From: Vulcanimicrobiota bacterium
Lineage (GTDB): Bacteria > Vulcanimicrobiota > Vulcanimicrobiia > Eremiobacterales > Eremiobacteraceae
NCBI GenBank assembly: GCA_963805945.1
Contig: CAWDVP010000002.1
Coordinates: forward strand, 352,001 to 416,000
Length of the DNA: 64,000 nucleotides
Direction: 5' to 3'
In this document: in pieces, positions 1 through 64,000 of the stretch
Layout: every line of letters begins with the position of its first letter
How positions within the stretch are numbered: position 1 is the first letter of the stretch
Notes under the pieces: model-generated
What the model was told of the DNA's origin: nothing
Databases searched by the model: none
What the model saw: the letters and a program-made list of their open reading frames with translations, nothing else
Made by a program: the position numbers and the translations under genes

Positions 1-117
1 GTTGCCGAAGACGCTTCGCGAGCGCACGACGATGCCGCGCACCAGCCCGAAGTTCTTCGCGACCTTGTAGCCCGGCAGTTCCAGCGCCGTGGTGACCAGC
101 GAATGATCGAAAGCCAT
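1..117 (-). CDS. YbjQ/UPF0145 family protein, N-terminal part (runs off window)
   Basis: ATG at 117 with AAGGAGGT RBS (121-128); translation MAFDHSLVTTALELPGYKVAKNFGLVRGIVVRSRSVFGN matches the YbjQ N-terminus. Confidence 0.8.
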   Translation of the reverse strand, partial: MAFDHSLVTTALELPGYKVAKNFGLVRGIVVRSRSVFGN

Positions 118-199
118 GGTACCTCCTTGGAGCCCCGCGCGTGGGGGTGGGGCCGCTTCCATGAGGTCTGACCGCTACCTTCTGTAGAAGAGGACGAGC

Positions 200-670
200 A
201 TGCTTGAAGCCGATTCGATAGCGCCTTCGATCCCCGTGCCCGACCAGACCGGGACGCCGCGCAGCATCGACGAGTTCCGCGGCGCATGGCTGGTGCTGTG
301 GTTCTATCCGAAAGACCACACGAGCGGCTGAACGAGCGAGGCGTCGCAGTTCCGCGATGCATACGCGCAGTTCACCGCCGCGGGCGCGCAGCTCGTCGGC
401 GTGAGCCGCGATTCTGTGCAGTCCCACGAGTCGTTCCGCCGCGAGCTGTCGCTGCCGTTCCCGCTGCTCGCCGATACCGAGGAGAAGCTATGCCGCGCGT
501 ACGGCGTACTCGTCGAACGCGTCAATGAGGCGGGCGTGAAGTCCATGGGGCTCCAACGCTCGACGTTCCTCATCGATCCGCATGGCGTCATCCGCATGGT
601 GTGGCCGAAGGTGACGGTGCTTGGACACGTCGCCGAGGTGCTCGCCGCGCTCACGGCGCTGCAGGCATGA
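200..670 (+). CDS. bcp: Peroxiredoxin, BCP/PrxQ type, probable selenoprotein (UGA at codon 44)
   Basis: ATG200 reads MLEADSIAP...WLVLWFYPKDHTSG*TSEASQFRD... in frame with ORF 401-670 (GVSRDS, FPLLAD, RSTFLID); TGA 329-331 occupies the PxxxTxxC peroxidatic Cys position. Confidence 0.88.
341..360 (+). promoter_or_regulatory. Putative bacterial SECIS element
   Basis: GCGTCGC-AGTTCC-GCGATGC 7-bp stem (one G-U), apical loop starts 16 nt after UGA, with GU at loop positions 2-3. Confidence 0.7.
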
Positions 671-1235
671 CCGACGCGCCGCGGATGACGTAGCGCAGCT
701 CGCCGTCTCGCATCGTCGCCTCGAGGATGCCTGTGACGCGGACGGAAGCACCGGCGCGCGCGGCCGTCGCGCGCGTTTGCTCGACATCGAAGCCCACCGA
801 CACCGCGTCAGCGGCGCAACACGTCATGACCCGCCGCGACACCGTCGCGGGGCGCTGCCCCTCGCGCGGCGTCCACGCGCCCGTGACCGTGACGGCGCGC
901 TCGAGCATGGCCGTCGGATCTCTGTCGAGCGCATCGAGCAGCGCGAATAGATCGCCCGCGTGCGAGCCGCCCGGCGAGCGCGTGATCACAGGCGCGGGCA
1001 GCGGCGCCTTTGGGAGGATGAGGGCAAGTGCAAGTCCGGCCGCCACCGCGGGAAGCGACATAGTGCCGGAGCGCAGCTCGGGTCGTGGGCTTCCGATCGC
1101 CGAGACGACAAGGCACACGAAGCCGAAAATGGCAACCACGACGCGCGGCATCGCGACGAGCGATCCCGTCGCGTCGATCGCGGCGGCGCCGAGCGCCATA
1201 CCGCCGATGAACGGTGCGACGAAGCGGATGCTCAT
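651..1235 (-). CDS. DUF1980/TIGR03943 (YcgQ-like) membrane protein
   Basis: N-terminal TM helices then VSRRVMTCCAADA motif; ATG1235 overlaps stop of upstream permease (ATGA). Confidence 0.7.
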   Translation of the reverse strand: MSIRFVAPFIGGMALGAAAIDATGSLVAMPRVVVAIFGFVCLVVSAIGSPRPELRSGTMSLPAVAAGLALALILPKAPLPAPVITRSPGGSHAGDLFALLDALDRDPTAMLERAVTVTGAWTPREGQRPATVSRRVMTCCAADAVSVGFDVEQTRATAARAGASVRVTGILEATMRDGELRYVIRGASVMPAAP

Positions 1236-2077
1236 CGCGCGGCGAGCGCGGCCACCGCACAGCCCACGGCGCCGGCGCACGCGCCGAACCACGCGCGCTT
1301 AGCGCCGAAGTGTCTGCGCAGCAGCGACAACTGGCGCACATCCAAGCACTGGCCGGCGATCACGAACGCCGCCTGCGCCGACGCAGAGCCGGTGACGATC
1401 CTCGCGAGGATCGCGTCGGCGGTGGAGCACGGGGAGAGGATGGCGCCGGCGGCGGCGGCGAGCAGCGGTTGGTGCACGCGCACGGCGTGTCCGAAGCACG
1501 TCGCGAAGATCGCACTCGCGATGGCTGCGGGGACGAGCGCCCGCAACCCGGTCTCGAGATGCGACGCGATCTCGCACAGAGCGGCGCCGATCTTCGGTCG
1601 AATGGATTCGATCGCTCCATCCTGCGGGTCGCCACGCCACAAGAGCGCGATCGTGCACGCGGCGACGGCCGCGCCCGCCATGCGGGCGGCGAAGACGTGC
1701 GGACCGAGCACGAGCCAGGTGGCGGCCAGCGCGATCGGATTGCACGCGGCGCCCCACGTCAGCGCGACGCCCGCCAGCCAGCGCGGACAGCGCGCGAGCG
1801 CGGCCGCAAAGCTGTTCATGCTGCAATCGCAGCCGGGCGCGCACATCGCGACGGCGGCCGGTAGCCAGCGCTGCGCGCTGCGGATCCGCTCGAGACTGCA
1901 CCAGGCGGCGACCGCGCCGCAGGCGACGAACGGCCCAGCCTCGAGCATGATAGAAGATGCATAGACGAACGCGCGCCGCGCGTCCGGCAGCCAACGCGCC
2001 GCCTCGAGCTGGTGCGGCGTGAAGAACACGGCCGCGAGGAGCGCGCTTCCCGCGATGAAGAAGGCTGCGCGTCTCAC
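1232..2077 (-). CDS. DUF318/YcgR-like permease
   Basis: Hydrophobic; SIMLEAGPF, APGCDCS, ACNPIAL, LSPCSTADA motifs; start uncertain (GTG2077 chosen). Confidence 0.7.
   Translation of the reverse strand: MRRAAFFIAGSALLAAVFFTPHQLEAARWLPDARRAFVYASSIMLEAGPFVACGAVAAWCSLERIRSAQRWLPAAVAMCAPGCDCSMNSFAAALARCPRWLAGVALTWGAACNPIALAATWLVLGPHVFAARMAGAAVAACTIALLWRGDPQDGAIESIRPKIGAALCEIASHLETGLRALVPAAIASAIFATCFGHAVRVHQPLLAAAAGAILSPCSTADAILARIVTGSASAQAAFVIAGQCLDVRQLSLLRRHFGAKRAWFGACAGAVGCAVAALAAR
1595..1620 (-). repeat. REP-like palindrome copy inside permease CDS
   Basis: Minus strand ATGGAGCGATCGAATCCATTCGACCG, similar to intergenic copies at 16435 and 17894. Confidence 0.55.
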
Positions 2078-2150
2078 ATGAATGCCACGGTTCCATGCCC
2101 TGCGACGCAAAAGGAGGGTTGCCGGGGGCCGTTCACCTATCGAACCCGGT

Positions 2151-3422
2151 GTGAAGCATGCCGCCGCGCCTCGCGGCACTTTTGACGTACTTCCCTCCGA
2201 ATCGCGCCGTTGGCAAGCCCTTGAACGCCGCATCGACGAGCTGTGCTCCCGTTTCGGCTACGCGGAGATCCGCACGCCTATGTTCGAGAGCACCGACGTG
2301 TTCGTGCGGCCGCTGGGCGAGACGAGCGACGTCGTCGATAAGGAGATGTACACGTTCGAGGATCGCGGCGGCCGCAGCATCACGCTGCGTCCGGAATTCA
2401 CCGCGCCGGTCGTGCGCGCAGCGATCGAGCACAACCTGCTGCAGACGCTGCCGCTCAAGCTGTACTATCGCGGTCCGGTCTTCCGTTACGAGCGGCCGCA
2501 GAAGGGCCGCTATCGGCAATCGCATCAATGGGGCGTCGAGTGCTTCGGCGTCGCCGAGCCCGAAGCGGACGCCGAGATCATCGCGATCGGCGTGGCGATA
2601 CTGGACGCCGTCGGCGTGCGCGACCACGAACTGCTGATCAACTCGATGGGCTGCGAGACATGCCGCACCGAGTATCGCGACGCGCTCGTCGCGTATCTTC
2701 ATGCGCGCAAGGACGACCTCAGCGAGGTGAGCCGCGAACGGCTCGAGCGGAATCCGTTGCGCATCCTCGATTCGAAGGACGAGGCGGATCGCCGGGTGCT
2801 CGAAAGCGCGCCCACGATCGACGCGTTCTGGTGCGACGCATGCCGCGCGCATCTCGCAGGCGTACGCGAACTGCTCGACGCGATGGGCATCACGAGCCGG
2901 CTCGATCCGAAGATCGTGCGCGGCTTCGATTACTACACGCGCACCGTCTTCGAATTCACCTCGACCGCCTTGGGTTCGCAAAACGCCATCTGCGGCGGCG
3001 GCCGCTACGACGGCCTGGTGCGATCGATGGGCGGGCCCGCGACGCCCGGCGTCGGTCTCGCGATGGGGATGGAACGCCTGCTCATGCTGGTGGCGACGGC
3101 CGGCAGCAGCGCGCTCGACGACACGCCGCCGCTGGACGTCGCCTTCGTGGCGATCGAGGCGCAAGACGTGCGCGCAATCGTGCCCGTCATGCACGCGCTG
3201 CGCACGCGCGGCATCGCCGCAGACATGGACTACACGCGCCGCAAGCTCGAAAAGCAGATCCGCGCTGCGGGCGAGCGGGGCGCCCGGTTCGCCGTGATCG
3301 TCGGGGGCGATGAGCGCGCGGCCGGCGAAGCGACCATTCAGGACCTCAACACGCGCGAGCGCGAACGCGTCGCGCTTGCAGACGTCGCCGAGGCGGTCGC
3401 CCGCCGCGTGCGCACCTCATAG
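2151..3422 (+). CDS. hisS: Histidyl-tRNA synthetase
   Basis: PRGTFD, LRPEFTA, FRYERPQKGRYRQ, VRGFDYYTRTVFE, GGGRYDGL; GTG2151 start inferred. Confidence 0.97.
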   Translation: MKHAAAPRGTFDVLPSESRRWQALERRIDELCSRFGYAEIRTPMFESTDVFVRPLGETSDVVDKEMYTFEDRGGRSITLRPEFTAPVVRAAIEHNLLQTLPLKLYYRGPVFRYERPQKGRYRQSHQWGVECFGVAEPEADAEIIAIGVAILDAVGVRDHELLINSMGCETCRTEYRDALVAYLHARKDDLSEVSRERLERNPLRILDSKDEADRRVLESAPTIDAFWCDACRAHLAGVRELLDAMGITSRLDPKIVRGFDYYTRTVFEFTSTALGSQNAICGGGRYDGLVRSMGGPATPGVGLAMGMERLLMLVATAGSSALDDTPPLDVAFVAIEAQDVRAIVPVMHALRTRGIAADMDYTRRKLEKQIRAAGERGARFAVIVGGDERAAGEATIQDLNTRERERVALADVAEAVARRVRTS

Positions 3423-3433
3423 ACGGAGCGCGA

Positions 3434-3901
3434 ATGGATCTGGACAAGAAGATCCTCGACCAACTCGTCGAGCTGATGCAGCGCGACGGGCTCGACCGCC
3501 TGCGCGTGCGCGTCGGCGACCTCGATCTCGACCTGCGCATGTCCGCGTCGGGTCGCGACGTCACGGCGACGGCGCACGCCGCCGCGCCGAGCGCGGGCGC
3601 TTCCGGCGGCGTCGCCGGCGCGAGCCACGAGCAAGCCGTCAAGAGCGAGCAGGCCCCGCCGAACGTCAAAAAAGTCCTCGCACCGCTCGTCGGCGTCTTC
3701 TATCGCGCGCCGGCGCCGAACGCCGCGCCGTTCGTCGAGCTCGGCGCCACGGTGAGCGAAGGGCAGGTTTTGTGCATCCTGGAAGCGATGAAATTGATGA
3801 ATGAGATCGTGAGCGAAGTGGACGGCAAGATCGTCAAGGTCTGCGCCAAAGACGCCGAGCTGACCGCGCTCCATCAGGAGCTGTTTTGGATCGAGACGTG
3901 A
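3434..3901 (+). CDS. accB: Acetyl-CoA carboxylase biotin carboxyl carrier protein
   Basis: APLVGVFYRAP and EAMKLMNEI biotinylation motif. Confidence 0.93.
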   Translation: MDLDKKILDQLVELMQRDGLDRLRVRVGDLDLDLRMSASGRDVTATAHAAAPSAGASGGVAGASHEQAVKSEQAPPNVKKVLAPLVGVFYRAPAPNAAPFVELGATVSEGQVLCILEAMKLMNEIVSEVDGKIVKVCAKDAELTALHQELFWIET

Positions 3902-4482
3902 CGGCCGCGCCGGCGCGCGTCAAACGCTTCGCCGACTGCATGGCCGAGCGCGCAGACCTGTGGCAAGGCGCGGACTATGCCGCCGCAGTGGAGCGCGCCG
4001 TGGACGCGATCGTCACCTGCCTGCGCGCCGACGGCAGGGTGTTCTTCTTCGGCAACGGGGGCAGCGCCGCGCAGGCGCAGCACCTCGCCGCCGAGCTGAC
4101 GGGCCGCTTCGCGCTCGAACGCCCCGCGTATGCGGGCATCGCGCTCACGACGGACACGTCGGCGCTCACCGCCATCGCCAACGATTACGGGTACGAGCGC
4201 GTCTTCGCGCGCCAGCTCGAGGGCCTCGCGCGCCGCGGTGACGTCGCCGTCGGCATCTCCACGTCGGGCGGTTCGGCCAACGTCGTCGAGGGGCTCAAAG
4301 CCGCGCGCGCGCGGGGCTGCACGACCGTCGCGCTGTCCGGCAACGGCGGCGGCGCGGTCGTCGCGCTGGCGGATATCGCGATCGTCGGCCCGCGCGGACC
4401 GTCGTGGAAAGTGCAAGAAGTGCACTTCGCGCTCGGCCACATCATCTGCGAGCTGGCGGAGCTCGAGCTCGCCCGGTCATGA
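3898..4482 (+). CDS. gmhA: Sedoheptulose-7-phosphate isomerase
   Basis: FGNGGSAAQAQH, ANDYGY, GISTSG, VQEVH SIS-domain motifs. Confidence 0.93.
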   Translation: MTAAPARVKRFADCMAERADLWQGADYAAAVERAVDAIVTCLRADGRVFFFGNGGSAAQAQHLAAELTGRFALERPAYAGIALTTDTSALTAIANDYGYERVFARQLEGLARRGDVAVGISTSGGSANVVEGLKAARARGCTTVALSGNGGGAVVALADIAIVGPRGPSWKVQEVHFALGHIICELAELELARS

Positions 4483-5087
4483 CGTCCGCGGACGGCGGCG
4501 CGGGGACGAGCCGCATGCGCCGCAGCGCCGCATTCGTGGATCGCGACGGCACGCTCAACGTCGACACCGGCTATCTCAAGACGCCCGATGAGGTCGTGCT
4601 GATCCCCGGCGCCGCCGCGGGCGTCCGCGCGCTCGCGCACGCGGGCTTCGCGGTCGTGGTGGTGTCGAATCAATCCGGCATCGGGCGCGGCTACCTCACG
4701 GAGGCCGACGCCGATCGGGTCGACGCGCGCGTGCGCGAACTGCTCGCGCGCGAAGGCGCGCCGCTCACCGCCATGTACCGCTGCCCTCATCTGCCGGACG
4801 CCGGTTGTGACTGCCGCAAACCGAAGCCGGGCATGCTGACGCGCGCGGCGGCCGAACTCGGTCTCGACCTGCGCGCGTCGTGGATGATCGGCGACAAGGC
4901 GGCTGACATGGCCGCGGGCCGTGCCGCCGGCTGCCGCTGCGTGAGCGTGCCCGGCGCGCCGGCGCATCAGCCGCCGGAAGATCTTTCGGCCGCCCCGCCG
5001 GAGTATCGCGCGGCCGATCTGGCGGACGCCGCGCGCTTCGTCATCGCGCATGCAGGCGCGGTGCGGCCGGCGGAGAGCGCGCGATGA
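4479..5087 (+). CDS. gmhB: D,D-heptose 1,7-bisphosphate phosphatase
   Basis: [30 protein letters not shown]. Confidence 0.93.
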
Positions 5088-6168
5088 GCCGCGCGCAACC
5101 GGCGTGGGTCGCAGACCTGTTGCGCGCCATGCGCGGCAAACGCATCGTGGTGGCCGGCGATATCATGCTCGACGAATGGCTGTGGGGCAGCGTGCGCCGC
5201 ATCTCGCCCGAGGCGCCGGTGCCCGTCGTCGAGGTCAGCTCGCAATCGTTCACCCTGGGCGGCGCCGCGAACGTCGCCAACAACCTCGCGGCGCTCGGCG
5301 CGAAGGTCCGCTTGATCGGCGTCGTGGGCGACTGACGAAGCGGGCGCCCGCACGCTCGAGCTGTGCCGCCTGCTCGACATCGACACGTCGGGCGTGGCGG
5401 TCGCCGCCGCGCGGCCCACGACACAAAAGACGCGCATCGTGGCGCATAACCAGCAGGTCGTGCGCGCCGACCGAGAGGTGACCGGAGAGCTCGACGCGCG
5501 GACGAAAGCGCGGCTCGTGAAGAGCCTGCGCGCGCTGGACGGCGCGATCGACGGCGCGATCGTCTCCGACTACAGCAAGGGGTTGGTGCGCGCGCCGATC
5601 GTCCAGGCGCTCACCGGCCACGCGCGGCGATGCGTCATCACCGGCGATCCGAAGCCCGACAACATCGCGGCCTTCGCGGGCGTGGATTGCATCGCGCCGA
5701 ACGCCGCGGAGGCGGCGAGCGCGGCGGGCATGCCGCTGCTGACGCGACGCGGATCTGTCGCGCGTCGCGAGCCGGCTGCGCGCGCTCGCGCATTGCCGCT
5801 CCGTGCTCATCACGCGCGGTGAATACGGCATGACGCTGTTCTCCGACGAGGTGCGCCGTTCACCGTGCCGGCAGTCGCGCGCCAGGTCTATGACGTCAGC
5901 GGCGCCGGCGACACGGTCATCTCCGCGCTGACGCTCGCGCTCGCAGCCGGAGCGCCGATCCGCCATGCGGTCACTCTGGCGTCGCTGGCGGCGGGCGTAG
6001 TGGTGGAGAAGCTCGGCACGGCGACCGCGACGCCGCGCGAGATCTTGCATTTCGCGGAGCGCGAAGGGGTCGCGCATCCGACCCGTTTCGTCGCCGCGCG
6101 CGCGGCGAGCCGCGCCGCGCCGCACGCGAGCCAAGAAAACTGGGAAAGCCCGTGCGCGCCGCCGCTAA
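5084..6168 (+). CDS. hldA: D-beta-D-heptose 7-phosphate kinase (HldE kinase domain, HldA/RfaE1); several frameshifts, end approximate
   Basis: Fragments [57 protein letters not shown] in different frames. Confidence 0.85.
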
Positions 6169-6641
6169 GATGCTGCCGCGCGAGGAGATCGCGCGCCGCC
6201 TGCCCGCGTTGCGCGAGGTGCGCGGTCCGGTCGTCTTCACCAACGGCGTGTTCGATCTGCTGCACGTCGGCCACGTGCGCTATCTCGAGTTCGCGCGCAG
6301 CCTCGGCGGCGTGCTCGTGGTCGGCGTCAACTCCGACAGCTCGGTGCGCGCGCTCGGACAAAGCGCCCGGCCGGCCGGTGGTGCCGGAGACCGAGCGCGC
6401 GGAGCTCGTAGCGGCGCTCGAAAGCGTCGACTACGTGTGCATCTTCTATGAGACGCGGCCGGACGACACGCTGCGCATCATCAGACCCGACATCCACGTG
6501 AAGAGCTCGAGCTACGCGATCGCCGATCTGCCCGAAGCGCAGACCGTCGCCGAGATCGGCGCCAGCATCGTGCTCGCGCCGCACATCGAAGGACGTTCGA
6601 CCACAGACCTCATCCGCCGCATCGCGGAGAGCCGCGAGTGA
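6152..6641 (+). CDS. hldC: D-beta-D-heptose 1-phosphate adenylyltransferase (HldC/RfaE2); frameshift near 6360
   Basis: [21 protein letters not shown], then [15 protein letters not shown]. Confidence 0.88.
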
Positions 6642-7904
6642 GCCCACGCCTCGTCGTCACCGTCAACGGTCCGGGCGAGTTGATGGGGTGGGCGCGGCCC
6701 TTCGTGCGCGCCGTCTACGCGCTCGATCCGGGCGCGCGCGTGTCGATCGTCTTCGTGCCGTGTCCGTATGCGACCGGGCGCGAGGCGGCTGAGGCGCAGC
6801 GGCTGTTCCCGCAGGCGACCGTCGTCGCGCCCAAAGGCTACAGCCGCTTCTTGATGGGCAGAAGCGTCGCCGGTCTCGAGCGCGGCCCAGGCGCTCTGCA
6901 ATACCTCGGCGGCGACCTCTATCATGCGAACACCATCGCCAAACGCGTCGGGCTGCGCGCGATGACCTACAAGTTCTCGCGCCGCCCCTACGCGCAGACG
7001 TTCGAGCGCTTTTTCGCCATCGATGCGGCTAATGCCGAGCAACTGCGCGCGACCGGTGCTCCCGCCGAGAAGGTCCGCGTCGTGGGCAACCTCGTCGCCG
7101 ACGCAGTGTTCGGCTCGCTCGACGGCCCGGCTGCGCCGCCCGGCAAGGGCGACACGCTGTGCGTCTTCCCCGGCAGCCGGCCAGCCGAGCTGCGCGCGCT
7201 GCTGCCGTTCCTGCTCGATGCGGCTCGCGCGTGGTGCGGGCGCGTCCGGGACTGGCCGCGAGCGTCGCGATCTCGCCGTTCAACTCCGATGCCGAGGTCG
7301 AGGAGAGCGCTGCGCGCGCCGGATCCGGCGTTCGGCGGCGTGTCGCGGCGAGCTCGCCGAGAACGGCGCGGCCATCATGGCGGCAGGCACGCGCTTCTCG
7401 CTCGATCGCTCGGGCTCGTATAGGGCGCTCGCCCATGCCGCGCTCGTCATCGCCACGCCGGGCACCAAGTGCATCGAGGCGGCGGTGCTCGGCCGGCCGC
7501 TGCTCGTCATCTTGCCGATGAACAGGCTCGACGAGGTCGTGATGCCGGGCCTCGCCGGCTATCTCCATCATATCCCCATAGTGGGCGGGCGGCTCAAGAC
7601 ATGGGTGGCGCGCAAGATCGAACCGCGTTTCAAGTACGTGTCGCAGCCGAACATCGATGCCGATGCGATGCTCGTGCCGGAGCTGCGCGGCGTGCTGCGC
7701 GTCGAAGACATCGCGGCGCGCGCCGAGGCGATGCTCGCGGATCCGGCCGCGCTTGCGCGCATGGGTGCGGCGCTGGCCAAGCTCTACGCGGCGGACGCCG
7801 GCGCGGCGTCGCGCATGGCGTCTGACGCGCTCGGGGTCGCCGCAGGCGCGGGTGAGGTCGAGGCGCCGATAAGCTCGACCGCCGGCGCGGCCTCTTCACG
7901 GTGA
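6638..7904 (+). CDS. LpxB-like (lipid-A-disaccharide synthase related) GT-B glycosyltransferase; frameshifts about 7230-7350
   Basis: NGPGELMGW N-terminus, VVGNLVAD, FPGSR, TPGTKCIEAAVLGRP, SQPNI resemble the LpxB family. Confidence 0.65.
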
Positions 7905-8776
7905 GCGAAGCCACCGTCGTGATCGCGACGCGCGATCGCGCCGCGTTCCTGCGCGCGTGCCTCGCGCGGCTCGCGCTGCAGACCGCGGCAGGCCGCTTCG
8001 ACGTGGTCGTCGTCGACAACGGTTCGAGCGATGACACCGCCGCGGTCATCGCGTCAGCCGCGCCGCTCGTGCGCGGGGTCTTCGTCGCCGAGCCCAATCG
8101 CGGCAAGGCGCGCAACGCTGGCATCGCCGCCTCCGGCGGCCGCATCATCGTGTTCTGCGACGACGATACGCTGCCGCCGGAGGGTTTCGTCGCGGCGCAC
8201 CTCGCCGCGCATGGCGGCGCGACCGATCGTGTCGTGTCGGGGCCGATCGTCAACGTGCCCGGCGCCGGCGCGCTGGCGCCGGTGACGGCGGGGCACTACT
8301 CGAACGCGTTCTTCTGCACGTGCAACGCCAGCGCGCCGAAGGCGGCGCTCGACGCGGTCGGCGGCTTCGACGAGGCTTTCGACCTGTACGGATGGGAGGA
8401 CACCGATCTCGGCGTGCGTTGCGGGGGCACGGCATGCACCGCGTCTTCGCGTGGGATGCCTTCATCTATCACGTCAAACCGCCGGAGGCGATAACGCTGC
8501 AGCGGCGCATCGCGCTCGCGCGGGAGAAGGGCGAGATGGCGGCGCGCTTCGTGCGCAAATCGCCGACCTGGCCGGTGCGTCTCGCGACGGGCGCCTATGC
8601 GGTCAACTTCGTGCGCGCGTCGCTGTCGGGCGCGCCGCCTTTACGGCGTCTGTATCAACGCCTGGCCGCGGATGAAGCGCGCGACCTCGTTGCTGCCGAG
8701 GTTGGCGCGTGTCGCGCTCGTCGACGCGATATACATCGACGCGCTCCGCGCCGCGCTGCACGCCGCGCGTGCCTGA
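7901..8776 (+). CDS. GT2 glycosyltransferase; frameshifts
   Basis: VVIATRDR, VDNGSSD, ARNAG, FCDDD, YGWEDTDLG. Confidence 0.85.
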
Positions 8777-9776
8777 CGCGCCCCGTTTCCTGCTCGTCCG
8801 GCTCGACGGCATGGGCGATGCGCTCGCCTGCGTCCCCGCGCTTGAAGGGCTGCGCCGCGCGCATCCGGGCGCGCGCTTCGGCGCGATATGCTCGCCGGCG
8901 AACGCGGCGGTGTTCTCGGCCCGCATGGACACGGTGCACGTCCTCGCCGGCGACGACCGCGCGCCGCTGACGGCCGAGGTGCGCGCGCAGGCGTACACGC
9001 ACGCGCTCGTCGCGACCGAGGAGGTCGTCGGATACGAGCTCGCGCGAGCCTCGGGTGCCGCGCGGCGGTCCGGCTTCTGGCACCGCCTCGAGAAGCCGTT
9101 CAAATCGTTGTGGCAGTATGCGCAGCTCACCGACCGCGTCTACCGTCCGGCGGCGTGGACGGCGCGGCCCGAGCATGAGGTCGAAACATTGTATCGTCTC
9201 GCGTTGCCGTTCGGCGCCGCGTCTCCGCCGTCCGACGACGCCGCCGCGCTGCGGCAATGGCTTGCCGTCGCGGGAGCCGCCGCCGGCGCGCGCGCCGCGC
9301 TGGGTTTTCAGATAACCGCGAAGCTGGCGCTGGAAGGCTGGAGTGACTGCGGCGCTGGCCGAACTGTGCGCGGCCGCGCTCGATGCGTCCGGCCTGCCCG
9401 CGCTGGTGCTCGTGGCCGCTCCCGACGACGGGGGCCTCGCAAGGGCGCTGCTGGAACACTTGCCGGCGGCCGCACGGATGCGCGCGACGATCGCGCCGCC
9501 GGGCGACATGCCGCACTGGTTCGGCATCATCGATTCGCTGGCGGTGCTCGTCACGCCTGACACAGGTGCGGCGCACGCGGCCGGTACGCTTGGGGTTCCC
9601 GTGATCGATCTCTTCGTGCAGACGCGCTTCTCGCAGCTCTCGCGCCAGTGGCGGCCGTGGGCCGCGCCGCACCGCTGCATCGTCAAGCCGCCGCGGGCCA
9701 GACGACGCCCGCCGCGTTGGGCGCCGAGATCGGCGCCGGCGCCGCAGCGCTGCGCGCGCAGGATCGCCGCGCATGA
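8769..9776 (+). CDS. GT9 (heptosyltransferase-like) glycosyltransferase; frameshifts
   Basis: LVRLDGMGDAL N-terminus; VTPDTGAAHAAGTLGVP in another frame. Confidence 0.8.
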
Positions 9777-10819
9777 AGACCATGGGTGCGCCGCGCGTGC
9801 TCGCCATCTGCATCGGCGGCGGCGTGGGCGACCTGCTTGCTGCGACGCCTGCGATCGAAGCGCTGCGCCGCCATCTCGGGGCTCAGGTGGACCTCATGAC
9901 GTCGCCGTACGCGGCGCCGCTGCTCGCGGGGCATCCCGCCATTGCGGCCATCATCGCCGACGACGGCGTGACGCCGATCGACGAGATGGCTGGCATGCTC
10001 GCGCGCGCGGCCTATACCCACGCAGTCATGTTCTGGTCGACAGCGCGCGTCGCCGCGATCGCCGCGCGCGCCGGCATCCCCATCCGCGTCGGCCAAGCGC
10101 GCCGCTTGTACTCGTGGCGCTATACGATCCGCGTGCCGGTGCGCACGGAGACGGGCGATCGGACAAGCCAGTGGAGCGACGTGCAGATGGATTACGCGCG
10201 CGCGCTCGGCGCGCAGCCGGTGCCCCAGGACTATCGCATCGTCGTGCCTTTTGACGCCGGCGATCGCGCGGCCGCCGACGCGATCATTGCGCGCGTCGCG
10301 CCGGCTGGGCGCTTCGTCGTGCTGCACGCCGCGCGCGGCATGCGCCTCGATGGCAAACAGTGGCCGGTCGAGGCGTTCGCCGCCATCGGCGACGCGCTCG
10401 GCGCGGCGTTTGGCACACCGGTCCTGCTCACCGGCGCGGCGGACGAGGCCCGCGTCATAGGCCGCATCGGCGGCGCGATGCGCGCCGCGCACGCGTCGAT
10501 CGCGGGCGAGACGAGCCTGCGCGGGCTCGCCGCGCTGCTCGCCCGCGCGGAGGTGGTCGTCGCGCTCGACTCGGGGCCGATGCACATCGCCGCCGCGGTC
10601 GGCGCACCGACGGTCGGCATCTTCGCGCTGCGCACCGATCTGCCGCAGCGCTGGCGGCCGCTCGGCGAGCGGGTCGCCGTCGTCGGCAATTCATATCCGT
10701 GTCCGCGCGGCTGCCGCAAGGAGACGTGCCGCACCTTCGACTGCTACCGCGCGCTCGACCCGCGCGAGATCGTCGAGGCCGCGCGCAGCGTCAGCGTCGC
10801 CGCGGTGCGGGCGCTGTAG
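9773..10819 (+). CDS. GT9 LPS heptosyltransferase-like
   Basis: GGVGDLL, KQWP, LDSGPMHIAAAVGAPTVGIF, C-terminal Cys cluster. Confidence 0.9.
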   Translation: MKTMGAPRVLAICIGGGVGDLLAATPAIEALRRHLGAQVDLMTSPYAAPLLAGHPAIAAIIADDGVTPIDEMAGMLARAAYTHAVMFWSTARVAAIAARAGIPIRVGQARRLYSWRYTIRVPVRTETGDRTSQWSDVQMDYARALGAQPVPQDYRIVVPFDAGDRAAADAIIARVAPAGRFVVLHAARGMRLDGKQWPVEAFAAIGDALGAAFGTPVLLTGAADEARVIGRIGGAMRAAHASIAGETSLRGLAALLARAEVVVALDSGPMHIAAAVGAPTVGIFALRTDLPQRWRPLGERVAVVGNSYPCPRGCRKETCRTFDCYRALDPREIVEAARSVSVAAVRAL

Positions 10820-11765
10820 TGTCCGAGCGAAGCTCCGGAGCGTCTCGGCGCGGACCCCGCTCATCACCGTTCAGCTGTGCACCTACAACCGGCGCGCGCT
10901 GCTGGGCCGCGTGATGAGCGCGCTGTTCGATCAAGACCTCGATCCAGCGGACTACGAGATCGTGCTGGTGGATGACGGCTCGAGCGACGGCACGTATGAA
11001 GAGGTCATAGCGCGGCTGACGCCGACCTGCGCGCTGACCGTCATGAGGCAGGCCAACGCGGGGCTCGCGCGCGGCCGCAACGCCGGCATCGCACGCGCGC
11101 GCGGCGACATCATCATGTTCATGGACGACGATGTCCTGGCGACCCGCGGCCTGCTGTCGGCGCACGTCCGCTGCCATCGCGCGCATCCGCGCAGCATCTG
11201 CCGCGGCGGCGTCATCAACGTCGCGTCGTTCGACGATCTGCCGCCGGCGGCGTACGGTTGGCGCAACTATTCCGGCGCCTACTTCTGGACGACGAACGTC
11301 TCGGTGCCGCTGCAGCTCCTCAAGGCGGCCGGCGGCTTCGACGAGCGCTTCAGGGAGTACGGCTGGGAAGATCTCGAGCTCGGCCTGCGCCTGCGCAACA
11401 TGGGCGTTCCGTCGGTGCTCGCGCGCGACGCGCTCGTGTATCACCACAAGCCGCCGTTGCGCCCCGACCAGTTCGCCGGCATGGCGCGCCAGGCGCGCGC
11501 GCAGGCGCGCACCGCGGTGCAGTTCTTGCGCAAACATCCGCAATGGCGCGTGGCGATGGCCACGGGCCAGGTCGGTCCGGCGCTATGGTGGAGCCGCGTG
11601 TGGCGCGCGTTGCGCTATCCGCAACTGCTCGCGACCATCAGCAGCGGCGGCCCGGCGGAGGGGCTGCCGATGGGCGTGCGCCGCTGGGCGGCTGCGCGGC
11701 TGGCCCGCGCGGAGTACTTCAGCGAGTTGGAGCGCGCGCACGCATCCGCAGCGGCGGCGCAGTGA
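10819..11765 (+). CDS. GT2 glycosyltransferase (5' frameshift likely)
   Basis: ITVQLCTYNR, VDDGSSDGT, GRNAG, FMDDD, YGWEDLELG. Confidence 0.88.
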
Positions 11766-12802
11766 CGTCCGCGCCGGCGTACCGACGCATCCTGCTCATC
11801 CGCACCGACCGGCTGGGCGATCTCGTGCTGTCGACGCCCGCCATCGCGTCGTTCCGGCGATCGTGGCCCGACGCGCGCATCGAGGCGCTCGTCGGCGAGT
11901 ATAGCGAGCCGCTGGTCCGCTACAATCGCGACATCGATGCCCTGCACGTGCTGCCGAGCGCGGCGAACGACATCCACGCGCGTGACATCGCGCGACGGCT
12001 CGGCGCCGACGCCGATATTGCGGTCGCGCTCGCGCCGCGCATGGCCGACCACCGGCTCGCCTGGTGGACGCGGGCGCCACGGCGCATCGGCTACGTCTAT
12101 CGCCGCCGCTACCTCTCGCGGCTGGCCGCGAACGTCATGCTCACCGACCACTGCATCTCCGAAGCCGACCCGGATCTCGCCGACCGCCATCCCGAACGTC
12201 CGGTGGCGCACGAGGTCCATCAGGTGCTCGCGCTGGTCCGGCTCGCGGGCGGCGGCGTGCTCACCGACCAGCTCGTGCTCGACATCGGCGACGATGCGCG
12301 CGCGTTCGCGCGCGCGTCCGTGCCCGAGGGCAGCGTCGGTCTCAACCTCGCGCCGCGCTGGTTCGAAGCGGACTTCGGCGCCGCGAACGTGCGCCTGCTC
12401 GTGCAGCGGCTCGCCGCCGAGCATAGGGACGTGCTCGTGACCTACGGAAACGACGTGACGGAAGCAGCGCTGCAGCTGCGCGCGGCGTCGCCCGAGACCA
12501 ACATCACGTGGCTCGGCGAAGCCGACGTCTTGCGCTGGGCCGGTTCGATCGGCAGATGCAGCGCGCTCGTGACCGTCGACTGCGGCGCGGTGCACGTGGC
12601 CGCCGCGCAAGGCATACCGGTGGTGGGCGTGTACGAGCGCCGGTACTACCGTTTGAGCTCCCAGGAATGGGCGCCGTGGCGGGTGCCGTCGGTCATCCTG
12701 CGCAAACCGCCGAGCGCTGCGCTCGCCGCACCCCTGCTCGACGACATCGCCGCCGGTGTGCGCGCGCTGCGCGCCGGCGTCGCTTCGCCCATCGGACGCT
12801 AA
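11762..12802 (+). CDS. GT9 glycosyltransferase
   Basis: LIRTDRLGDLVLSTP, VDCGAVHVAAAQGIP, WAPW. Confidence 0.85.
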   Translation: MTSAPAYRRILLIRTDRLGDLVLSTPAIASFRRSWPDARIEALVGEYSEPLVRYNRDIDALHVLPSAANDIHARDIARRLGADADIAVALAPRMADHRLAWWTRAPRRIGYVYRRRYLSRLAANVMLTDHCISEADPDLADRHPERPVAHEVHQVLALVRLAGGGVLTDQLVLDIGDDARAFARASVPEGSVGLNLAPRWFEADFGAANVRLLVQRLAAEHRDVLVTYGNDVTEAALQLRAASPETNITWLGEADVLRWAGSIGRCSALVTVDCGAVHVAAAQGIPVVGVYERRYYRLSSQEWAPWRVPSVILRKPPSAALAAPLLDDIAAGVRALRAGVASPIGR

Positions 12803-12805
12803 GAC

Positions 12806-13753
12806 ATGAGAGTATCGGTCGTCATCCCGACCTACGATCGCATCGACACCCTGCGGGTCGTGCTGCCGGCGCTGCTCGGCCAGACGCTGCCCGCCGACCA
12901 ATACGAACTCATCATCGCCGATTCGCGCAGCACCGACGGTACGGCGGAATACCTCGCGCTGCTGGCGGAGGGCGCCGGCGGCCGCATCCGCCACATCCCC
13001 GGGCTGTACGCCGGCCGCGCATCGGCGCGCAACGCCGGCATCGCCGCGGCGCGTGCGCCGCTCATCCTCTTCACGGACGCCGACATCATCGCGTCGCCCG
13101 ACCTGCTGGCGCGGCACTTGGCCGGGCACGAGGCCGCGGCCGACCGGCGCGTCGCGATCGTCGGCTGTGAGCTCCAGGTCACATCGCTCGAGGACTATCG
13201 CATGCAGCGCGACGCGCCCGAGACGCGCCGCCCCCTGCACCCGGCGAGCCGCACGAAGCTCTCGTGGCTCTACTTCCTCACCGGCAACGCGTCCGCGCGC
13301 CGCGACGACCTGTTGGCGGTGGGCGGCTTCGACGAGGACTTCACCGGCTACGGCCACGAGGATCTCGAGCTCGGCTATAGGCTGAGCAAGGCCGGCGTCG
13401 AACTGCGTTATGACGCAGGGGCGATCAACTACCATTGGCACCCCGTCGGCTACGAAGAGCAGAAGAGCAAGATGGAGCTGGCGGGCGTCTCGACGGTGCG
13501 TTTCTACCGCAAGCACCGCGACGTCGCGGTCATGACCAACCTAGGCATGACGCCGGTGTCGCTGGCGCTGCACTCGGTGCTGCATGCGGCGGGGCCATTG
13601 CGTGCCGCGATCGAGCGGGCCGGCGGCGCGCACGAAGCGCCGCGCAAGAACACCTGGCCGTTCGTGGCCCGGCAGATCGCCTTGCAATACCACTACTTGA
13701 ACGGGGTGAAGCGCGCGTTGCGCGAGCCCGAGGGAGCCGTGCAGACAGCGTGA
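12806..13753 (+). CDS. GT2 glycosyltransferase
   Basis: SVVIPTYDR, ARNAG, FTDAD, GGFDEDF, GHEDLELG. Confidence 0.9.
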   Translation: MRVSVVIPTYDRIDTLRVVLPALLGQTLPADQYELIIADSRSTDGTAEYLALLAEGAGGRIRHIPGLYAGRASARNAGIAAARAPLILFTDADIIASPDLLARHLAGHEAAADRRVAIVGCELQVTSLEDYRMQRDAPETRRPLHPASRTKLSWLYFLTGNASARRDDLLAVGGFDEDFTGYGHEDLELGYRLSKAGVELRYDAGAINYHWHPVGYEEQKSKMELAGVSTVRFYRKHRDVAVMTNLGMTPVSLALHSVLHAAGPLRAAIERAGGAHEAPRKNTWPFVARQIALQYHYLNGVKRALREPEGAVQTA

Positions 13754-15552
13754 CATCACCTTCATCATCTTCACCCGCGCCGGCACGCGCGACGTGCGGC
13801 GAACTCACCGCGGGCAGCGCCGGCCAGCCGGTCGAGGTACGCGGTTGGGTCAACAGCTCGCGCGACCACGGCGGACTGCTGTTCATCGACGTGCGCGACC
13901 GCTTCGGCGTGACGCAGTGCGTCTTCGATCCGCGCGCGGACGCCGCCGCCGCCGAGCTGGCGGCGTCGCTGCGCTCCGAGGACGTGGTCGCGATCGGCGG
14001 CGTCGTGCGGCGGCGCCCGGCGGGCACGGAAAATCCGAAGCTCCCCACCGGCGAGGTCGAGATCGGCGCGAAGACGCTCGAGATCCTCAACCGTTCGCTG
14101 ACCCCGCCCTTCCCGATCCACGGCGACGAGCACGTCGACGAGAGCTTGCGCATGAAGTACCGCTACATCGATCTGCGCCGGCCTTCGATGCAGCACAACA
14201 TCGCGTTGCGCCATCGCGCGGTGAAGGCCATCCGCGACTACCTCGACGGGCGCGGCTTCCTCGAGATCGAGACGCCGATGCTCATCAAGCAGACGCCCGA
14301 GGGCGCGCGCGACTTCGTCGTGCCGAGCCGGCTGCATCCGGGCGAGTTCTACGCGTTGCCGCAGTCGCCGCAGCTGTTCAAGCAGCTGCTCATGGTGGCC
14401 GGCTTCCATCGCTACTTCCAGATCGCGCGCTGCTTCCGCGACGAGGACTCGCGCGCCGACCGGCAGCCGGAGTTCACGCAGATCGACCTCGAGATGACCT
14501 TCCCGACGCAAGAAGACGTCATGGAGGTCATCGAGGGCATGCTGAAAGCGATGTTCGCCGTCGCGCTCGGCGTCGACGTCGTCACGCCGTTCCGCCGTCT
14601 GACGTTCAGCGAGGCCCTGGAGCGCTACGGGTCCGACAAGCCCGATCTGCGCTTCGAGCTGCCGCTGGTGGATTTCTCGGCCGCGTTCGCCGGCACCGAA
14701 TTCAAGATCTTCGCGTCGGCGTTGGCGGCGGGCAAGGCGATCGTCGGCGTCGTCGATCCGGGCGGCGCCGCGCGCTCGCGCCGCGACTTCGACGCGCTGG
14801 CCGCGCTGGCGGGCGGCGACTGGGGCGCCAAGGGCCTGGCGTGGATCGCGTTCGCGCCGGACGGCGTGAAGACGTCGTTGCCCAAGGCGGCGCTCACCGA
14901 CGAGGTGCTGGCCGCGATCAAGCGCGCCGGCGGTGCGAAGGACGGCGATGCCGTTCTGTTCGTGGCCGACGACCGGCCGCTCGCGCTGTCGATCGCCGGC
15001 AAGCTGCGCCTGCATCTCGGCGGCGAAAAGGGTCTGCGCGACCCCAAGCGTTTCGAGTTCTGCTGGGTGCTCGACTTCCCGCTCTTCGAACGCGACGCGG
15101 TCAGCGGGGCGCTCGGGCCGATGCACCACCCCTTCACCGCGCCCGCGCCGGCGTCCGCATCGCTGCAGGGCGATCCGGAGAGCCTCCGCGCGCAGCACTA
15201 CGACGTCGTGCTCAACGGCTCGGAGCTCGGGAGCGGCTCGATCCGCATCCACGATCCAGAGACGCAGCGCAAGATCTTCGCCATGCTGGGCTACAGCGAT
15301 GACGACGTGCGCCAGCGCTTCGGGTTCCTGTTGGAAGCGTTCGCGTACGGCGCGCCGCCGCACGGCGGCATGGCGCTGGGCATCGACCGCATCCTGGCGA
15401 TGATGGTGGGCGCAGAGTCGATCCGCGAAGTCATCGCGTTCCCCAAGAACCAGAAGTTCCAAGATCTCATGATCGAGGCGCCGTCGGGCGTCGAACCCGC
15501 ACTGCTGCGCGATCTGCGTATCAAGATCGAGCAGCCGCCCGCAAAGCCGTGA
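13750..15552 (+). CDS. aspS: Aspartyl-tRNA synthetase, probably non-discriminating (Asp/Asn)
   Basis: RDHGG, TPEGARDF, LPQSPQLFKQ, RQPEFTQID, HHPFT, PPHGG; His in RDHGG and Gly in RPAGTEN are ND-type residues. Confidence 0.97.
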   Translation: MTSPSSSSPAPARATCGELTAGSAGQPVEVRGWVNSSRDHGGLLFIDVRDRFGVTQCVFDPRADAAAAELAASLRSEDVVAIGGVVRRRPAGTENPKLPTGEVEIGAKTLEILNRSLTPPFPIHGDEHVDESLRMKYRYIDLRRPSMQHNIALRHRAVKAIRDYLDGRGFLEIETPMLIKQTPEGARDFVVPSRLHPGEFYALPQSPQLFKQLLMVAGFHRYFQIARCFRDEDSRADRQPEFTQIDLEMTFPTQEDVMEVIEGMLKAMFAVALGVDVVTPFRRLTFSEALERYGSDKPDLRFELPLVDFSAAFAGTEFKIFASALAAGKAIVGVVDPGGAARSRRDFDALAALAGGDWGAKGLAWIAFAPDGVKTSLPKAALTDEVLAAIKRAGGAKDGDAVLFVADDRPLALSIAGKLRLHLGGEKGLRDPKRFEFCWVLDFPLFERDAVSGALGPMHHPFTAPAPASASLQGDPESLRAQHYDVVLNGSELGSGSIRIHDPETQRKIFAMLGYSDDDVRQRFGFLLEAFAYGAPPHGGMALGIDRILAMMVGAESIREVIAFPKNQKFQDLMIEAPSGVEPALLRDLRIKIEQPPAKP

Positions 15553-15559
15553 GGGAGCA

Positions 15560-16429
15560 ATGGTGAGCATTCCGCTGATCCGGGAGCCCGACGCGGTCGA
15601 CGAGCGCGTGCGCGAGGCGTATCGCGATATCAAAGCGTGCCTGCGCGTGCCGGTCGTCGGCAGCCTCTTCCAAGCCTATGCGGTCGTGCCGCGCTTCCTC
15701 GAATACACGTGGCGCCGGCTGCGTCCCAACGTGCTCGCGAAACCGTTCGTCGAGCGTGCGCACGCGATCGGCGCGCTCGCGCAGCGCGGCGCGGCGTTAT
15801 GGCCCGTCGGCGACGTTGCGTCCGAGGTGCGCGCGCGCGGGATCGGCGAGGGTGACCTGCTGCGCATGCGCGAGGTGGCCGCGATGCTCGACGACGTCGA
15901 CCCGAAGCTGCTCGTCATCGCGCACGCGGTGCGGCTCGCGATGGTCGGCGGCGCGCCGATCGGCGGCGCCGGCGTCGGCGGTCTGCAGGCGCTCGGCGAC
16001 GAAGCGCGCTTGGCGCATGACTACCGCGGCATGATCGTCGCCATCATCGAGGAGCGCGACGCGCCGCTGCGCGTGCGCACCGTGTACGAGGAGATCAAGT
16101 CCACCACCGGGGCGGCCTTCGTGAGCGGCGACTACCGCGCGGTGGCCGCGTTCCCCGATTGGCTGGAGCTGTGGTGGCGGGACGTGAAGAACGCGATGCA
16201 ATCGCCCAACTACGCCGCGCTGTGCCGCGAGGTCGACGACGCCGCGATCGAAGCGGCGCGCCATCTGCCCTACCTGCTCAATCTGCGCGAGGATGCGCTG
16301 ACGCGCGTGGAGATCAGCGCGGACGAACGCGCGCGGGTCGTCCGCGCCAACGATGCGCTGTGCGAGATGCTGCCGTCGGTGGTCGTCAACATGGCGGTCG
16401 CGCACCGTGGACTGACCCAGACCCCGTAG
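15560..16429 (+). CDS. DehI family (group I) alpha-haloacid dehalogenase-like protein
   Basis: Internal duplication: YRDIKACLRVPVV..PRFLEYTW and YEEIKSTT..SGDYRAVAAFPDWLELWW. Confidence 0.7.
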   Translation: MVSIPLIREPDAVDERVREAYRDIKACLRVPVVGSLFQAYAVVPRFLEYTWRRLRPNVLAKPFVERAHAIGALAQRGAALWPVGDVASEVRARGIGEGDLLRMREVAAMLDDVDPKLLVIAHAVRLAMVGGAPIGGAGVGGLQALGDEARLAHDYRGMIVAIIEERDAPLRVRTVYEEIKSTTGAAFVSGDYRAVAAFPDWLELWWRDVKNAMQSPNYAALCREVDDAAIEAARHLPYLLNLREDALTRVEISADERARVVRANDALCEMLPSVVVNMAVAHRGLTQTP

Positions 16430-16434
16430 CGGCC

Positions 16435-16466
16435 ATGGAGCGGTCGAATTTATTCGACCGTCCACC
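16435..16466. repeat. REP-like palindrome
   Basis: ATGGAG-CGGTCGAAT-TT-ATTCGACCG-TCCACC; perfect 9-bp arms, GTGG on minus strand. Confidence 0.7.
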
Positions 16467-16510
16467 GACCCTTGCAGGAGTCGTCGTCGCGCGGCCTGCA
16501 TGGAGTGCCC

Positions 16511-17887
16511 GTGCGAATCGTCTGGATCGCAAGCGCCGTCTTCGCCGTGGTGCTCACGGCGCTCGGCGCGGTCCGCTATCTCACGTATCATTCCGGCGCG
16601 GACCTCGGCGTCTTCGTGCAGTCGATGGTCTCCGGCATCAGCCTTCCCAACCGGCCCGAGGGCGGCAGCCACTTCGTCCACCACTTCTCGCCGCTGCTGT
16701 ACGCGGTCGTGCCGCTGCTGCGCGCGCTGCGCTCGCCGCTCGTGCTCATCGCGTTGCAGGCGTGCGCAGGCGCGCTGGTCGCGCCGGCGATCTTCTTATT
16801 CGCGCGCAAGCGCATGGACGAAGGCCTCGCGACGCTCGTCGCGCTCACGACGCTCGTCTATCCACCGCTCGTCGGAGTGGTCTTCACCGACTTCCACGAG
16901 AACGGGTTCGCGATGGCGGCGGCCGCGTGGCTCGTATGGGCGGTGGATGGCCGGCGCTGGGCGCTCGCCGCGCTGTTCGCCGCGCTCGCGCTCGGGATCA
17001 AAGAGGATCAGGCCTTTATCCTCGCCGTGCTCGGGCTGCTGTTCGCGGCGTACTCGCTGCGCAAGGCCGACCGCGACGGCGCGGTCTTCGGCGGAGGCGT
17101 TGCCGCAGTCTCGATCGCGACGATCGTGTTCTACTTCGCGCTCATCAGGCCGATGGCCGGTGGCACCGGCACGTGGTTCGCGCTCGACTATTACCGCGCG
17201 GTGACGCCGGACACCGCGATCGGGTTCGCCGCCGTCTACGAACGGCTGAGCTACATCCTCGAGGCGTTCGGACCGCTGCTGTTCCTGCCGTGGGGAACGC
17301 GCTGGATCGCGCTCGCGCTGCCGGGCTTCATCGAGGTGCTGTCGCCGAAGTGGACGATCACCTACACGATGGGCCAGCACTACGCCGCGGTGTGGATCCC
17401 GTACGTGCTCATCGCGTTCGCGATCGCCGTGGCGTTGATCGCATCCGCGCGCCCCGCCATGGCGCGGGCGCTGGTCGTCACCTGCATCGCGATATGCCTC
17501 ATCGTCCTCGCGGCCGCGAGCCCGACGCATTGGGGTCACTACCTGCGCGCGCGCACCGCGCACGACGCGTCGCTCGACCGGATCATCGCGCTCGTGCCCG
17601 ACGGGGCGAGCGTCGCATCGTCCGACGAGGTGTACGCGCACATGTCGCTCAACCCGAACGCGCGCATCGGCATGGATGTGACGCCCGAGTACTTCGTCTA
17701 CGATTCGCATTATGACAGCGCGACATGGCGCGAGAGCACCAAGCCGCGGCTCGAGGCGGTCGTGTGCGCGGGCTACTTCGCGCCGATCGCGATGGACGAC
17801 GGCGTGACGCTCTTCAAGCGCGTCATGGACGTGCCGGAGGACGTGTACGACAAGGCGCGCCGCGCGCCGCCGACCTGCACCCTATAG
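16511..17887 (+). CDS. DUF2079 family polytopic membrane protein (GT-C-like)
   Basis: DLGVFVQS, HFVHHFSPLL, DFHENGF, IKEDQA, HYAAV motifs; many TM segments; GTG2 start after GGAG chosen. Confidence 0.75.
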   Translation: MRIVWIASAVFAVVLTALGAVRYLTYHSGADLGVFVQSMVSGISLPNRPEGGSHFVHHFSPLLYAVVPLLRALRSPLVLIALQACAGALVAPAIFLFARKRMDEGLATLVALTTLVYPPLVGVVFTDFHENGFAMAAAAWLVWAVDGRRWALAALFAALALGIKEDQAFILAVLGLLFAAYSLRKADRDGAVFGGGVAAVSIATIVFYFALIRPMAGGTGTWFALDYYRAVTPDTAIGFAAVYERLSYILEAFGPLLFLPWGTRWIALALPGFIEVLSPKWTITYTMGQHYAAVWIPYVLIAFAIAVALIASARPAMARALVVTCIAICLIVLAAASPTHWGHYLRARTAHDASLDRIIALVPDGASVASSDEVYAHMSLNPNARIGMDVTPEYFVYDSHYDSATWRESTKPRLEAVVCAGYFAPIAMDDGVTLFKRVMDVPEDVYDKARRAPPTCTL

Positions 17888-17893
17888 AGCGAA

Positions 17894-17925
17894 ATGGAGC
17901 GGCCGAATCTATTCGACCGCCTACC
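17894..17925. repeat. REP-like palindrome
   Basis: ATGGAGCGGCCGAATCTATTCGACCGCCTACC; GTAG on minus strand; near-copy of 16435. Confidence 0.7.
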
Positions 17926-17926
17926 G

Positions 17927-18781
17927 CTACATCTGCACCGCTTGGCTCGGTTTGAACTCGAAGAACATGAAGTCACGCGTCTGGCCGGCCGCCTCGACGT
18001 TCGAGAAGGTGTAGGTCACGCCGTCGTACTTGCTCGCTCCCGGCATGTTGACGTACTGGTTCGCGGCGGGCGCGTATCCGCCGAGCACCATCGACGCCGT
18101 CGTCCACTCGCTGTCGATGAGCCAGCGGCCGCGGTTGATCGTATAGCTGATGGTCCAGGGCACCGACGTCGCTTTGCCGCTGCCGAAGACGCCTGCGGAG
18201 GCGATCTGCCACACCGCGGAGCTCTCGGCATCCACCCATAGCTCGCGCAAGCGGTTGTGCAGCGGCTGGCTGACGGGCGCGAGCATCAAGTGATAGACTC
18301 TGCGGCCGTGCAGCTGCTCCTCGCCTGCGAGCGAGACGTCGTACTCACGCGCGGGTGACGACGACGGCCGTAGCTCGAGCATGCCGAAGGTGTAGATCGG
18401 CGACATCTCGGGCAGCCCGAACGGCTCGTCGATGTCAGGACTGTCGCGCACCGCGACGCCTTTTAGCTTGAGCGTGAATTTGTACGGGTTGTCGGGCTGA
18501 TTGGTCGTCGAGATGGGCTTCGAGTACGTGACGACGCGGTCGTCGCGCGTGCGGCACACCGATTGGAACTGCTCGACGAGCCAGCGGTTCTTCACCGGCG
18601 TGCGGACGGTGATCACGTACGAGAGGTAAGGCGGATAGCGCTGCGCCCGCACGAAGCCGAGCGCGCGGTCGAATATCTGGCCCGCGGTCGGCGGAGTTTT
18701 GGGGTTCGCGGCCGCAGCGGGAAGCCACGTGCCGAGCACCGCGGCGACCGCGAGCGCAAGGGCGGAGCCGGCGCGCGTCAT
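17927..18781 (-). CDS. Secreted hypothetical protein
   Basis: Signal peptide (..AAA-AN), beta-rich, LRELWVD; ATGA-type coupling region after C39 gene. Confidence 0.7.
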   Translation of the reverse strand: MTRAGSALALAVAAVLGTWLPAAAANPKTPPTAGQIFDRALGFVRAQRYPPYLSYVITVRTPVKNRWLVEQFQSVCRTRDDRVVTYSKPISTTNQPDNPYKFTLKLKGVAVRDSPDIDEPFGLPEMSPIYTFGMLELRPSSSPAREYDVSLAGEEQLHGRRVYHLMLAPVSQPLHNRLRELWVDAESSAVWQIASAGVFGSGKATSVPWTISYTINRGRWLIDSEWTTASMVLGGYAPAANQYVNMPGASKYDGVTYTFSNVEAAGQTRDFMFFEFKPSQAVQM

Positions 18782-18787
18782 GGCTGC

Positions 18788-19861
18788 TTAGCGCAGCGCC
18801 CGGACGAGATCCGGAGGCGCGATGACGTAGACGGTGCCGTTCGAGCCCGCCAGCCACGCATGCGCGAACTGCGCGCGCTTGTAGACGCGGCGGATCGCGC
18901 CCGGTTCGCCATAAGGATCGTTGACGATGACGTCGCCCGACGGCGTGAAGCCGCGGATGACGAGCAGATGACCGGCGGTCTTCGGATACGGGGCTCCATC
19001 GAGTTCGTGCGGCTGCACGGCGATGGACGCGATAACCGGGATGCCGCGCGACACGAGCAGCGCGACGTCGTCGAGCGATGGGAACTGGCGCACGAATCCC
19101 GCGAGACCGTGCTCCGAGACGAAGGCGACGTTGAACGGCCAGTTGCCGCACCCGTCGTACACCGGATCGTACACGCCGTCGGCGACCGCCGCGACGTCCA
19201 CGTCCCATTGCGGATGGCCGGTCGAGCGCGCCCAGTACGCCATCACCATCGAGACGCTCGTCGGACTGCACCACGAGTCGCCGCCGCCGCCTTTCGCGTC
19301 CGACGACGTCGCGATGCGCTGCGTCCGCTCCGGCACGGGCAGCTCGCGCGCCGCGCCGGCGGGTGCGCGGCCATCCGTGACGCCGTCCGGCGCCAGCGAC
19401 GTGGCGACCGCGAGCAGCCGCAGCGCGGGCGGTCGTCCATCGGCGCCCGCGATCGGCGTCGCGCGCACGGCGAAGGCGTCCGCGGCATGGGTGAGCGTGA
19501 GCGTGTCGGTGTCGACGTCACCGTCCGCGTCCCTCTGGCCTGCGGTCGAACGGCGTTCGCTCGCGACCGTAGCGCTCCACAGGCCCATCGAATACCACTT
19601 CGTCCAACGGCCGCCGACGCGGGCGCGCAGATCGATCGCGAGCGCCGAACCGCCGCTCGTGCTCACGTTCCACGAGACGACCACAGCGGTGAAGCCGCCG
19701 GCGACCTCGGTCACGGCCGTCTCGAGCGGCAATGCCGGCGCGCGCTCGTACTGCTCGATCCACACGCGGTCGTTCGGGTCGGGGCCGGACGGTGATGCCG
19801 CGCTCACGAGCGCGCTCGCCAGCGCGACGCAGCCGAGACCGGCATGCTTCAGATTTCCCAT
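18788..19861 (-). CDS. Secreted peptidase C39-like protein
   Basis: Signal peptide; WCSPTSVSM (Cys), GNWPFN, GHLLVIRGF (His), VNDP (Asp). Confidence 0.85.
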   Translation of the reverse strand: MGNLKHAGLGCVALASALVSAASPSGPDPNDRVWIEQYERAPALPLETAVTEVAGGFTAVVVSWNVSTSGGSALAIDLRARVGGRWTKWYSMGLWSATVASERRSTAGQRDADGDVDTDTLTLTHAADAFAVRATPIAGADGRPPALRLLAVATSLAPDGVTDGRAPAGAARELPVPERTQRIATSSDAKGGGGDSWCSPTSVSMVMAYWARSTGHPQWDVDVAAVADGVYDPVYDGCGNWPFNVAFVSEHGLAGFVRQFPSLDDVALLVSRGIPVIASIAVQPHELDGAPYPKTAGHLLVIRGFTPSGDVIVNDPYGEPGAIRRVYKRAQFAHAWLAGSNGTVYVIAPPDLVRALR

Positions 19862-21472
19862 TCCCAGCAGTTCCAGAAATCCGTGATGACAGGCGACATC
19901 TTGAAATGGCGCAGATCCGCGTTCGCCGCGACGACGCTCTTATCCCAATACACGACGACCGCCGGTACCTCATCGAGCATGATGGCCCAGGCGCGCTCGT
20001 AGTCGCGGCGGCGCACCGCTTGGTCGCTCTGTCGCTGTGCGTCGCGCAGCAGCGCATCGACCCGCGGGTTGCAGTAGAAGTCCGTATTGGCGCCCTGGGG
20101 CGGGAAATAATCGCAGCCCCACGATCCGATATCGTCCGGGTCGGTGCCCCTCGGTATTGACGATCCACGCCATGTCGTAGGTGCCGCCGTACAGCGGTCC
20201 GTGCTCCGCGAACAGCAGCGCGCCCGCGTAGTTCTTGACGCGCAGCTCGACGCCGATCTGCTTGAGCTGCTCGGCGATCATCGCCTCCGCCGACTCGCCG
20301 GCGCGGTTGCCGGCCGCGCTCGAGATCGACAGCGACAAACGCGTGCCGGCCTTGACGCGGATCCCGTCTGCGCCGGCTTGCCAGCCGGCGGCGTCGAGCA
20401 AGCGCCGCGCCTCCGCCGGATCGTAAGGGATCGGCGCGAGGTCGTTCGCCGCCCAGGAGAACGGCGGGATGTCGGTCGCCGCACGGACGCCGTAGCCCGC
20501 GTAGATCGTGTTGATGATGCGCTCGTAGTCGATGCCACGAGCGACGGCGCGGCGCACCGCGACGTCGGCGAGCAGCGGGTTGCGCAGGTTGAAATCGAGA
20601 TGGCGGTAGTTCGCCGTCACCTGCGTGTAGACGCGGATGCCTTGGATGTCGGGGAGATCGCGGATCAGCGGTTTGCTGATGCCGTCGACGAGGTCGATCT
20701 CGTGGGTCCGCAAGAGCTGCACGGCGGTGTTGGTGTTGGGGATGATCTTGATGTGGATGTGGTCGAGGCGCGGCCGGCCGCGCCAGTAGCGCGGGTTGGC
20801 GGCGAAGACGAGATCCGAGCCATGCTGCCACTGCTCGAGCACGAACGGTCCGTCGCCGATCGGCGCGGCATCGTACGGGATGTCGTTGAGCGTGCGCAGG
20901 CCGGTGAGCAGATGCGCGGGCAGCGGCGGGAAGTCGCCTTCGGAGAATAGGTAGACCGCAGGGCCGAAGGGCTCTTTGAGCACCACCGTGACCTGATGCG
21001 GGTTGTCGGCGAGGATCGTCTTGATCTTGTCGAAACCCGACGTGCGCACGACCGGGTTGTCGCCGCTCATGATCGCGCGCCAGGTGAAGATGACGTCGTT
21101 CGCGGTGACCGGCGCGCCGTCCGACCACAGCGCGGGCCGCAGCTTGAAGGTGATGCGCAAGCCGTCCTTGCTGATGAGGCCGTTGCGCGCCGTGGGAAAT
21201 TCGGTCGCCAGCCCCGGCACCGGGCGCTCGTGCTCGTCGAAGCGGAAGAACGGCTCGAAGAGCAAGGCGGTGACGTCGTCGGCGGAGGCCTGATTCGAGA
21301 ACATGCGCACGAGCGTGTTCGGCTCTTCGGCTTCAGCGATGCGGACGACGCCATGGATCGTCCACGGATTGCCGTGATCGCCGGTGCCGGCGCTCTGCGT
21401 GCCGGTCTTGGAACACGCGGCGACGAGCAAAGCCATCGTGATGACAAAGGCGACGGCGCCCGCTCGGAACAC
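19849..21472 (-). CDS. Peptide ABC transporter substrate-binding lipoprotein (family 5); frameshift about 20120-20150
   Basis: Lipobox LVAAC, WSDGAPVTANDV, IGDGPF, VRRAV, true C-terminus ..ITDFWNCWEWEI* ends 19849. Confidence 0.88.
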
Positions 21473-22554
21473 TACAACGCCGCTCTAGCGGCGCGCGAGC
21501 GCCACTTGGGCGTGTTCCGCGCCGCTTCGCGCACGGCCGACCATAACGCTGCGCCGCCGAAACGCACCACGTCGTCGGCCGGCAGACCGGTCTGCGCACG
21601 CGCTCCCGCGATGGCGGCCTTCGCCGCGGCATCGCCGAGGCTCGCGGTGTTGACGGCGATCGCGCAGCAGCGCGCGGGCTTGACGGGAGCGAGCAGCGCC
21701 TCGTACGCGCGGACGATCTCGGGCAGCGGCGGCAGCGGCACGTCGTACTCCTCGATCGCGGTGCGGTCGGCGTCGACGCACAGCACGAGCAGGTCAGGAG
21801 CGCAGCCGAAGAGCAGGCCCACCGTCACCGGCGCGTAGGCCGGATGATAGATGCTCCCTTGGCCTTCGACGAGCGTCACGTCGGTGTCGGGGGCGACGCC
21901 GAGCACCAGCCGCTCCGCTGCGCCGGTGATGAAATCCGAGATGACGCGGTCGACCGCGATCCCCTTCCCCGCGATGAGCACGCCCGTCTGTCCGGTCGCG
22001 ACGAATTCGGCGCGATCGCCGGCCGCAGAAGCGGCGCGCGCGAGTTCGATCATGACGGTCTTCTTGCCGACCGCGCAATCGCTGCCGACCGCGAGCACGA
22101 CTGTCTGCGGTGCGCGATACGCGGCGCCGGAGAAGAGCGGTATGTCGTCCGGCGGCACGCGCACGTCCCACAGCCGCGACCCGCTCGCGCGGGCGCGCGC
22201 GACGAACTCGGGGTCAGCGTTGAGCAGCTGGTGCAGCCCGCTCACGATCTCGAGCTTCGCGTCGATCGCGTCGAGGATCTGCGGCCGGAACGCCGGTGGG
22301 ATGAAGCCGCCTTGGTTGGCGACGCCGAGCAGCAAGGCCGTCGGGTGATAGACAAGAGCGTCGCGCAGCGAGGCGACGATCGGCGCTGCGCGGCCGAGGC
22401 GCGGCAGGACGTCGCGCAGATCGCGTCCGGCGAACTGCGAGTCGATGACGGCGGCGATATCGTCGCGTCCGTATTGCAGCACGCCGTGCGCGGTCTTGGC
22501 GCGCCGGTCGAGCAGATGCCCTTCCGTGAGGATCGCGTAGCGGCGGGGCGGCAT
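21472..22554 (-). CDS. DUF1611 family protein (DgcN-like N-acetyltransferase)
   Basis: AKTAHG, SGLH, GSDCAVGKK, ATGQTG, DRVISDF, EGQGS, HPAY. Confidence 0.85.
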   Translation of the reverse strand: MPPRRYAILTEGHLLDRRAKTAHGVLQYGRDDIAAVIDSQFAGRDLRDVLPRLGRAAPIVASLRDALVYHPTALLLGVANQGGFIPPAFRPQILDAIDAKLEIVSGLHQLLNADPEFVARARASGSRLWDVRVPPDDIPLFSGAAYRAPQTVVLAVGSDCAVGKKTVMIELARAASAAGDRAEFVATGQTGVLIAGKGIAVDRVISDFITGAAERLVLGVAPDTDVTLVEGQGSIYHPAYAPVTVGLLFGCAPDLLVLCVDADRTAIEEYDVPLPPLPEIVRAYEALLAPVKPARCCAIAVNTASLGDAAAKAAIAGARAQTGLPADDVVRFGGAALWSAVREAARNTPKWRSRAARAAL

Positions 22555-22563
22555 GAAAAGTGT

Positions 22564-23586
22564 TTACGCCGCGGTTCGCGCGCGGACCCCCAGGCCGGGC
22601 CGGTCGGGCAGGCGCAACGATGCGCCGTCATAGGTCACACCTTCGAACGGATCGTCCACGACGAGCAGCGGGCCGTCGATGTCGGCGTAGTCGGCGAGCG
22701 GCGTGAGATGGGCCGCCGCCGTCGCGAGCACCGATGACTCGACCATGCACCCGAGCATCACCTTGAGCGTGGCGGCGCGCGCCGCGCGGATCATGCGTGC
22801 GGCTTCACGCATGCCGCCGCACTTGACGAGTTTGACGTTGATGCCGCTCACGCAGCCGGCGAGACGCGGCACGTCGTCGGCGGTCACCGAGTCCTCGTCG
22901 GTGAAGATCGGGATCGGCGAACGCTCGTGCACGTAGCGCAGCCGCTCGGGATGGCCGGCCGGCACCGGCTGCTCGCAGAACTCGATGTCGTAGCGCTGCG
23001 CCTGGCGCAGCAGCCCGACCGCTTGCTCCGGCGACCAGCCTTCGTTCGCATCGACGCGGATGACGCCGGTATAGAAGGAGCGGATCGCGTCGAGCGTCTC
23101 GAGCTCGCTGCCTGCGCCGAGCTTGACCTTGAGGATGGGCATGTGCGCGGCTTCGCGCACCTTGGCGAGGGTCGTCTCGAGATCGGCGATGCCGATGGTG
23201 AACGAGGTCGGCTTCGTCTGCGCCGGATCCAGGCCGAAGAGGGCGTACGCCGGGACGCCCATCACGAGACCGGCGTGGTCGTGCAACGCGAGATCGAGCG
23301 CGCACATGGCGCCGCGTTGCGACGGCGGCACGCGTGCCAGCGTCGCCTCCAGGTCGAGCAGATTCGCGTCTGCGAGGGAGATGCCGCGCAGCTGCTGCGC
23401 GATGAGGTCGACGCTTTCGCCGTAGCGGCTCGAGGGCGTCACCTCGCCGAGCGCCTCGACACCGCCGGCGTGCAGCCGCACGATCAGGCTCTCGGAGACG
23501 TCCTCAAATCCGCGCGCGATGGCGAAGCGATGCCGCAACCGCAGCGCGATAGGCTCGAGCACCAGGCTTGGCACGGCTGGATCCAT
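22564..23586 (-). CDS. Dipeptide epimerase / DgcA-like enolase-superfamily racemase
   Basis: KVKLG, VDANEGW, EQP, DED, NVKLVKCGG, GCMVES, DIDGP. Confidence 0.9.
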   Translation of the reverse strand: MDPAVPSLVLEPIALRLRHRFAIARGFEDVSESLIVRLHAGGVEALGEVTPSSRYGESVDLIAQQLRGISLADANLLDLEATLARVPPSQRGAMCALDLALHDHAGLVMGVPAYALFGLDPAQTKPTSFTIGIADLETTLAKVREAAHMPILKVKLGAGSELETLDAIRSFYTGVIRVDANEGWSPEQAVGLLRQAQRYDIEFCEQPVPAGHPERLRYVHERSPIPIFTDEDSVTADDVPRLAGCVSGINVKLVKCGGMREAARMIRAARAATLKVMLGCMVESSVLATAAAHLTPLADYADIDGPLLVVDDPFEGVTYDGASLRLPDRPGLGVRARTAA

Positions 23587-23641
23587 TCGACCGCGCTAGT
23601 TGACGTTCAGCCGCTCCGGGGCCTGCGCTGCGCGAGATGCT

Positions 23642-24313
23642 TCAGGCGACCAGCGTGGTCTGAATCTCGCCCAACGGCGGATAACGCCGCGACAAGTCCG
23701 ACGGATCGTCGAAGATCGCGCTTGCGCCGCGCAATGCGCTATCCGGCCAGCCGCCGCAGCGCAACGCGATGCAGGGCACCCGCGCGCGCAGCGCAGCCTC
23801 GATGTCGTAGGGCGTGTCGCCGACCATGACCGCCTCACCGTGTTGGACGCCCAGCCGATCGAGCGCGGCTTGCACGATATCCGGATATGATGTGCCGTTC
23901 GCCGAGTCCGAACCCGTCGCTGTCGCATCGAAGCAGCCCTCGAGGCCGCCGGCCCTGAACAACGCCTCCACTTCGTCGTGCTCCGCGGATGAGGCGAGCG
24001 CCAGCTTCAGCCCTCTCGCGCGTGTGAGTGTGATGAGTTCCTTAGCGCCTGGGGTCGGCCGGACGTCGGCGAGGTACTTCGAGAGCAAGGCATCTTTGCG
24101 GGCTCGCTTCACGGCGTCACCCTTGGCGGACGACAGGCCCGGAGCGAGGCGGGCGATGATCTTGTCAGCGCTCATGCCGATGAGCGAACGTATCTGCTCG
24201 AAGGGCACTCGTATGCCGGAATCACCGAACGCTCTGGCCCAAGCGCGCGCCTGCGCGGCGTTGCTGGACACGAGCGTGCCGTCGAGATCGAAGAGAATAG
24301 CGCTGAGCTGCAT
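23642..24313 (-). CDS. HAD family hydrolase
   Basis: FDLDGTLVSSN, VGDTPYD. Confidence 0.85.
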   Translation of the reverse strand: MQLSAILFDLDGTLVSSNAAQARAWARAFGDSGIRVPFEQIRSLIGMSADKIIARLAPGLSSAKGDAVKRARKDALLSKYLADVRPTPGAKELITLTRARGLKLALASSAEHDEVEALFRAGGLEGCFDATATGSDSANGTSYPDIVQAALDRLGVQHGEAVMVGDTPYDIEAALRARVPCIALRCGGWPDSALRGASAIFDDPSDLSRRYPPLGEIQTTLVA

Positions 24314-24349
24314 GCTGCCGTTGCCTTTTTTCCTTTAGAGAGGTGAGCA

Positions 24350-24410
24350 CAGACACCCGAAGCTGAGCTCGGGTGTCTGATCCCGCCCGCGCTCGCAAGC
24401 GCGGGACTAC
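24350..24410. repeat. Two adjacent intergenic hairpins, second is GTAG-REP-like
   Basis: CAGACACCCGA-N8-TCGGGTGTCTG (24350-24379); minus strand GTAG-TCCCGCGCT-TGCG-AGCGCGGG ending at 24410. Confidence 0.55.
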
Positions 24411-24423
24411 GCGCGCGTGGAGA

Positions 24424-24687
24424 TCAGGTCGTGACGCGTCGACCCGTGAGCGCTCGGACGATGAGCAGCAAGACCACGCTGCCGACGAACGCCACCAGAA
24501 TGCTCCAGATGTTGAGTCCCGTCGCGCCCGAGTGGCCGAAGTAGTTGAAGAGCCAGCCGCCGACGATAGCGCCGATGACGCCGACGATCAGGTCGCCGAG
24601 CACGCCGCCAGGGCCTTCGCCCGGGACGACGTTCTTGGCGAGGAAACCGGCGACGATGCCGACGATGATCCAGGCAAGAATATCCAT
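24424..24687 (-). CDS. GlsB/YeaQ/YmgE family stress-response membrane protein
   Basis: WIIVGIVAGFLAK, GVIGAIVGG, AFVGSVVLL; AAGGAG RBS. Confidence 0.92.
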   Translation of the reverse strand: MDILAWIIVGIVAGFLAKNVVPGEGPGGVLGDLIVGVIGAIVGGWLFNYFGHSGATGLNIWSILVAFVGSVVLLLIVRALTGRRVTT

Positions 24688-24737
24688 GAGTGAACTCCTT
24701 CAGCGATCTATGATGATGAGACTTGATCACTCACAGT

Positions 24738-24763
24738 ATTCCCGCTTCCATCGCTCGCTAAAC
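24738..24763 (-). promoter_or_regulatory. sigmaB-type promoter
   Basis: Minus strand GTTTAG-N14-GGGAAT, about 50 nt upstream of the GlsB/YeaQ start. Confidence 0.75.
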
Positions 24764-24811
24764 ACGCGATGAGAGGGACGAGCGTTTTCGCTGTGGCGGC
24801 TTATGCGGCGG

Positions 24812-25234
24812 TCAGGAAGAAGATGGACTGGTGCGTGGCATCGCGAGCGAGATGATCCACAGCGGACCGATCAGCAGATGCACCAGGTTGTGCAAGAACG
24901 CCGGACTCTTGCCTTCGTAGCGGTGGCCGACGAACTGGAAGATCCAGCCGACGACGAAGGCGCCGACCGCGACCGGCCACGGCGTGTAGCGGCCGGCGGC
25001 GTAGAAGATGGCGAACGCGACGAGCGCGACGAGGCTGAGCTTGAGGTCGAGGCGCGCGTAGAACGCGAGCACGAGCACGCCGACCATCATCGCGAGGTCG
25101 ATCGGCCCGATCCTCACCAGCTCGAGCAAGGAGAAGATCGACCACAGGATGAGCGGTATGCCGATCTCGTGACAGATGAGGTTGCGCCGGTCGGTGTGCA
25201 CCAGCGCGTAATCGGCGAAATATCTGTCGACCAT
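24812..25234 (-). CDS. DUF962/Mpo1-like membrane protein
   Basis: H..N..CHEIGIP, GWIFQFVGHRYEGKSPAF, LLIGP. Confidence 0.85.
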   Translation of the reverse strand: MVDRYFADYALVHTDRRNLICHEIGIPLILWSIFSLLELVRIGPIDLAMMVGVLVLAFYARLDLKLSLVALVAFAIFYAAGRYTPWPVAVGAFVVGWIFQFVGHRYEGKSPAFLHNLVHLLIGPLWIISLAMPRTSPSSS

Positions 25235-25309
25235 GTCTGCGACGCTCCTGGCTGCGGACCTTCGCATGATGCGGGAGCCTTCCTTGGAACGGCCGAAAGA
25301 AAAGCGGCT

Positions 25310-27097
25310 ATGCGTTATTTCATGTTCACAGTCGCCTGCGCTTTTGTCATGCTCGCGGCGCCGGCCACCGTCCGGGCGCAAGACTCGGCGCACGACCGTC
25401 TGACGAAGCTCGCGCAGGACATGACCTACACGACCGCCCGTTTGTATCCGATGGAAGCCACGGATCTCGGCATCCCGGGTCACGACGCCGATCTCGAGAC
25501 GCCGAGCGAAGCGGAGCGCGCCGCATACACCGCGCTGCTGCGGCAGTGGCAGGCGCAGCTGCGCGCGATCGCACCGCCGGGCGATGCGACGCTGTCGCTC
25601 GTCGATCGCGACGACGCCGCGCTGCTCGGGGCGACGCTCAACGGCCAGCTGAACCAGCAACTCATCTATCAGACCGACCGCAAGGACTACACCGCCGCGG
25701 GCAACGCCATCGCCAACGCGATCTTCGTGCAGTTCCTGCACCTGCCGATCGCCGGCCAGAACGGCGCCACGCGGGCGGACGTCGACAAGGCGTGGAGCGA
25801 CATCACCGTGCGGCTGTCGAAAGCGCCTGACTACATCGTCGCGGCGCAACGCCTCGTCACCATGCCCGGCCACCTCTTCAACACGGTCGGCAGCGACGAG
25901 CTCGCCGGCGTGCCCGACTTCTTCAACGGCGCGCTCACTGACGCGGCGAAGAGCCAGCTCGATCCCACCGCGTTCGCCCGGTTCGCGAAAGCGCGCGACG
26001 CCGCGCTCGCCACGATCGCGCAAAGCAAGGCCTACGTCGACGCGCACGTCGCGTCGTGGCCCGAGAACTTCTCCATCGGGCGTGCCGCGTACGACCGCAT
26101 GCTGCGCGATGAGCAGCTGCTGCCGTACGATGCGACCGACGTGATCCGGATGGGCGATGACGAGCTCGCCCATGGCTGGGCGGAGGAAGCCTGGCTCACC
26201 TCGGTGTCCAAACAGACCGGTCAGCTGTTCGGGCCGCAAAGCGGCGGCGGCATGGCGCCGTCAGGCCCGCCGCTCATCGCCTACTATCGCGATTGCATCG
26301 CGCAGCTGCGCACGTTCGTCATCGAACACGACATCGTCACGGTGCCCGACTGGCTCGGCACGATCGACGTCGTAGAGACGCCGCCGTTCTTGCAGCCTGT
26401 CTCGCCGGGTGCGTCCATGAATTCGCCGCGTCTGTTCTCGGCCTCGACCACCGGCTTCTATTTCATCACGCCGCCCAGGTCGCTCGCGGCGGCGGCGGCG
26501 CGGCTGGACATGAACCAGGACTTCGACCGCGACCGCATCTTATCGACCGCCGCGCACGAAGCGATGCCCGGCCACTTCCTGCAGTTGTCGATCGCGAAGC
26601 GCAATCCTGATTTCGTCCGTAAGATCCAGGAGAGCGGCGTGTTCTCCGAGGGTTGGGCGTACTACGGCGAGGAGATGCTCGTGCGGCTCGGGCTGTACGG
26701 CGATCACCTCGACGGCCGCCTCGACGTCGCGCGCTGGGAGCGCGTGCGCGGCGCGCGCGCCATCGTCGATTCGAAGCTCGCGACCGGCGAATGGACGTAT
26801 CGCCAGGCCGCGGACTTCTTCGCCAAGCAGACCGATTTCACCAAAGATGCTGCCGACGCGGCGGTCGCGGGCATCGCGACCAGCCCTGGATACGTCATCG
26901 CCTACACCGTCGGGCGCGTGCAGCTCGACGATCTGCTCGGCGAGTACATGTTGCGCATGGGCGCGCGCGCGTCGCTCCACGACTTCCACGACCGCCTGCT
27001 CTCGTACGGTTCGGTGCCGTTCGCGATCGTCGGGCCTGAACTGCTCGCCGATCTCGGCAAACCGGTGAGCGAAGTGCGCGCCGCCGCGGACTACTGA
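25310..27097 (+). CDS. DUF885 family secreted protein (putative metallopeptidase)
   Basis: Signal peptide; HEAMPGHFLQ, EGWAYYGE, PGYVIAYTVG, FHDRLL. Confidence 0.88.
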   Translation: MRYFMFTVACAFVMLAAPATVRAQDSAHDRLTKLAQDMTYTTARLYPMEATDLGIPGHDADLETPSEAERAAYTALLRQWQAQLRAIAPPGDATLSLVDRDDAALLGATLNGQLNQQLIYQTDRKDYTAAGNAIANAIFVQFLHLPIAGQNGATRADVDKAWSDITVRLSKAPDYIVAAQRLVTMPGHLFNTVGSDELAGVPDFFNGALTDAAKSQLDPTAFARFAKARDAALATIAQSKAYVDAHVASWPENFSIGRAAYDRMLRDEQLLPYDATDVIRMGDDELAHGWAEEAWLTSVSKQTGQLFGPQSGGGMAPSGPPLIAYYRDCIAQLRTFVIEHDIVTVPDWLGTIDVVETPPFLQPVSPGASMNSPRLFSASTTGFYFITPPRSLAAAAARLDMNQDFDRDRILSTAAHEAMPGHFLQLSIAKRNPDFVRKIQESGVFSEGWAYYGEEMLVRLGLYGDHLDGRLDVARWERVRGARAIVDSKLATGEWTYRQAADFFAKQTDFTKDAADAAVAGIATSPGYVIAYTVGRVQLDDLLGEYMLRMGARASLHDFHDRLLSYGSVPFAIVGPELLADLGKPVSEVRAAADY

Positions 27098-27131
27098 TCC
27101 ACAGGAACGAACGTCCGGCGAAAGTCAAGAC

Positions 27132-27160
27132 TTGCAATCGGCGTGCGCAGGTGCTACCGT
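27132..27160 (+). promoter_or_regulatory. sigma70-type promoter of 6S RNA
   Basis: TTGCAA-N17-TACCGT with TG extended -10. Confidence 0.7.
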
Positions 27161-27186
27161 AGGGCCACGCGCGAGCGATCGCGTGA

Positions 27187-27368
27187 AGATCTCCCTGCAG
27201 TGTGCGCCAGTCCGCTAGTGATTGAACCAACACAATCACAACGGGAGCCGATCTCCGAGCCGCTTTGAGCAAGCCCTCCACGAGAGGGAAGCCTGTGTCC
27301 GGCCGGTTGGGCACCCACCTGCGAAGGCAGGTTCAAATCCCCTGCGGGCAACGGCACTTCGGGGCAGT
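27187..27368 (+). ncRNA. ssrS: 6S RNA (ends approximate)
   Basis: CCCTG..GTGTG / CGGCAC..CGGGG closing stem, TTGAACC pairing with GGTTCAA, A/C-rich bubble, GGGAGC and CACCCACCTG motifs; own promoter and terminator. Confidence 0.82.
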
Positions 27369-27370
27369 AC

Positions 27371-27406
27371 AAAAAACGGCTCGCCGCACGCGGGCCGTTT
27401 TGCTTT
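27371..27406. terminator. Bidirectional intrinsic terminator
   Basis: AAAAAACGGCTCGC-loop-GCGGGCCGTTTTGCTTT between convergent ssrS and DUF302 gene. Confidence 0.75.
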
Positions 27407-27421
27407 CGCCGAGCCGGCGCT

Positions 27422-27829
27422 TCACGTGAGCGCCCTTTCGACCAACGCCCCGATGCCGGAGACGTTCTGCATGAGCCCTTCGGGCACGGCGTAGCGCTGC
27501 TGGAGGATCTGCGGGTCTTCGTACGCCACCCACACCCGCTTGTCCGCATCTTCCCACGCGAGCACGCGCAGCGGCAGCTCGATGGCGATCGCCGGCACGG
27601 CTTGCATGACCGGCGTGCCCGCGCGCGCATTGCCGAAGATGAGCACTTGCGTCGGCCGCATCTCAAGCCCGCTCTTGGCCGCCTCCGCGGCGTGGTCGAT
27701 GAGCGCGAAGAACTGGAAGCCTTTCGACCTGACGATCTCCTGCAGTCGGCCGATCGCCTGACCCACCGAGTATTTGCTCGGCACGACGATCAGCCCGTGT
27801 TCGGTGCGCGCGTCCGTGGTCATCGCCAT
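27422..27829 (-). CDS. DUF302 domain protein
   Basis: IDHAAEA, LIFGNARAGTPVMQ, IELPLRVL; GAGAGG RBS. Confidence 0.9.
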   Translation of the reverse strand: MAMTTDARTEHGLIVVPSKYSVGQAIGRLQEIVRSKGFQFFALIDHAAEAAKSGLEMRPTQVLIFGNARAGTPVMQAVPAIAIELPLRVLAWEDADKRVWVAYEDPQILQQRYAVPEGLMQNVSGIGALVERALT

Positions 27830-27844
27830 ACCTCTCTTATCGTC

Positions 27845-28532
27845 CTAAAGAACTCCGAGCCAGCGCGCCAAACCGGCGTCGTCGAGCGACCCGGACTCGT
27901 CTTCGAGCGAGATGAAGCCGCGGAAGCGCTGCATCGCCGCGCCGTCGCTGCCGTCCGGCGACGCCACCATGATGACGGCGTCGCGCGCCAGCTGCTCCCA
28001 CGGCACCGTCGCCGGCGCCGCAAGCCGCAGCCACGCCGAATCGCATTCCTTGAAGGCGCGCTTGACGTCGGCGGTGCCGTCGATCATCGAGCCGGGGCGC
28101 GGCTGCACCGCGAGCGTCACGTTCGCCTGTTTGGCATGCTCGCTCGACGCCTTCAGGCCGCGGATCAGCTCGCGCCACGCGATGCCGGGCGAGCCCGACG
28201 CGGGCGCGCAGGAGAAGCGCAGCAGCGGCGCGCCGATCGTCTGCGGCGAGATCGATCGCGGCGTTGAGCGCCTCCACGTCGGGCTCGATGTCCGCCGCGC
28301 CGAACGAGAGGCCGATCGTGGCGGCCGCCACGGTGAGACCGCGGTCGGCGCACAGCTTCTTGATCTGGGCCAGATACTCGGCGTCGCGCCGGGGAAAATG
28401 CTCGACCGAGCAATCGACGCCGCCGAGCGCCGGCTGCGCGCAGCACAGGTCGATCCACTCGAGCTGCGTCAGCCGTCCGTCGGCGAGCGCGCGCGCGAAA
28501 CTCCGCGAAGAACAGCACCATCTCATCGCCAC
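27845..28532 (-). CDS. Sugar phosphate isomerase/epimerase (TIM barrel) family; frameshift about 28240
   Basis: CCSSRSF..LEWIDLC, HFPRRDAEYL, continuing in frame of 27845-28120 (NVTLAVQP). Confidence 0.6.
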
Positions 28533-28609
28533 GGCGGTTCTTCGCGGCGCGTCCTCGCCCTTTCAGTCCTCGGGAGTAGCCGGCGCCGGCGCGCGCGAAG
28601 CCACCCCGC

Positions 28610-29086
28610 ATGGACGAGGCGCCGCTGCTGCTGTTCGTATGCTCCGGCAACATCTGCCGCAGCCCGATGGCCGAGGCGATCGCGGCTGACGCCGCCCGGC
28701 GCGCCGGCGTGCGCGTCCGCGTGCAGAGCACGGGCACGGCGGCAGACGTCGGTTACCCGGCCGAAGCGACCGCCCTCGAAGCGCTCGCAGAAGTTGGCCT
28801 CGCGCTGCCGGGCCACGTCGCGAAGCAGACCGAACATCGGCACGTGCGCGAAGCCGCGCTCGTCGTCGGCGCGACGCGCTCGCATCGCGCCATCCTGCGC
28901 CGGATGCATCCCGAACGCGCGGCGGCGATCGTGAGCTTCGATGAGCTCACCGGCCTGGGCGATATCCCCGACCCCTACGGCGGCACGCTCGCGGACTATC
29001 GAGCGGTGCGCGACATGCTCGTCGCGGGGATGCCGCACGTGCTCGCCGCGCTCAAGGCCACCGCGGCGGCGAAGGCGAAACCGTAG
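28610..29086 (+). CDS. Low-molecular-weight protein phosphatase
   Basis: FVCSGNICRSPMAE and DIPDPYGG. Confidence 0.92.
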   Translation: MDEAPLLLFVCSGNICRSPMAEAIAADAARRAGVRVRVQSTGTAADVGYPAEATALEALAEVGLALPGHVAKQTEHRHVREAALVVGATRSHRAILRRMHPERAAAIVSFDELTGLGDIPDPYGGTLADYRAVRDMLVAGMPHVLAALKATAAAKAKP

Positions 29087-29095
29087 CCCGTCTGC

Positions 29096-29566
29096 ATGAA
29101 TAAGAAGATATTTCGCGTCGCCGTCGGCGCCGACCACGCCGGTTTCGCCTACAAGCAGCAGCTCGCCGAACTGCTGCGCCAGATGGGGCACGAGGTCGTG
29201 GACTTCGGCACGTACTCGACCGACCCGGTGGACTACCCGCTCATCGCGTTCAAGGTCGGCGAGGCGGTCGGCGGCGGCGAGTTCGAGCGCGGCGTGCTGT
29301 GTTGCGGCTCGAGCATCGGCATCGCCATCGCCGCCAACAAAGTGCGCGGCGTGCGTGCGGCGCCGGTCGCGGAGCCTTATTCAGCTCGCCTGTCACGCCA
29401 GCATAACGACGCCAACATCATCTGCTTCGCGGAACGGCTCACCGGCTGGGAGATGGTCGTCGAGTGTCTCAACGTCTGGCTCGAGACCGAGGCCGAAGGC
29501 GGTCGCCACGCGCGCCGGGTCGCAGAGCTCAACGATTACGATCCCGACGCCGAGGACAAGGGCTGA
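29096..29566 (+). CDS. rpiB: Ribose-5-phosphate isomerase B
   Basis: [33 protein letters not shown]. Confidence 0.95.
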
Positions 29567-29567
29567 T

Positions 29568-30835
29568 ATGAACGCGCGCACCCTCGAGCAGGCGCTGCTC
29601 GCGACCGCCGATCCGGCGGTCTATGACGCGATTCTCAAAGAAGAAGAGCGCCAGCGCAAGAACCTCGAGCTGATCGCGTCGCGAGAACTACGTCAGCGCG
29701 GCGGTCCTCGAGGCGGCGGGCTGCGTGCTGACCAACAAGTACGCCGAGGGCTATCCCGGCAAGCGCTACTACGGCGGCTGCGAGTACGTCGACGTCGTCG
29801 AGAACCTCGCCATCGAGCGGCTGCAGAAGCTGTTCGGCGCCGAGCACGCCAACGTCCAGCCGCACTCCGGCGCGCAGGCCAACATGGCCGTCTACTTCGC
29901 GGCGCTCAAGCCCGGCGACACGGTGCTGGGCATGAGCCTCGCCCACGGCGGGCACCTCACGCACGGCAGCACGGTCAACTTCTCGCGGCAAGCTCTACAA
30001 CGTCGTCGGCTACGGCGTCGATCCGAAGACCGAGCGCATCGACTACGACGCAGATCGCGACGCTCGCGCAGCGAGCACCAGCCGAAGATGATCGTCGCCG
30101 GGCGCGAGCGCCTATCCGCGCATCATCGACTTCGCAGGCGTTCGCGCGAGATCGCCCACGAGGTCGGGCGCCGTGCTCATGGTCGACATGGCGCACATCG
30201 CCGGCCTGGTCGCCGCCGGGCTGCACCCGAGCCCGGTGCCGCATCGCCGACTTCGTCACGACCACGACGCACAAGACGCTGCGCGGCCCGCGCGGCGGCC
30301 TGGTCCTGTGCGACGGCTGGAGCGCGGCAAGGGTCATCGCCAAGCACGTCTTCCCCGGCATCCAGGGCGGCCCGCTCATGCACGTCATCGCCGCCAAGGC
30401 GGTCGCGTTCGGCGAGGCGCTGCAGCCGGAGTTCAAGGACTACGCGAAGCAGGTCATCGCCAACGCGCAAGACGCTGGCCGAGGCGCTGCAGGGACACGG
30501 CTTGCGCCTCGTCTCCGGCGGCACCGACAACCACCTCATGCTGGTCGACGTCGTCCGTGCGCGGCCTCACCGGCAAGGACGCCGAGGCCTAGCTCGACGA
30601 GGTCGGCATCACCGTCAACAAGAACACGATCCCCTTCGACAAGAACCCGCCGATCGTCACGAGCGGCATCCGCGTCGGCACGCCGGCGATCACCACGCGC
30701 GGCATGCGCGAGGAGCACATGCGCGAGATCGCCGACATCATGGGCGCGGCGATGGACGACATCGGCGCGCGGGCGCGCCTCGACCAGCTGCGCGATCGCG
30801 TCTTCGAGCTGACGTCGCACTTCGACGTGCCGTAG
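29568..30835 (+). CDS. glyA: Serine hydroxymethyltransferase; many frameshifts
   Basis: [72 protein letters not shown] across frames. Confidence 0.95.
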
Positions 30836-30848
30836 GCGGGCGCACACG

Positions 30849-31319
30849 GTGAAAGAGACGCTGCCCCAGATCCCCGAGCCGCCGCACGACGACCGACCGT
30901 CGTGGGATGAGTATTTCATGGCGATCACGCGCGCGGTGGCGACGCGCGCGACCTGCTCGCGCCGCAGCGTGGGCGCGGTGATCGTCAAGGACAAGCGCAT
31001 CCTCGCCACCGGCTACAACGGCGCGCCGATCGGCCTGCGCCACTGCGACCACCGCGACGGCGGCGACCTGCGCGACGGGCACTGCGCGCGCTCGACGCAC
31101 GCCGAGCAGAACGCGCTGGTCCAGGCCGCACGGCACGGCATCGCGATCGCGGGCGGCACGATCTACTGCACGGACCACCCGTGCCTGACGTGCGCGAAAC
31201 TGCTCATCAACGCCGGGCTCCAGCGGGTCGTGTACGAGGCGTCGTATCCCGACGAACTCGCCGCCGCGCTGCTGCGCGAGGCGGCGATCCCGCTCGATCG
31301 TTTCGCGGCGCGCCGCTGA
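30849..31319 (+). CDS. dCMP deaminase / ComEB family
   Basis: [25 protein letters not shown]. Confidence 0.92.
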
Positions 31320-32383
31320 TGGCGCCGCCGCTGCTCGCGCTGCTGCCCACCGCGCTGGCGAGCCCGATCCGTTTCGACGTCAACATCTACTGGCTGTGCG
31401 CGATCACCTTCGCCCTGAGCCTTGCCGCCTGTCTGCTCATCACGCCGCTCGTCATCCGCATGGCGGTGCGCCTCGGGCACTTCGACGTCCCCGACGAAGA
31501 GCGCCACGTGCACACCGAGCCGACGCCGCGCATCGGCGGCATCGCGATCTACCTGAGCTTCATGCTGTCGCTGTTCGCCGTGCTCAACGTCGCGCTCACC
31601 AACAACAGCGTCATCACGCGCTATCTGAGCGACCACGACACCGCGCGCATCATCGGCTTGCTGTTCGGCGGCACGCTCATGATGGGCGTGGGCCTGTGGG
31701 ACGACGTCATGGGCATGCGGCCGCGCAACAAGTTCTTGGCGCAGTTCGTCGTGGCGTCGATCGCCGTCGTGCTCTACGGCTTCACCATCTACCATTTGCG
31801 CCTGCCGCACTTCGGGCTGGTCGAACTCGGCTGGTTCGGGATACCGTTCTCGCTGTTCTGGTATCTGGGCATGGTCAACGCCATCAACTTCCTCGACGGG
31901 TTGGACGGACTCGTCGCCGGCTACACCGTCATCGCCGCGGTCGCGCTCACCGCGATCTCGCTGCTCAAGGACCAGTACCTCGTCGCGATCACCGCGTGCG
32001 CGCTCGCCGGCGCGGCGGCGGGCTTCCTGCCGTACAACTTCAGCCGCGCGCGCATCTTCATGGGCGACGGCGGCTCGCTCTTCATCGGCTTCGTGCTGGC
32101 GACCGTCGGCGTGATGGGCACGGAGAAGCAGGCCGTCGCGATCTCGCTCGTCGTGCCGCTGCTCATCCTCGCGCTCCCGATCCTCGACACCGCCAAGGTG
32201 ATCGTGCGCCGCCTCCACAAAGGCGCGCCGCTGTCGATCGCCGACCGCGAGCACGTGCACCATCAGCTGCTCGACCTCGGTCTGAGCCAGCGCCAGGTCG
32301 TCGTGCTCATCTACGCGGTGTGCTGCGTGCTGAGCGGGATCGCCATCGTGCTGTCGCTGCCCAAGGGACCGCACGTCTTTTGA
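31319..32383 (+). CDS. WecA/TagO-type undecaprenyl-phosphate GlcNAc-1-P transferase (MraY family)
   Basis: HTEPTPRIGG, GLWDD, NAINFLDGLDGL, IFMGDGGS, DREHVHH. Confidence 0.92.
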   Translation: MAPPLLALLPTALASPIRFDVNIYWLCAITFALSLAACLLITPLVIRMAVRLGHFDVPDEERHVHTEPTPRIGGIAIYLSFMLSLFAVLNVALTNNSVITRYLSDHDTARIIGLLFGGTLMMGVGLWDDVMGMRPRNKFLAQFVVASIAVVLYGFTIYHLRLPHFGLVELGWFGIPFSLFWYLGMVNAINFLDGLDGLVAGYTVIAAVALTAISLLKDQYLVAITACALAGAAAGFLPYNFSRARIFMGDGGSLFIGFVLATVGVMGTEKQAVAISLVVPLLILALPILDTAKVIVRRLHKGAPLSIADREHVHHQLLDLGLSQRQVVVLIYAVCCVLSGIAIVLSLPKGPHVF

Positions 32384-33551
32384 CGCGCCCGCTGCGCGTC
32401 GCGGTCGTCTTCGGCACGCGGCCCGACGCGATCAAGATGGCGCCGGTGGCGCACGCGCTGACGAGCGACCGGCGTTTCGAGTGCATCACCATCTCCACCG
32501 GACAGCATCGCGAGATGCTCGACGAGGTGCTCGCGCTCTTCGACATCGTGCCCGAGCACGATCTCGAGGTGATGACCGACGAGCAGTCGCTCACCGACGT
32601 CACCACGCGCGTGCTCGAGCGGCTCTCCGCCGTGCTGGCGGACGCCAAGCCCGAGGTCGTGCTGGTGCATGGCGACACCACCAGCTCCACCGCCTCCGCG
32701 CTCGCCGCGTACTATAAGAAGATCCCCGTCGGCCACGTCGAGGCGGGCCTGCGCACCGACACCATCTACGAGCCGTTCCCGGAGGAGATGAACCGCCGGC
32801 TCACCGGCGCGCTCGCCACCCATCATTTCGCGCCGACGCCGACGGCCAAGCAGAACCTGCTGCGCGAAGGCAAGGCGGCGCGCGACATCCACGTCACCGG
32901 CAACACCGTCATCGACGCGTTCCTCTGGGTGCACGCGCGCACCACGCCAGAGGACGTGCCCGCGGTCGAGACGCCGCGGCTCGCGTTCGTCGAGGCGCAT
33001 CGCCGCGAGAACCTCGGCGAGCCGCTCGAGGCGATCTGCCGCGCGCTGCGCACGGTCGCCGAGCGCCACTCCGACCTCTCCATCCTGTGGCCGGTGCATC
33101 CCAACCCGGCGGTGTCCGAAGTCGCGCGCCGTATCCTCTCGAGCAGCGAGCGCGTGCGGCTCGTGGCGCCGATGACCTACCGTAAGCTCGTCGGCGCCGA
33201 TCGGACGCGCCACGCTCGTCGCGACCGACTCCGGCGGACTGCAAGAAGAGGCGCCTTGCTTGGGCAAACCGGTGCTCGTGTTGCGGCGGGTCACCGAGCG
33301 GCCTGAGGGAGTGGAAGCGGGCACGCTGCGCTTCAGTGGGCACCGACGAGAAGACGATCGTCGCCGCCTTCGACGAGCTGCTCGACGATCAAGCGGCGTA
33401 TCAACGCATGGCGCGCGCGGCGAATCCATATGGCGACGGGCGCGCGGCGGAGCGGATCCGCGACGCGCTCATCGCGCTATATCGCGAAGGCGCGATGCCC
33501 GGCGAATTCGATCCGTCGCTGCCGCCGACGCTTCCCTCAGCGGCGCGGTGA
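32380..33551 (+). CDS. wecB: UDP-GlcNAc 2-epimerase (non-hydrolysing); frameshifts about 33200 and 33335
   Basis: [60 protein letters not shown]. Confidence 0.93.
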
Positions 33552-33572
33552 GAGCAGAACGACCCGCTCACC

Positions 33573-33740
33573 ATGGCTCGTCTGGCGAGCGTCGGCTTCT
33601 CGCTGCTGGCGAACGTCGCCGTGGGATTCGCGCTCGGCGTGCTCGCGAACAAGTATCTGCATTGGGACTGGGCGATTCCGCTCGGCATCGTGGTCGGCTT
33701 CGCCGCCGGATTCGCGATGATGTTCCGCCAGCTCAGATAG
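33573..33740 (+). CDS. AtpZ/AtpI-family small membrane protein
   Basis: [55 protein letters not shown]; two TM, first gene of atp cluster. Confidence 0.75.
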
Positions 33741-33806
33741 CGGCGTCGCACACACGAACGTTCGAGTGGAGGGCGACCCGGACAGCCGGACGAACGCGCC
33801 AACCCT

Positions 33807-34223
33807 ATGGAAGGCTTCCGCACGTTTCAGGCAGCGGTGGCGACGCGCAGCCTGGCGCTAGCGGTCGTCGCCGCCGCAGCCCTAGCGCTGTTCCACCAGC
33901 GCGTCCCGGCGCTCGCGCTCCTGGCGGGGACCCTTATCGGGCTCTTCTATCTCTTACACATCGCGACAAGCTTCAACCGCCTGGTGAAAGGCGGCAAGGC
34001 GTACCTGCCCTTCAACACCATCGAGTCGCTGCTGCGCGTGCTGCTCGCCGGCGCCGCGCCTTTCTTCATCGTGGGACGCGGGCCGTGGCAGGGGTACTTC
34101 ACCTACCTTGCTGGATTTGTCGCACCGCTAGCAGTGGCGATTCTCGTGTATAAGAAACAAATCAGCACGGATTGCGTCCCGACGGGCGCGCCGGACGAAC
34201 ACTCTGCCACCACCGCCTCATAA
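33807..34223 (+). CDS. atpI: ATP synthase protein I
   Basis: Four TM segments, immediately upstream of atpB. Confidence 0.7.
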
Positions 34224-34231
34224 AGGAAGCG

Positions 34232-34969
34232 ATGCAGCACGAAAACGTCGGCGATCACCCGCTGTGGCATCTGGATTTCATGCCGGCGCCGTTCAACACG
34301 GTCCATGCCGACACGGTGATCATCACGTGGCTCGTCATGGCCTTGGCGCTGCTCGCCGTGGGCCTGCTCGCCGCCACCCACCCGGTCACGGTGGTCTCCA
34401 AACGCTATAGCGTCATGGAGCTCGTGGTCGGCTACCTCACCGACCTGACGACGGGCATCCTCGGCCGCAACGGCGCGCCGCTCGTGCCGTTCATCATCTC
34501 GCTGTTCCTGTTCATCGTGCTGCTCAACGAGATCGGCCTGCTGCCCGTGCCCGGCTTCTTCTCGCCGACCGCGGACATCAACACGACCGCCGCGCTGGCG
34601 ATCACGACGATCCTGCTCATCCAGGCCGTCGGCATCCGCAATCATGGACTGGGCTTCTACAAACACCTCGTCATCCAACCGCTGGCGCTCGGCATCCCGA
34701 TGCTGCCGTTCATGCTCATCGACGAACTGGCGCGGCCGGTGACGCTCGCGATGCGGCTGTTCGGCAACATCTTCGCCGGCGAGATCCTCTTGGTGGTCGT
34801 CGCGGCGATCATCGGCGCCAAGATCGGCCTCCTCTCGACGCTCGCGAACGGCGCGCCGATCCTCATCTACGCGTTCAACCTGATCATCGGGCTCATCCAG
34901 GCGCTCGTCTTCACCTTGCTGACCATCGCGTACCTCATCGCGCCAACTTCGGAATCAACGGAACACTAA
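34232..34969 (+). CDS. atpB: F0 subunit a
   Basis: SPTADIN, ELARPVTLAMRLFGNIFAGE, IQALVFTLL. Confidence 0.95.
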   Translation: MQHENVGDHPLWHLDFMPAPFNTVHADTVIITWLVMALALLAVGLLAATHPVTVVSKRYSVMELVVGYLTDLTTGILGRNGAPLVPFIISLFLFIVLLNEIGLLPVPGFFSPTADINTTAALAITTILLIQAVGIRNHGLGFYKHLVIQPLALGIPMLPFMLIDELARPVTLAMRLFGNIFAGEILLVVVAAIIGAKIGLLSTLANGAPILIYAFNLIIGLIQALVFTLLTIAYLIAPTSESTEH

Positions 34970-34982
34970 AGGGAGCACATCT

Positions 34983-35274
34983 GTGGAAAACGCAATTCTG
35001 GTCTCAGCGGTCATCGTGAGCTTCGCCTTGATGGTGGGGTTCGCGGCGTTCGGTTCCGCGATCGGCGACGGCATCATCGGCAGCAAAGCCGTCGAGTCGA
35101 TCGCGCGGCAGCCCGAAGCGCGGCCGAACATATTCTTCTTCTACTTCCTCGGCTTCGGCATCCTGGAGGCCTTCCCGATCATCGCGATCGCGCTGGCCTT
35201 CTTCTTGCTGATCGGCGGCGGCGGTCTGGGCGTGATGCAGGCTGCTCAAGCCCATCCTCACCGCGGGCCACTAG
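34983..35274 (+). CDS. atpE: F0 subunit c; probable +1 error near 35241
   Basis: GSAIGDG, ARQPEA, LEAFPII; shifted frame ends LLKPILTAGH* at 35274. Confidence 0.9.
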
Positions 35275-35291
35275 GACGTAGCAGAGCCGGC

Positions 35292-35727
35292 ATGCTGCTC
35301 TCGATCGACGGCACGTTCCTCGTCCAGATCCTGAACTTCATCGTGTTCTGGGCGCTGCTGAACTACGTCTTCATCGCGCCGACGCGGCGCACGGTCGAGG
35401 CGCGCCAACGGCTCATCGCGGAGCAGCAGCGGGCGGCGGAGGAGCTCGCAGGCGCGCGCGCAGGCGCTGCAGGCGCAAGCCGACGCGATCATCGGCGAGG
35501 CCCGGCGTACGACCGACGAAGCGATGCGCGCCGCGGCCGCGGCGGCCTCCGACGAGACGCACGCCATCGAGCGCAAAGCCGCGGACGAGGCGACGGCGAC
35601 CGTGACGCTCGCGCACGCGACCGTCGCGGACGAGCGTGCACAGGCGGTGGCCAATCAGGCGGCGTTCGTCGATGAGCTCGCGCACACGATGGCAACGCGC
35701 GCGACCGGCATGGAGAGCGTGGCATGA
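35292..35727 (+). CDS. atpF: F0 subunit b/b'; frameshift about 35450
   Basis: DGTFLVQILNFIVFWALLNYVFIAP then Ala-rich coiled coil. Confidence 0.85.
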
Positions 35728-36231
35728 TGGACTTCGCCGCGGCGTTCCACGATCCGATCTTCATCGCGAAGTTCATCGACTTCGTCCTCTTCGCGGTGGT
35801 CGATCGTCTATGTCTACCAGCACGTGGCTGGAGCCGGTGCTCGTCGGCTACCAGGAATCCCAGAACAAAGCGGTCGCAGACGCGGCCGCGCGCCGCGCGG
35901 CGTGCGAGCAGGCGGTCGAGACGGCCAGCCGCCGCGATCTCGCAGGCGGAGCTCGACGCGACGCGCATGGTGGAGATCGGCCGCGCGCAGGCGGCGAAGC
36001 TCATCGCCGACGAACGCGCGCGCGGCGCAAGCGCACGCGCAGCGTATCGCCGCGCACGCCGCGGGCGAACTCGAACGCGAGCGCTACCGCGTGCGTCGCG
36101 AATTGCTCGAGGACACGGTCGAGCGCGCGACCGCCGCCGCGCGCGCGATCGTCACGCGCGATCTCACGCCCGCCCGGCAGCAGGCGCTCGTCGAGGGCGC
36201 GGTCGCGGATCTCGAGGCCGGCCGTGCTTAA
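35724..36231 (+). CDS. atpF: Second F0 subunit b-like; frameshifts
   Basis: KFIDFVLF TM then coiled coil ..ELERERYRVRRELL..QQALVEGAVADL. Confidence 0.75.
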
Positions 36232-36823
36232 GGACAGCCTCGCGCGCCGCTACTCCGCCGCGCTGTTCGCGCTCGCCGACGAGGCCGGCACGACGCGTGC
36301 GACCCTCGACCAGCTCGACGCCTTCATCGCCGCGCTCGACGAAGATCCGCAGCTGGCGGAGTTCTACGAATCGCCGGTCATCGACCGGGCGGAGAAACAG
36401 CGCATGCTCGAGACCGCGCTCGCCGGCAGCGGCGAGCTGGTCGCGCAGTTCGTGCTGCTGCTCGTGCGCAAACGGCGCGAGAACATCATCCGGCTGGTCG
36501 CAAGCCAGATGCACGAACTGCTCGATCGCCAAGCCGGCCGCGCGGACGCCGATATCGAGACGCCGACGCCGCTGCCGGCGCACGAGCTCGCGGAGCTGGC
36601 GCGCCGGCTCTCGAAGGTGTACGGCCGGACGATCGTGCCGCAGCCGAAAGTGCAGCCGGCGCTGCTCGGCGGCATGGTGGTGCAGGTCGGCGACCGCTAC
36701 GTCGACGCCAGCGTGTCCGGCAAGATCGAGGAACTGCGCCGTCATCTGCTCGCGAGCGCGGACACGTGGAGCAGCACATCTACTAACGGTCGGATCAATC
36801 CGACCGCTCCAGGGGATCGATAA
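36224..36823 (+). CDS. atpH: F1 subunit delta
   Basis: [27 protein letters not shown]. Confidence 0.92.
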
Positions 36824-36825
36824 AT

Positions 36826-38337
36826 ATGATCAACGCCGACGAGATCGCGGGAATACTCAAACAGCAGATCCAGAGCGCCCGCACGCAGACGCGCCAAGAC
36901 GAGGTGGGCACCGTCATCGAAGTGGGCGACTCCATCGCCCGCGTCTACGGGCTGAGCGCCGCGCAGGCGGGCGAACTGCTGCAGTTCCCCAACGGGTTGT
37001 TCGGCATCGTCTTCAACCTCGAAGAGGACAACGTCGGCGTCGTCATCATGGGTCCCGACTCGGACATCAAAGAGGGCGCCACGGTGCGGCGCACCGGCCG
37101 CATCGTCTCTGTGCCCGTCGGCGATGCGGTCATCGGCCGCGTCGTGAACCCGCTCGGCCAGCCGCTCGACGACAAAGGCCCGGTCAACACGACGCGCACG
37201 CGGCCGATCGAGACGCAGGCGCCCGGCGTCGTGCAGCGCCAGCCGGTGCATGAACCGCTGCAGACCGGCATCAAGTCCATCGACGGCCTCATCCCGGTCG
37301 GCAAGGGGCAGCGCGAGCTCATCATCGGCGACCGCCAGACCGGCAAGACGGCGATCGCGCTCGACGCGATCATCAACCAAAAGGGCAAGGACGTCATCTG
37401 CATCTACGTCGCGATCGGGCAGAAGGCGTCGACGGTCGCGCAGGTCTACAAGCTGCTCACCGATGCCGGCGCGATGGACTACACGACGATCGTCGCGGCC
37501 AACGCGGCGGATCCGGCGAGCCTGCGCTACATCGCGCCGTACGCCGGCTGCGCGATGGGTCAAGAGCTCATGTACGCCGGCAAGCACGTGCTCATCATCT
37601 ACGACGATCTCTCCAAGCACGCGCAGGCGTACCGCGAGATCTCGCTCGTGCTGCGCCGCCCGCCCGGCCGCGAGGCGTATCCGGGCGACATCTTCTACCT
37701 CCACTCGCGCCTGTTGGAGCGCGCGGCGAAGCTCTCCGACGAGCTCGGCGGCGGTTCGATGACCGCGTTGCCCGTCATCGAGACGCAGCAGGGCGACGTC
37801 TCCGCGTACATCCCGACGAATCTGATCTCGATCACCGACGGCCAGATCTACCTGGACACGAACCTGTTCTACCAGGGCATCCGGCCGGCCATCGACGTCG
37901 GCTTGTCCGTGTCGCGCGTCGGCGGCAACGCGCAGACCAAGGCGATGAAGGCCGTCGCCGGCCAGCTGCGCCTCGAGCTGTCGCAGTACCGCGATCTCGC
38001 GGCGTTCTCGAAGCTTGCGTCCGACCTCGACAAGGCGACACAAGCGCAGCTGTCGCGCGGCGAGAAGGTGACCGAGACGCTCAAGCAGCCGCAGTTCGAG
38101 CCGCTCGACCTCGACCGCCAGGTCATCCAGATCTACGTCGCGGTGAAGGACTACTTGGCGGACATCCCCACGCCGCGCGTGCGCGAGTTCCAGAAGCAGT
38201 TCTACGAGTTCTTGCAGACGGCGCATCCCGACATCCCCGCGTTCATCGCCGACCGCAAAGAGCTCAACGACGAGATCCGCGGAAAGCTCGACGCGGCCAT
38301 CGTCGAGTTCAAGCAGCGCTTCGCGGCGGCGAAATGA
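36826..38337 (+). CDS. atpA: F1 subunit alpha
   Basis: [27 protein letters not shown]. Confidence 0.98.
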
Positions 38338-38345
38338 CGCGCTAG

Positions 38346-39204
38346 ATGCCGACACTCCGCCAGCTGCGCGACCGCGTCAAGTCGCTCAAGAACACCCAGC
38401 AGATCACCCGCGCCATGAAGATGGTCGCGGGCGCGAGGATCCGCCGGGCGGAGCTCGACATGCGCGCAGCGCGGCCGTACGCTGCGGCGATCGGCGAGAT
38501 GCTGACGCAGCTCGCGTCAGCCGGCGGCAGCAGCGCGAACCATCCGCTGCTCGAGACGCGCGAGGTGAGGACCCGCGCGATCCTGCTCATGACCGCCGAC
38601 AAGGGTCTGTGCGGCTCGTTCAACTCGAATCTCGTGCGTGCGGCGCTCAAGTCGATCGAAGGCGATGGCAGATCCAAAGCTCTATCTCGTCGGCACCAAG
38701 GGCCGGGTGCAGCTGCAGCGCAGATATCCGCCCGCCGCGTTCTGGCCGCTGCTGAGCAAGAGCTTCGGCGAACTCGCCAAGGAAGTCGCGATCCAAGGTG
38801 AGCGACGATTTCTTGTCGGGGGCGGTCGATTCGGTGACGCTCGTGTCGAGCCGTTTCGTCTCGACCATGGTGCAGCGGCCGACGCGCGATCCAATTGCTG
38901 CCGATCGCGACCGCGAGCAGCCGAGAAGCGGGATGCCGGCAAGAACTCGTTCGAGTTCGAGCCCGACGTCGCGGCGGTGCTGGCGTCGCTGCTGCCGAAA
39001 TATCTCGAGTTCACCATCTTCCAGGCGCTGCTCGAGACGCAGGCGTCGGAATTCGCGGCACGGCTCATCGCGATGACGAGCGCCACGGACAACGCGGGCA
39101 AGCTCATCGACGAGATCACCATGCTCATGAACCAGACGCGCCAGGCGGCGATCACCAAGGAGATCTTGGAGATCGTCGGCGGCGCCGAAGCGCTGAAAGG
39201 CTAG
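38346..39204 (+). CDS. atpG: F1 subunit gamma; frameshifts
   Basis: QITRAMKMV, DKGLCGSFN, SEFAARLIAM, RQAAITKEILEIVGG. Confidence 0.95.
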
Positions 39205-40629
<1,425 letters not shown>

Positions 40630-40635
40630 CGGCGC

Positions 40636-41070
40636 ATGGCGACCACGCATCTCTCGGTCGTCACGCCGGCCGCCCTGAAGTTCGAGGGCGACGTCGAGAT
40701 CGTCATCGCGCCGGGCGCCGCGGGCGACCTCGCCGCGTTGGTCAACCACGCGCCGCTGCTCACGACCCTGCGCACCGGCCTGGTGAAGGCGGACACGATC
40801 CGGCCGAGCGCGGGCGACGCGAATCCGGCGGTCGAGCGGGTCGAGTTCTGCGTCGACGGGGGCTTCATGCAGGTGCTGCCCGATCGCGTCATCATCCTCA
40901 CCGATACCGCCCTCGCGCGCGACGAGGTGGATGTCGTCGCCACGCGAGCCGAATTGAAGCGGGCCGAGGAAGCCCTCGCGCAGAAGAAGGGCGCTGATGA
41001 TCTCCCAGAGCGTCGCGCGGTCGCATGGGCACAGGCCAAGCTCGAGGTCGCGCACAGCACGCCGGAATAA
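40636..41070 (+). CDS. atpC: F1 subunit epsilon
   Basis: VVTP, NHAPLLT, DGGFMQV, C-terminal helices. Confidence 0.93.
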   Translation: MATTHLSVVTPAALKFEGDVEIVIAPGAAGDLAALVNHAPLLTTLRTGLVKADTIRPSAGDANPAVERVEFCVDGGFMQVLPDRVIILTDTALARDEVDVVATRAELKRAEEALAQKKGADDLPERRAVAWAQAKLEVAHSTPE

Positions 41071-41095
41071 CGGTCGAGTGAACTCGACCGCTACA
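41071..41095 (-). repeat. GTAG-type REP palindrome
   Basis: Minus strand TGTAG-CGGTCGAGT-TC-ACTCGACCG, perfect 9-bp arms, directly after atpC stop. Confidence 0.75.
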
Positions 41096-41103
41096 TTCTC
41101 TAT

Positions 41104-43457
<2,354 letters not shown>

Positions 43458-43464
43458 GGGTGAT

Positions 43465-43541
43465 CTATGTAGGGGCCGATCTTAAGATCGGCCCTCCCCA
43501 CGTCGAAAAAAGGGTCGACCTAAAGGTCGACCCCTACATAG
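43465..43541. repeat. REPIN-like doublet of inverted GTAG REPs
   Basis: CTATGTAGGGG-CCGATCTTAAGATCGGCCC ... GGGTCGACCTAAAGGTCGA-CCCCTACATAG; 11-bp terminal inverted repeat, each half self-palindromic. Confidence 0.8.
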
Positions 43542-43553
43542 GTTGTACGTCCG

Positions 43554-43748
43554 TTATGAGGCGAAGCGCAGGCGGCGCGCGATGCTCGCGCCCGCTCGCT
43601 TCACGCGGCGGCGCGCACGGGCGACCCGGCTTTTGGCGCTGCGGTGCATCTCCTGGCCGACCGCGAGCGGCACCAGCGCGGTGCACACGGCGGCGAAGAT
43701 AATGCCGAGGGTGGCGTAGAACATCTGGTTTCGGATGCGGGAACCCAT
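43554..43748 (-). CDS. Small hypothetical membrane protein (64 aa)
   Basis: MGSRIRNQMFYATLGIIFAAVCTALVPLAVG one TM plus basic tail; fills the mreB-tsaC gap. Confidence 0.5.
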   Translation of the reverse strand: MGSRIRNQMFYATLGIIFAAVCTALVPLAVGQEMHRSAKSRVARARRRVKRAGASIARRLRFAS

Positions 43749-43805
43749 ACTATACTCTTTACCAACCAGGCGCCGACGCCCTTCGGCGTGCGGGAGCGAG
43801 CTGCG

Positions 43806-44423
43806 ATGCACGTAGTGCGCGCCGGCGGAACGCCCGACGCTGCGACGCTGCACGAGGCCGCCACATGTATCCGCACGGGCGGCCTGCTGATCTTCCCGAC
43901 CGAGACCGTCTACGGCATCGGGTGCGCGCCCGACGACGAGCGCGCGGTCGCCGCGCTCTTCCGCGCGAAGCGCCGACCAGCCGACAAGCCGCTTGCGATC
44001 CATCTCGCACGCGCGGCGGATGCCGAGGTGTTCGCGCTCGCGTTACCGGAGAGCGCGCGCCGCATCATGCGATCGTTGTGGCCCGGACCGGTCGCCATCG
44101 TCGTCGAGCGCGCCCCGACACGCGCAGCCGCCGCCGCATGCGGCGGCGCCACGATCTCGCTGCGCTGCCCGGACGACGCGGCATGTCGTGCGATCCTCGA
44201 GGCGACGGGGCCGCTCGCCGCCACGTCGGCCAATCTCGCCAGCGAGCCGGCGTTCCTGGGAGATGAAGCGGGCATCGCGTCGCTGCCGGACGCGGCGCTC
44301 GCGATCATCACAGGGCCCACCCGATTGCGGCAAGAAAGCACGGTCGTTGATTGTACCGGCGAGATCCCACGTATCCTGCGGCACGGCGCGGTCGACGAAG
44401 CGGCCATCGCCGCTGCGCGCTAA
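43806..44423 (+). CDS. tsaC: L-threonylcarbamoyladenylate synthase (TsaC/Sua5)
   Basis: FPTETVYG, KRRPADKPL, WPGP, TSAN, STVVD. Confidence 0.93.
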   Translation: MHVVRAGGTPDAATLHEAATCIRTGGLLIFPTETVYGIGCAPDDERAVAALFRAKRRPADKPLAIHLARAADAEVFALALPESARRIMRSLWPGPVAIVVERAPTRAAAAACGGATISLRCPDDAACRAILEATGPLAATSANLASEPAFLGDEAGIASLPDAALAIITGPTRLRQESTVVDCTGEIPRILRHGAVDEAAIAAAR

Positions 44424-44436
44424 GCCCCGCCCTCCG

Positions 44437-46293
44437 ATGACCACCACGCGCTGGATCGCGACCGCGCTGGCGCTCGCCGTCGCCACCTGCCTCTCGCCTG
44501 TGCCGGCGCGCGCCGACCTGCAGATCGGGCGCTTCTCGCTCGAGTTCCGGAATTCGAACTACAATCTGAAGACCGGCGACATCGTGCTCACCGGCGGGGT
44601 CAGTGGCAAGGGACCGGACGGCGACTTCCGCGCGGACCGCGCGTTCGGCAACCGGGAGAAGCAAGAGATCACGTTGGTCGGCGGCGTGCAGGCGCATCGC
44701 AAGAGCGGCACGCAACCGATCACGCTGCGCAGCGATACCGCCTTCATCGACGAGCGGGCGAAGACGTACGTGGCGTCCGGCAACGCGAGCGCACAGGTCG
44801 GGCAGCGCATCATGAACGCGGACGAGATGCGTTTCGACGATGCCGCGCACGTCTTCACGCTGAGCGGATCCGTGAGCATCGTCGAACCGCCGGGACGCAC
44901 GCTGCTGACGGGCCTGCTCATCTATCACGACGACACCGGCGACATCAGCTCACCCGGCCCGTTGAGCGGCATCGCCGAGAACGGTGACTTCCGCGCCGAC
45001 CGCGCGCAGGGCAACGTGCGCACCAATCTCATGACGCTGTCCGGCGGCGTCGTGCTGCACTCAGGCGCCGTCGCGAGTGGGCCGTCGAAGGAGCCGATCG
45101 CGCTGTACGCCGACACGCTGCACATCGACGGCGCCGCCAAGCGCATGCAGGCGAGCGGCGACGTCCGCATCGAGCAGGGCACGCAGACGCTGAGCGCGCC
45201 GCAGCTCGACCTCGACAACGCGACGGGCGAGATGCGCATGAGCGGCGGTGTGCACGGCGCGCAGCCGCCCGACCGCACATTCGACACCGCAGAGATCAGC
45301 TACAACCTCAACTCGGGCGAGATAACGGTGCCCAAAGCCGTGCGCGGCACATCGCGCAACGGCGACTTCTCCGCCGGTTCGGCGCACGGCAACCTCAAAG
45401 CGCACGTGTACGATCTGGTCGGCGACGCCGTCGTGCACTCGAGCGGCAAGGCCACGAAGGGCACGCCGACGACGCCGACCACGTTGAGCGCGCAGCACAT
45501 CCATATCGACGAGGCGAACAAATCGTATCGGGCGGAGGGCGGGGCGGAGGTGGCGCAAGGCGATCGCACGGTGAGCGCGCCGCTGATGACGTTCGACGAC
45601 AAGATCCACGTCGTCAAGATGACCGGCGGCGTCCACGCGACGCAGCTGCCGAATCGCAGCGCCGACACCGCCGAGGTCATCTATCATTCCGACAGCGGAG
45701 ATGTGTCTGCGCCCGCGCACGTGTCCGGCCGCTCGCCGACCGATTCGTTCTCCGCGGATCGCGCGCTCGGCAACACCAAGAAGAACGTCTACGATCTGCT
45801 CGGCAACGTGGTGTTGCGCCGGCAGAACCCCACCGACAAAGACCCGAGCGTGATGACCGCGAGCGACCTGCACATCGACGGCAATGCCAAGACTTACACC
45901 GCGACGGGCAATCCGAAGGTGACGCAAGGTCCGCGCACGATGACCGGCAAGGTGATCAGCCTCAACGACACGACCCACCTCATGCACGTGAGCGGCGGGG
46001 TGCATGTGGAAGCGCCGCAGGGCCGTTCCTTCAACACGCCCGAGCTCACCTACAATCTCCAGAGCGACGACTTCAAGATGCTCGGCGGCATCACCGCGCT
46101 CTTCCCGCTCGGCAAGCCGAGCCCGACGCCGACGCCCTTCGCGTCGCCGAGCAGCGACCTCGCGCCGCAAGCGCCGTCCCCGTTCGCCAACGGCGGCATC
46201 CCCTCGCAATTCGCGTCGCCCGCGCCGTCGCCGTCGCCCACCGCGTCGCCGCCACCGACGATCGCACCATCACCAAGCGCGGCCCCGCACTAG
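44437..46293 (+). CDS. Secreted protein with four tandem LptA/OstA-like repeats and Pro/Ser-rich tail
   Basis: Signal peptide (ARA-D); repeats anchored at GDFRADRAxGN-like motifs with L.AD.L.ID..A.G.V...QG pattern. Confidence 0.75.
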   Translation: MTTTRWIATALALAVATCLSPVPARADLQIGRFSLEFRNSNYNLKTGDIVLTGGVSGKGPDGDFRADRAFGNREKQEITLVGGVQAHRKSGTQPITLRSDTAFIDERAKTYVASGNASAQVGQRIMNADEMRFDDAAHVFTLSGSVSIVEPPGRTLLTGLLIYHDDTGDISSPGPLSGIAENGDFRADRAQGNVRTNLMTLSGGVVLHSGAVASGPSKEPIALYADTLHIDGAAKRMQASGDVRIEQGTQTLSAPQLDLDNATGEMRMSGGVHGAQPPDRTFDTAEISYNLNSGEITVPKAVRGTSRNGDFSAGSAHGNLKAHVYDLVGDAVVHSSGKATKGTPTTPTTLSAQHIHIDEANKSYRAEGGAEVAQGDRTVSAPLMTFDDKIHVVKMTGGVHATQLPNRSADTAEVIYHSDSGDVSAPAHVSGRSPTDSFSADRALGNTKKNVYDLLGNVVLRRQNPTDKDPSVMTASDLHIDGNAKTYTATGNPKVTQGPRTMTGKVISLNDTTHLMHVSGGVHVEAPQGRSFNTPELTYNLQSDDFKMLGGITALFPLGKPSPTPTPFASPSSDLAPQAPSPFANGGIPSQFASPAPSPSPTASPPPTIAPSPSAAPH

Positions 46294-46295
46294 GC

Positions 46296-46502
46296 ATGAC
46301 GAGCGAAGGGACAGCACGGCCGACGAAATCGCGCTGCGAGCGCTGCGGTGTCGCGTTCGGCGCACACGCGCAAGCCCAAGCATGCGGCTACGGCTGCACG
46401 TTTTGCGAAGCGTGCACGCGCGCGATGAACGCGGTGTGCCCGAACTGCGCGGGCGCGCTTGTGCCGGTGACAATCATCAGCAAAGGACCCTCTTCACGAT
46501 GA
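46296..46502 (+). CDS. DUF1272 family Cys-rich protein
   Basis: CERC..CGYGCTFCEAC..VCPNCAGALV. Confidence 0.8.
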   Translation: MTSEGTARPTKSRCERCGVAFGAHAQAQACGYGCTFCEACTRAMNAVCPNCAGALVPVTIISKGPSSR

Positions 46503-47377
46503 GCTTCTTCCTAGCAGGCGTGCGTGCTCGGTTCGCCGTCACGCTCGTCTTCGGTCTCGGCTTCGCCGCAGCGCTGTGCACCGCGTCGGCGAGCGCAGCC
46601 GTCGAGACGCCGTCCGCCACGCCGCCGCCCGCGATGAGCTTGTCCGATGAAGACCTGCCATCCCCAAGCCATGAAAGCCCACTGGATCCGAGCGAATGGT
46701 TCTCTATCGAAGACGAGGCGATGCCGAGCTACGACGGCATGACGGGCGCCGGCAACACGATGAACCTGCGCGCGCAGATCCCGATCGGTCACGATCTCCT
46801 ACCGATTCTTGGCCGGTTGACCAGGTTGCAGCTTATCAAATTCAAACTGCCATACCAGTTCTCGTCGCCGTCGCAGTCGAGTCCGGGACTCGGCGACACC
46901 ACTCTCGTCGGCCTGACATATCTCGGAAGACGCGATTTCAAGTGGACGATCGGCCCGTCGTTCAAACTACCCACCGCGTCGCAGATGTCGCTTGGCTCCG
47001 GCAAGTGGTCGGTCGGGCCTGCAGGCAGCTACGCCTACCGGCATGGCGATACCGAGATGGGCATCTACACGCAAAACTTCTTCTCGTTCGCCGGCCCCTC
47101 ATCGCGCAAAGCGGTGTCGCAAACAGAATTCCAGCCGAGTCTCGCCTTCGGGCTTGGGCACGGCTGGAGCGTCGGCACATCGTACATGATGTTCAAATAC
47201 AATTGGGAGAAGCCGGCGTGGGAGAACGTGCCGCTGGGCATCCGTTTTGCGAAGAAGTTCTCGCTGGGCGCTGGACGCATGGACGCCGGCCTCGAGGCCG
47301 AGAAGAACCTCACCTTCTACAAGGGCCAGCCTGACATGACCTACCGCATCAACTTCAAATACCGACCCAAACACTGA
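46499..47377 (+). CDS. Secreted/outer-membrane beta-barrel-like hypothetical (MetA-pathway/phenol-degradation-like)
   Basis: Signal peptide; GLGD, LPTA...LGSGKWSVGP, alternating aromatic strands. Confidence 0.6.
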   Translation: MSFFLAGVRARFAVTLVFGLGFAAALCTASASAAVETPSATPPPAMSLSDEDLPSPSHESPLDPSEWFSIEDEAMPSYDGMTGAGNTMNLRAQIPIGHDLLPILGRLTRLQLIKFKLPYQFSSPSQSSPGLGDTTLVGLTYLGRRDFKWTIGPSFKLPTASQMSLGSGKWSVGPAGSYAYRHGDTEMGIYTQNFFSFAGPSSRKAVSQTEFQPSLAFGLGHGWSVGTSYMMFKYNWEKPAWENVPLGIRFAKKFSLGAGRMDAGLEAEKNLTFYKGQPDMTYRINFKYRPKH

Positions 47378-47379
47378 CC

Positions 47380-47838
47380 ATGCCGATAAGGCCGGTGCAA
47401 GCGCGCGACGCGGAGGCATGGCTGGCGATGCGGGCCCGCCTGTGGCCCGCGGCGGACGCCGGCGAGCTGGCCAGAGAGGCGCGCGGATTCGCCGCCGGTG
47501 GTGAGAAAGGGATCCTGGACGCGGTCTTCCTCGCCGAAGACGATCGAGCGCGGCCGCTCGGTTTCCTGGAGCTTTCCGTGCGCGCTTTTTCGGACGGCTG
47601 CGACTCCATGCCGGTGCCGCACGTGGAAGGCTGGTATGTCGAAGTCTCCGCGCGCCGCCAGGGCTTCGGGCGGGCGCTGGTGCGCGCCGCCGAGGACTGG
47701 GCGCGTGCTCGGGGGTTCACCGAACTCGCTTCAGATGCGGAACTCGACAACGCCGCGGCCCAATGCGCCCATGACAGGTGCGGATTCGAGGAGGTCGACC
47801 GGCTCGTCAAGTTCCGGAAGAGGCTGTTTCCACGATGA
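47380..47838 (+). CDS. AAC(6')-I-like GNAT acetyltransferase
   Basis: WLAMRARLWP, ELSVR..DGC, VEGWYV, RRQGFG, ELASDAELDN, GFEE..LVKFRK. Confidence 0.85.
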   Translation: MPIRPVQARDAEAWLAMRARLWPAADAGELAREARGFAAGGEKGILDAVFLAEDDRARPLGFLELSVRAFSDGCDSMPVPHVEGWYVEVSARRQGFGRALVRAAEDWARARGFTELASDAELDNAAAQCAHDRCGFEEVDRLVKFRKRLFPR

Positions 47839-47929
47839 AGAAATCAGGCGGATAGTCGCGTAACACAACGCGCTATGGTATCGTTACAGGGCACGGGAGC
47901 ATTATTGTTGCTCTAGGGGGGATCGTCAC

Positions 47930-49321
47930 ATGAAAAAATGGCTGTTCGCGTTCGTCGCACTGGGCGTCCTGATCGCGCAACCGCATCGCGCGAGTGCCGC
48001 CATCACGGCATCGATGTCGATCGTCGGCCCGAGCTCGTATAACGGTTGTCCTGTCACGGTGAAGTTCACCGGCACCATCTCAGGTAAGGTGGGGACGGTT
48101 TTCACCTACAGCTTCAACCGCTTCATCAACGGCGCGCAGACCGTCGTCAACGGCGGCACGACGACGATGCCGGCCAGTGGTTCGATCGCGGTGAACGACT
48201 CCATGTCGCTCGCATCCTCGGCGATGTCCAACACCTTCGACCAACTATGGGTGCACGGCATCTCCGGCGGCCTGCCCGACGTCTATTCGAACAAAGCCAG
48301 CTTCACCGTGAACTGCGCGACGCCACCGCCGGCAGCCACGCCCCCGCCTGCACCTAACTCCCTGACGAGCACCAACGATCCTCAGGTGTGCACGGCGCAC
48401 GGCGGCTTCGGCGGCGGTCTCGCGTGCAGCGCAGGCTTCAGCAACGGCTGGCTCGCGCTCATCTGGAACGCCCCGAACACGTGCCCCAACTGCATCGGCG
48501 GGTATAACGTCTACCGCGTCGACGGCGGGCAGCACACCTTCATCTACAAGCAGAACAACGGCAGGGATGTGACGCTCTCGCTCGTCACCAAACCGAGCGA
48601 CGGTTTCAGCGGCAAATGCTACACGGTCACGTCCTACTCCGGCAGTGCGGAATCGATCGACAGCGGCGCGTTCTGCGTCAACGGCCCGGTCGACCAGCCG
48701 GTCGTGCGCAGCTTCAACTTCACTCCGAACGCGACGCGCACCGTCTACCACCACTACAGCTATTCGGCGCCGGGGCCTGGCTGCGGCTTGAGCGGTCTCG
48801 GCACGGGACCGGGCGGCCTCTTCGTGGGCTTCGTGCACGACTACTCGAGTTCGATCGGCATCACGTGCTATGAGGACACGTCGGTCAACCAGACCGCGGT
48901 GAGCTTCGAACTGGGCACCGCGGGCATCATCTTGCGCAACTCGAAGGCCAGCGTCCAAAGCGCCATCCTCACGTTCCAGCGCGTGGACGGCAGCAACGCC
49001 AGCTGCATCGCCGGCGTGCACCTGCCGACCGGCGACTGGTCGAACGCGCAGGACCTGATCCCGAACACCGATTACATCAGCGGCATCCCGTGGAGCAGCA
49101 ACGGCGTCAGCGTCAACAGCAACCAGGTGAAGATCTCGGGCTCGAACTACTCGATCGACGTCTCGAGCGCGATCAACAACTTCGCCAAGGGAAACTGGAA
49201 CGATCACGGCTTCCTGCTCATCGGCGGCAACGAAGACACGAGCGGCTTCCACGACAACAACCAGTGCATCTCGACGGTCGGCAACTTCGCGCTCAGCCTC
49301 AAGGTGATCATCCAACCGTGA
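47930..49321 (+). CDS. Secreted Ser/Thr/Asn/Gly-rich beta protein (Ig/FN3-like domains possible)
   Basis: Signal peptide; PPAP linker; LIW..GYNVYR..CYTVTSY FN3-like segment. Confidence 0.7.
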   Translation: MKKWLFAFVALGVLIAQPHRASAAITASMSIVGPSSYNGCPVTVKFTGTISGKVGTVFTYSFNRFINGAQTVVNGGTTTMPASGSIAVNDSMSLASSAMSNTFDQLWVHGISGGLPDVYSNKASFTVNCATPPPAATPPPAPNSLTSTNDPQVCTAHGGFGGGLACSAGFSNGWLALIWNAPNTCPNCIGGYNVYRVDGGQHTFIYKQNNGRDVTLSLVTKPSDGFSGKCYTVTSYSGSAESIDSGAFCVNGPVDQPVVRSFNFTPNATRTVYHHYSYSAPGPGCGLSGLGTGPGGLFVGFVHDYSSSIGITCYEDTSVNQTAVSFELGTAGIILRNSKASVQSAILTFQRVDGSNASCIAGVHLPTGDWSNAQDLIPNTDYISGIPWSSNGVSVNSNQVKISGSNYSIDVSSAINNFAKGNWNDHGFLLIGGNEDTSGFHDNNQCISTVGNFALSLKVIIQP

Positions 49322-50427
49322 GCCGCACAGCGGCGAGATACGCGATGCGCGCGGTTCTCGCCGCTGCCTCGACCGTCGTGCTTTGCCTTTCGGCTGTCGC
49401 GACGGCGCGAGCCGGACAGCCGGTCGCATCGACCGATGCTCCGGTGCCGAGCGGACTCGTCGTGGTCATAGATGCGCGCGCGCTCGACGACCCCTCATGG
49501 CGTCAAGCACTGGATGATCCGTCCATCAGCGGCATCGCGCTGCAGATCCATTGGAGCGATATCGAACCCACCGAAGGAAGCCCCGACTGGTCGAAGCTCG
49601 ATGCGGTGCTTTCCGCTGCAGCCGGCTCGAAGAAGTGGGTGCAGCTCCTCATCTTCCCCGGCTTCTTCAGCCCTGCGTGGGCCCTCGAAGGCGCACAGAC
49701 AGAACAATTCCCGATACAGTATGGGCCTGGCAAAGGCAGCGTGGAGACGCTCCCGATGCCGTGGGATACGGTGTACCTCAGCCGCTGGCTCGCATTCATA
49801 AAACGATTGAGCGAGAGGTACGGAAAGGCGCCCGCCTTGAGGATGATCGCCGCCGCGGGACCGACATCCGTGTCTGGGGAGTTCACATTACCGAACTCGC
49901 CGAGGGATCTCAAGACCTGGCAAGACGATTCCTATACTCCGAGCAAATACATAGGGGCGTGGGTCGCGGTCTTCAAGGCGTACGCCGCCGACTTTCCCGA
50001 TCAGTACGTCTCGCTATCTCTGGGACGTGGTCTGAGTATCAACGATCAAGGCAAGATCGATGCGGGTGAGCATTCGCGCACAAAGCAAGCGATCGTCGAC
50101 CAAGCGATCGGGATCTTAGGCCGGCGTTGCGCCCTTCAGTACAGCAATCTCGACGGGACCGCGAACCCGGACGTCGAGGGCACCGGCTTTCTCATCGGTT
50201 ACAATGGGCGAGTCGTGACCGGTCTGCAACTGCGCACGTCGGCCGCCAACGCAGGGATGGGCGCCGACGGCGATCCCCCGCTCGCCTTGCGACGATCGAT
50301 CGATAAAGGGATGCAACCGAACGGCGCTGGTCAGCGTGCGAACTACCTTGAGATATACGAACCCGATGTGCTCGCGCCGGACATGCAACCGGTGCTGCGG
50401 TATGGGGCGGCGCGCTTCACTCCGTGA
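49318..50427 (+). CDS. Secreted glycoside-hydrolase-like TIM-barrel protein
   Basis: IHWSDIEPTEG..DWSKLD, PAW, PMPWD..YL, YLEIYEPD resemble clan GH-A N-termini. Confidence 0.55.
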   Translation: MSRTAARYAMRAVLAAASTVVLCLSAVATARAGQPVASTDAPVPSGLVVVIDARALDDPSWRQALDDPSISGIALQIHWSDIEPTEGSPDWSKLDAVLSAAAGSKKWVQLLIFPGFFSPAWALEGAQTEQFPIQYGPGKGSVETLPMPWDTVYLSRWLAFIKRLSERYGKAPALRMIAAAGPTSVSGEFTLPNSPRDLKTWQDDSYTPSKYIGAWVAVFKAYAADFPDQYVSLSLGRGLSINDQGKIDAGEHSRTKQAIVDQAIGILGRRCALQYSNLDGTANPDVEGTGFLIGYNGRVVTGLQLRTSAANAGMGADGDPPLALRRSIDKGMQPNGAGQRANYLEIYEPDVLAPDMQPVLRYGAARFTP

Positions 50428-50519
50428 GGCATTGAACGCGGCGCCACCCGTCCTTGCGGGGGCGAGCCAAAGCCCCGCGTCGAAGTCTAGCAGACTCGAA
50501 CAAGACGCAAGGGAAAGGC

Positions 50520-51567
50520 ATGACCATGAAGGCTCTCGTCTACAACGGCCCCGGCAAGAAAGCGCTGGAAGATCGTCCTATGCCGGAGGTCTCGGCACCC
50601 ACTGACGCCATCGTGAAGATGACGAAGACCACCATCTGCGGCACCGACCTGCACATCCTCAAAGGCGACGTGCCGAGCTGTGCGCCCGGCACGCACTCTC
50701 GGGCACGAAGGGGTCGGCGTCGTCGACACGATCGGCGCCGCCGTCACCCAGTTCAAGACCGGCGATCACGTGCTCGTCTCGTGCATCTCCTCGTGCGGGA
50801 AATGCGAATACTGCCGGCGCGGCATGTACTCCCACTGCACGACGGGCGGCTGGATCCTCGGCAACAAGATCAACGGCACGCAAGCGGAGTACGTCCGCGC
50901 GCCGCACGCGGACACCAGCCTCTACAAGATCCCCGCGGGCGTCGATGAGGAGGCGCTCGTCATGCTGAGCGACATCCTGCCGACCGGCTTCGAGTGCGGC
51001 GTGCTCAACGGCGAAAGTCCAACCGGGCGCCACCGTGGCCATCGTCGGTTCCGGCCCCATCGGGCTCGCGGCGCTGCTGACGGCGCAGTTTCTTCTCGCC
51101 GTCAGAGATCATCATGATCGATCTCGACGACAATCGGCTCGAGGTCGCGCGCCGTCTCGGCGCGACAAAGACGATCAACAGCGGCGACGGCAAAGCGGTC
51201 GAGAAGGTCATGCAGATGACCGGCGGGCGCGGCGTCGACTGCTCCATCGAGGCGGTCGGCATTCCGGCGACGTTCGGCATGTGCCAAGAGCTGGTCGCGC
51301 CGGGCGGCACGATCGCCAACATCGGCGTCCACGGCGCCAAGGTCGACCTGCATCTCGAACGCCTGTGGTCGCAGAACATCGCCATCACGACGCGTCTGGT
51401 CGACACGGTCACCACCCCGATGCTGCTCAAGACCGTGCGATCGGGCACGATCGAGCCCAAGCAGCTCATAACGCACCACTTCCCGTTCGACTCGCGTGCT
51501 TGACGCGTACGACACGTTCGGTCAAGCGGCCAAGACCCAGGCGCTCAAGGTCATCATCGAACTGTAA
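50520..51567 (+). CDS. Zinc-dependent alcohol dehydrogenase; frameshifts
   Basis: ICGTDLH, GHEGVG, CGKCEYC..C, LSDILPTG, GSGPIG across frames. Confidence 0.92.
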
Positions 51568-51570
51568 GGC

Positions 51571-52848
51571 CTAGGGTTCGAAGAAGCGGCGCCCCGCTAG
51601 CTCGTCGGGCAGGTGCTGCTGCTCGACCTTCGCGTCGGGGTAGTCGTGCGCATAGCGGTATTCCTTGCCGTAGCCGAGATCGCGCATCAAGCCGGTGACC
51701 GCGTTGCGCAGATGCAGCGGCACCGGCAGGGTGCCGGTCTGCTCGATCGCCGCGACCGCCGCGCCGTATGCCCGCAGACCTGAGTTGCTCTTCTTCGCAA
51801 GCGCTAGATAGAGCGTCGCCTCCACCAATGGGTACATCGCCTCGGGCATGCCGATCGCGTGCACCGCGTAATGCGCGGCGGTCGCCATCGGCAACGCCTG
51901 GGGATCGCCAAGCCCGACGTCCTCACCGGCCAAGATGACGAGCCGGCGCGCGACGAACATCGGGTCCTCGCCCGCTTCGAGCATGCGCGCGAGCCAGTAC
52001 ACCGCAGCGTGCGGATCGCTGCCGCGCACCGACTTGATGAACGCCGATATGAGGTCGTAGTGCTCGTCGCCGGCGCGGTCGTAGCGCAGCGCGCGGCGCT
52101 GCATGGCCTCTTCGACATCGCGCGCCGCGATCACCACCCCGCCGCTACCGCCGCGCGACGAGGCGATCTCATACGCGAGCTCCAGCGCGTTGAGCGCCGA
52201 GCGCGCGTCGCCGTCCGCCAGCGCGATGAGCTTCGCGCGCGCGTCATCGGCCACCGTCGCGGCTCCCGCGAGGCCGCGCTGAGGATCCGCGAGCGCACGA
52301 TCGACGATCGTGCCGATCTCATCGGCGCCGAGCGCCTTGAGCACGAACACGCGGCTGCGCGACAGCAGCGCGCTGTTGATCTCGAACGACGGGTTCTCCG
52401 TGGTCGCGCCGATGAAGGTGATATCGCCGCGCTCGACGTGCGGCAGCACGACGTCCTGCTGCGCCTTGTTGAAGCGATGGATCTCGTCGACGAACACGAT
52501 CGTGCCGCGCGCGCGATCGCGCTTCGCGTCGGCGACGATGCGGCGCAGGTCCGCGACGCCCGCGGTGACGGCCGACAGCGCGACGAAGTGCGCGCCGACC
52601 GAGCGCGCGGCCAAACGCGCGAGCGTCGTCTTGCCGCTGCCGGGCGGACCCCACAACACGATGGAGGGCAGCTTGCGCTGTTCGATCGCGGTGCGCAGCG
52701 CGGTGCCCGGCCCGACGATCTTCTCCTGGCCCACGAATTCGTCGAGCGTGCGCGGCCGCATGCGCGCGGCCAGCGGCGCGCCGACCGGCAGCGGCTCGTC
52801 GGCGCCGGCGTCCGGCGGGCTCTCGAACAAACGCGGTTCGTCTGACAT
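51571..52848 (-). CDS. rarA: Replication-associated recombination protein A
   Basis: PLAARMRP, GPPGSGKTT, DEIHRFNKAQQD, ATTENPSF, SAFIKSVRGSD. Confidence 0.96.
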   Translation of the reverse strand: MSDEPRLFESPPDAGADEPLPVGAPLAARMRPRTLDEFVGQEKIVGPGTALRTAIEQRKLPSIVLWGPPGSGKTTLARLAARSVGAHFVALSAVTAGVADLRRIVADAKRDRARGTIVFVDEIHRFNKAQQDVVLPHVERGDITFIGATTENPSFEINSALLSRSRVFVLKALGADEIGTIVDRALADPQRGLAGAATVADDARAKLIALADGDARSALNALELAYEIASSRGGSGGVVIAARDVEEAMQRRALRYDRAGDEHYDLISAFIKSVRGSDPHAAVYWLARMLEAGEDPMFVARRLVILAGEDVGLGDPQALPMATAAHYAVHAIGMPEAMYPLVEATLYLALAKKSNSGLRAYGAAVAAIEQTGTLPVPLHLRNAVTGLMRDLGYGKEYRYAHDYPDAKVEQQHLPDELAGRRFFEP

Positions 52849-52856
52849 GGGCGCGC

Positions 52857-53645
52857 TTAGCGGCGCAGCGCCGCGACGGTGCGCATCCAGCTGAGGATCT
52901 CGCCGACGGTGACCTTCGACACGCCCTTCTCGCGGTTGCGAAAGGCGATCGGCACCTCGACGATGCGCGCACCCGCCGCCGACGCTTCGTAGAGCAGCTC
53001 GGGCACCATCGAATAGCCGGTCGACTTGAGCGCTTCCATCCGCATGCGGCGCAGCAGGCAGGCCGAATAGAGACGGAAGCCGGATGTGCAGTCGCGCACC
53101 GTTAGGCCGAGCAGCGCGCGCGCGGCGCCGTTGGCCACCGCGCTGTTGAGCTTGCGCGCGAACGAGAAGTTCTCGACCGTGCCGCCCGGGGCGTAGCGCG
53201 AGCCGATGACCATGTCGGCCTCGCCCGAGTCGATGTGCGCGAACATCGCAGGCAGCGCCGCCGGGTCGTGCGAGCCGTCCGCGTCCATCGTCGCGATCAT
53301 GCCATAGCCGGCGGCGAGGCCGCGCGCGAAACCCGCCAGATACGCCGTGCCGAGGCCGAGCTTGCCGGTGCGGGAGAGCAGCGACACGCGCGCATCGGCC
53401 GCGATCATGGCGCTGACGATCTGCGCCGTGCCGTCGGGCGAGGCGTCGTCCACGACGAGCGCGTCGGCGCGCGGCGACGCGGCCAGAACGGCCGACACCG
53501 TCGAGCGGATATTGTCGCGCTCCTGATACGTCGGTAGCACGACGAGGCAGCGCGAGGGCAGAAGCGGTGCTTGAGAAGCCAAGGGACGCACAGTTCGGCG
53601 CCGGGGTTCGCCGAACCCCGTCGCGAAAAGGCTGCAGGTGGCCAT
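52857..53645 (-). CDS. Polyprenol-phosphate mannosyltransferase-like GT2 (start uncertain)
   Basis: LPTYQE, VDDASPDGT, GLGTAY, MDADGSH, GSRY, DCTSGFR. Confidence 0.88.
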   Translation of the reverse strand: MATCSLFATGFGEPRRRTVRPLASQAPLLPSRCLVVLPTYQERDNIRSTVSAVLAASPRADALVVDDASPDGTAQIVSAMIAADARVSLLSRTGKLGLGTAYLAGFARGLAAGYGMIATMDADGSHDPAALPAMFAHIDSGEADMVIGSRYAPGGTVENFSFARKLNSAVANGAARALLGLTVRDCTSGFRLYSACLLRRMRMEALKSTGYSMVPELLYEASAAGARIVEVPIAFRNREKGVSKVTVGEILSWMRTVAALRR

Positions 53646-54834
53646 CTATCTCGACAACGCCGCGACCACCGCGCTCCGGCCCGAGGCGCTCGACGCGATG
53701 CTGCCGTTCCTGCGCGATGAATTCGCCAATCCTTCAAGCCCGCATTCGGCCGGACAGCGCGTGCGCCGGGCGCTCGACGACGCGCGCGAGCGCACCGCTG
53801 CCGCACTTGGCGCGCAGCCGGCCGAGATCGTGTTCACCGGCAGCGGCTCGGAGTCGGATTGCCTCGCGATCTTCGGCATGCTCGACGCGCGTGGCGCGGC
53901 GCGCGGCCGCTTCATCACCAGCGCGATCGAGCACCACGCGGTGCTGCACGCCGCAGACGCGCTGCGCGAGCGAGGGCACCGCGTGACGGTGCTGCCGGTC
54001 GACGCGGAAGGCTTCGTGTCAAAGGAAGCGCTCGCCGCCGCGCTCGATGTTGGGCGGCCCGCCGAGCGCACGCTCGTCAGCGTCATGCACGCAAACAACG
54101 AGATCGGCACGATTCAGCACATCAAGGAACTCGCCGCTATCGCGCACGGACGCGGCGCGCTCCTCCACACCGATGCGGTGCAGACGGTCGGGCACATCCC
54201 GCTGCACGTCGGCGAGCTGGACGTCGACGCGCTCACACTCTCGGCGCACAAGTTCGAGGGCCCCAAGGGCGTCGGCGCGCTGTATCTGCGCCGCGGCATC
54301 GCCGCGACGCCCATCGTCTACGGCGGCGGGCAAGAAGGCGGTCGCCGCGCCGGCACCGAGAACGTCGCCGGCATCGTCGGGCTGTCGGTCGCGCTCGAGC
54401 GCGCGGTCCACGAGCTCGGCGCGACCGCGCCCGCGATCGCCCGCGTGCGCGATCAACTAATCGAAGGCGTCCTCGCGCGCATCCCCATGACCGCGCTCAA
54501 CGGCGCACGGCGCGAGCGCTTGCCGAACAACGCCAGCCTGCGCTTCGAGGGGATCGAAGGGCAGACGCTGGTCTTGGGCCTGGATCTCGCCGGTTTCGCC
54601 ACCTCGACGGGCAGCGCGTGTACCTCAGGCTCGCTCGAGCCATCCCACGTGCTCTCCGCCCTCGGTCTGAGCGCGCCAGAGGCGCGCGGCACGGTGCGGT
54701 TCTCGCTCGGGCGGCAGACCCGTGACAGCGATATCGAGGTTTTGATCGAGCGCGTAGCGGGTATCGTTCACGAGCTCAGAAAGCTCTCGCCTTCCCTCGT
54801 GGCTGGGGGAGGTATGTCCCACAAACAAGAATGA
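53638..54834 (+). CDS. iscS: Cysteine desulfurase (IscS/NifS type)
   Basis: YLDNAATT, EHHAV, HANNEIG, DAVQ, SAHKFEGPKG, GSACTSG. Confidence 0.95.
   Translation: MAIYLDNAATTALRPEALDAMLPFLRDEFANPSSPHSAGQRVRRALDDARERTAAALGAQPAEIVFTGSGSESDCLAIFGMLDARGAARGRFITSAIEHHAVLHAADALRERGHRVTVLPVDAEGFVSKEALAAALDVGRPAERTLVSVMHANNEIGTIQHIKELAAIAHGRGALLHTDAVQTVGHIPLHVGELDVDALTLSAHKFEGPKGVGALYLRRGIAATPIVYGGGQEGGRRAGTENVAGIVGLSVALERAVHELGATAPAIARVRDQLIEGVLARIPMTALNGARRERLPNNASLRFEGIEGQTLVLGLDLAGFATSTGSACTSGSLEPSHVLSALGLSAPEARGTVRFSLGRQTRDSDIEVLIERVAGIVHELRKLSPSLVAGGGMSHKQE
54739..54764 (+). promoter_or_regulatory. sigmaB-type promoter internal to iscS 3' end
   Basis: GTTTTG-N14-GGGTAT, about 80 nt upstream of the DUF948 start. 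Confidence 0.75.
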
Positions 54835-54844
54835 CGGAAATCCC

Positions 54845-55249
54845 ATGAACGCACAAGATTTCATGTACATCTCGATCGGGCTGGCGTGCCTGGTCGTCGC
54901 CGGTTTCTTGGCATTCGTCTTCGTGCGCTTGGCGGCGCTGCTGACCCGCGCCGAAGACACGCTCGGCAAAGCGGACGCGACGCTCGAGCATCTCGACGCG
55001 CCGATCGTGAAGACGATGGACGGGGTCGGGAACATCACGCAGCGGTTGGACACCTTGCTCGGCAAGGTCAACCGTGTGACGAGCATCGCCGAAAGGGCGG
55101 CGGACGTCGTCGACAAGGCGTCGGATGCCGCGCAATCGCGGATCACGCCGACCGTGCTGCGCATCGCCAGCCTCGTCGCCGGGCTCGGCGCCGGCACGCG
55201 CGACTTTTTCACTTCACGCGACAACGGTTCGCACAAAGGAGATCGGTAA
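54845..55249 (+). CDS. DUF948/YtxG-like membrane protein
   Basis: N-terminal TM then coiled coil; upstream of YtxH gene. Confidence 0.7.
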   Translation: MNAQDFMYISIGLACLVVAGFLAFVFVRLAALLTRAEDTLGKADATLEHLDAPIVKTMDGVGNITQRLDTLLGKVNRVTSIAERAADVVDKASDAAQSRITPTVLRIASLVAGLGAGTRDFFTSRDNGSHKGDR

Positions 55250-55596
55250 TGGAGAACAACGACAACGGCAACTCGGGCGTCGGCTTCCTCTCAGGACTCG
55301 TGCTCGGCGCGTTCGCGGGAGCCATCCTCGCCCTCGTCCTCGCGCCGCAGACCGGCGAAGAGACGCGCGACCTGATCGCCGGCAAGGCGCAGGAAGCGAA
55401 AGGCAAAGCCATGGACATCGCCTCTGACCTCAAGGATCTCGCTGGGCAGCTCTCCGACGATCTGCGCCGGCAGGCCGACGACCTGTCGCGCCGGTCGCGC
55501 GAAGCGTACGAGAGCACGTCGAAACGGGCCGAAGGCGCGCTGCACGCGGCGAAGAGCGCCGCCAAGGCGAAAATCGACGAACTGCAGCAGGGTTAG
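55249..55596 (+). CDS. YtxH domain general stress protein
   Basis: FLSGLVLGAFAGAILALVLAPQTGEETR. Confidence 0.9.
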   Translation: MENNDNGNSGVGFLSGLVLGAFAGAILALVLAPQTGEETRDLIAGKAQEAKGKAMDIASDLKDLAGQLSDDLRRQADDLSRRSREAYESTSKRAEGALHAAKSAAKAKIDELQQG

Positions 55597-55605
55597 GCGA
55601 CAAGC

Positions 55606-55953
55606 GTGGATATCGCGGTAGAAGTACGGGAAGTCCCGGGCAAGAACGGCGCGCGCATCGTCGATCTCAACGGCGAGATCGACGTGTACACCTCGCCGCG
55701 CGTCAAGGAGACCATCACCGATCTCATCGATCAGGGCCACTACGACCTGATCATCAACCTGGAGAACGTCCGCTATATCGACTCGACCGGCTTGGGCGTG
55801 CTCATCGGCGGCCTGAAGCGGGTGCGCGAGCACAGCGGTACGGTCAGCCTGGTGTGCACGAATCCGCAGATAAAGAAGATATTCGACATCACCGGACTGG
55901 TGAAGATCTTCGGCATCTTCGACTCGGAGCCGAGCGCGAGCGCGGCGCTATGA
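55606..55953 (+). CDS. rsbV: Anti-sigma factor antagonist (STAS, RsbV-like)
   Basis: GEIDVYTSP, YIDSTGLGVL, IFDITGL. Confidence 0.9.
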   Translation: MDIAVEVREVPGKNGARIVDLNGEIDVYTSPRVKETITDLIDQGHYDLIINLENVRYIDSTGLGVLIGGLKRVREHSGTVSLVCTNPQIKKIFDITGLVKIFGIFDSEPSASAAL

Positions 55954-56378
55954 TCTCACCTCAGGAGAGCGGCGGCGATTCCGGCAGCATCGAACTCCGT
56001 CTGCCGAGCAAGGCCGAATGGGTCGGCGTGGCGCGGCTCGCGATCGCCGGCGTCGCGAGCCGGCTCAACTTCAGCGTCGAGGACATCGAGGACCTGAAGC
56101 TCGCCGTCGCGGAGGCGTGCACGAACTGCATCCAGCATGCGAGCGATAACGACGAAGTGCGCATCGCGTGCGTCGTCTCGGAATCGAAGCTGACGGTCAC
56201 CGTCCAGGACAACGGCAAAGGATTCGACGGCCGGGGCATCAATCCGAAATCGCTCGGCGAGCCCAAAGTGGGCGGGCTGGGCGTGTTTCTCATCCGCACG
56301 CTCATGGACGACGTGAGCTATGAGGTCGATCCGGCATCGGGGACGAAACTCACGATGACCAAACACGTCCGATCGTAG
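55950..56378 (+). CDS. rsbW: Anti-sigma factor Ser kinase (RsbW-like)
   Basis: IEDLKLAVAEACTNCIQHA, DNGKGFD, GGLGVFLIRTLMD. Confidence 0.9.
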   Translation: MISPQESGGDSGSIELRLPSKAEWVGVARLAIAGVASRLNFSVEDIEDLKLAVAEACTNCIQHASDNDEVRIACVVSESKLTVTVQDNGKGFDGRGINPKSLGEPKVGGLGVFLIRTLMDDVSYEVDPASGTKLTMTKHVRS

Positions 56379-56383
56379 CAGCC

Positions 56384-57193
56384 GTGGGAATCGAGTCCAG
56401 CTACGAACTCGGGCACGAGCGCGAGGGTCGCTTCGATAAGGCGCGCACGAAGCAGCTCTTCCTTCAGTATGCCGCGACGCGCGACGCGGACACCCGCGAA
56501 CAGCTCGTCGTCGCGCACCTCAATCTGGTGCGCTTTCTCGCCTCGCGCTTCGCAGGCCGCGGCGAGCCGCTCGACGATCTGATCCAAGTCGGGATGGTCG
56601 GCCTGCTCAAGGCGATCGACCGATTCGATCCCGAACGCGGCATCGAGTTCACCACTTACGTGACCCCCACCGTCGTCGGCGAGATCAAACGGCACTTCCG
56701 CGACAAGGGCTGGGCGATCCGCGTGCCGCGGCGCCTGCAGGAGCTCAACGCGGCCATGCATCGCGGGCTCGACGCGCTCACCGCGGATCTGGGGCGCTCG
56801 CCGAACGTCGCCGAGATGGCCGCCTCGCTGCACGCCAGCGAAGAGGAGATCATCGAGGCGCAAGAGCTCGGGCACGCCTATGCGCCGCTGTCCCTGGACG
56901 CCATCGCCTCCGCCAGCGGCGAGGGCAGGACGCTCGGCGAGTCGCTCGGCTACGATGATCCCGATATGGCGAAGGTCGCCGACCAGGACCTGCTCGACCG
57001 CGCGCTGACCTGCCTGGACCGCCGCGAGCGCGTCATCGTGCATCTGCGCTACTTCGAACGCGTGACGCAGACCGACATCGCGCGGCGGCTGCGCATGTCG
57101 CAGATGCACGTCTCCCGCCTCCAGCAGCGCGCGCTCGGCAAGATGAAAGGACTGCTCCAAGAAGAGTCCAGCCCCGAACGCGCAAACCAATAG
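56384..57193 (+). CDS. sigB: SigB/SigF/SigG family RNA polymerase sigma factor
   Basis: DLIQVG, AIDRFD, GEIKRHFRDKGWAIRVPRRLQE, SQMHVSRL. Confidence 0.9.
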   Translation: MGIESSYELGHEREGRFDKARTKQLFLQYAATRDADTREQLVVAHLNLVRFLASRFAGRGEPLDDLIQVGMVGLLKAIDRFDPERGIEFTTYVTPTVVGEIKRHFRDKGWAIRVPRRLQELNAAMHRGLDALTADLGRSPNVAEMAASLHASEEEIIEAQELGHAYAPLSLDAIASASGEGRTLGESLGYDDPDMAKVADQDLLDRALTCLDRRERVIVHLRYFERVTQTDIARRLRMSQMHVSRLQQRALGKMKGLLQEESSPERANQ

Positions 57194-57198
57194 CGGGT

Positions 57199-59847
57199 AT
57201 GACCTCTCAAGACGTACGCCGGTCGTTCGTCGAGTTTTTCAAGAGCAGGCAGCACAAGCAGGTCGCGGGCGCCAGCCTGGTGCCGGATGCGCTGTCGACG
57301 ACGCTGTTCACCATCGCCGGCATGGAGCCGTTCGTGCCGCAGTTCCTCGGCGAAGCGCCGCCGCCTGCGCCGCGCGTGGTCACGGTGCAGCGCTGCCTGC
57401 GCGTCGCCGGCGGCAAGAACGACATCGAGAACGTCGGCCGCAGCGGCCGGCACGGCACGTTCCTCGAGATGCTCGGCAACTTCTCGTTCGGCGACTACTA
57501 CAAACGCGAGGCGATCGCGTGGGCGTGGGAATACCTCACGAAGACGCTGCGCTTGCCCGCCGAGCGACTGTCCGCGACGGTCTACGTCGACGACGACGAG
57601 GCAGCGCAGATCTGGCAGCGCGATATCGGCCTTGCGCCGGAGCGCGTGACGCGCATGCGCGAGGACAACTTCTGGGACATGGGGCCGACCGGGCCATGCG
57701 GTCCCTGCTCGGAGATCTTCTACGACCTCGGGCCGGCCGTCGGCTGCGGCAAGCCGACGTGCGGCGTCGGCTGCCCGGATTGCGATCGCTATATCGAGTT
57801 CTGGAATCTCGTGTTCCAGCAGTACGACCGCGACACCGACGGGCGGCTGCATCCGCTGCCCAAGCAGTGCATCGACACCGGCATGGGTTTCGAGCGGCTG
57901 TGCATGATCCTGGCCGGCAAGACGTCGATCTTCGACACCGATCTGTATCAGGACATCATCGCCGCGCTGCCGCCGGTCGGCGAGTCGCGCTTGCCCGACT
58001 CCGAGCGCGCCGTGCATCGCTGCATCATCGCCGACCACGCGCGCGCCTGCGTGTTCCTCATCGCCGACGGCGTCGTGCCGGGCAACACCGATCGCGGCTA
58101 CGTGCTGCGTTTTCTCACGCGGCGCGCGATCCGCAGCGGCAAGCTGCTGGGATTCCCAGACGGTTTCTTCGCCACGCTCACGCCGACGGTGATCCGGACG
58201 CTCGTGGACGGTTATCCGGAACTTCGAGGCAGCGAGCAGCGCGTCGAGCGCGCGCTCGAGGTCGAGGAGAAGCAGTTCGGCGCGACCTTGGCGCGCGGTT
58301 CCGTCAGGCTCGCCGAGCGGCTCGACGCCCTCGCGCGCACCGGCGCGCTCGTGCTGCCCGGCAAGGACGCCTTCGAACTGCACGACACGTACGGCTTTCC
58401 CGTGGACCTGACGCGCGAGATCGCCGGCGAAGCGGGCATCACCATCGACACCGCCGGTTTCTCCGCCGCGATGGAGGAGCAGCGCGAACGCGCGCGCGCC
58501 GATGCGTTGGCCAAACGCGGCGAGGTCCGCGTCGCCCGCGGCGCGGGGACCGACCAACCGGCCACGACCTTCACCGGCTACGATAGGCTGGAGTCCAAGG
58601 CCGTCATCGCGGCGATCTTCGACCGCTCCGGAGCGCCCGCCGAGCGGCTCGACGCGGGCGCCGAAGGCATCATCGTGCTCGACCAGACCCCGTTCTACGC
58701 CGAGCGCGGCGGACAGGCCGGCGATCGCGGCGTGCTTGCTGCGGCCGGCGCGTCGTTCGACGTGCGCGACACGCAGTATGAAGATAAGACACATCGCCGC
58801 ATCATGCACCGGGGTGTCGTGCGCTCGGGCGGCTTCGCCGCCGGTGACCAGGTGGACGCGATCGTCGACCCGCATTGGCGGCGCGAGATCCGCCGCCACC
58901 ACAGCGTCACCCATCTGCTGCAGCGCGCGCTCAAAGAGGTGCTCGGCGACGCGGTCGCCCAGCGCGGCAGCGCCGTGTTCCCGGAGCGCACCCGCTTCGA
59001 CTTCGACTCGCCGGTCGGTGCGCTCTCCAAGGCGCAGCGCTCCGAGGTGGGCGCGCGGGTCAACGAGCTCATCCGCAGCGACTACCGCCTTGAAGAGGCG
59101 AGCATGCCGTTCGCCGAGGCGGTCGCGCGCGGCGCGGTCTATATGAAGGGCGAGAACTACGGCGACGTCGTCCGCATCGTCACCTTCGGTCCCAGCATCG
59201 AGCTGTGCGGCGGCACCCATGTGACGTCGACCGGCGAGATCGGCCACTTCGTCCTGCTCGCCGATTCCGCGATCGGCGCCGGCATCCGCCGCGCCGAAGG
59301 CGTGGTGTCCGAAGCCGCGGATCGGTACGTCGACTCCGTGCGCGAGACGGTCGACGAAGTCGGTTCGGCGCTGTCCACCGCCGCCGACCAAGTCCCTGAG
59401 GCGGTGAGCCGGCTCGCGCTACGGCAGAAGGAGCTCGAGCGCAAGATCGCCGCGCTGCAATCGCAGCTCGCCGCGCAGCGTGCCGATGAATATCTCGCAT
59501 CCGCCAAAGAGATCGGCGGCGTCTCCTATCTCGCGGTCAGACCGAGCGGCGACGTCGGCGTCGGAGCGAAGGAGCTCGCCGAATCCATCCGCGCCAAATG
59601 GCCCGACGGCGTGATCGTCGTGGCCCAGCCGGAGAATGGGCGGGTGTCGCTCGTCGTCGCGGCCGGCCGCGCGGCCGCCAAGCGCGGCGTGTCGGCGAAG
59701 GACGTCCTCGCCGCGATCATCGGCCACGTCAAGGGCAAAGGCGGAGGCAACGCCTCGCTGGCACAAGGCTCCGGCTCCGACGCCGCCGGCATCGATGCGG
59801 CGTTAGGCGCGGTCCCCGACGCGATCGCCAAGGCAGCGCGTGCCTAA
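57199..59847 (+). CDS. alaS: Alanyl-tRNA synthetase
   Basis: EMLGNFSFGDY, DTGMGFER, IADH, DTYGFP, HHSVTH, ELCGGTH, GKGGG. Confidence 0.97.
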   Translation: MTSQDVRRSFVEFFKSRQHKQVAGASLVPDALSTTLFTIAGMEPFVPQFLGEAPPPAPRVVTVQRCLRVAGGKNDIENVGRSGRHGTFLEMLGNFSFGDYYKREAIAWAWEYLTKTLRLPAERLSATVYVDDDEAAQIWQRDIGLAPERVTRMREDNFWDMGPTGPCGPCSEIFYDLGPAVGCGKPTCGVGCPDCDRYIEFWNLVFQQYDRDTDGRLHPLPKQCIDTGMGFERLCMILAGKTSIFDTDLYQDIIAALPPVGESRLPDSERAVHRCIIADHARACVFLIADGVVPGNTDRGYVLRFLTRRAIRSGKLLGFPDGFFATLTPTVIRTLVDGYPELRGSEQRVERALEVEEKQFGATLARGSVRLAERLDALARTGALVLPGKDAFELHDTYGFPVDLTREIAGEAGITIDTAGFSAAMEEQRERARADALAKRGEVRVARGAGTDQPATTFTGYDRLESKAVIAAIFDRSGAPAERLDAGAEGIIVLDQTPFYAERGGQAGDRGVLAAAGASFDVRDTQYEDKTHRRIMHRGVVRSGGFAAGDQVDAIVDPHWRREIRRHHSVTHLLQRALKEVLGDAVAQRGSAVFPERTRFDFDSPVGALSKAQRSEVGARVNELIRSDYRLEEASMPFAEAVARGAVYMKGENYGDVVRIVTFGPSIELCGGTHVTSTGEIGHFVLLADSAIGAGIRRAEGVVSEAADRYVDSVRETVDEVGSALSTAADQVPEAVSRLALRQKELERKIAALQSQLAAQRADEYLASAKEIGGVSYLAVRPSGDVGVGAKELAESIRAKWPDGVIVVAQPENGRVSLVVAAGRAAAKRGVSAKDVLAAIIGHVKGKGGGNASLAQGSGSDAAGIDAALGAVPDAIAKAARA

Positions 59848-60580
59848 GCGAGACGCGGTCATGCTCGCGCTGCTGCTCGCGATCGCGCTCGGCGGTCCCG
59901 CAGCAGCGGCATCGCCGCCGCCCACATCGCGGGTCCACGGGGTCGTCTCGCCGGGCATGCTCGCGGCGCGCGCGCTCGAGAAATACCACGCCGCCATGGC
60001 GTCGTTGGGCCAGCCGCCGAACATGGTGTTCACCTATGCCGAGACGCGCACCGGTCCGTCTCGCATCGTGACCGGCGTCCATCGCGTCTATCGCGACAGC
60101 GCGGGTGACCAGCGCAACGACACGATGGAGATCAATGGCTCGCCCATCCGGCCGCCGTTGACGCGCACGTACCAGCGCACCACATGGCCCTACTTCGCCG
60201 ACGAGTTCTCAGCCTCGGCTGCCGACTATGACGCGCACTTCGTAGGCGCGGCGACGGTGAACGGCCGCCGCGGCTACTCGTTCCAGATGAAACGTCACAT
60301 CAGCGCGGTGTTTGAGGTCACGGAATTGGATCTCGACACGGCCAGCGGCTTGCCGTTGCGCATCGGCTACGCCGTCCAAAGCGGCACGTGCGACGGTCAA
60401 GGGACGCTCGAATACGCGCCGGCCGGCGCGTATTGGCTGCCGACACTCGCGACCGCCGAGTGCGCCACCGGCAAGTCGGCGGAGCCGAGCTACAAGCACA
60501 CCATCAGATTCTCCGATTATTCGTTTCCCGTCTCGATCCCGCAAGACGTGCTCCATCCGCCGGGGGCAAGCGCGCAATGA
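59840..60580 (+). CDS. Secreted hypothetical protein
   Basis: Signal peptide, beta-rich, coupled to alaS and next gene. Confidence 0.7.
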   Translation: MPKRDAVMLALLLAIALGGPAAAASPPPTSRVHGVVSPGMLAARALEKYHAAMASLGQPPNMVFTYAETRTGPSRIVTGVHRVYRDSAGDQRNDTMEINGSPIRPPLTRTYQRTTWPYFADEFSASAADYDAHFVGAATVNGRRGYSFQMKRHISAVFEVTELDLDTASGLPLRIGYAVQSGTCDGQGTLEYAPAGAYWLPTLATAECATGKSAEPSYKHTIRFSDYSFPVSIPQDVLHPPGASAQ

Positions 60581-61788
60581 GCGCGTTCGGCGCACCGGCG
60601 CTGCCGCGGCCGCAGCGATCGTCGTCCGCCGCATGGACGGCGTTGGCGGTGTTCGCGTTCGCGCTCGCGGTGTATCTGCTCTCCACCGGCGGCAAGCATG
60701 CGTTCTACGACAACTTCATCCGCCTCGCGTACGCGTTCGCGCACGGCAGAGTGTGGATCGATTGGCCGGGGCCGGCGATCGAAGCGCTCGAGTTCGGCGG
60801 ACAGCACTACGTCATCGAAGGCCCGATCCCGGCGATCATGGCGATGCCATTCGTGCTGTTGTTCGGGCTCGATGCGAACCAATCGGTCGTCTGCGCAATC
60901 GCAGCAGCCATAGGGGTTTGCGCGGTTTGGCTGATGCTCGGCGGGATGCGCGTCTCCACCGAGACGCGCGTCTTCGCCACCATCTTCTTCGGCTTCGGCA
61001 CGGTGTATTGGTGGTGCGCCGCGTTCGGCTCGTTGTGGATGTACGCGCACGTCACTGGCGCGATGTTCGCCGTAATCGCGCTCGCGGAATGGTACGGCAA
61101 GCGGCGACCGTGGCTGCTCGGCGTGCTGTTCGCGTGCATGGCGCTGTCGCGTTTCTCGATGGCGCTCGCCGGCATCCCGTTCATCGTATGGCTGCTGCTC
61201 GAGACGCCGCGCGGCGGCCGGCTGCGTGCGCTCGGCGAAGCCACGCTCGGCGCATTGCCGTTCTTCGCGCTATTCCTCGTCTACAACGAAGCGCGCTGGG
61301 GCACGCTGCAGGACATCGGCTACACCACGTGGTTCCACCAGGATCCGGTCGGCTCCACGACCGGCAGCCCGTTCCAACTGCGCTTCTTGCCGGCCAACCT
61401 GTACAGCTTCTTGATGCTGCCGCCGGACTATTCCGTCTACTTCCCGTGGCTCAAGCTCAACGGGTTCGGCGTCGCGCTCACCTTCACGAGCCCGGCGCTC
61501 GCGCTCGCGTTCTTCGCTCCCGCGCGCAACCGTGAGACGTGGTTCCTGTGGGCGGCGACGCTGCTGGCGGCGATCCCGTCGCTGCTCTACTACGTCAACG
61601 GGTTCGAACAGTTCGGCATGCGCCACTCGCTGGACTTCACGCCGTTCATGCTGCCGCTCGTCGCGCGCGGCCTCGAGCGCATCAAAGCGCTGTTCGCGTA
61701 CGCGCTCGTGGCGATCTCGGTGCTCGCGAACGGCTACGGCGTGTGGTATTCGTGGGCATACCACGCGTACGCGGTGGTGCCGCGCTAG
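60577..61788 (+). CDS. Polytopic membrane protein, GT-C-like
   Basis: About 10 TM; YNEARWG, QFGMRHSLDF. Confidence 0.6.
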   Translation: MSAFGAPALPRPQRSSSAAWTALAVFAFALAVYLLSTGGKHAFYDNFIRLAYAFAHGRVWIDWPGPAIEALEFGGQHYVIEGPIPAIMAMPFVLLFGLDANQSVVCAIAAAIGVCAVWLMLGGMRVSTETRVFATIFFGFGTVYWWCAAFGSLWMYAHVTGAMFAVIALAEWYGKRRPWLLGVLFACMALSRFSMALAGIPFIVWLLLETPRGGRLRALGEATLGALPFFALFLVYNEARWGTLQDIGYTTWFHQDPVGSTTGSPFQLRFLPANLYSFLMLPPDYSVYFPWLKLNGFGVALTFTSPALALAFFAPARNRETWFLWAATLLAAIPSLLYYVNGFEQFGMRHSLDFTPFMLPLVARGLERIKALFAYALVAISVLANGYGVWYSWAYHAYAVVPR

Positions 61789-61863
61789 CGGGCGGACGAC
61801 GTCGCTTGCGACCTGCGCCATAGAGGTGCGTCACGGGGAGTCCGGCGAACGCGCCGCGCGACG

Positions 61864-62574
61864 ATGAGCGAGACGAAAAAAGCGACGCAGACCGCGAAGA
61901 TCCTCGTCGTCGACGACGAGGCGGCGATACTGCAGACGCTTCGCTACAATCTCGAGAAGAACGGCTACTCAGTGTGCACCGCCGGAGATGGACGGCGCGC
62001 GCTGTCCGTCGTCGAGCTCGAGAAACCCGACCTCATCGTGCTCGACATCATGCTGCCGGAGCTCGACGGCATCGAGGTCTGTCGCGAGATCCGCAAGCGC
62101 TCGACGACGCCGGTGCTCATGCTCACCGCCAAAGATCAGGAGATCGACAAAGTCCTCGCGCTCGAGATCGGCGCGGACGACTACATCACCAAGCCGTTCT
62201 CGGTCTACGAACTGCTCGCGCGCATCAAAGCGCACCTGCGCCGGCTCCAGACGCAAGCGCAGCCGTCGGAGACCGGCATCGTGCGCTCCGGCGACGTCGA
62301 GCTCGACGCAGGCCGGCACCGCGTCACCAAGCGCGGCGCGACCGTCGAGCTGGCGCCGAAGGAGTTCCGCCTGCTCCAGGTGCTGCTCGAGAACAAGGGG
62401 CGCGTCGTGACGCGCCAGGTGATGCTCGATCGGGTGTGGGGCTACGACTTCTACGGCGATCTGCAGACGGTGAACGTCCACATCCGTTGGCTGCGCGAGA
62501 AGATCGAAGACGATCCAAGTGATCCCAAATACATTCTCACCGTGCGCAGCCGCGGGTATCTTTTCAAGGACTAG
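61864..62574 (+). CDS. OmpR/PhoB-family response regulator (PhoP/PhoB-like)
   Basis: VVDDE, LDIMLP, LTAK, GADDYITKPF, VHIRWLREKIE; adjacent to phoR and phoU. Confidence 0.93.
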   Translation: MSETKKATQTAKILVVDDEAAILQTLRYNLEKNGYSVCTAGDGRRALSVVELEKPDLIVLDIMLPELDGIEVCREIRKRSTTPVLMLTAKDQEIDKVLALEIGADDYITKPFSVYELLARIKAHLRRLQTQAQPSETGIVRSGDVELDAGRHRVTKRGATVELAPKEFRLLQVLLENKGRVVTRQVMLDRVWGYDFYGDLQTVNVHIRWLREKIEDDPSDPKYILTVRSRGYLFKD

Positions 62575-62594
62575 CCAAACCAGAGCCCACTCGC

Positions 62595-63689
62595 ATGTCG
62601 ATCTTCGACGCTTTCCGCAGACAGCCGGCCGCGCCGGACGAGGCCGAGCCGGGATCCCAGCACGCCGCAGCGCAGCTCGAGCGTTTCGACGAGCTTGTCG
62701 ACGCGTTGCCCGTCGGCGTCATCGTGGTCGGCGACAACGGCCGCGTGACGTTCTTCAATCCGGCCGCGGCGGAGATCTTCGGCGTGCCGCCGGAGCGCGC
62801 GCTCGGCCGTGCTCTCATCGAGAGCGTCCGCAGCTACGAGCTCGACCGGCGGCTGTCGAACGCGCTGCGCTTCGGCATCGAGCAGACAGCGGAGCTCACC
62901 TACAACGCGGGCACCGCGCGCAAGCTGGAGGTCACGACGAAGCCGCTGCGCGGCGGCGATGCCCGCCGCGAGGCGGTGGCCGTCGTCCACGACCTCACCC
63001 GCGTGCGCGAGCTCGAGGCCATCCGGCGCGATTTCGTGTCGAACGTCTCGCACGAGCTGCGCACCCCGCTCACCTCGGTGAAGATCATCGTCGAAACGCT
63101 GCAGGACGGCGTCGACAAGAAGACCCAGACCAAATTCCTCGGCGACGTCGCCCGCGAGACCGACCGGATGATCGCGCTCGTCGAGGACCTGCTCGGCCTC
63201 GCCAAGCTCGAGAGCGACACGCCGGCGGATCCGTTCGCGCCGGTCGACCTGTGCGAGCTGTGCCGCGAAGTCGTCGCGACGCAGCTGCTGCGCGCGACGC
63301 AGCTCAACGTGGAGCTGCAGCTGCGCACGCCCGAGGAACCGGTCGTCATCCAGGGCGACCGCGATAAGCTCGTGCAGGTCGTCGTCAACCTGCTCGACAA
63401 CGCGCTGCGGCTCACGCCGCCCAACGGTCACGTGAAGGTCTCGGTCCAGCGCGGGCCCGACTTCGCCGAGATCGCGGTGGCGGACGATGGGCCGGGCATC
63501 GCGTCGTCGGCGCTGCCGCATATCTTCGAGCGCTTCTATGTCGTCGAGCGTTCGCGGGCTCGCGCGGCCACCGGCACCGGCTTGGGTCTCGCGATCGTGA
63601 AGCACATCATGGAACTGCACGACGGCACGGTGGAAGCGGAAAGCGAGCTCGGAGCCGGCACGGTCTTCCGCTGCCGTTTCAATATTTAA
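62595..63689 (+). CDS. phoR: PhoR-like PAS-HisKA-HATPase sensor kinase
   Basis: NPAAAEIFG (PAS), FVSNVSHELRTPL, NLLDNA, DDGPG, FERFY, GTGLGL. Confidence 0.88.
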   Translation: MSIFDAFRRQPAAPDEAEPGSQHAAAQLERFDELVDALPVGVIVVGDNGRVTFFNPAAAEIFGVPPERALGRALIESVRSYELDRRLSNALRFGIEQTAELTYNAGTARKLEVTTKPLRGGDARREAVAVVHDLTRVRELEAIRRDFVSNVSHELRTPLTSVKIIVETLQDGVDKKTQTKFLGDVARETDRMIALVEDLLGLAKLESDTPADPFAPVDLCELCREVVATQLLRATQLNVELQLRTPEEPVVIQGDRDKLVQVVVNLLDNALRLTPPNGHVKVSVQRGPDFAEIAVADDGPGIASSALPHIFERFYVVERSRARAATGTGLGLAIVKHIMELHDGTVEAESELGAGTVFRCRFNI

Positions 63690-63700
63690 CGCCGCCATGG

Positions 63701-63729
63701 TTTACAAATGTCCGGTTGCGGCCTATAAT
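63701..63729 (+). promoter_or_regulatory. sigma70-type promoter upstream of phoU
   Basis: TTTACA-N17-TATAAT. Confidence 0.75.
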
Positions 63730-63763
63730 GCAATGGGTACTTTTGTCATGGGGGTCTAGATCT

Positions 63764-64000
63764 TTGGGTCGCGAGAATTTCCACCGCATACTCGATGAGA
63801 CGCAACAGGACACGCTGCGGCTCGGCAGCCTCGTCGAAGAGGCCACGTCGAAGTCCGTCGATGCCCTGACCCGATCCGATGTCAAGCTGGCCGACGAGAT
63901 CCTCGAGGCCGACGACATCGTCGATGATCTGTGCGTCCGCATCGAGACCAACTGCCTCAACCTGCTCGCGCTGCAGCAGCCGATGGCGTCCGATCTGCGC
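63764..64000 (+). CDS. phoU: Phosphate signalling protein PhoU (partial)
   Basis: TTG start; RENFH..LGSLVEE..DDIVD..IE..LLALQQPMASDLR. Confidence 0.92.
   Translation, partial: MGRENFHRILDETQQDTLRLGSLVEEATSKSVDALTRSDVKLADEILEADDIVDDLCVRIETNCLNLLALQQPMASDLR

What the first reader, a model, noticed from the sequence alone, without database searches (positions are those of the whole stretch)
200..670. Selenocysteine peroxiredoxin (BCP/PrxQ) hidden by an in-frame UGA, with SECIS-like hairpin
Seen: ATG200 to TGA668-670 gives a full 156-codon BCP whose only interruption is TGA329-331 at the peroxidatic Cys (FYPKDHTSG-U-T). A 7-bp hairpin with AGUUCC loop begins its loop 16 nt downstream. Known: Sec-Prx occurs in bacteria, and bacterial SECIS elements lie just 3' of the UGA with G near the loop start. 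Inference: the host decodes Sec. No CxxxxC resolving Cys follows, so this may be a 1-Sec enzyme. The window's other errors are mostly indels, so a substitution exactly here plus a hairpin is unlikely to be noise.
Basis: partly seen in the sequence, partly recalled or inferred. Interest (0 to 1): 0.75.

Follow-up and report, generated by a model that had tools for sequence, protein, structure and literature searches.

The report
Selenocysteine PrxQ peroxiredoxin in Eremiobacterota
This is a real peroxide-detoxifying enzyme gene whose catalytic cysteine codon has been replaced by a UGA that most likely encodes selenocysteine, a known kind of enzyme found here in a soil bacterial phylum where gene callers cut it into two fragments.

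Summary
ATG200 to TGA668-670 is a 156-codon PrxQ/BCP-type peroxiredoxin. Its only interruption is TGA329-331, at the peroxidatic Cys position (PxxxTxxU).

The UGA is not an assembly error.
- A syntenic orthologue in another Eremiobacterota genome (L001, 72% aa identity) has TGA at the same codon.
- 31 distinct database proteins in 7 clusters are N-terminal fragments that all end at ...FYPKD[H/F/N]TSG, the residue before the UGA.
- Sequence after the UGA is under purifying selection (dN/dS 0.31).
- TGA is also an ordinary terminator in this window (16 of 37 genes).

The hairpin fits the published bacterial SECIS model: 7-bp stem, 6-nt loop AGUUCC, 16-nt spacing. Its 23-nt core is identical in both genomes. 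It is weaker evidence than it looks, because 16% of synonymous recodings of the same peptide give an equally stable hairpin.

selA, selB, selC and selD could not be checked.

Sec-peroxiredoxins with a TxxU motif are already known, so this is a new member of a known kind. The Sec forms make one clade beside one Cys form. No searchable paper links Eremiobacterota with selenocysteine.

The parts
200..670 (+). Sec-PrxQ (BCP-type peroxiredoxin) gene: 156 codons plus the terminator TGA668-670
   Evidence: one AhpC-TSA match spans the UGA (125.7 bits). The best NCBIfam model is PrxQ NF053650 (125.9 bits). The best solved relative is 5enu_A, E 1.5e-41.
189..194 (+). Shine-Dalgarno-like AGAGGA, 5 nt upstream of ATG200
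   Evidence: Read directly from the sequence. The in-frame TAG185-187 excludes an earlier start. 27 of the 31 N-terminal fragment records begin at the equivalent Met; 2 begin one or 18 residues upstream and 2 start with Leu at that position.
329..331 (+). In-frame UGA at the peroxidatic position (P36-xxx-T40-xx-U44), inferred to be a Sec codon
   Evidence: It aligns with the Cys of GCT in all 13 full-length homologues of alignment A1 and in the solved PrxQ chains. L001 has TGA at the same codon, 6130-6132. 79 of the 80 fetched loci have TGC or TGT there.
329..374 (+). SECIS-like stem-loop starting at the UGA: lower helix 329-333/370-374, middle helix 336-338/364-366, upper helix below
   Evidence: MFE -21.4 kcal/mol. 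L001 folds likewise at -17.3, with U.G replacing U-A at the base pair of the UGA's U.
341..360 (+). Apical hairpin of the SECIS-like element: 7-bp stem and 6-nt loop AGUUCC (348-353), with G then U at loop positions 2-3
   Evidence: Hairpin energy is -10.5 kcal/mol and spacing is 16 nt, so all four constraints of the bSECIS model in PMC13188914 Fig. 2 are met. The 23-nt core 338-360 is 100% identical in L001, as are only 2 of 445 23-nt windows of the gene.
491..493 (+). Codon of Cys98, the only Cys in the product besides U44; nearly invariant in the family
   Evidence: Alignment A1 lists C98 as conserved in 90% or more of rows. It aligns with a Cys in the solved Burkholderia and Xanthomonas chains. 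Any role as a resolving residue is untested.

Best explanation
The gene encodes a thioredoxin-fold peroxiredoxin of the PrxQ/BCP type. In it the peroxidatic cysteine has been replaced by selenocysteine, giving the motif PxxxTxxU.

During translation, UGA329-331 is read as Sec instead of stop. The mRNA immediately 3' of it folds into a stem-loop (329-374) whose apical loop carries G-U 16 nt downstream. This is the bacterial SECIS arrangement, which recruits SelB.GTP.Sec-tRNA(Sec) to the ribosome. The full 156-residue enzyme then reduces peroxides through a selenolate/selenenic-acid cycle at U44. It would be recycled by a thiol reductant such as thioredoxin, either directly (1-Sec mechanism) or through Cys98.

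Shown here:
- The UGA lies at the catalytic codon.
- It is conserved in relatives.
- The sequence downstream of it is under purifying selection.
- The hairpin fits the SECIS model.
- The Sec forms make a single clade next to Cys forms.

Inferred, not shown: that Sec rather than another residue is inserted, that SelB binds this hairpin, that the host has selA/B/C/D, and the recycling route.
For: 1. Position. U44 aligns with the catalytic Cys of the GCT motif in all 13 full-length homologues of alignment A1 and in the solved PrxQ chains. One AhpC-TSA match spans the UGA.

2. Not an error. L001 is a contig of a MAG titled Candidatus Eremiobacteraeota. Its flanks are collinear with the window at 72.7-76.4% nt identity, and it has TGA at the same codon.

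3. Fragment records. The 'shorter' protein search returned 22 hits, 7 of them 43-aa proteins. Their 7 clusters hold 31 distinct sequences. 29 of 31 are exactly 43 aa, and all 31 end FYPKD[H/F/N]TSG. They come from NCBI, ENA, JGI/IMG, Logan and two smaller collections. Matching C-terminal fragments of 74-108 aa exist at 67-91% identity. In four cases the two halves share the same longest-contig length.

4. Translated past the UGA. Window versus L001 aligns without gaps over 156 codons. Nei-Gojobori dN/dS is 0.10 for codons 1-43 and 0.31 for codons 45-156.

5. Not a genome-wide recoding. 16 of 37 Pfam-supported genes in the window end in TGA, including this one.

6. SECIS-like element. All four constraints of the model are met. 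The 23-nt core is identical in L001 while dS across the gene is about 0.9. Of 79 Cys-form loci, 0 have an equally stable hairpin, 3 pass the loose model, and the lowest 52-nt MFE is -15.1, against -21.4 and -17.3 for the two Sec forms.

7. Precedent. Prx with TxxU is an established bacterial selenoprotein family. It had 43 sequences in the Sargasso Sea set under COG1225 and 5 inferred Cys->Sec conversions, and it is listed in the 2026 inventory.

8. Phylogeny. In a 50-row tree, the 9 Sec or Sec-fragment rows form one group (SH-aLRT 92). That group is sister to the Cys form P0002 (96) and sits inside the Cys forms.
Against: - No selA, selB, selD or tRNA-Sec lies in the 64-kb window, and no sel gene was found among 8 Pfam-scanned ORFs of the 12.5-kb L001 locus. 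L001 was not scanned for tRNAs. The rest of either genome could not be searched.
- No second selenoprotein gene is in the window. The in-frame-TGA scan gave 3 candidates, and the other two are artefacts.
- The hairpin largely follows from the peptide and the GC-rich codon usage. Of 5000 synonymous recodings, 867 pass the model, 807 are at least as stable, and 494 reach the 52-nt MFE.
- On dinucleotide shuffles the fold scores only z = -1.84.
- Only two DNA sequences of the Sec form could be read, so there is no real covariation test.
- For the other 29 fragment records (the window's own and L001's set aside), only the ORF end is known, not which stop codon it is.
- No Rfam family matches the hairpin.
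- The assembly carries many indel-type breaks, and one of them creates a false in-frame TGA at 5820.
Confidence: 0.86

Rival explanations
1. Sequencing or assembly error: the true codon is TGC or TGT and the gene is an ordinary Cys-PrxQ.
For: The window carries many frame breaks in housekeeping genes (glyA, atpG, hldE-like, ADH, wecB). One false in-frame TGA arises from a locally shifted frame at 5820.
Against: - The residues on both sides of U44 align without any local frame disturbance.
- L001, from a different organism and assembly, has the same TGA.
- 31 distinct N-terminal fragments from several sequence collections all stop at the same residue.
- The window's visible errors are indels, not substitutions.
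Confidence: 0.01
2. Pseudogene: a nonsense mutation inactivated the peroxiredoxin, and the two halves are decaying remnants.
For: Gene callers report two fragments. No Sec machinery was seen in the sequence available.
Against: - The stop sits at exactly the catalytic codon across 7 clusters that are 74-98% identical to the window's N-terminal fragment.
- No other stop or frameshift occurs in either full DNA copy.
- dN/dS is 0.31 downstream of the stop while dS is about 0.76 there.
- The C-terminal halves stay intact in every fragment seen.
Confidence: 0.03
3. The UGA is read through without the Sec system, for example by near-cognate insertion of Cys or Trp or by a lineage-specific suppressor. 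The product would be a Cys, Trp or other variant, or a low-yield enzyme.
For: Conservation shows only that the downstream part is translated, not which residue goes in. The sel genes were not verified. The hairpin is not significant once the peptide is fixed.
Against: - A UGA kept at the one codon where Sec can replace Cys, with Cys in all other homologues (79 of 80 loci), is the classical Sec/Cys signature used to predict selenoproteins (PMC13188914, section 6 passages).
- TGA serves as a normal terminator in 16 of 37 genes.
- The hairpin has the spacing and loop G-U expected for SelB, and its synonymous sites are frozen between the two genomes.
Confidence: 0.08
4. Two separate small proteins: a 43-aa peptide and an 84-112-aa C-terminal protein are each made on purpose.
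For: Databases hold both as separate gene calls.
Against: - The C-terminal calls start at different positions with different start codons, a sign of gene-caller choice and not a conserved start. Their first residues are V, L or M, placed 11 to 48 residues after U44.
- Neither half alone is a complete thioredoxin fold.
- The Pfam match runs across the junction as one stretch.
Confidence: 0.01

Closest known systems
Sec-containing peroxiredoxin (Prx, TxxU motif), a predicted bacterial selenoprotein family (Genome Biol 2005 PMC1088965; Genome Biol 2006 PMC1794560; 2026 inventory PMC13188914)
   Same: PF00578 domain, Sec at the peroxidatic position in a TxxU motif, a SECIS directly 3' of the UGA inside the ORF, and origin by Cys->Sec conversion. 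The Sargasso set files its 43 Sec-Prx sequences under COG1225, which I recall to be the Bcp/PrxQ COG.
   Different: The lineage is Eremiobacterota. No paper in the searchable library holds both 'Eremiobacter...' and 'selenocysteine'. The local motif is TSGU where the Cys homologues mostly have TPGC. The organisms tabulated in 2006 are mostly anaerobes. I did not compare sequences with the published Sec-Prx examples.
PrxU, the selenocysteine peroxiredoxin modelled by NCBIfam NF040737 (peroxi_PrxU). That it was first described in Eubacterium acidaminophilum is recalled, not from a call.
   Same: A peroxiredoxin with Sec at the peroxidatic position.
   Different: It is a different Prx subfamily. 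The window's protein scores 65.3 bits against a cut-off of 270 and covers only part of the 233-position model, whereas PrxQ models score best.
Solved Cys-PrxQ/BCP structures: 5enu (labelled AhpC/TSA family) and the 'bacterioferritin comigratory protein' chains 3gkk and 5iiz. That these are from Burkholderia and Xanthomonas campestris is recalled; the call gives only molecule names.
   Same: Full-length alignment (residues 3-154 and 7-153) at E 1.5e-41 and about 3e-37. The same FYPKDxTxG-C/U-T active site, the conserved Arg in QRSTF and the conserved Cys98 equivalent are present.
   Different: They have Cys where this protein has Sec. The chains 5iox and 5iph differ (C versus S) at a position that aligns with R80 here; I recall that position as the alpha-3 resolving Cys (C84). 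This protein therefore lacks that resolving Cys as well as the CP+5 one.
Bacterial SECIS consensus (bSECISearch model, as summarised in PMC13188914 section 5 and Fig. 2)
   Same: Apical loop of 3-9 nt (6 here), upper stem of 4-16 bp (7; 8 in L001), G in the first two loop positions followed by U, spacing of 16-37 nt (16), and MFE <= -7.5 (hairpin -10.5, whole element -21.4).
   Different: The spacing is at the lower limit. The loop AGUUCC does not fit the 'mostly' sub-pattern in which N1 and N2 pair. SelB binding is untested. The model is permissive: 16.7% of all TGAs in this window pass it.

Membership tests
Peroxiredoxin, AhpC/TSA superfamily (PF00578) | Domain match above Pfam's gathering score | tested here: met
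   125.7 bits against a cut-off of 26; residues 7-133 cover profile 4-123 of 124.
Peroxiredoxin, AhpC/TSA superfamily (PF00578) | Active-site PxxxTxxC/U motif plus the conserved Arg | tested here: met
   P36-K-D-H-T40-S-G-U44. R120 is invariant in alignment A1. The motif as PxxxTxxU is stated in PMC13188914.
PrxQ/BCP subfamily | Best match to PrxQ/BCP models and structures over other Prx subfamilies | tested here: met
   The top NCBIfam rows are PrxQ NF053650 (125.9 bits) and thiol peroxidase PRK09437 (94 bits); AhpC scores 61.7 and PrxU 65.3. 8 of the top 9 PDB hits are labelled bacterioferritin comigratory protein.
PrxQ/BCP subfamily | Reaches the curated equivalog cut-off of an NCBIfam PrxQ model | tested here: not met
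   125.9 < 260 (NF053650) and 94 < 140 (PRK09437). It is a PrxQ-like clade of its own, not an equivalog of the modelled ones.
Atypical 2-Cys PrxQ | Resolving Cys at CP+5 (CxxxxC) or in helix alpha-3 | tested here: not met
   The CP+5 residue is S49. The position that differs (C versus S) between the solved chains 5iox and 5iph, recalled as their resolving Cys, aligns with R80. The only other Cys is C98. This points to a 1-Sec type, or to an untested role for C98.
Bacterial selenoprotein (Sec-Prx, TxxU) | In-frame UGA aligned with Cys of homologues (a Sec/Cys pair) | tested here: met
   79 of 80 loci have TGC or TGT at that codon.
Bacterial selenoprotein (Sec-Prx, TxxU) | UGA-containing orthologues in other organisms | tested here: met
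   L001 has TGA at 6130-6132. 31 fragment sequences end at the same residue, though their stop codon was not seen.
Bacterial selenoprotein (Sec-Prx, TxxU) | bSECIS element 3' of the UGA | tested here: met
   All four model constraints are met in both DNA copies. Caveat: 16% of synonymous recodings do as well, and no covariation test was possible with 2 sequences.
Bacterial selenoprotein (Sec-Prx, TxxU) | Host genome carries selA, selB, selC (tRNA-Sec) and selD | not testable with these tools
   None is in the window, and no sel gene was found in the Pfam-scanned ORFs of L001.
Bacterial selenoprotein (Sec-Prx, TxxU) | Selenium actually incorporated at the UGA | not testable with these tools
   Needs 75Se labelling or mass spectrometry.
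PrxU (NF040737) | Reaches the model's cut-off | tested here: not met
   65.3 bits against 270.

The most novel reading that the evidence does not exclude
Eremiobacterota (WPS-2) is a soil phylum that no searchable paper connects with selenocysteine. It may carry the Sec-decoding trait and keep it for a peroxide-scavenging 1-Sec PrxQ. That enzyme would have arisen once, by a Cys->Sec switch in a gene whose coding sequence (…EASQFRDA…) already tended to fold into a SECIS-like hairpin. On this view a latent hairpin made the switch easy. This lineage would then provide a natural Sec/Cys pair (the Sec clade versus P0002) for measuring what Sec buys a peroxiredoxin in organisms that I recall as largely aerobic.
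Probability: 0.35. Interest if true: 0.5.

Novelty: new member of a known kind. Interest (0 to 1): 0.35.

Why it matters
- **Annotation.** Gene callers split this gene into a 43-aa stub and a fragment of 74-108 aa in at least 31 distinct N-terminal records from NCBI, ENA, JGI/IMG, Logan and two smaller collections. These organisms' peroxide-defence repertoire and their use of selenium are therefore both under-reported.
- **Biology.** A conserved Sec-PrxQ implies that part of Eremiobacterota decodes Sec. The 2026 review says aerobic bacteria rarely retain selenoproteins, so a Sec-dependent peroxidase in this phylum would be a useful counter-example, if the organisms are indeed aerobic. That was not tested here.
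- **Enzymology.** The clade has a close Cys sister (P0002, 69% identity). This gives a natural pair for comparing Sec and Cys in a PrxQ that lacks both known resolving-Cys positions.
- **Limit.** None of this changes what is known about how Sec-peroxiredoxins work.

Tried and rejected
- **tRNA scan of the window:** 0 genes, so no tRNA-Sec here.
- **Rfam:** at gathering score only 6S RNA matched. Around the hairpin at E <= 10 there was only a chance miRNA-family match on the minus strand, E 0.33, and no SECIS family.
- **sel genes:** Pfam scans of 98 + 18 ORFs of the window and L001 found no SelA, SelB or SelD domains. The Aminotran_5 gene at 53575-54831 is a generic cysteine-desulfurase-type hit and was not taken as evidence.
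- **Scan for further in-frame TGAs** flanked by coding-like sequence gave 3 candidates in the window and 0 in L001. L001's own Prx TGA fell below the scan's composition filter.
  - One candidate is the target.
  - TGA5820 lies in a locally shifted frame of the hldE-like PfkB gene. The true frame reads ...[13 protein letters not shown]....
  - The candidate at 54021 on the minus strand is the antisense shadow of the aminotransferase gene.
- **Genome-wide UGA reassignment:** rejected, because TGA ends 16 of 37 genes.
- **Hairpin significance conditioned on the peptide:** not significant. It is kept as evidence against over-weighting the hairpin.
- **Literature searches.** Supplements are not covered by these searches, and the groundwater-MAG selenoproteome study cited in PMC13188914 could not be found in the library.
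  - 'Eremiobacter' + 'selenocysteine': 0 papers.
  - 'WPS-2' + 'selenocysteine': 1 irrelevant paper.
  - 'Eremiobacter' + 'selen': 28 papers. The one I opened, PMC11484240, mentions selenium only for Cyanobacteria.
  - 'selenoprotein' + 'bacterioferritin comigratory protein' + 'UGA': 2 papers held the terms, 1 was listed and it was irrelevant.
- **Not attempted:** structure prediction, complex prediction, the representative-protein search and the atlas search. None could answer the open question about the sel genes.

Full report
**1.

The + strand from ATG200 to TGA668-670 is 156 codons with one internal stop, TGA329-331, in the context FYPKDHTSG-[UGA]-TSEASQF. An in-frame TAG at 185-187 makes ATG200 the first possible start. 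An AGAGGA stretch lies 5 nt upstream of it.

Read through, the product gives a single Pfam AhpC-TSA match that runs across the UGA: residues 7-133, profile 4-123 of 124, 125.7 bits, E 1.3e-36. The best NCBIfam models are PrxQ (NF053650, 125.9 bits) and thiol peroxidase PRK09437 (94 bits). Both scores are below those models' equivalog cut-offs. The Sec-peroxiredoxin model PrxU scores only 65.3 bits against a cut-off of 270.

Against solved structures the best matches are PrxQ/BCP chains: 5enu at E 1.5e-41, and the 'bacterioferritin comigratory protein' chains 3gkk and 5iiz at about 3e-37. In these alignments U44 aligns with the Cys of FYPKDxTPGCT. The motif is P36-xxx-T40-xx-U44, and the Arg of QRSTF (R120) is invariant in alignment A1.

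**2. The hairpin**

The fold of 329-380 pairs the UGA itself (UGAAC with GUUCA at 370-374). A 3-bp helix follows, then a 7-bp apical helix (341-347 with 354-360) closed by the loop AGUUCC (348-353). The MFE is -21.4 kcal/mol, z = -1.84, and 10 of 200 shuffles fold at least as well.

The bSECIS model summarised in PMC13188914 (section 5 and the Fig. 2 legend, read) has four constraints, and all are met:

| Constraint | Model | Here |
|---|---|---|
| Apical loop | 3-9 nt | 6 nt |
| Upper stem | 4-16 bp | 7 bp |
| UGA-to-loop spacing | 16-37 nt | 16 nt |
| MFE | <= -7.5 kcal/mol | -10.5 for the hairpin alone |

The model is permissive, and I tested how much it is worth in three ways.
- Among all 1359 TGA triplets of the window (both strands), 227 pass my simple contiguous-stem version of the model, 84 have a hairpin at least as stable, and 27 are as stable with G[G/U].
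- Among the 79 Cys-form loci fetched, 3 pass and 0 are as stable. Their 52-nt MFEs average -10.3, with a minimum of -15.1.
- When the peptide is kept and codons are redrawn from the window's own usage, 867 of 5000 recodings pass, 807 are at least as stable, and 494 reach the observed 52-nt MFE.

The hairpin is therefore to a large degree what this peptide gives in a 68% G+C genome. It is consistent with a SECIS but is not strong evidence on its own.

**3. What carries the case is conservation of the UGA**

The one genome-contig scan returned 80 loci. One of them, L001, is a close relative. Its record is titled Candidatus Eremiobacteraeota. It shares 113 of 156 identical residues with the window in a gapless alignment. 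Its flanks are collinear at 72.7% identity over 652 nt and 76.4% over 4290 nt, with the gene order ybjQ-like / prx / DUF1980 + permease / hisS.

L001 has TGA at the same codon (6130-6132). The other 79 loci have TGC (74) or TGT (5).

Nei-Gojobori dN/dS between the two copies is 0.10 for codons 1-43 and 0.31 for codons 45-156, with dS of about 0.76 downstream. The part after the UGA is therefore maintained as protein.

The 23-nt core of the hairpin (338-360) is identical in both copies. Only 2 of 445 23-nt windows in the gene are. Elsewhere only 55 of 97 degenerate codons with the same amino acid are identical. In L001 the upper helix gains an eighth pair, and the pair made by the U of the UGA changes from U-A to U.G.

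**4. Many more copies show the same break**

A search for shorter proteins gave 22 hits, of which 7 are 43-aa proteins. All 7 align to residues 1-43 and end at ...TSG.

Their seven 90%-identity clusters hold 31 distinct sequences. 29 are exactly 43 aa; one is 44 aa and one 61 aa, through earlier starts. All 31 end in FYPKD[H/F/N]TSG (20 H, 6 F, 5 N). One of them, P0146, is identical to the window's own fragment. Another, P0134, is identical to L001's.

C-terminal fragments of 74-108 aa at 67-91% identity start at varying positions after the UGA (P0012, P0005, P0123, P0124, P0168-P0171). In four cases an N-terminal and a C-terminal fragment list the same longest-contig length (69755, 12154, 11081, 3338). 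I take this to mean the two halves are neighbours on one contig.

For these records I saw only where the ORF ends, not which stop codon ends it.

**5. Other readings**

- **Substitution error.** Excluded by sections 3 and 4.
- **Pseudogene.** It does not fit a stop confined to the catalytic codon together with intact, selected halves.
- **Genome-wide reassignment of UGA.** Excluded, because TGA terminates 16 of 37 Pfam-supported genes of the window (TAA 11, TAG 10).
- **Read-through by something other than the Sec system.** This cannot be excluded here, since the residue inserted is not observable and the sel genes could not be looked for.

On the last point, the window has no tRNA and no SelA, SelB or SelD domains. 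L001's Pfam-scanned ORFs show rnc, smc, purH and ybjQ upstream.

**6. The organism**

The window is chromosomal. It carries hisS, aspS, an F1Fo ATP synthase operon, murA, mreB, alaS and LPS genes.

Its AtpD is 93% and 88% identical to proteins named Candidatus Eremiobacteraeota bacterium. It is 75% identical to ones named Candidatus Xenobia, Vulcanimicrobiaceae and Candidatus Velthaea. The Cys-type PrxQ homologues at 54-58% identity are named Candidatus Baltobacteraceae, Cybelea and Tumulicola. Together with L001's title, this places the window in Eremiobacterota.

**7. Origin of the Sec form**

I built a quick maximum-likelihood tree of 50 rows. It holds the two full Sec genes, 7 C-terminal fragments and 41 Cys forms: P0002 and the hits among P0003-P0044 of at least 140 aa. 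P0045-P0121 were left out.

The 9 Sec rows form one group (SH-aLRT 92). That group is sister to the Cys form P0002 (96), and the pair is nested among Cys forms. One change of state suffices. For 7 of the 9 rows the label 'Sec' rests on truncation alone.

This fits the repeated Cys->Sec conversions reported for Prx: 5 events in Table 1 of PMC1794560 (passages seen).

**8. Mechanism and the '1-Sec' idea**

There is no Cys at CP+5; that residue is S49. Two solved 'bacterioferritin comigratory protein' chains, 5iox and 5iph, differ (C versus S) at one position. I recall that position as the alpha-3 resolving Cys (C84) of Xanthomonas campestris BCP. It aligns with R80 here.

The Cys relatives in A1 also lack a Cys at CP+5. 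The only other Cys is C98, which is conserved in 90% or more of A1 rows and present in the solved chains. I recall that the equivalent Cys of E. coli BCP is not needed for catalysis, but I did not test this.

The most likely cycle is:
1. The selenolate of U44 attacks the peroxide.
2. A selenenic acid forms.
3. An external thiol reductant such as thioredoxin reduces it directly.

Every step of this cycle is inferred.

**9. Comparison with what is known**

Sec-peroxiredoxins with a TxxU motif are long established as a predicted bacterial selenoprotein family.
- The Sargasso Sea set held 43 sequences, filed under COG1225 (passages). I recall COG1225 to be the Bcp/PrxQ COG.
- 12 genes were counted in the 2006 genome survey.
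- The family appears in the 2026 inventory as Prx, PF00578, TxxU.

This is therefore a new member of a known kind. What appears new is the lineage, and the fact that public gene calls split the gene. No searchable paper holds both 'Eremiobacter...' and 'selenocysteine', but supplements and non-open papers were not searched.

**10. Verdict**

The remaining gap is direct evidence for the Sec machinery and for selenium at residue 44. Interest is moderate to low for a specialist.

Noticed in passing
window 4907-6638 (+), TGA at 5820-5822: The hldE-like PfkB kinase gene is broken over frames. It contains an apparent in-frame TGA that is really an out-of-frame stop inside a locally shifted segment; the neighbouring frame reads the expected ...[13 protein letters not shown]... 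This is an indel artefact or a pseudogene, not a Sec codon.
   Followed up: yes
window 29355-30832 (glyA), 38346-39201 (atpG), 50623-51500 (Zn-ADH), 31396-33548 (wecB-like epimerase): Housekeeping genes are split over two or three reading frames: SHMT profile parts 43-197, 222-310 and 351-399 lie in different frames, and ATP synthase gamma parts 1-103 and 110-285 do too. This suggests indel errors of a long-read assembly or real decay.
   Followed up: partly
window 27189-27369 (+): A full-length 6S (SsrS) RNA: Rfam RF00013, 90.3 bits against a gathering score of 46.4, E 1.3e-16.
   Followed up: no
window 654-2257 (-); L001 6878-8334 (-): A conserved pair of a DUF1980_C protein and an ArsP_1-type predicted permease lies directly downstream of the prx gene on the opposite strand in both genomes. 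Its function is unknown.
   Followed up: no
window 2-127 (-); L001 5633-6010 (-): A divergently transcribed YbjQ_1 ('putative heavy-metal-binding') gene lies upstream of prx in both genomes. The intergenic region of about 80 nt probably holds both promoters.
   Followed up: no
window 43891-46290 (+): An 800-codon open frame combines LptC-related, LptA/LptD_N and OstA-like matches. It may be a fused or misjoined LPS-transport gene, or a long stop-free stretch spanning several genes.
   Followed up: no
window 46004-50427 (+): Three long ORFs (457, 463 and 445 aa) have no Pfam match at E <= 1e-4. This region also has the lowest G+C of the window, 0.64.
   Followed up: no
protein hits P0003, P0004, P0007 (Cys-type PrxQ homologues; P0007's nearest named homologue, by E-value rank, is the Candidatus Baltobacteraceae record P0021): Some Cys-type relatives already encode ...TSEASQFRD..., the same peptide that forms the hairpin in the Sec forms. 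The hairpin potential may therefore predate the Cys->Sec switch. Their DNA could not be fetched.
   Followed up: no
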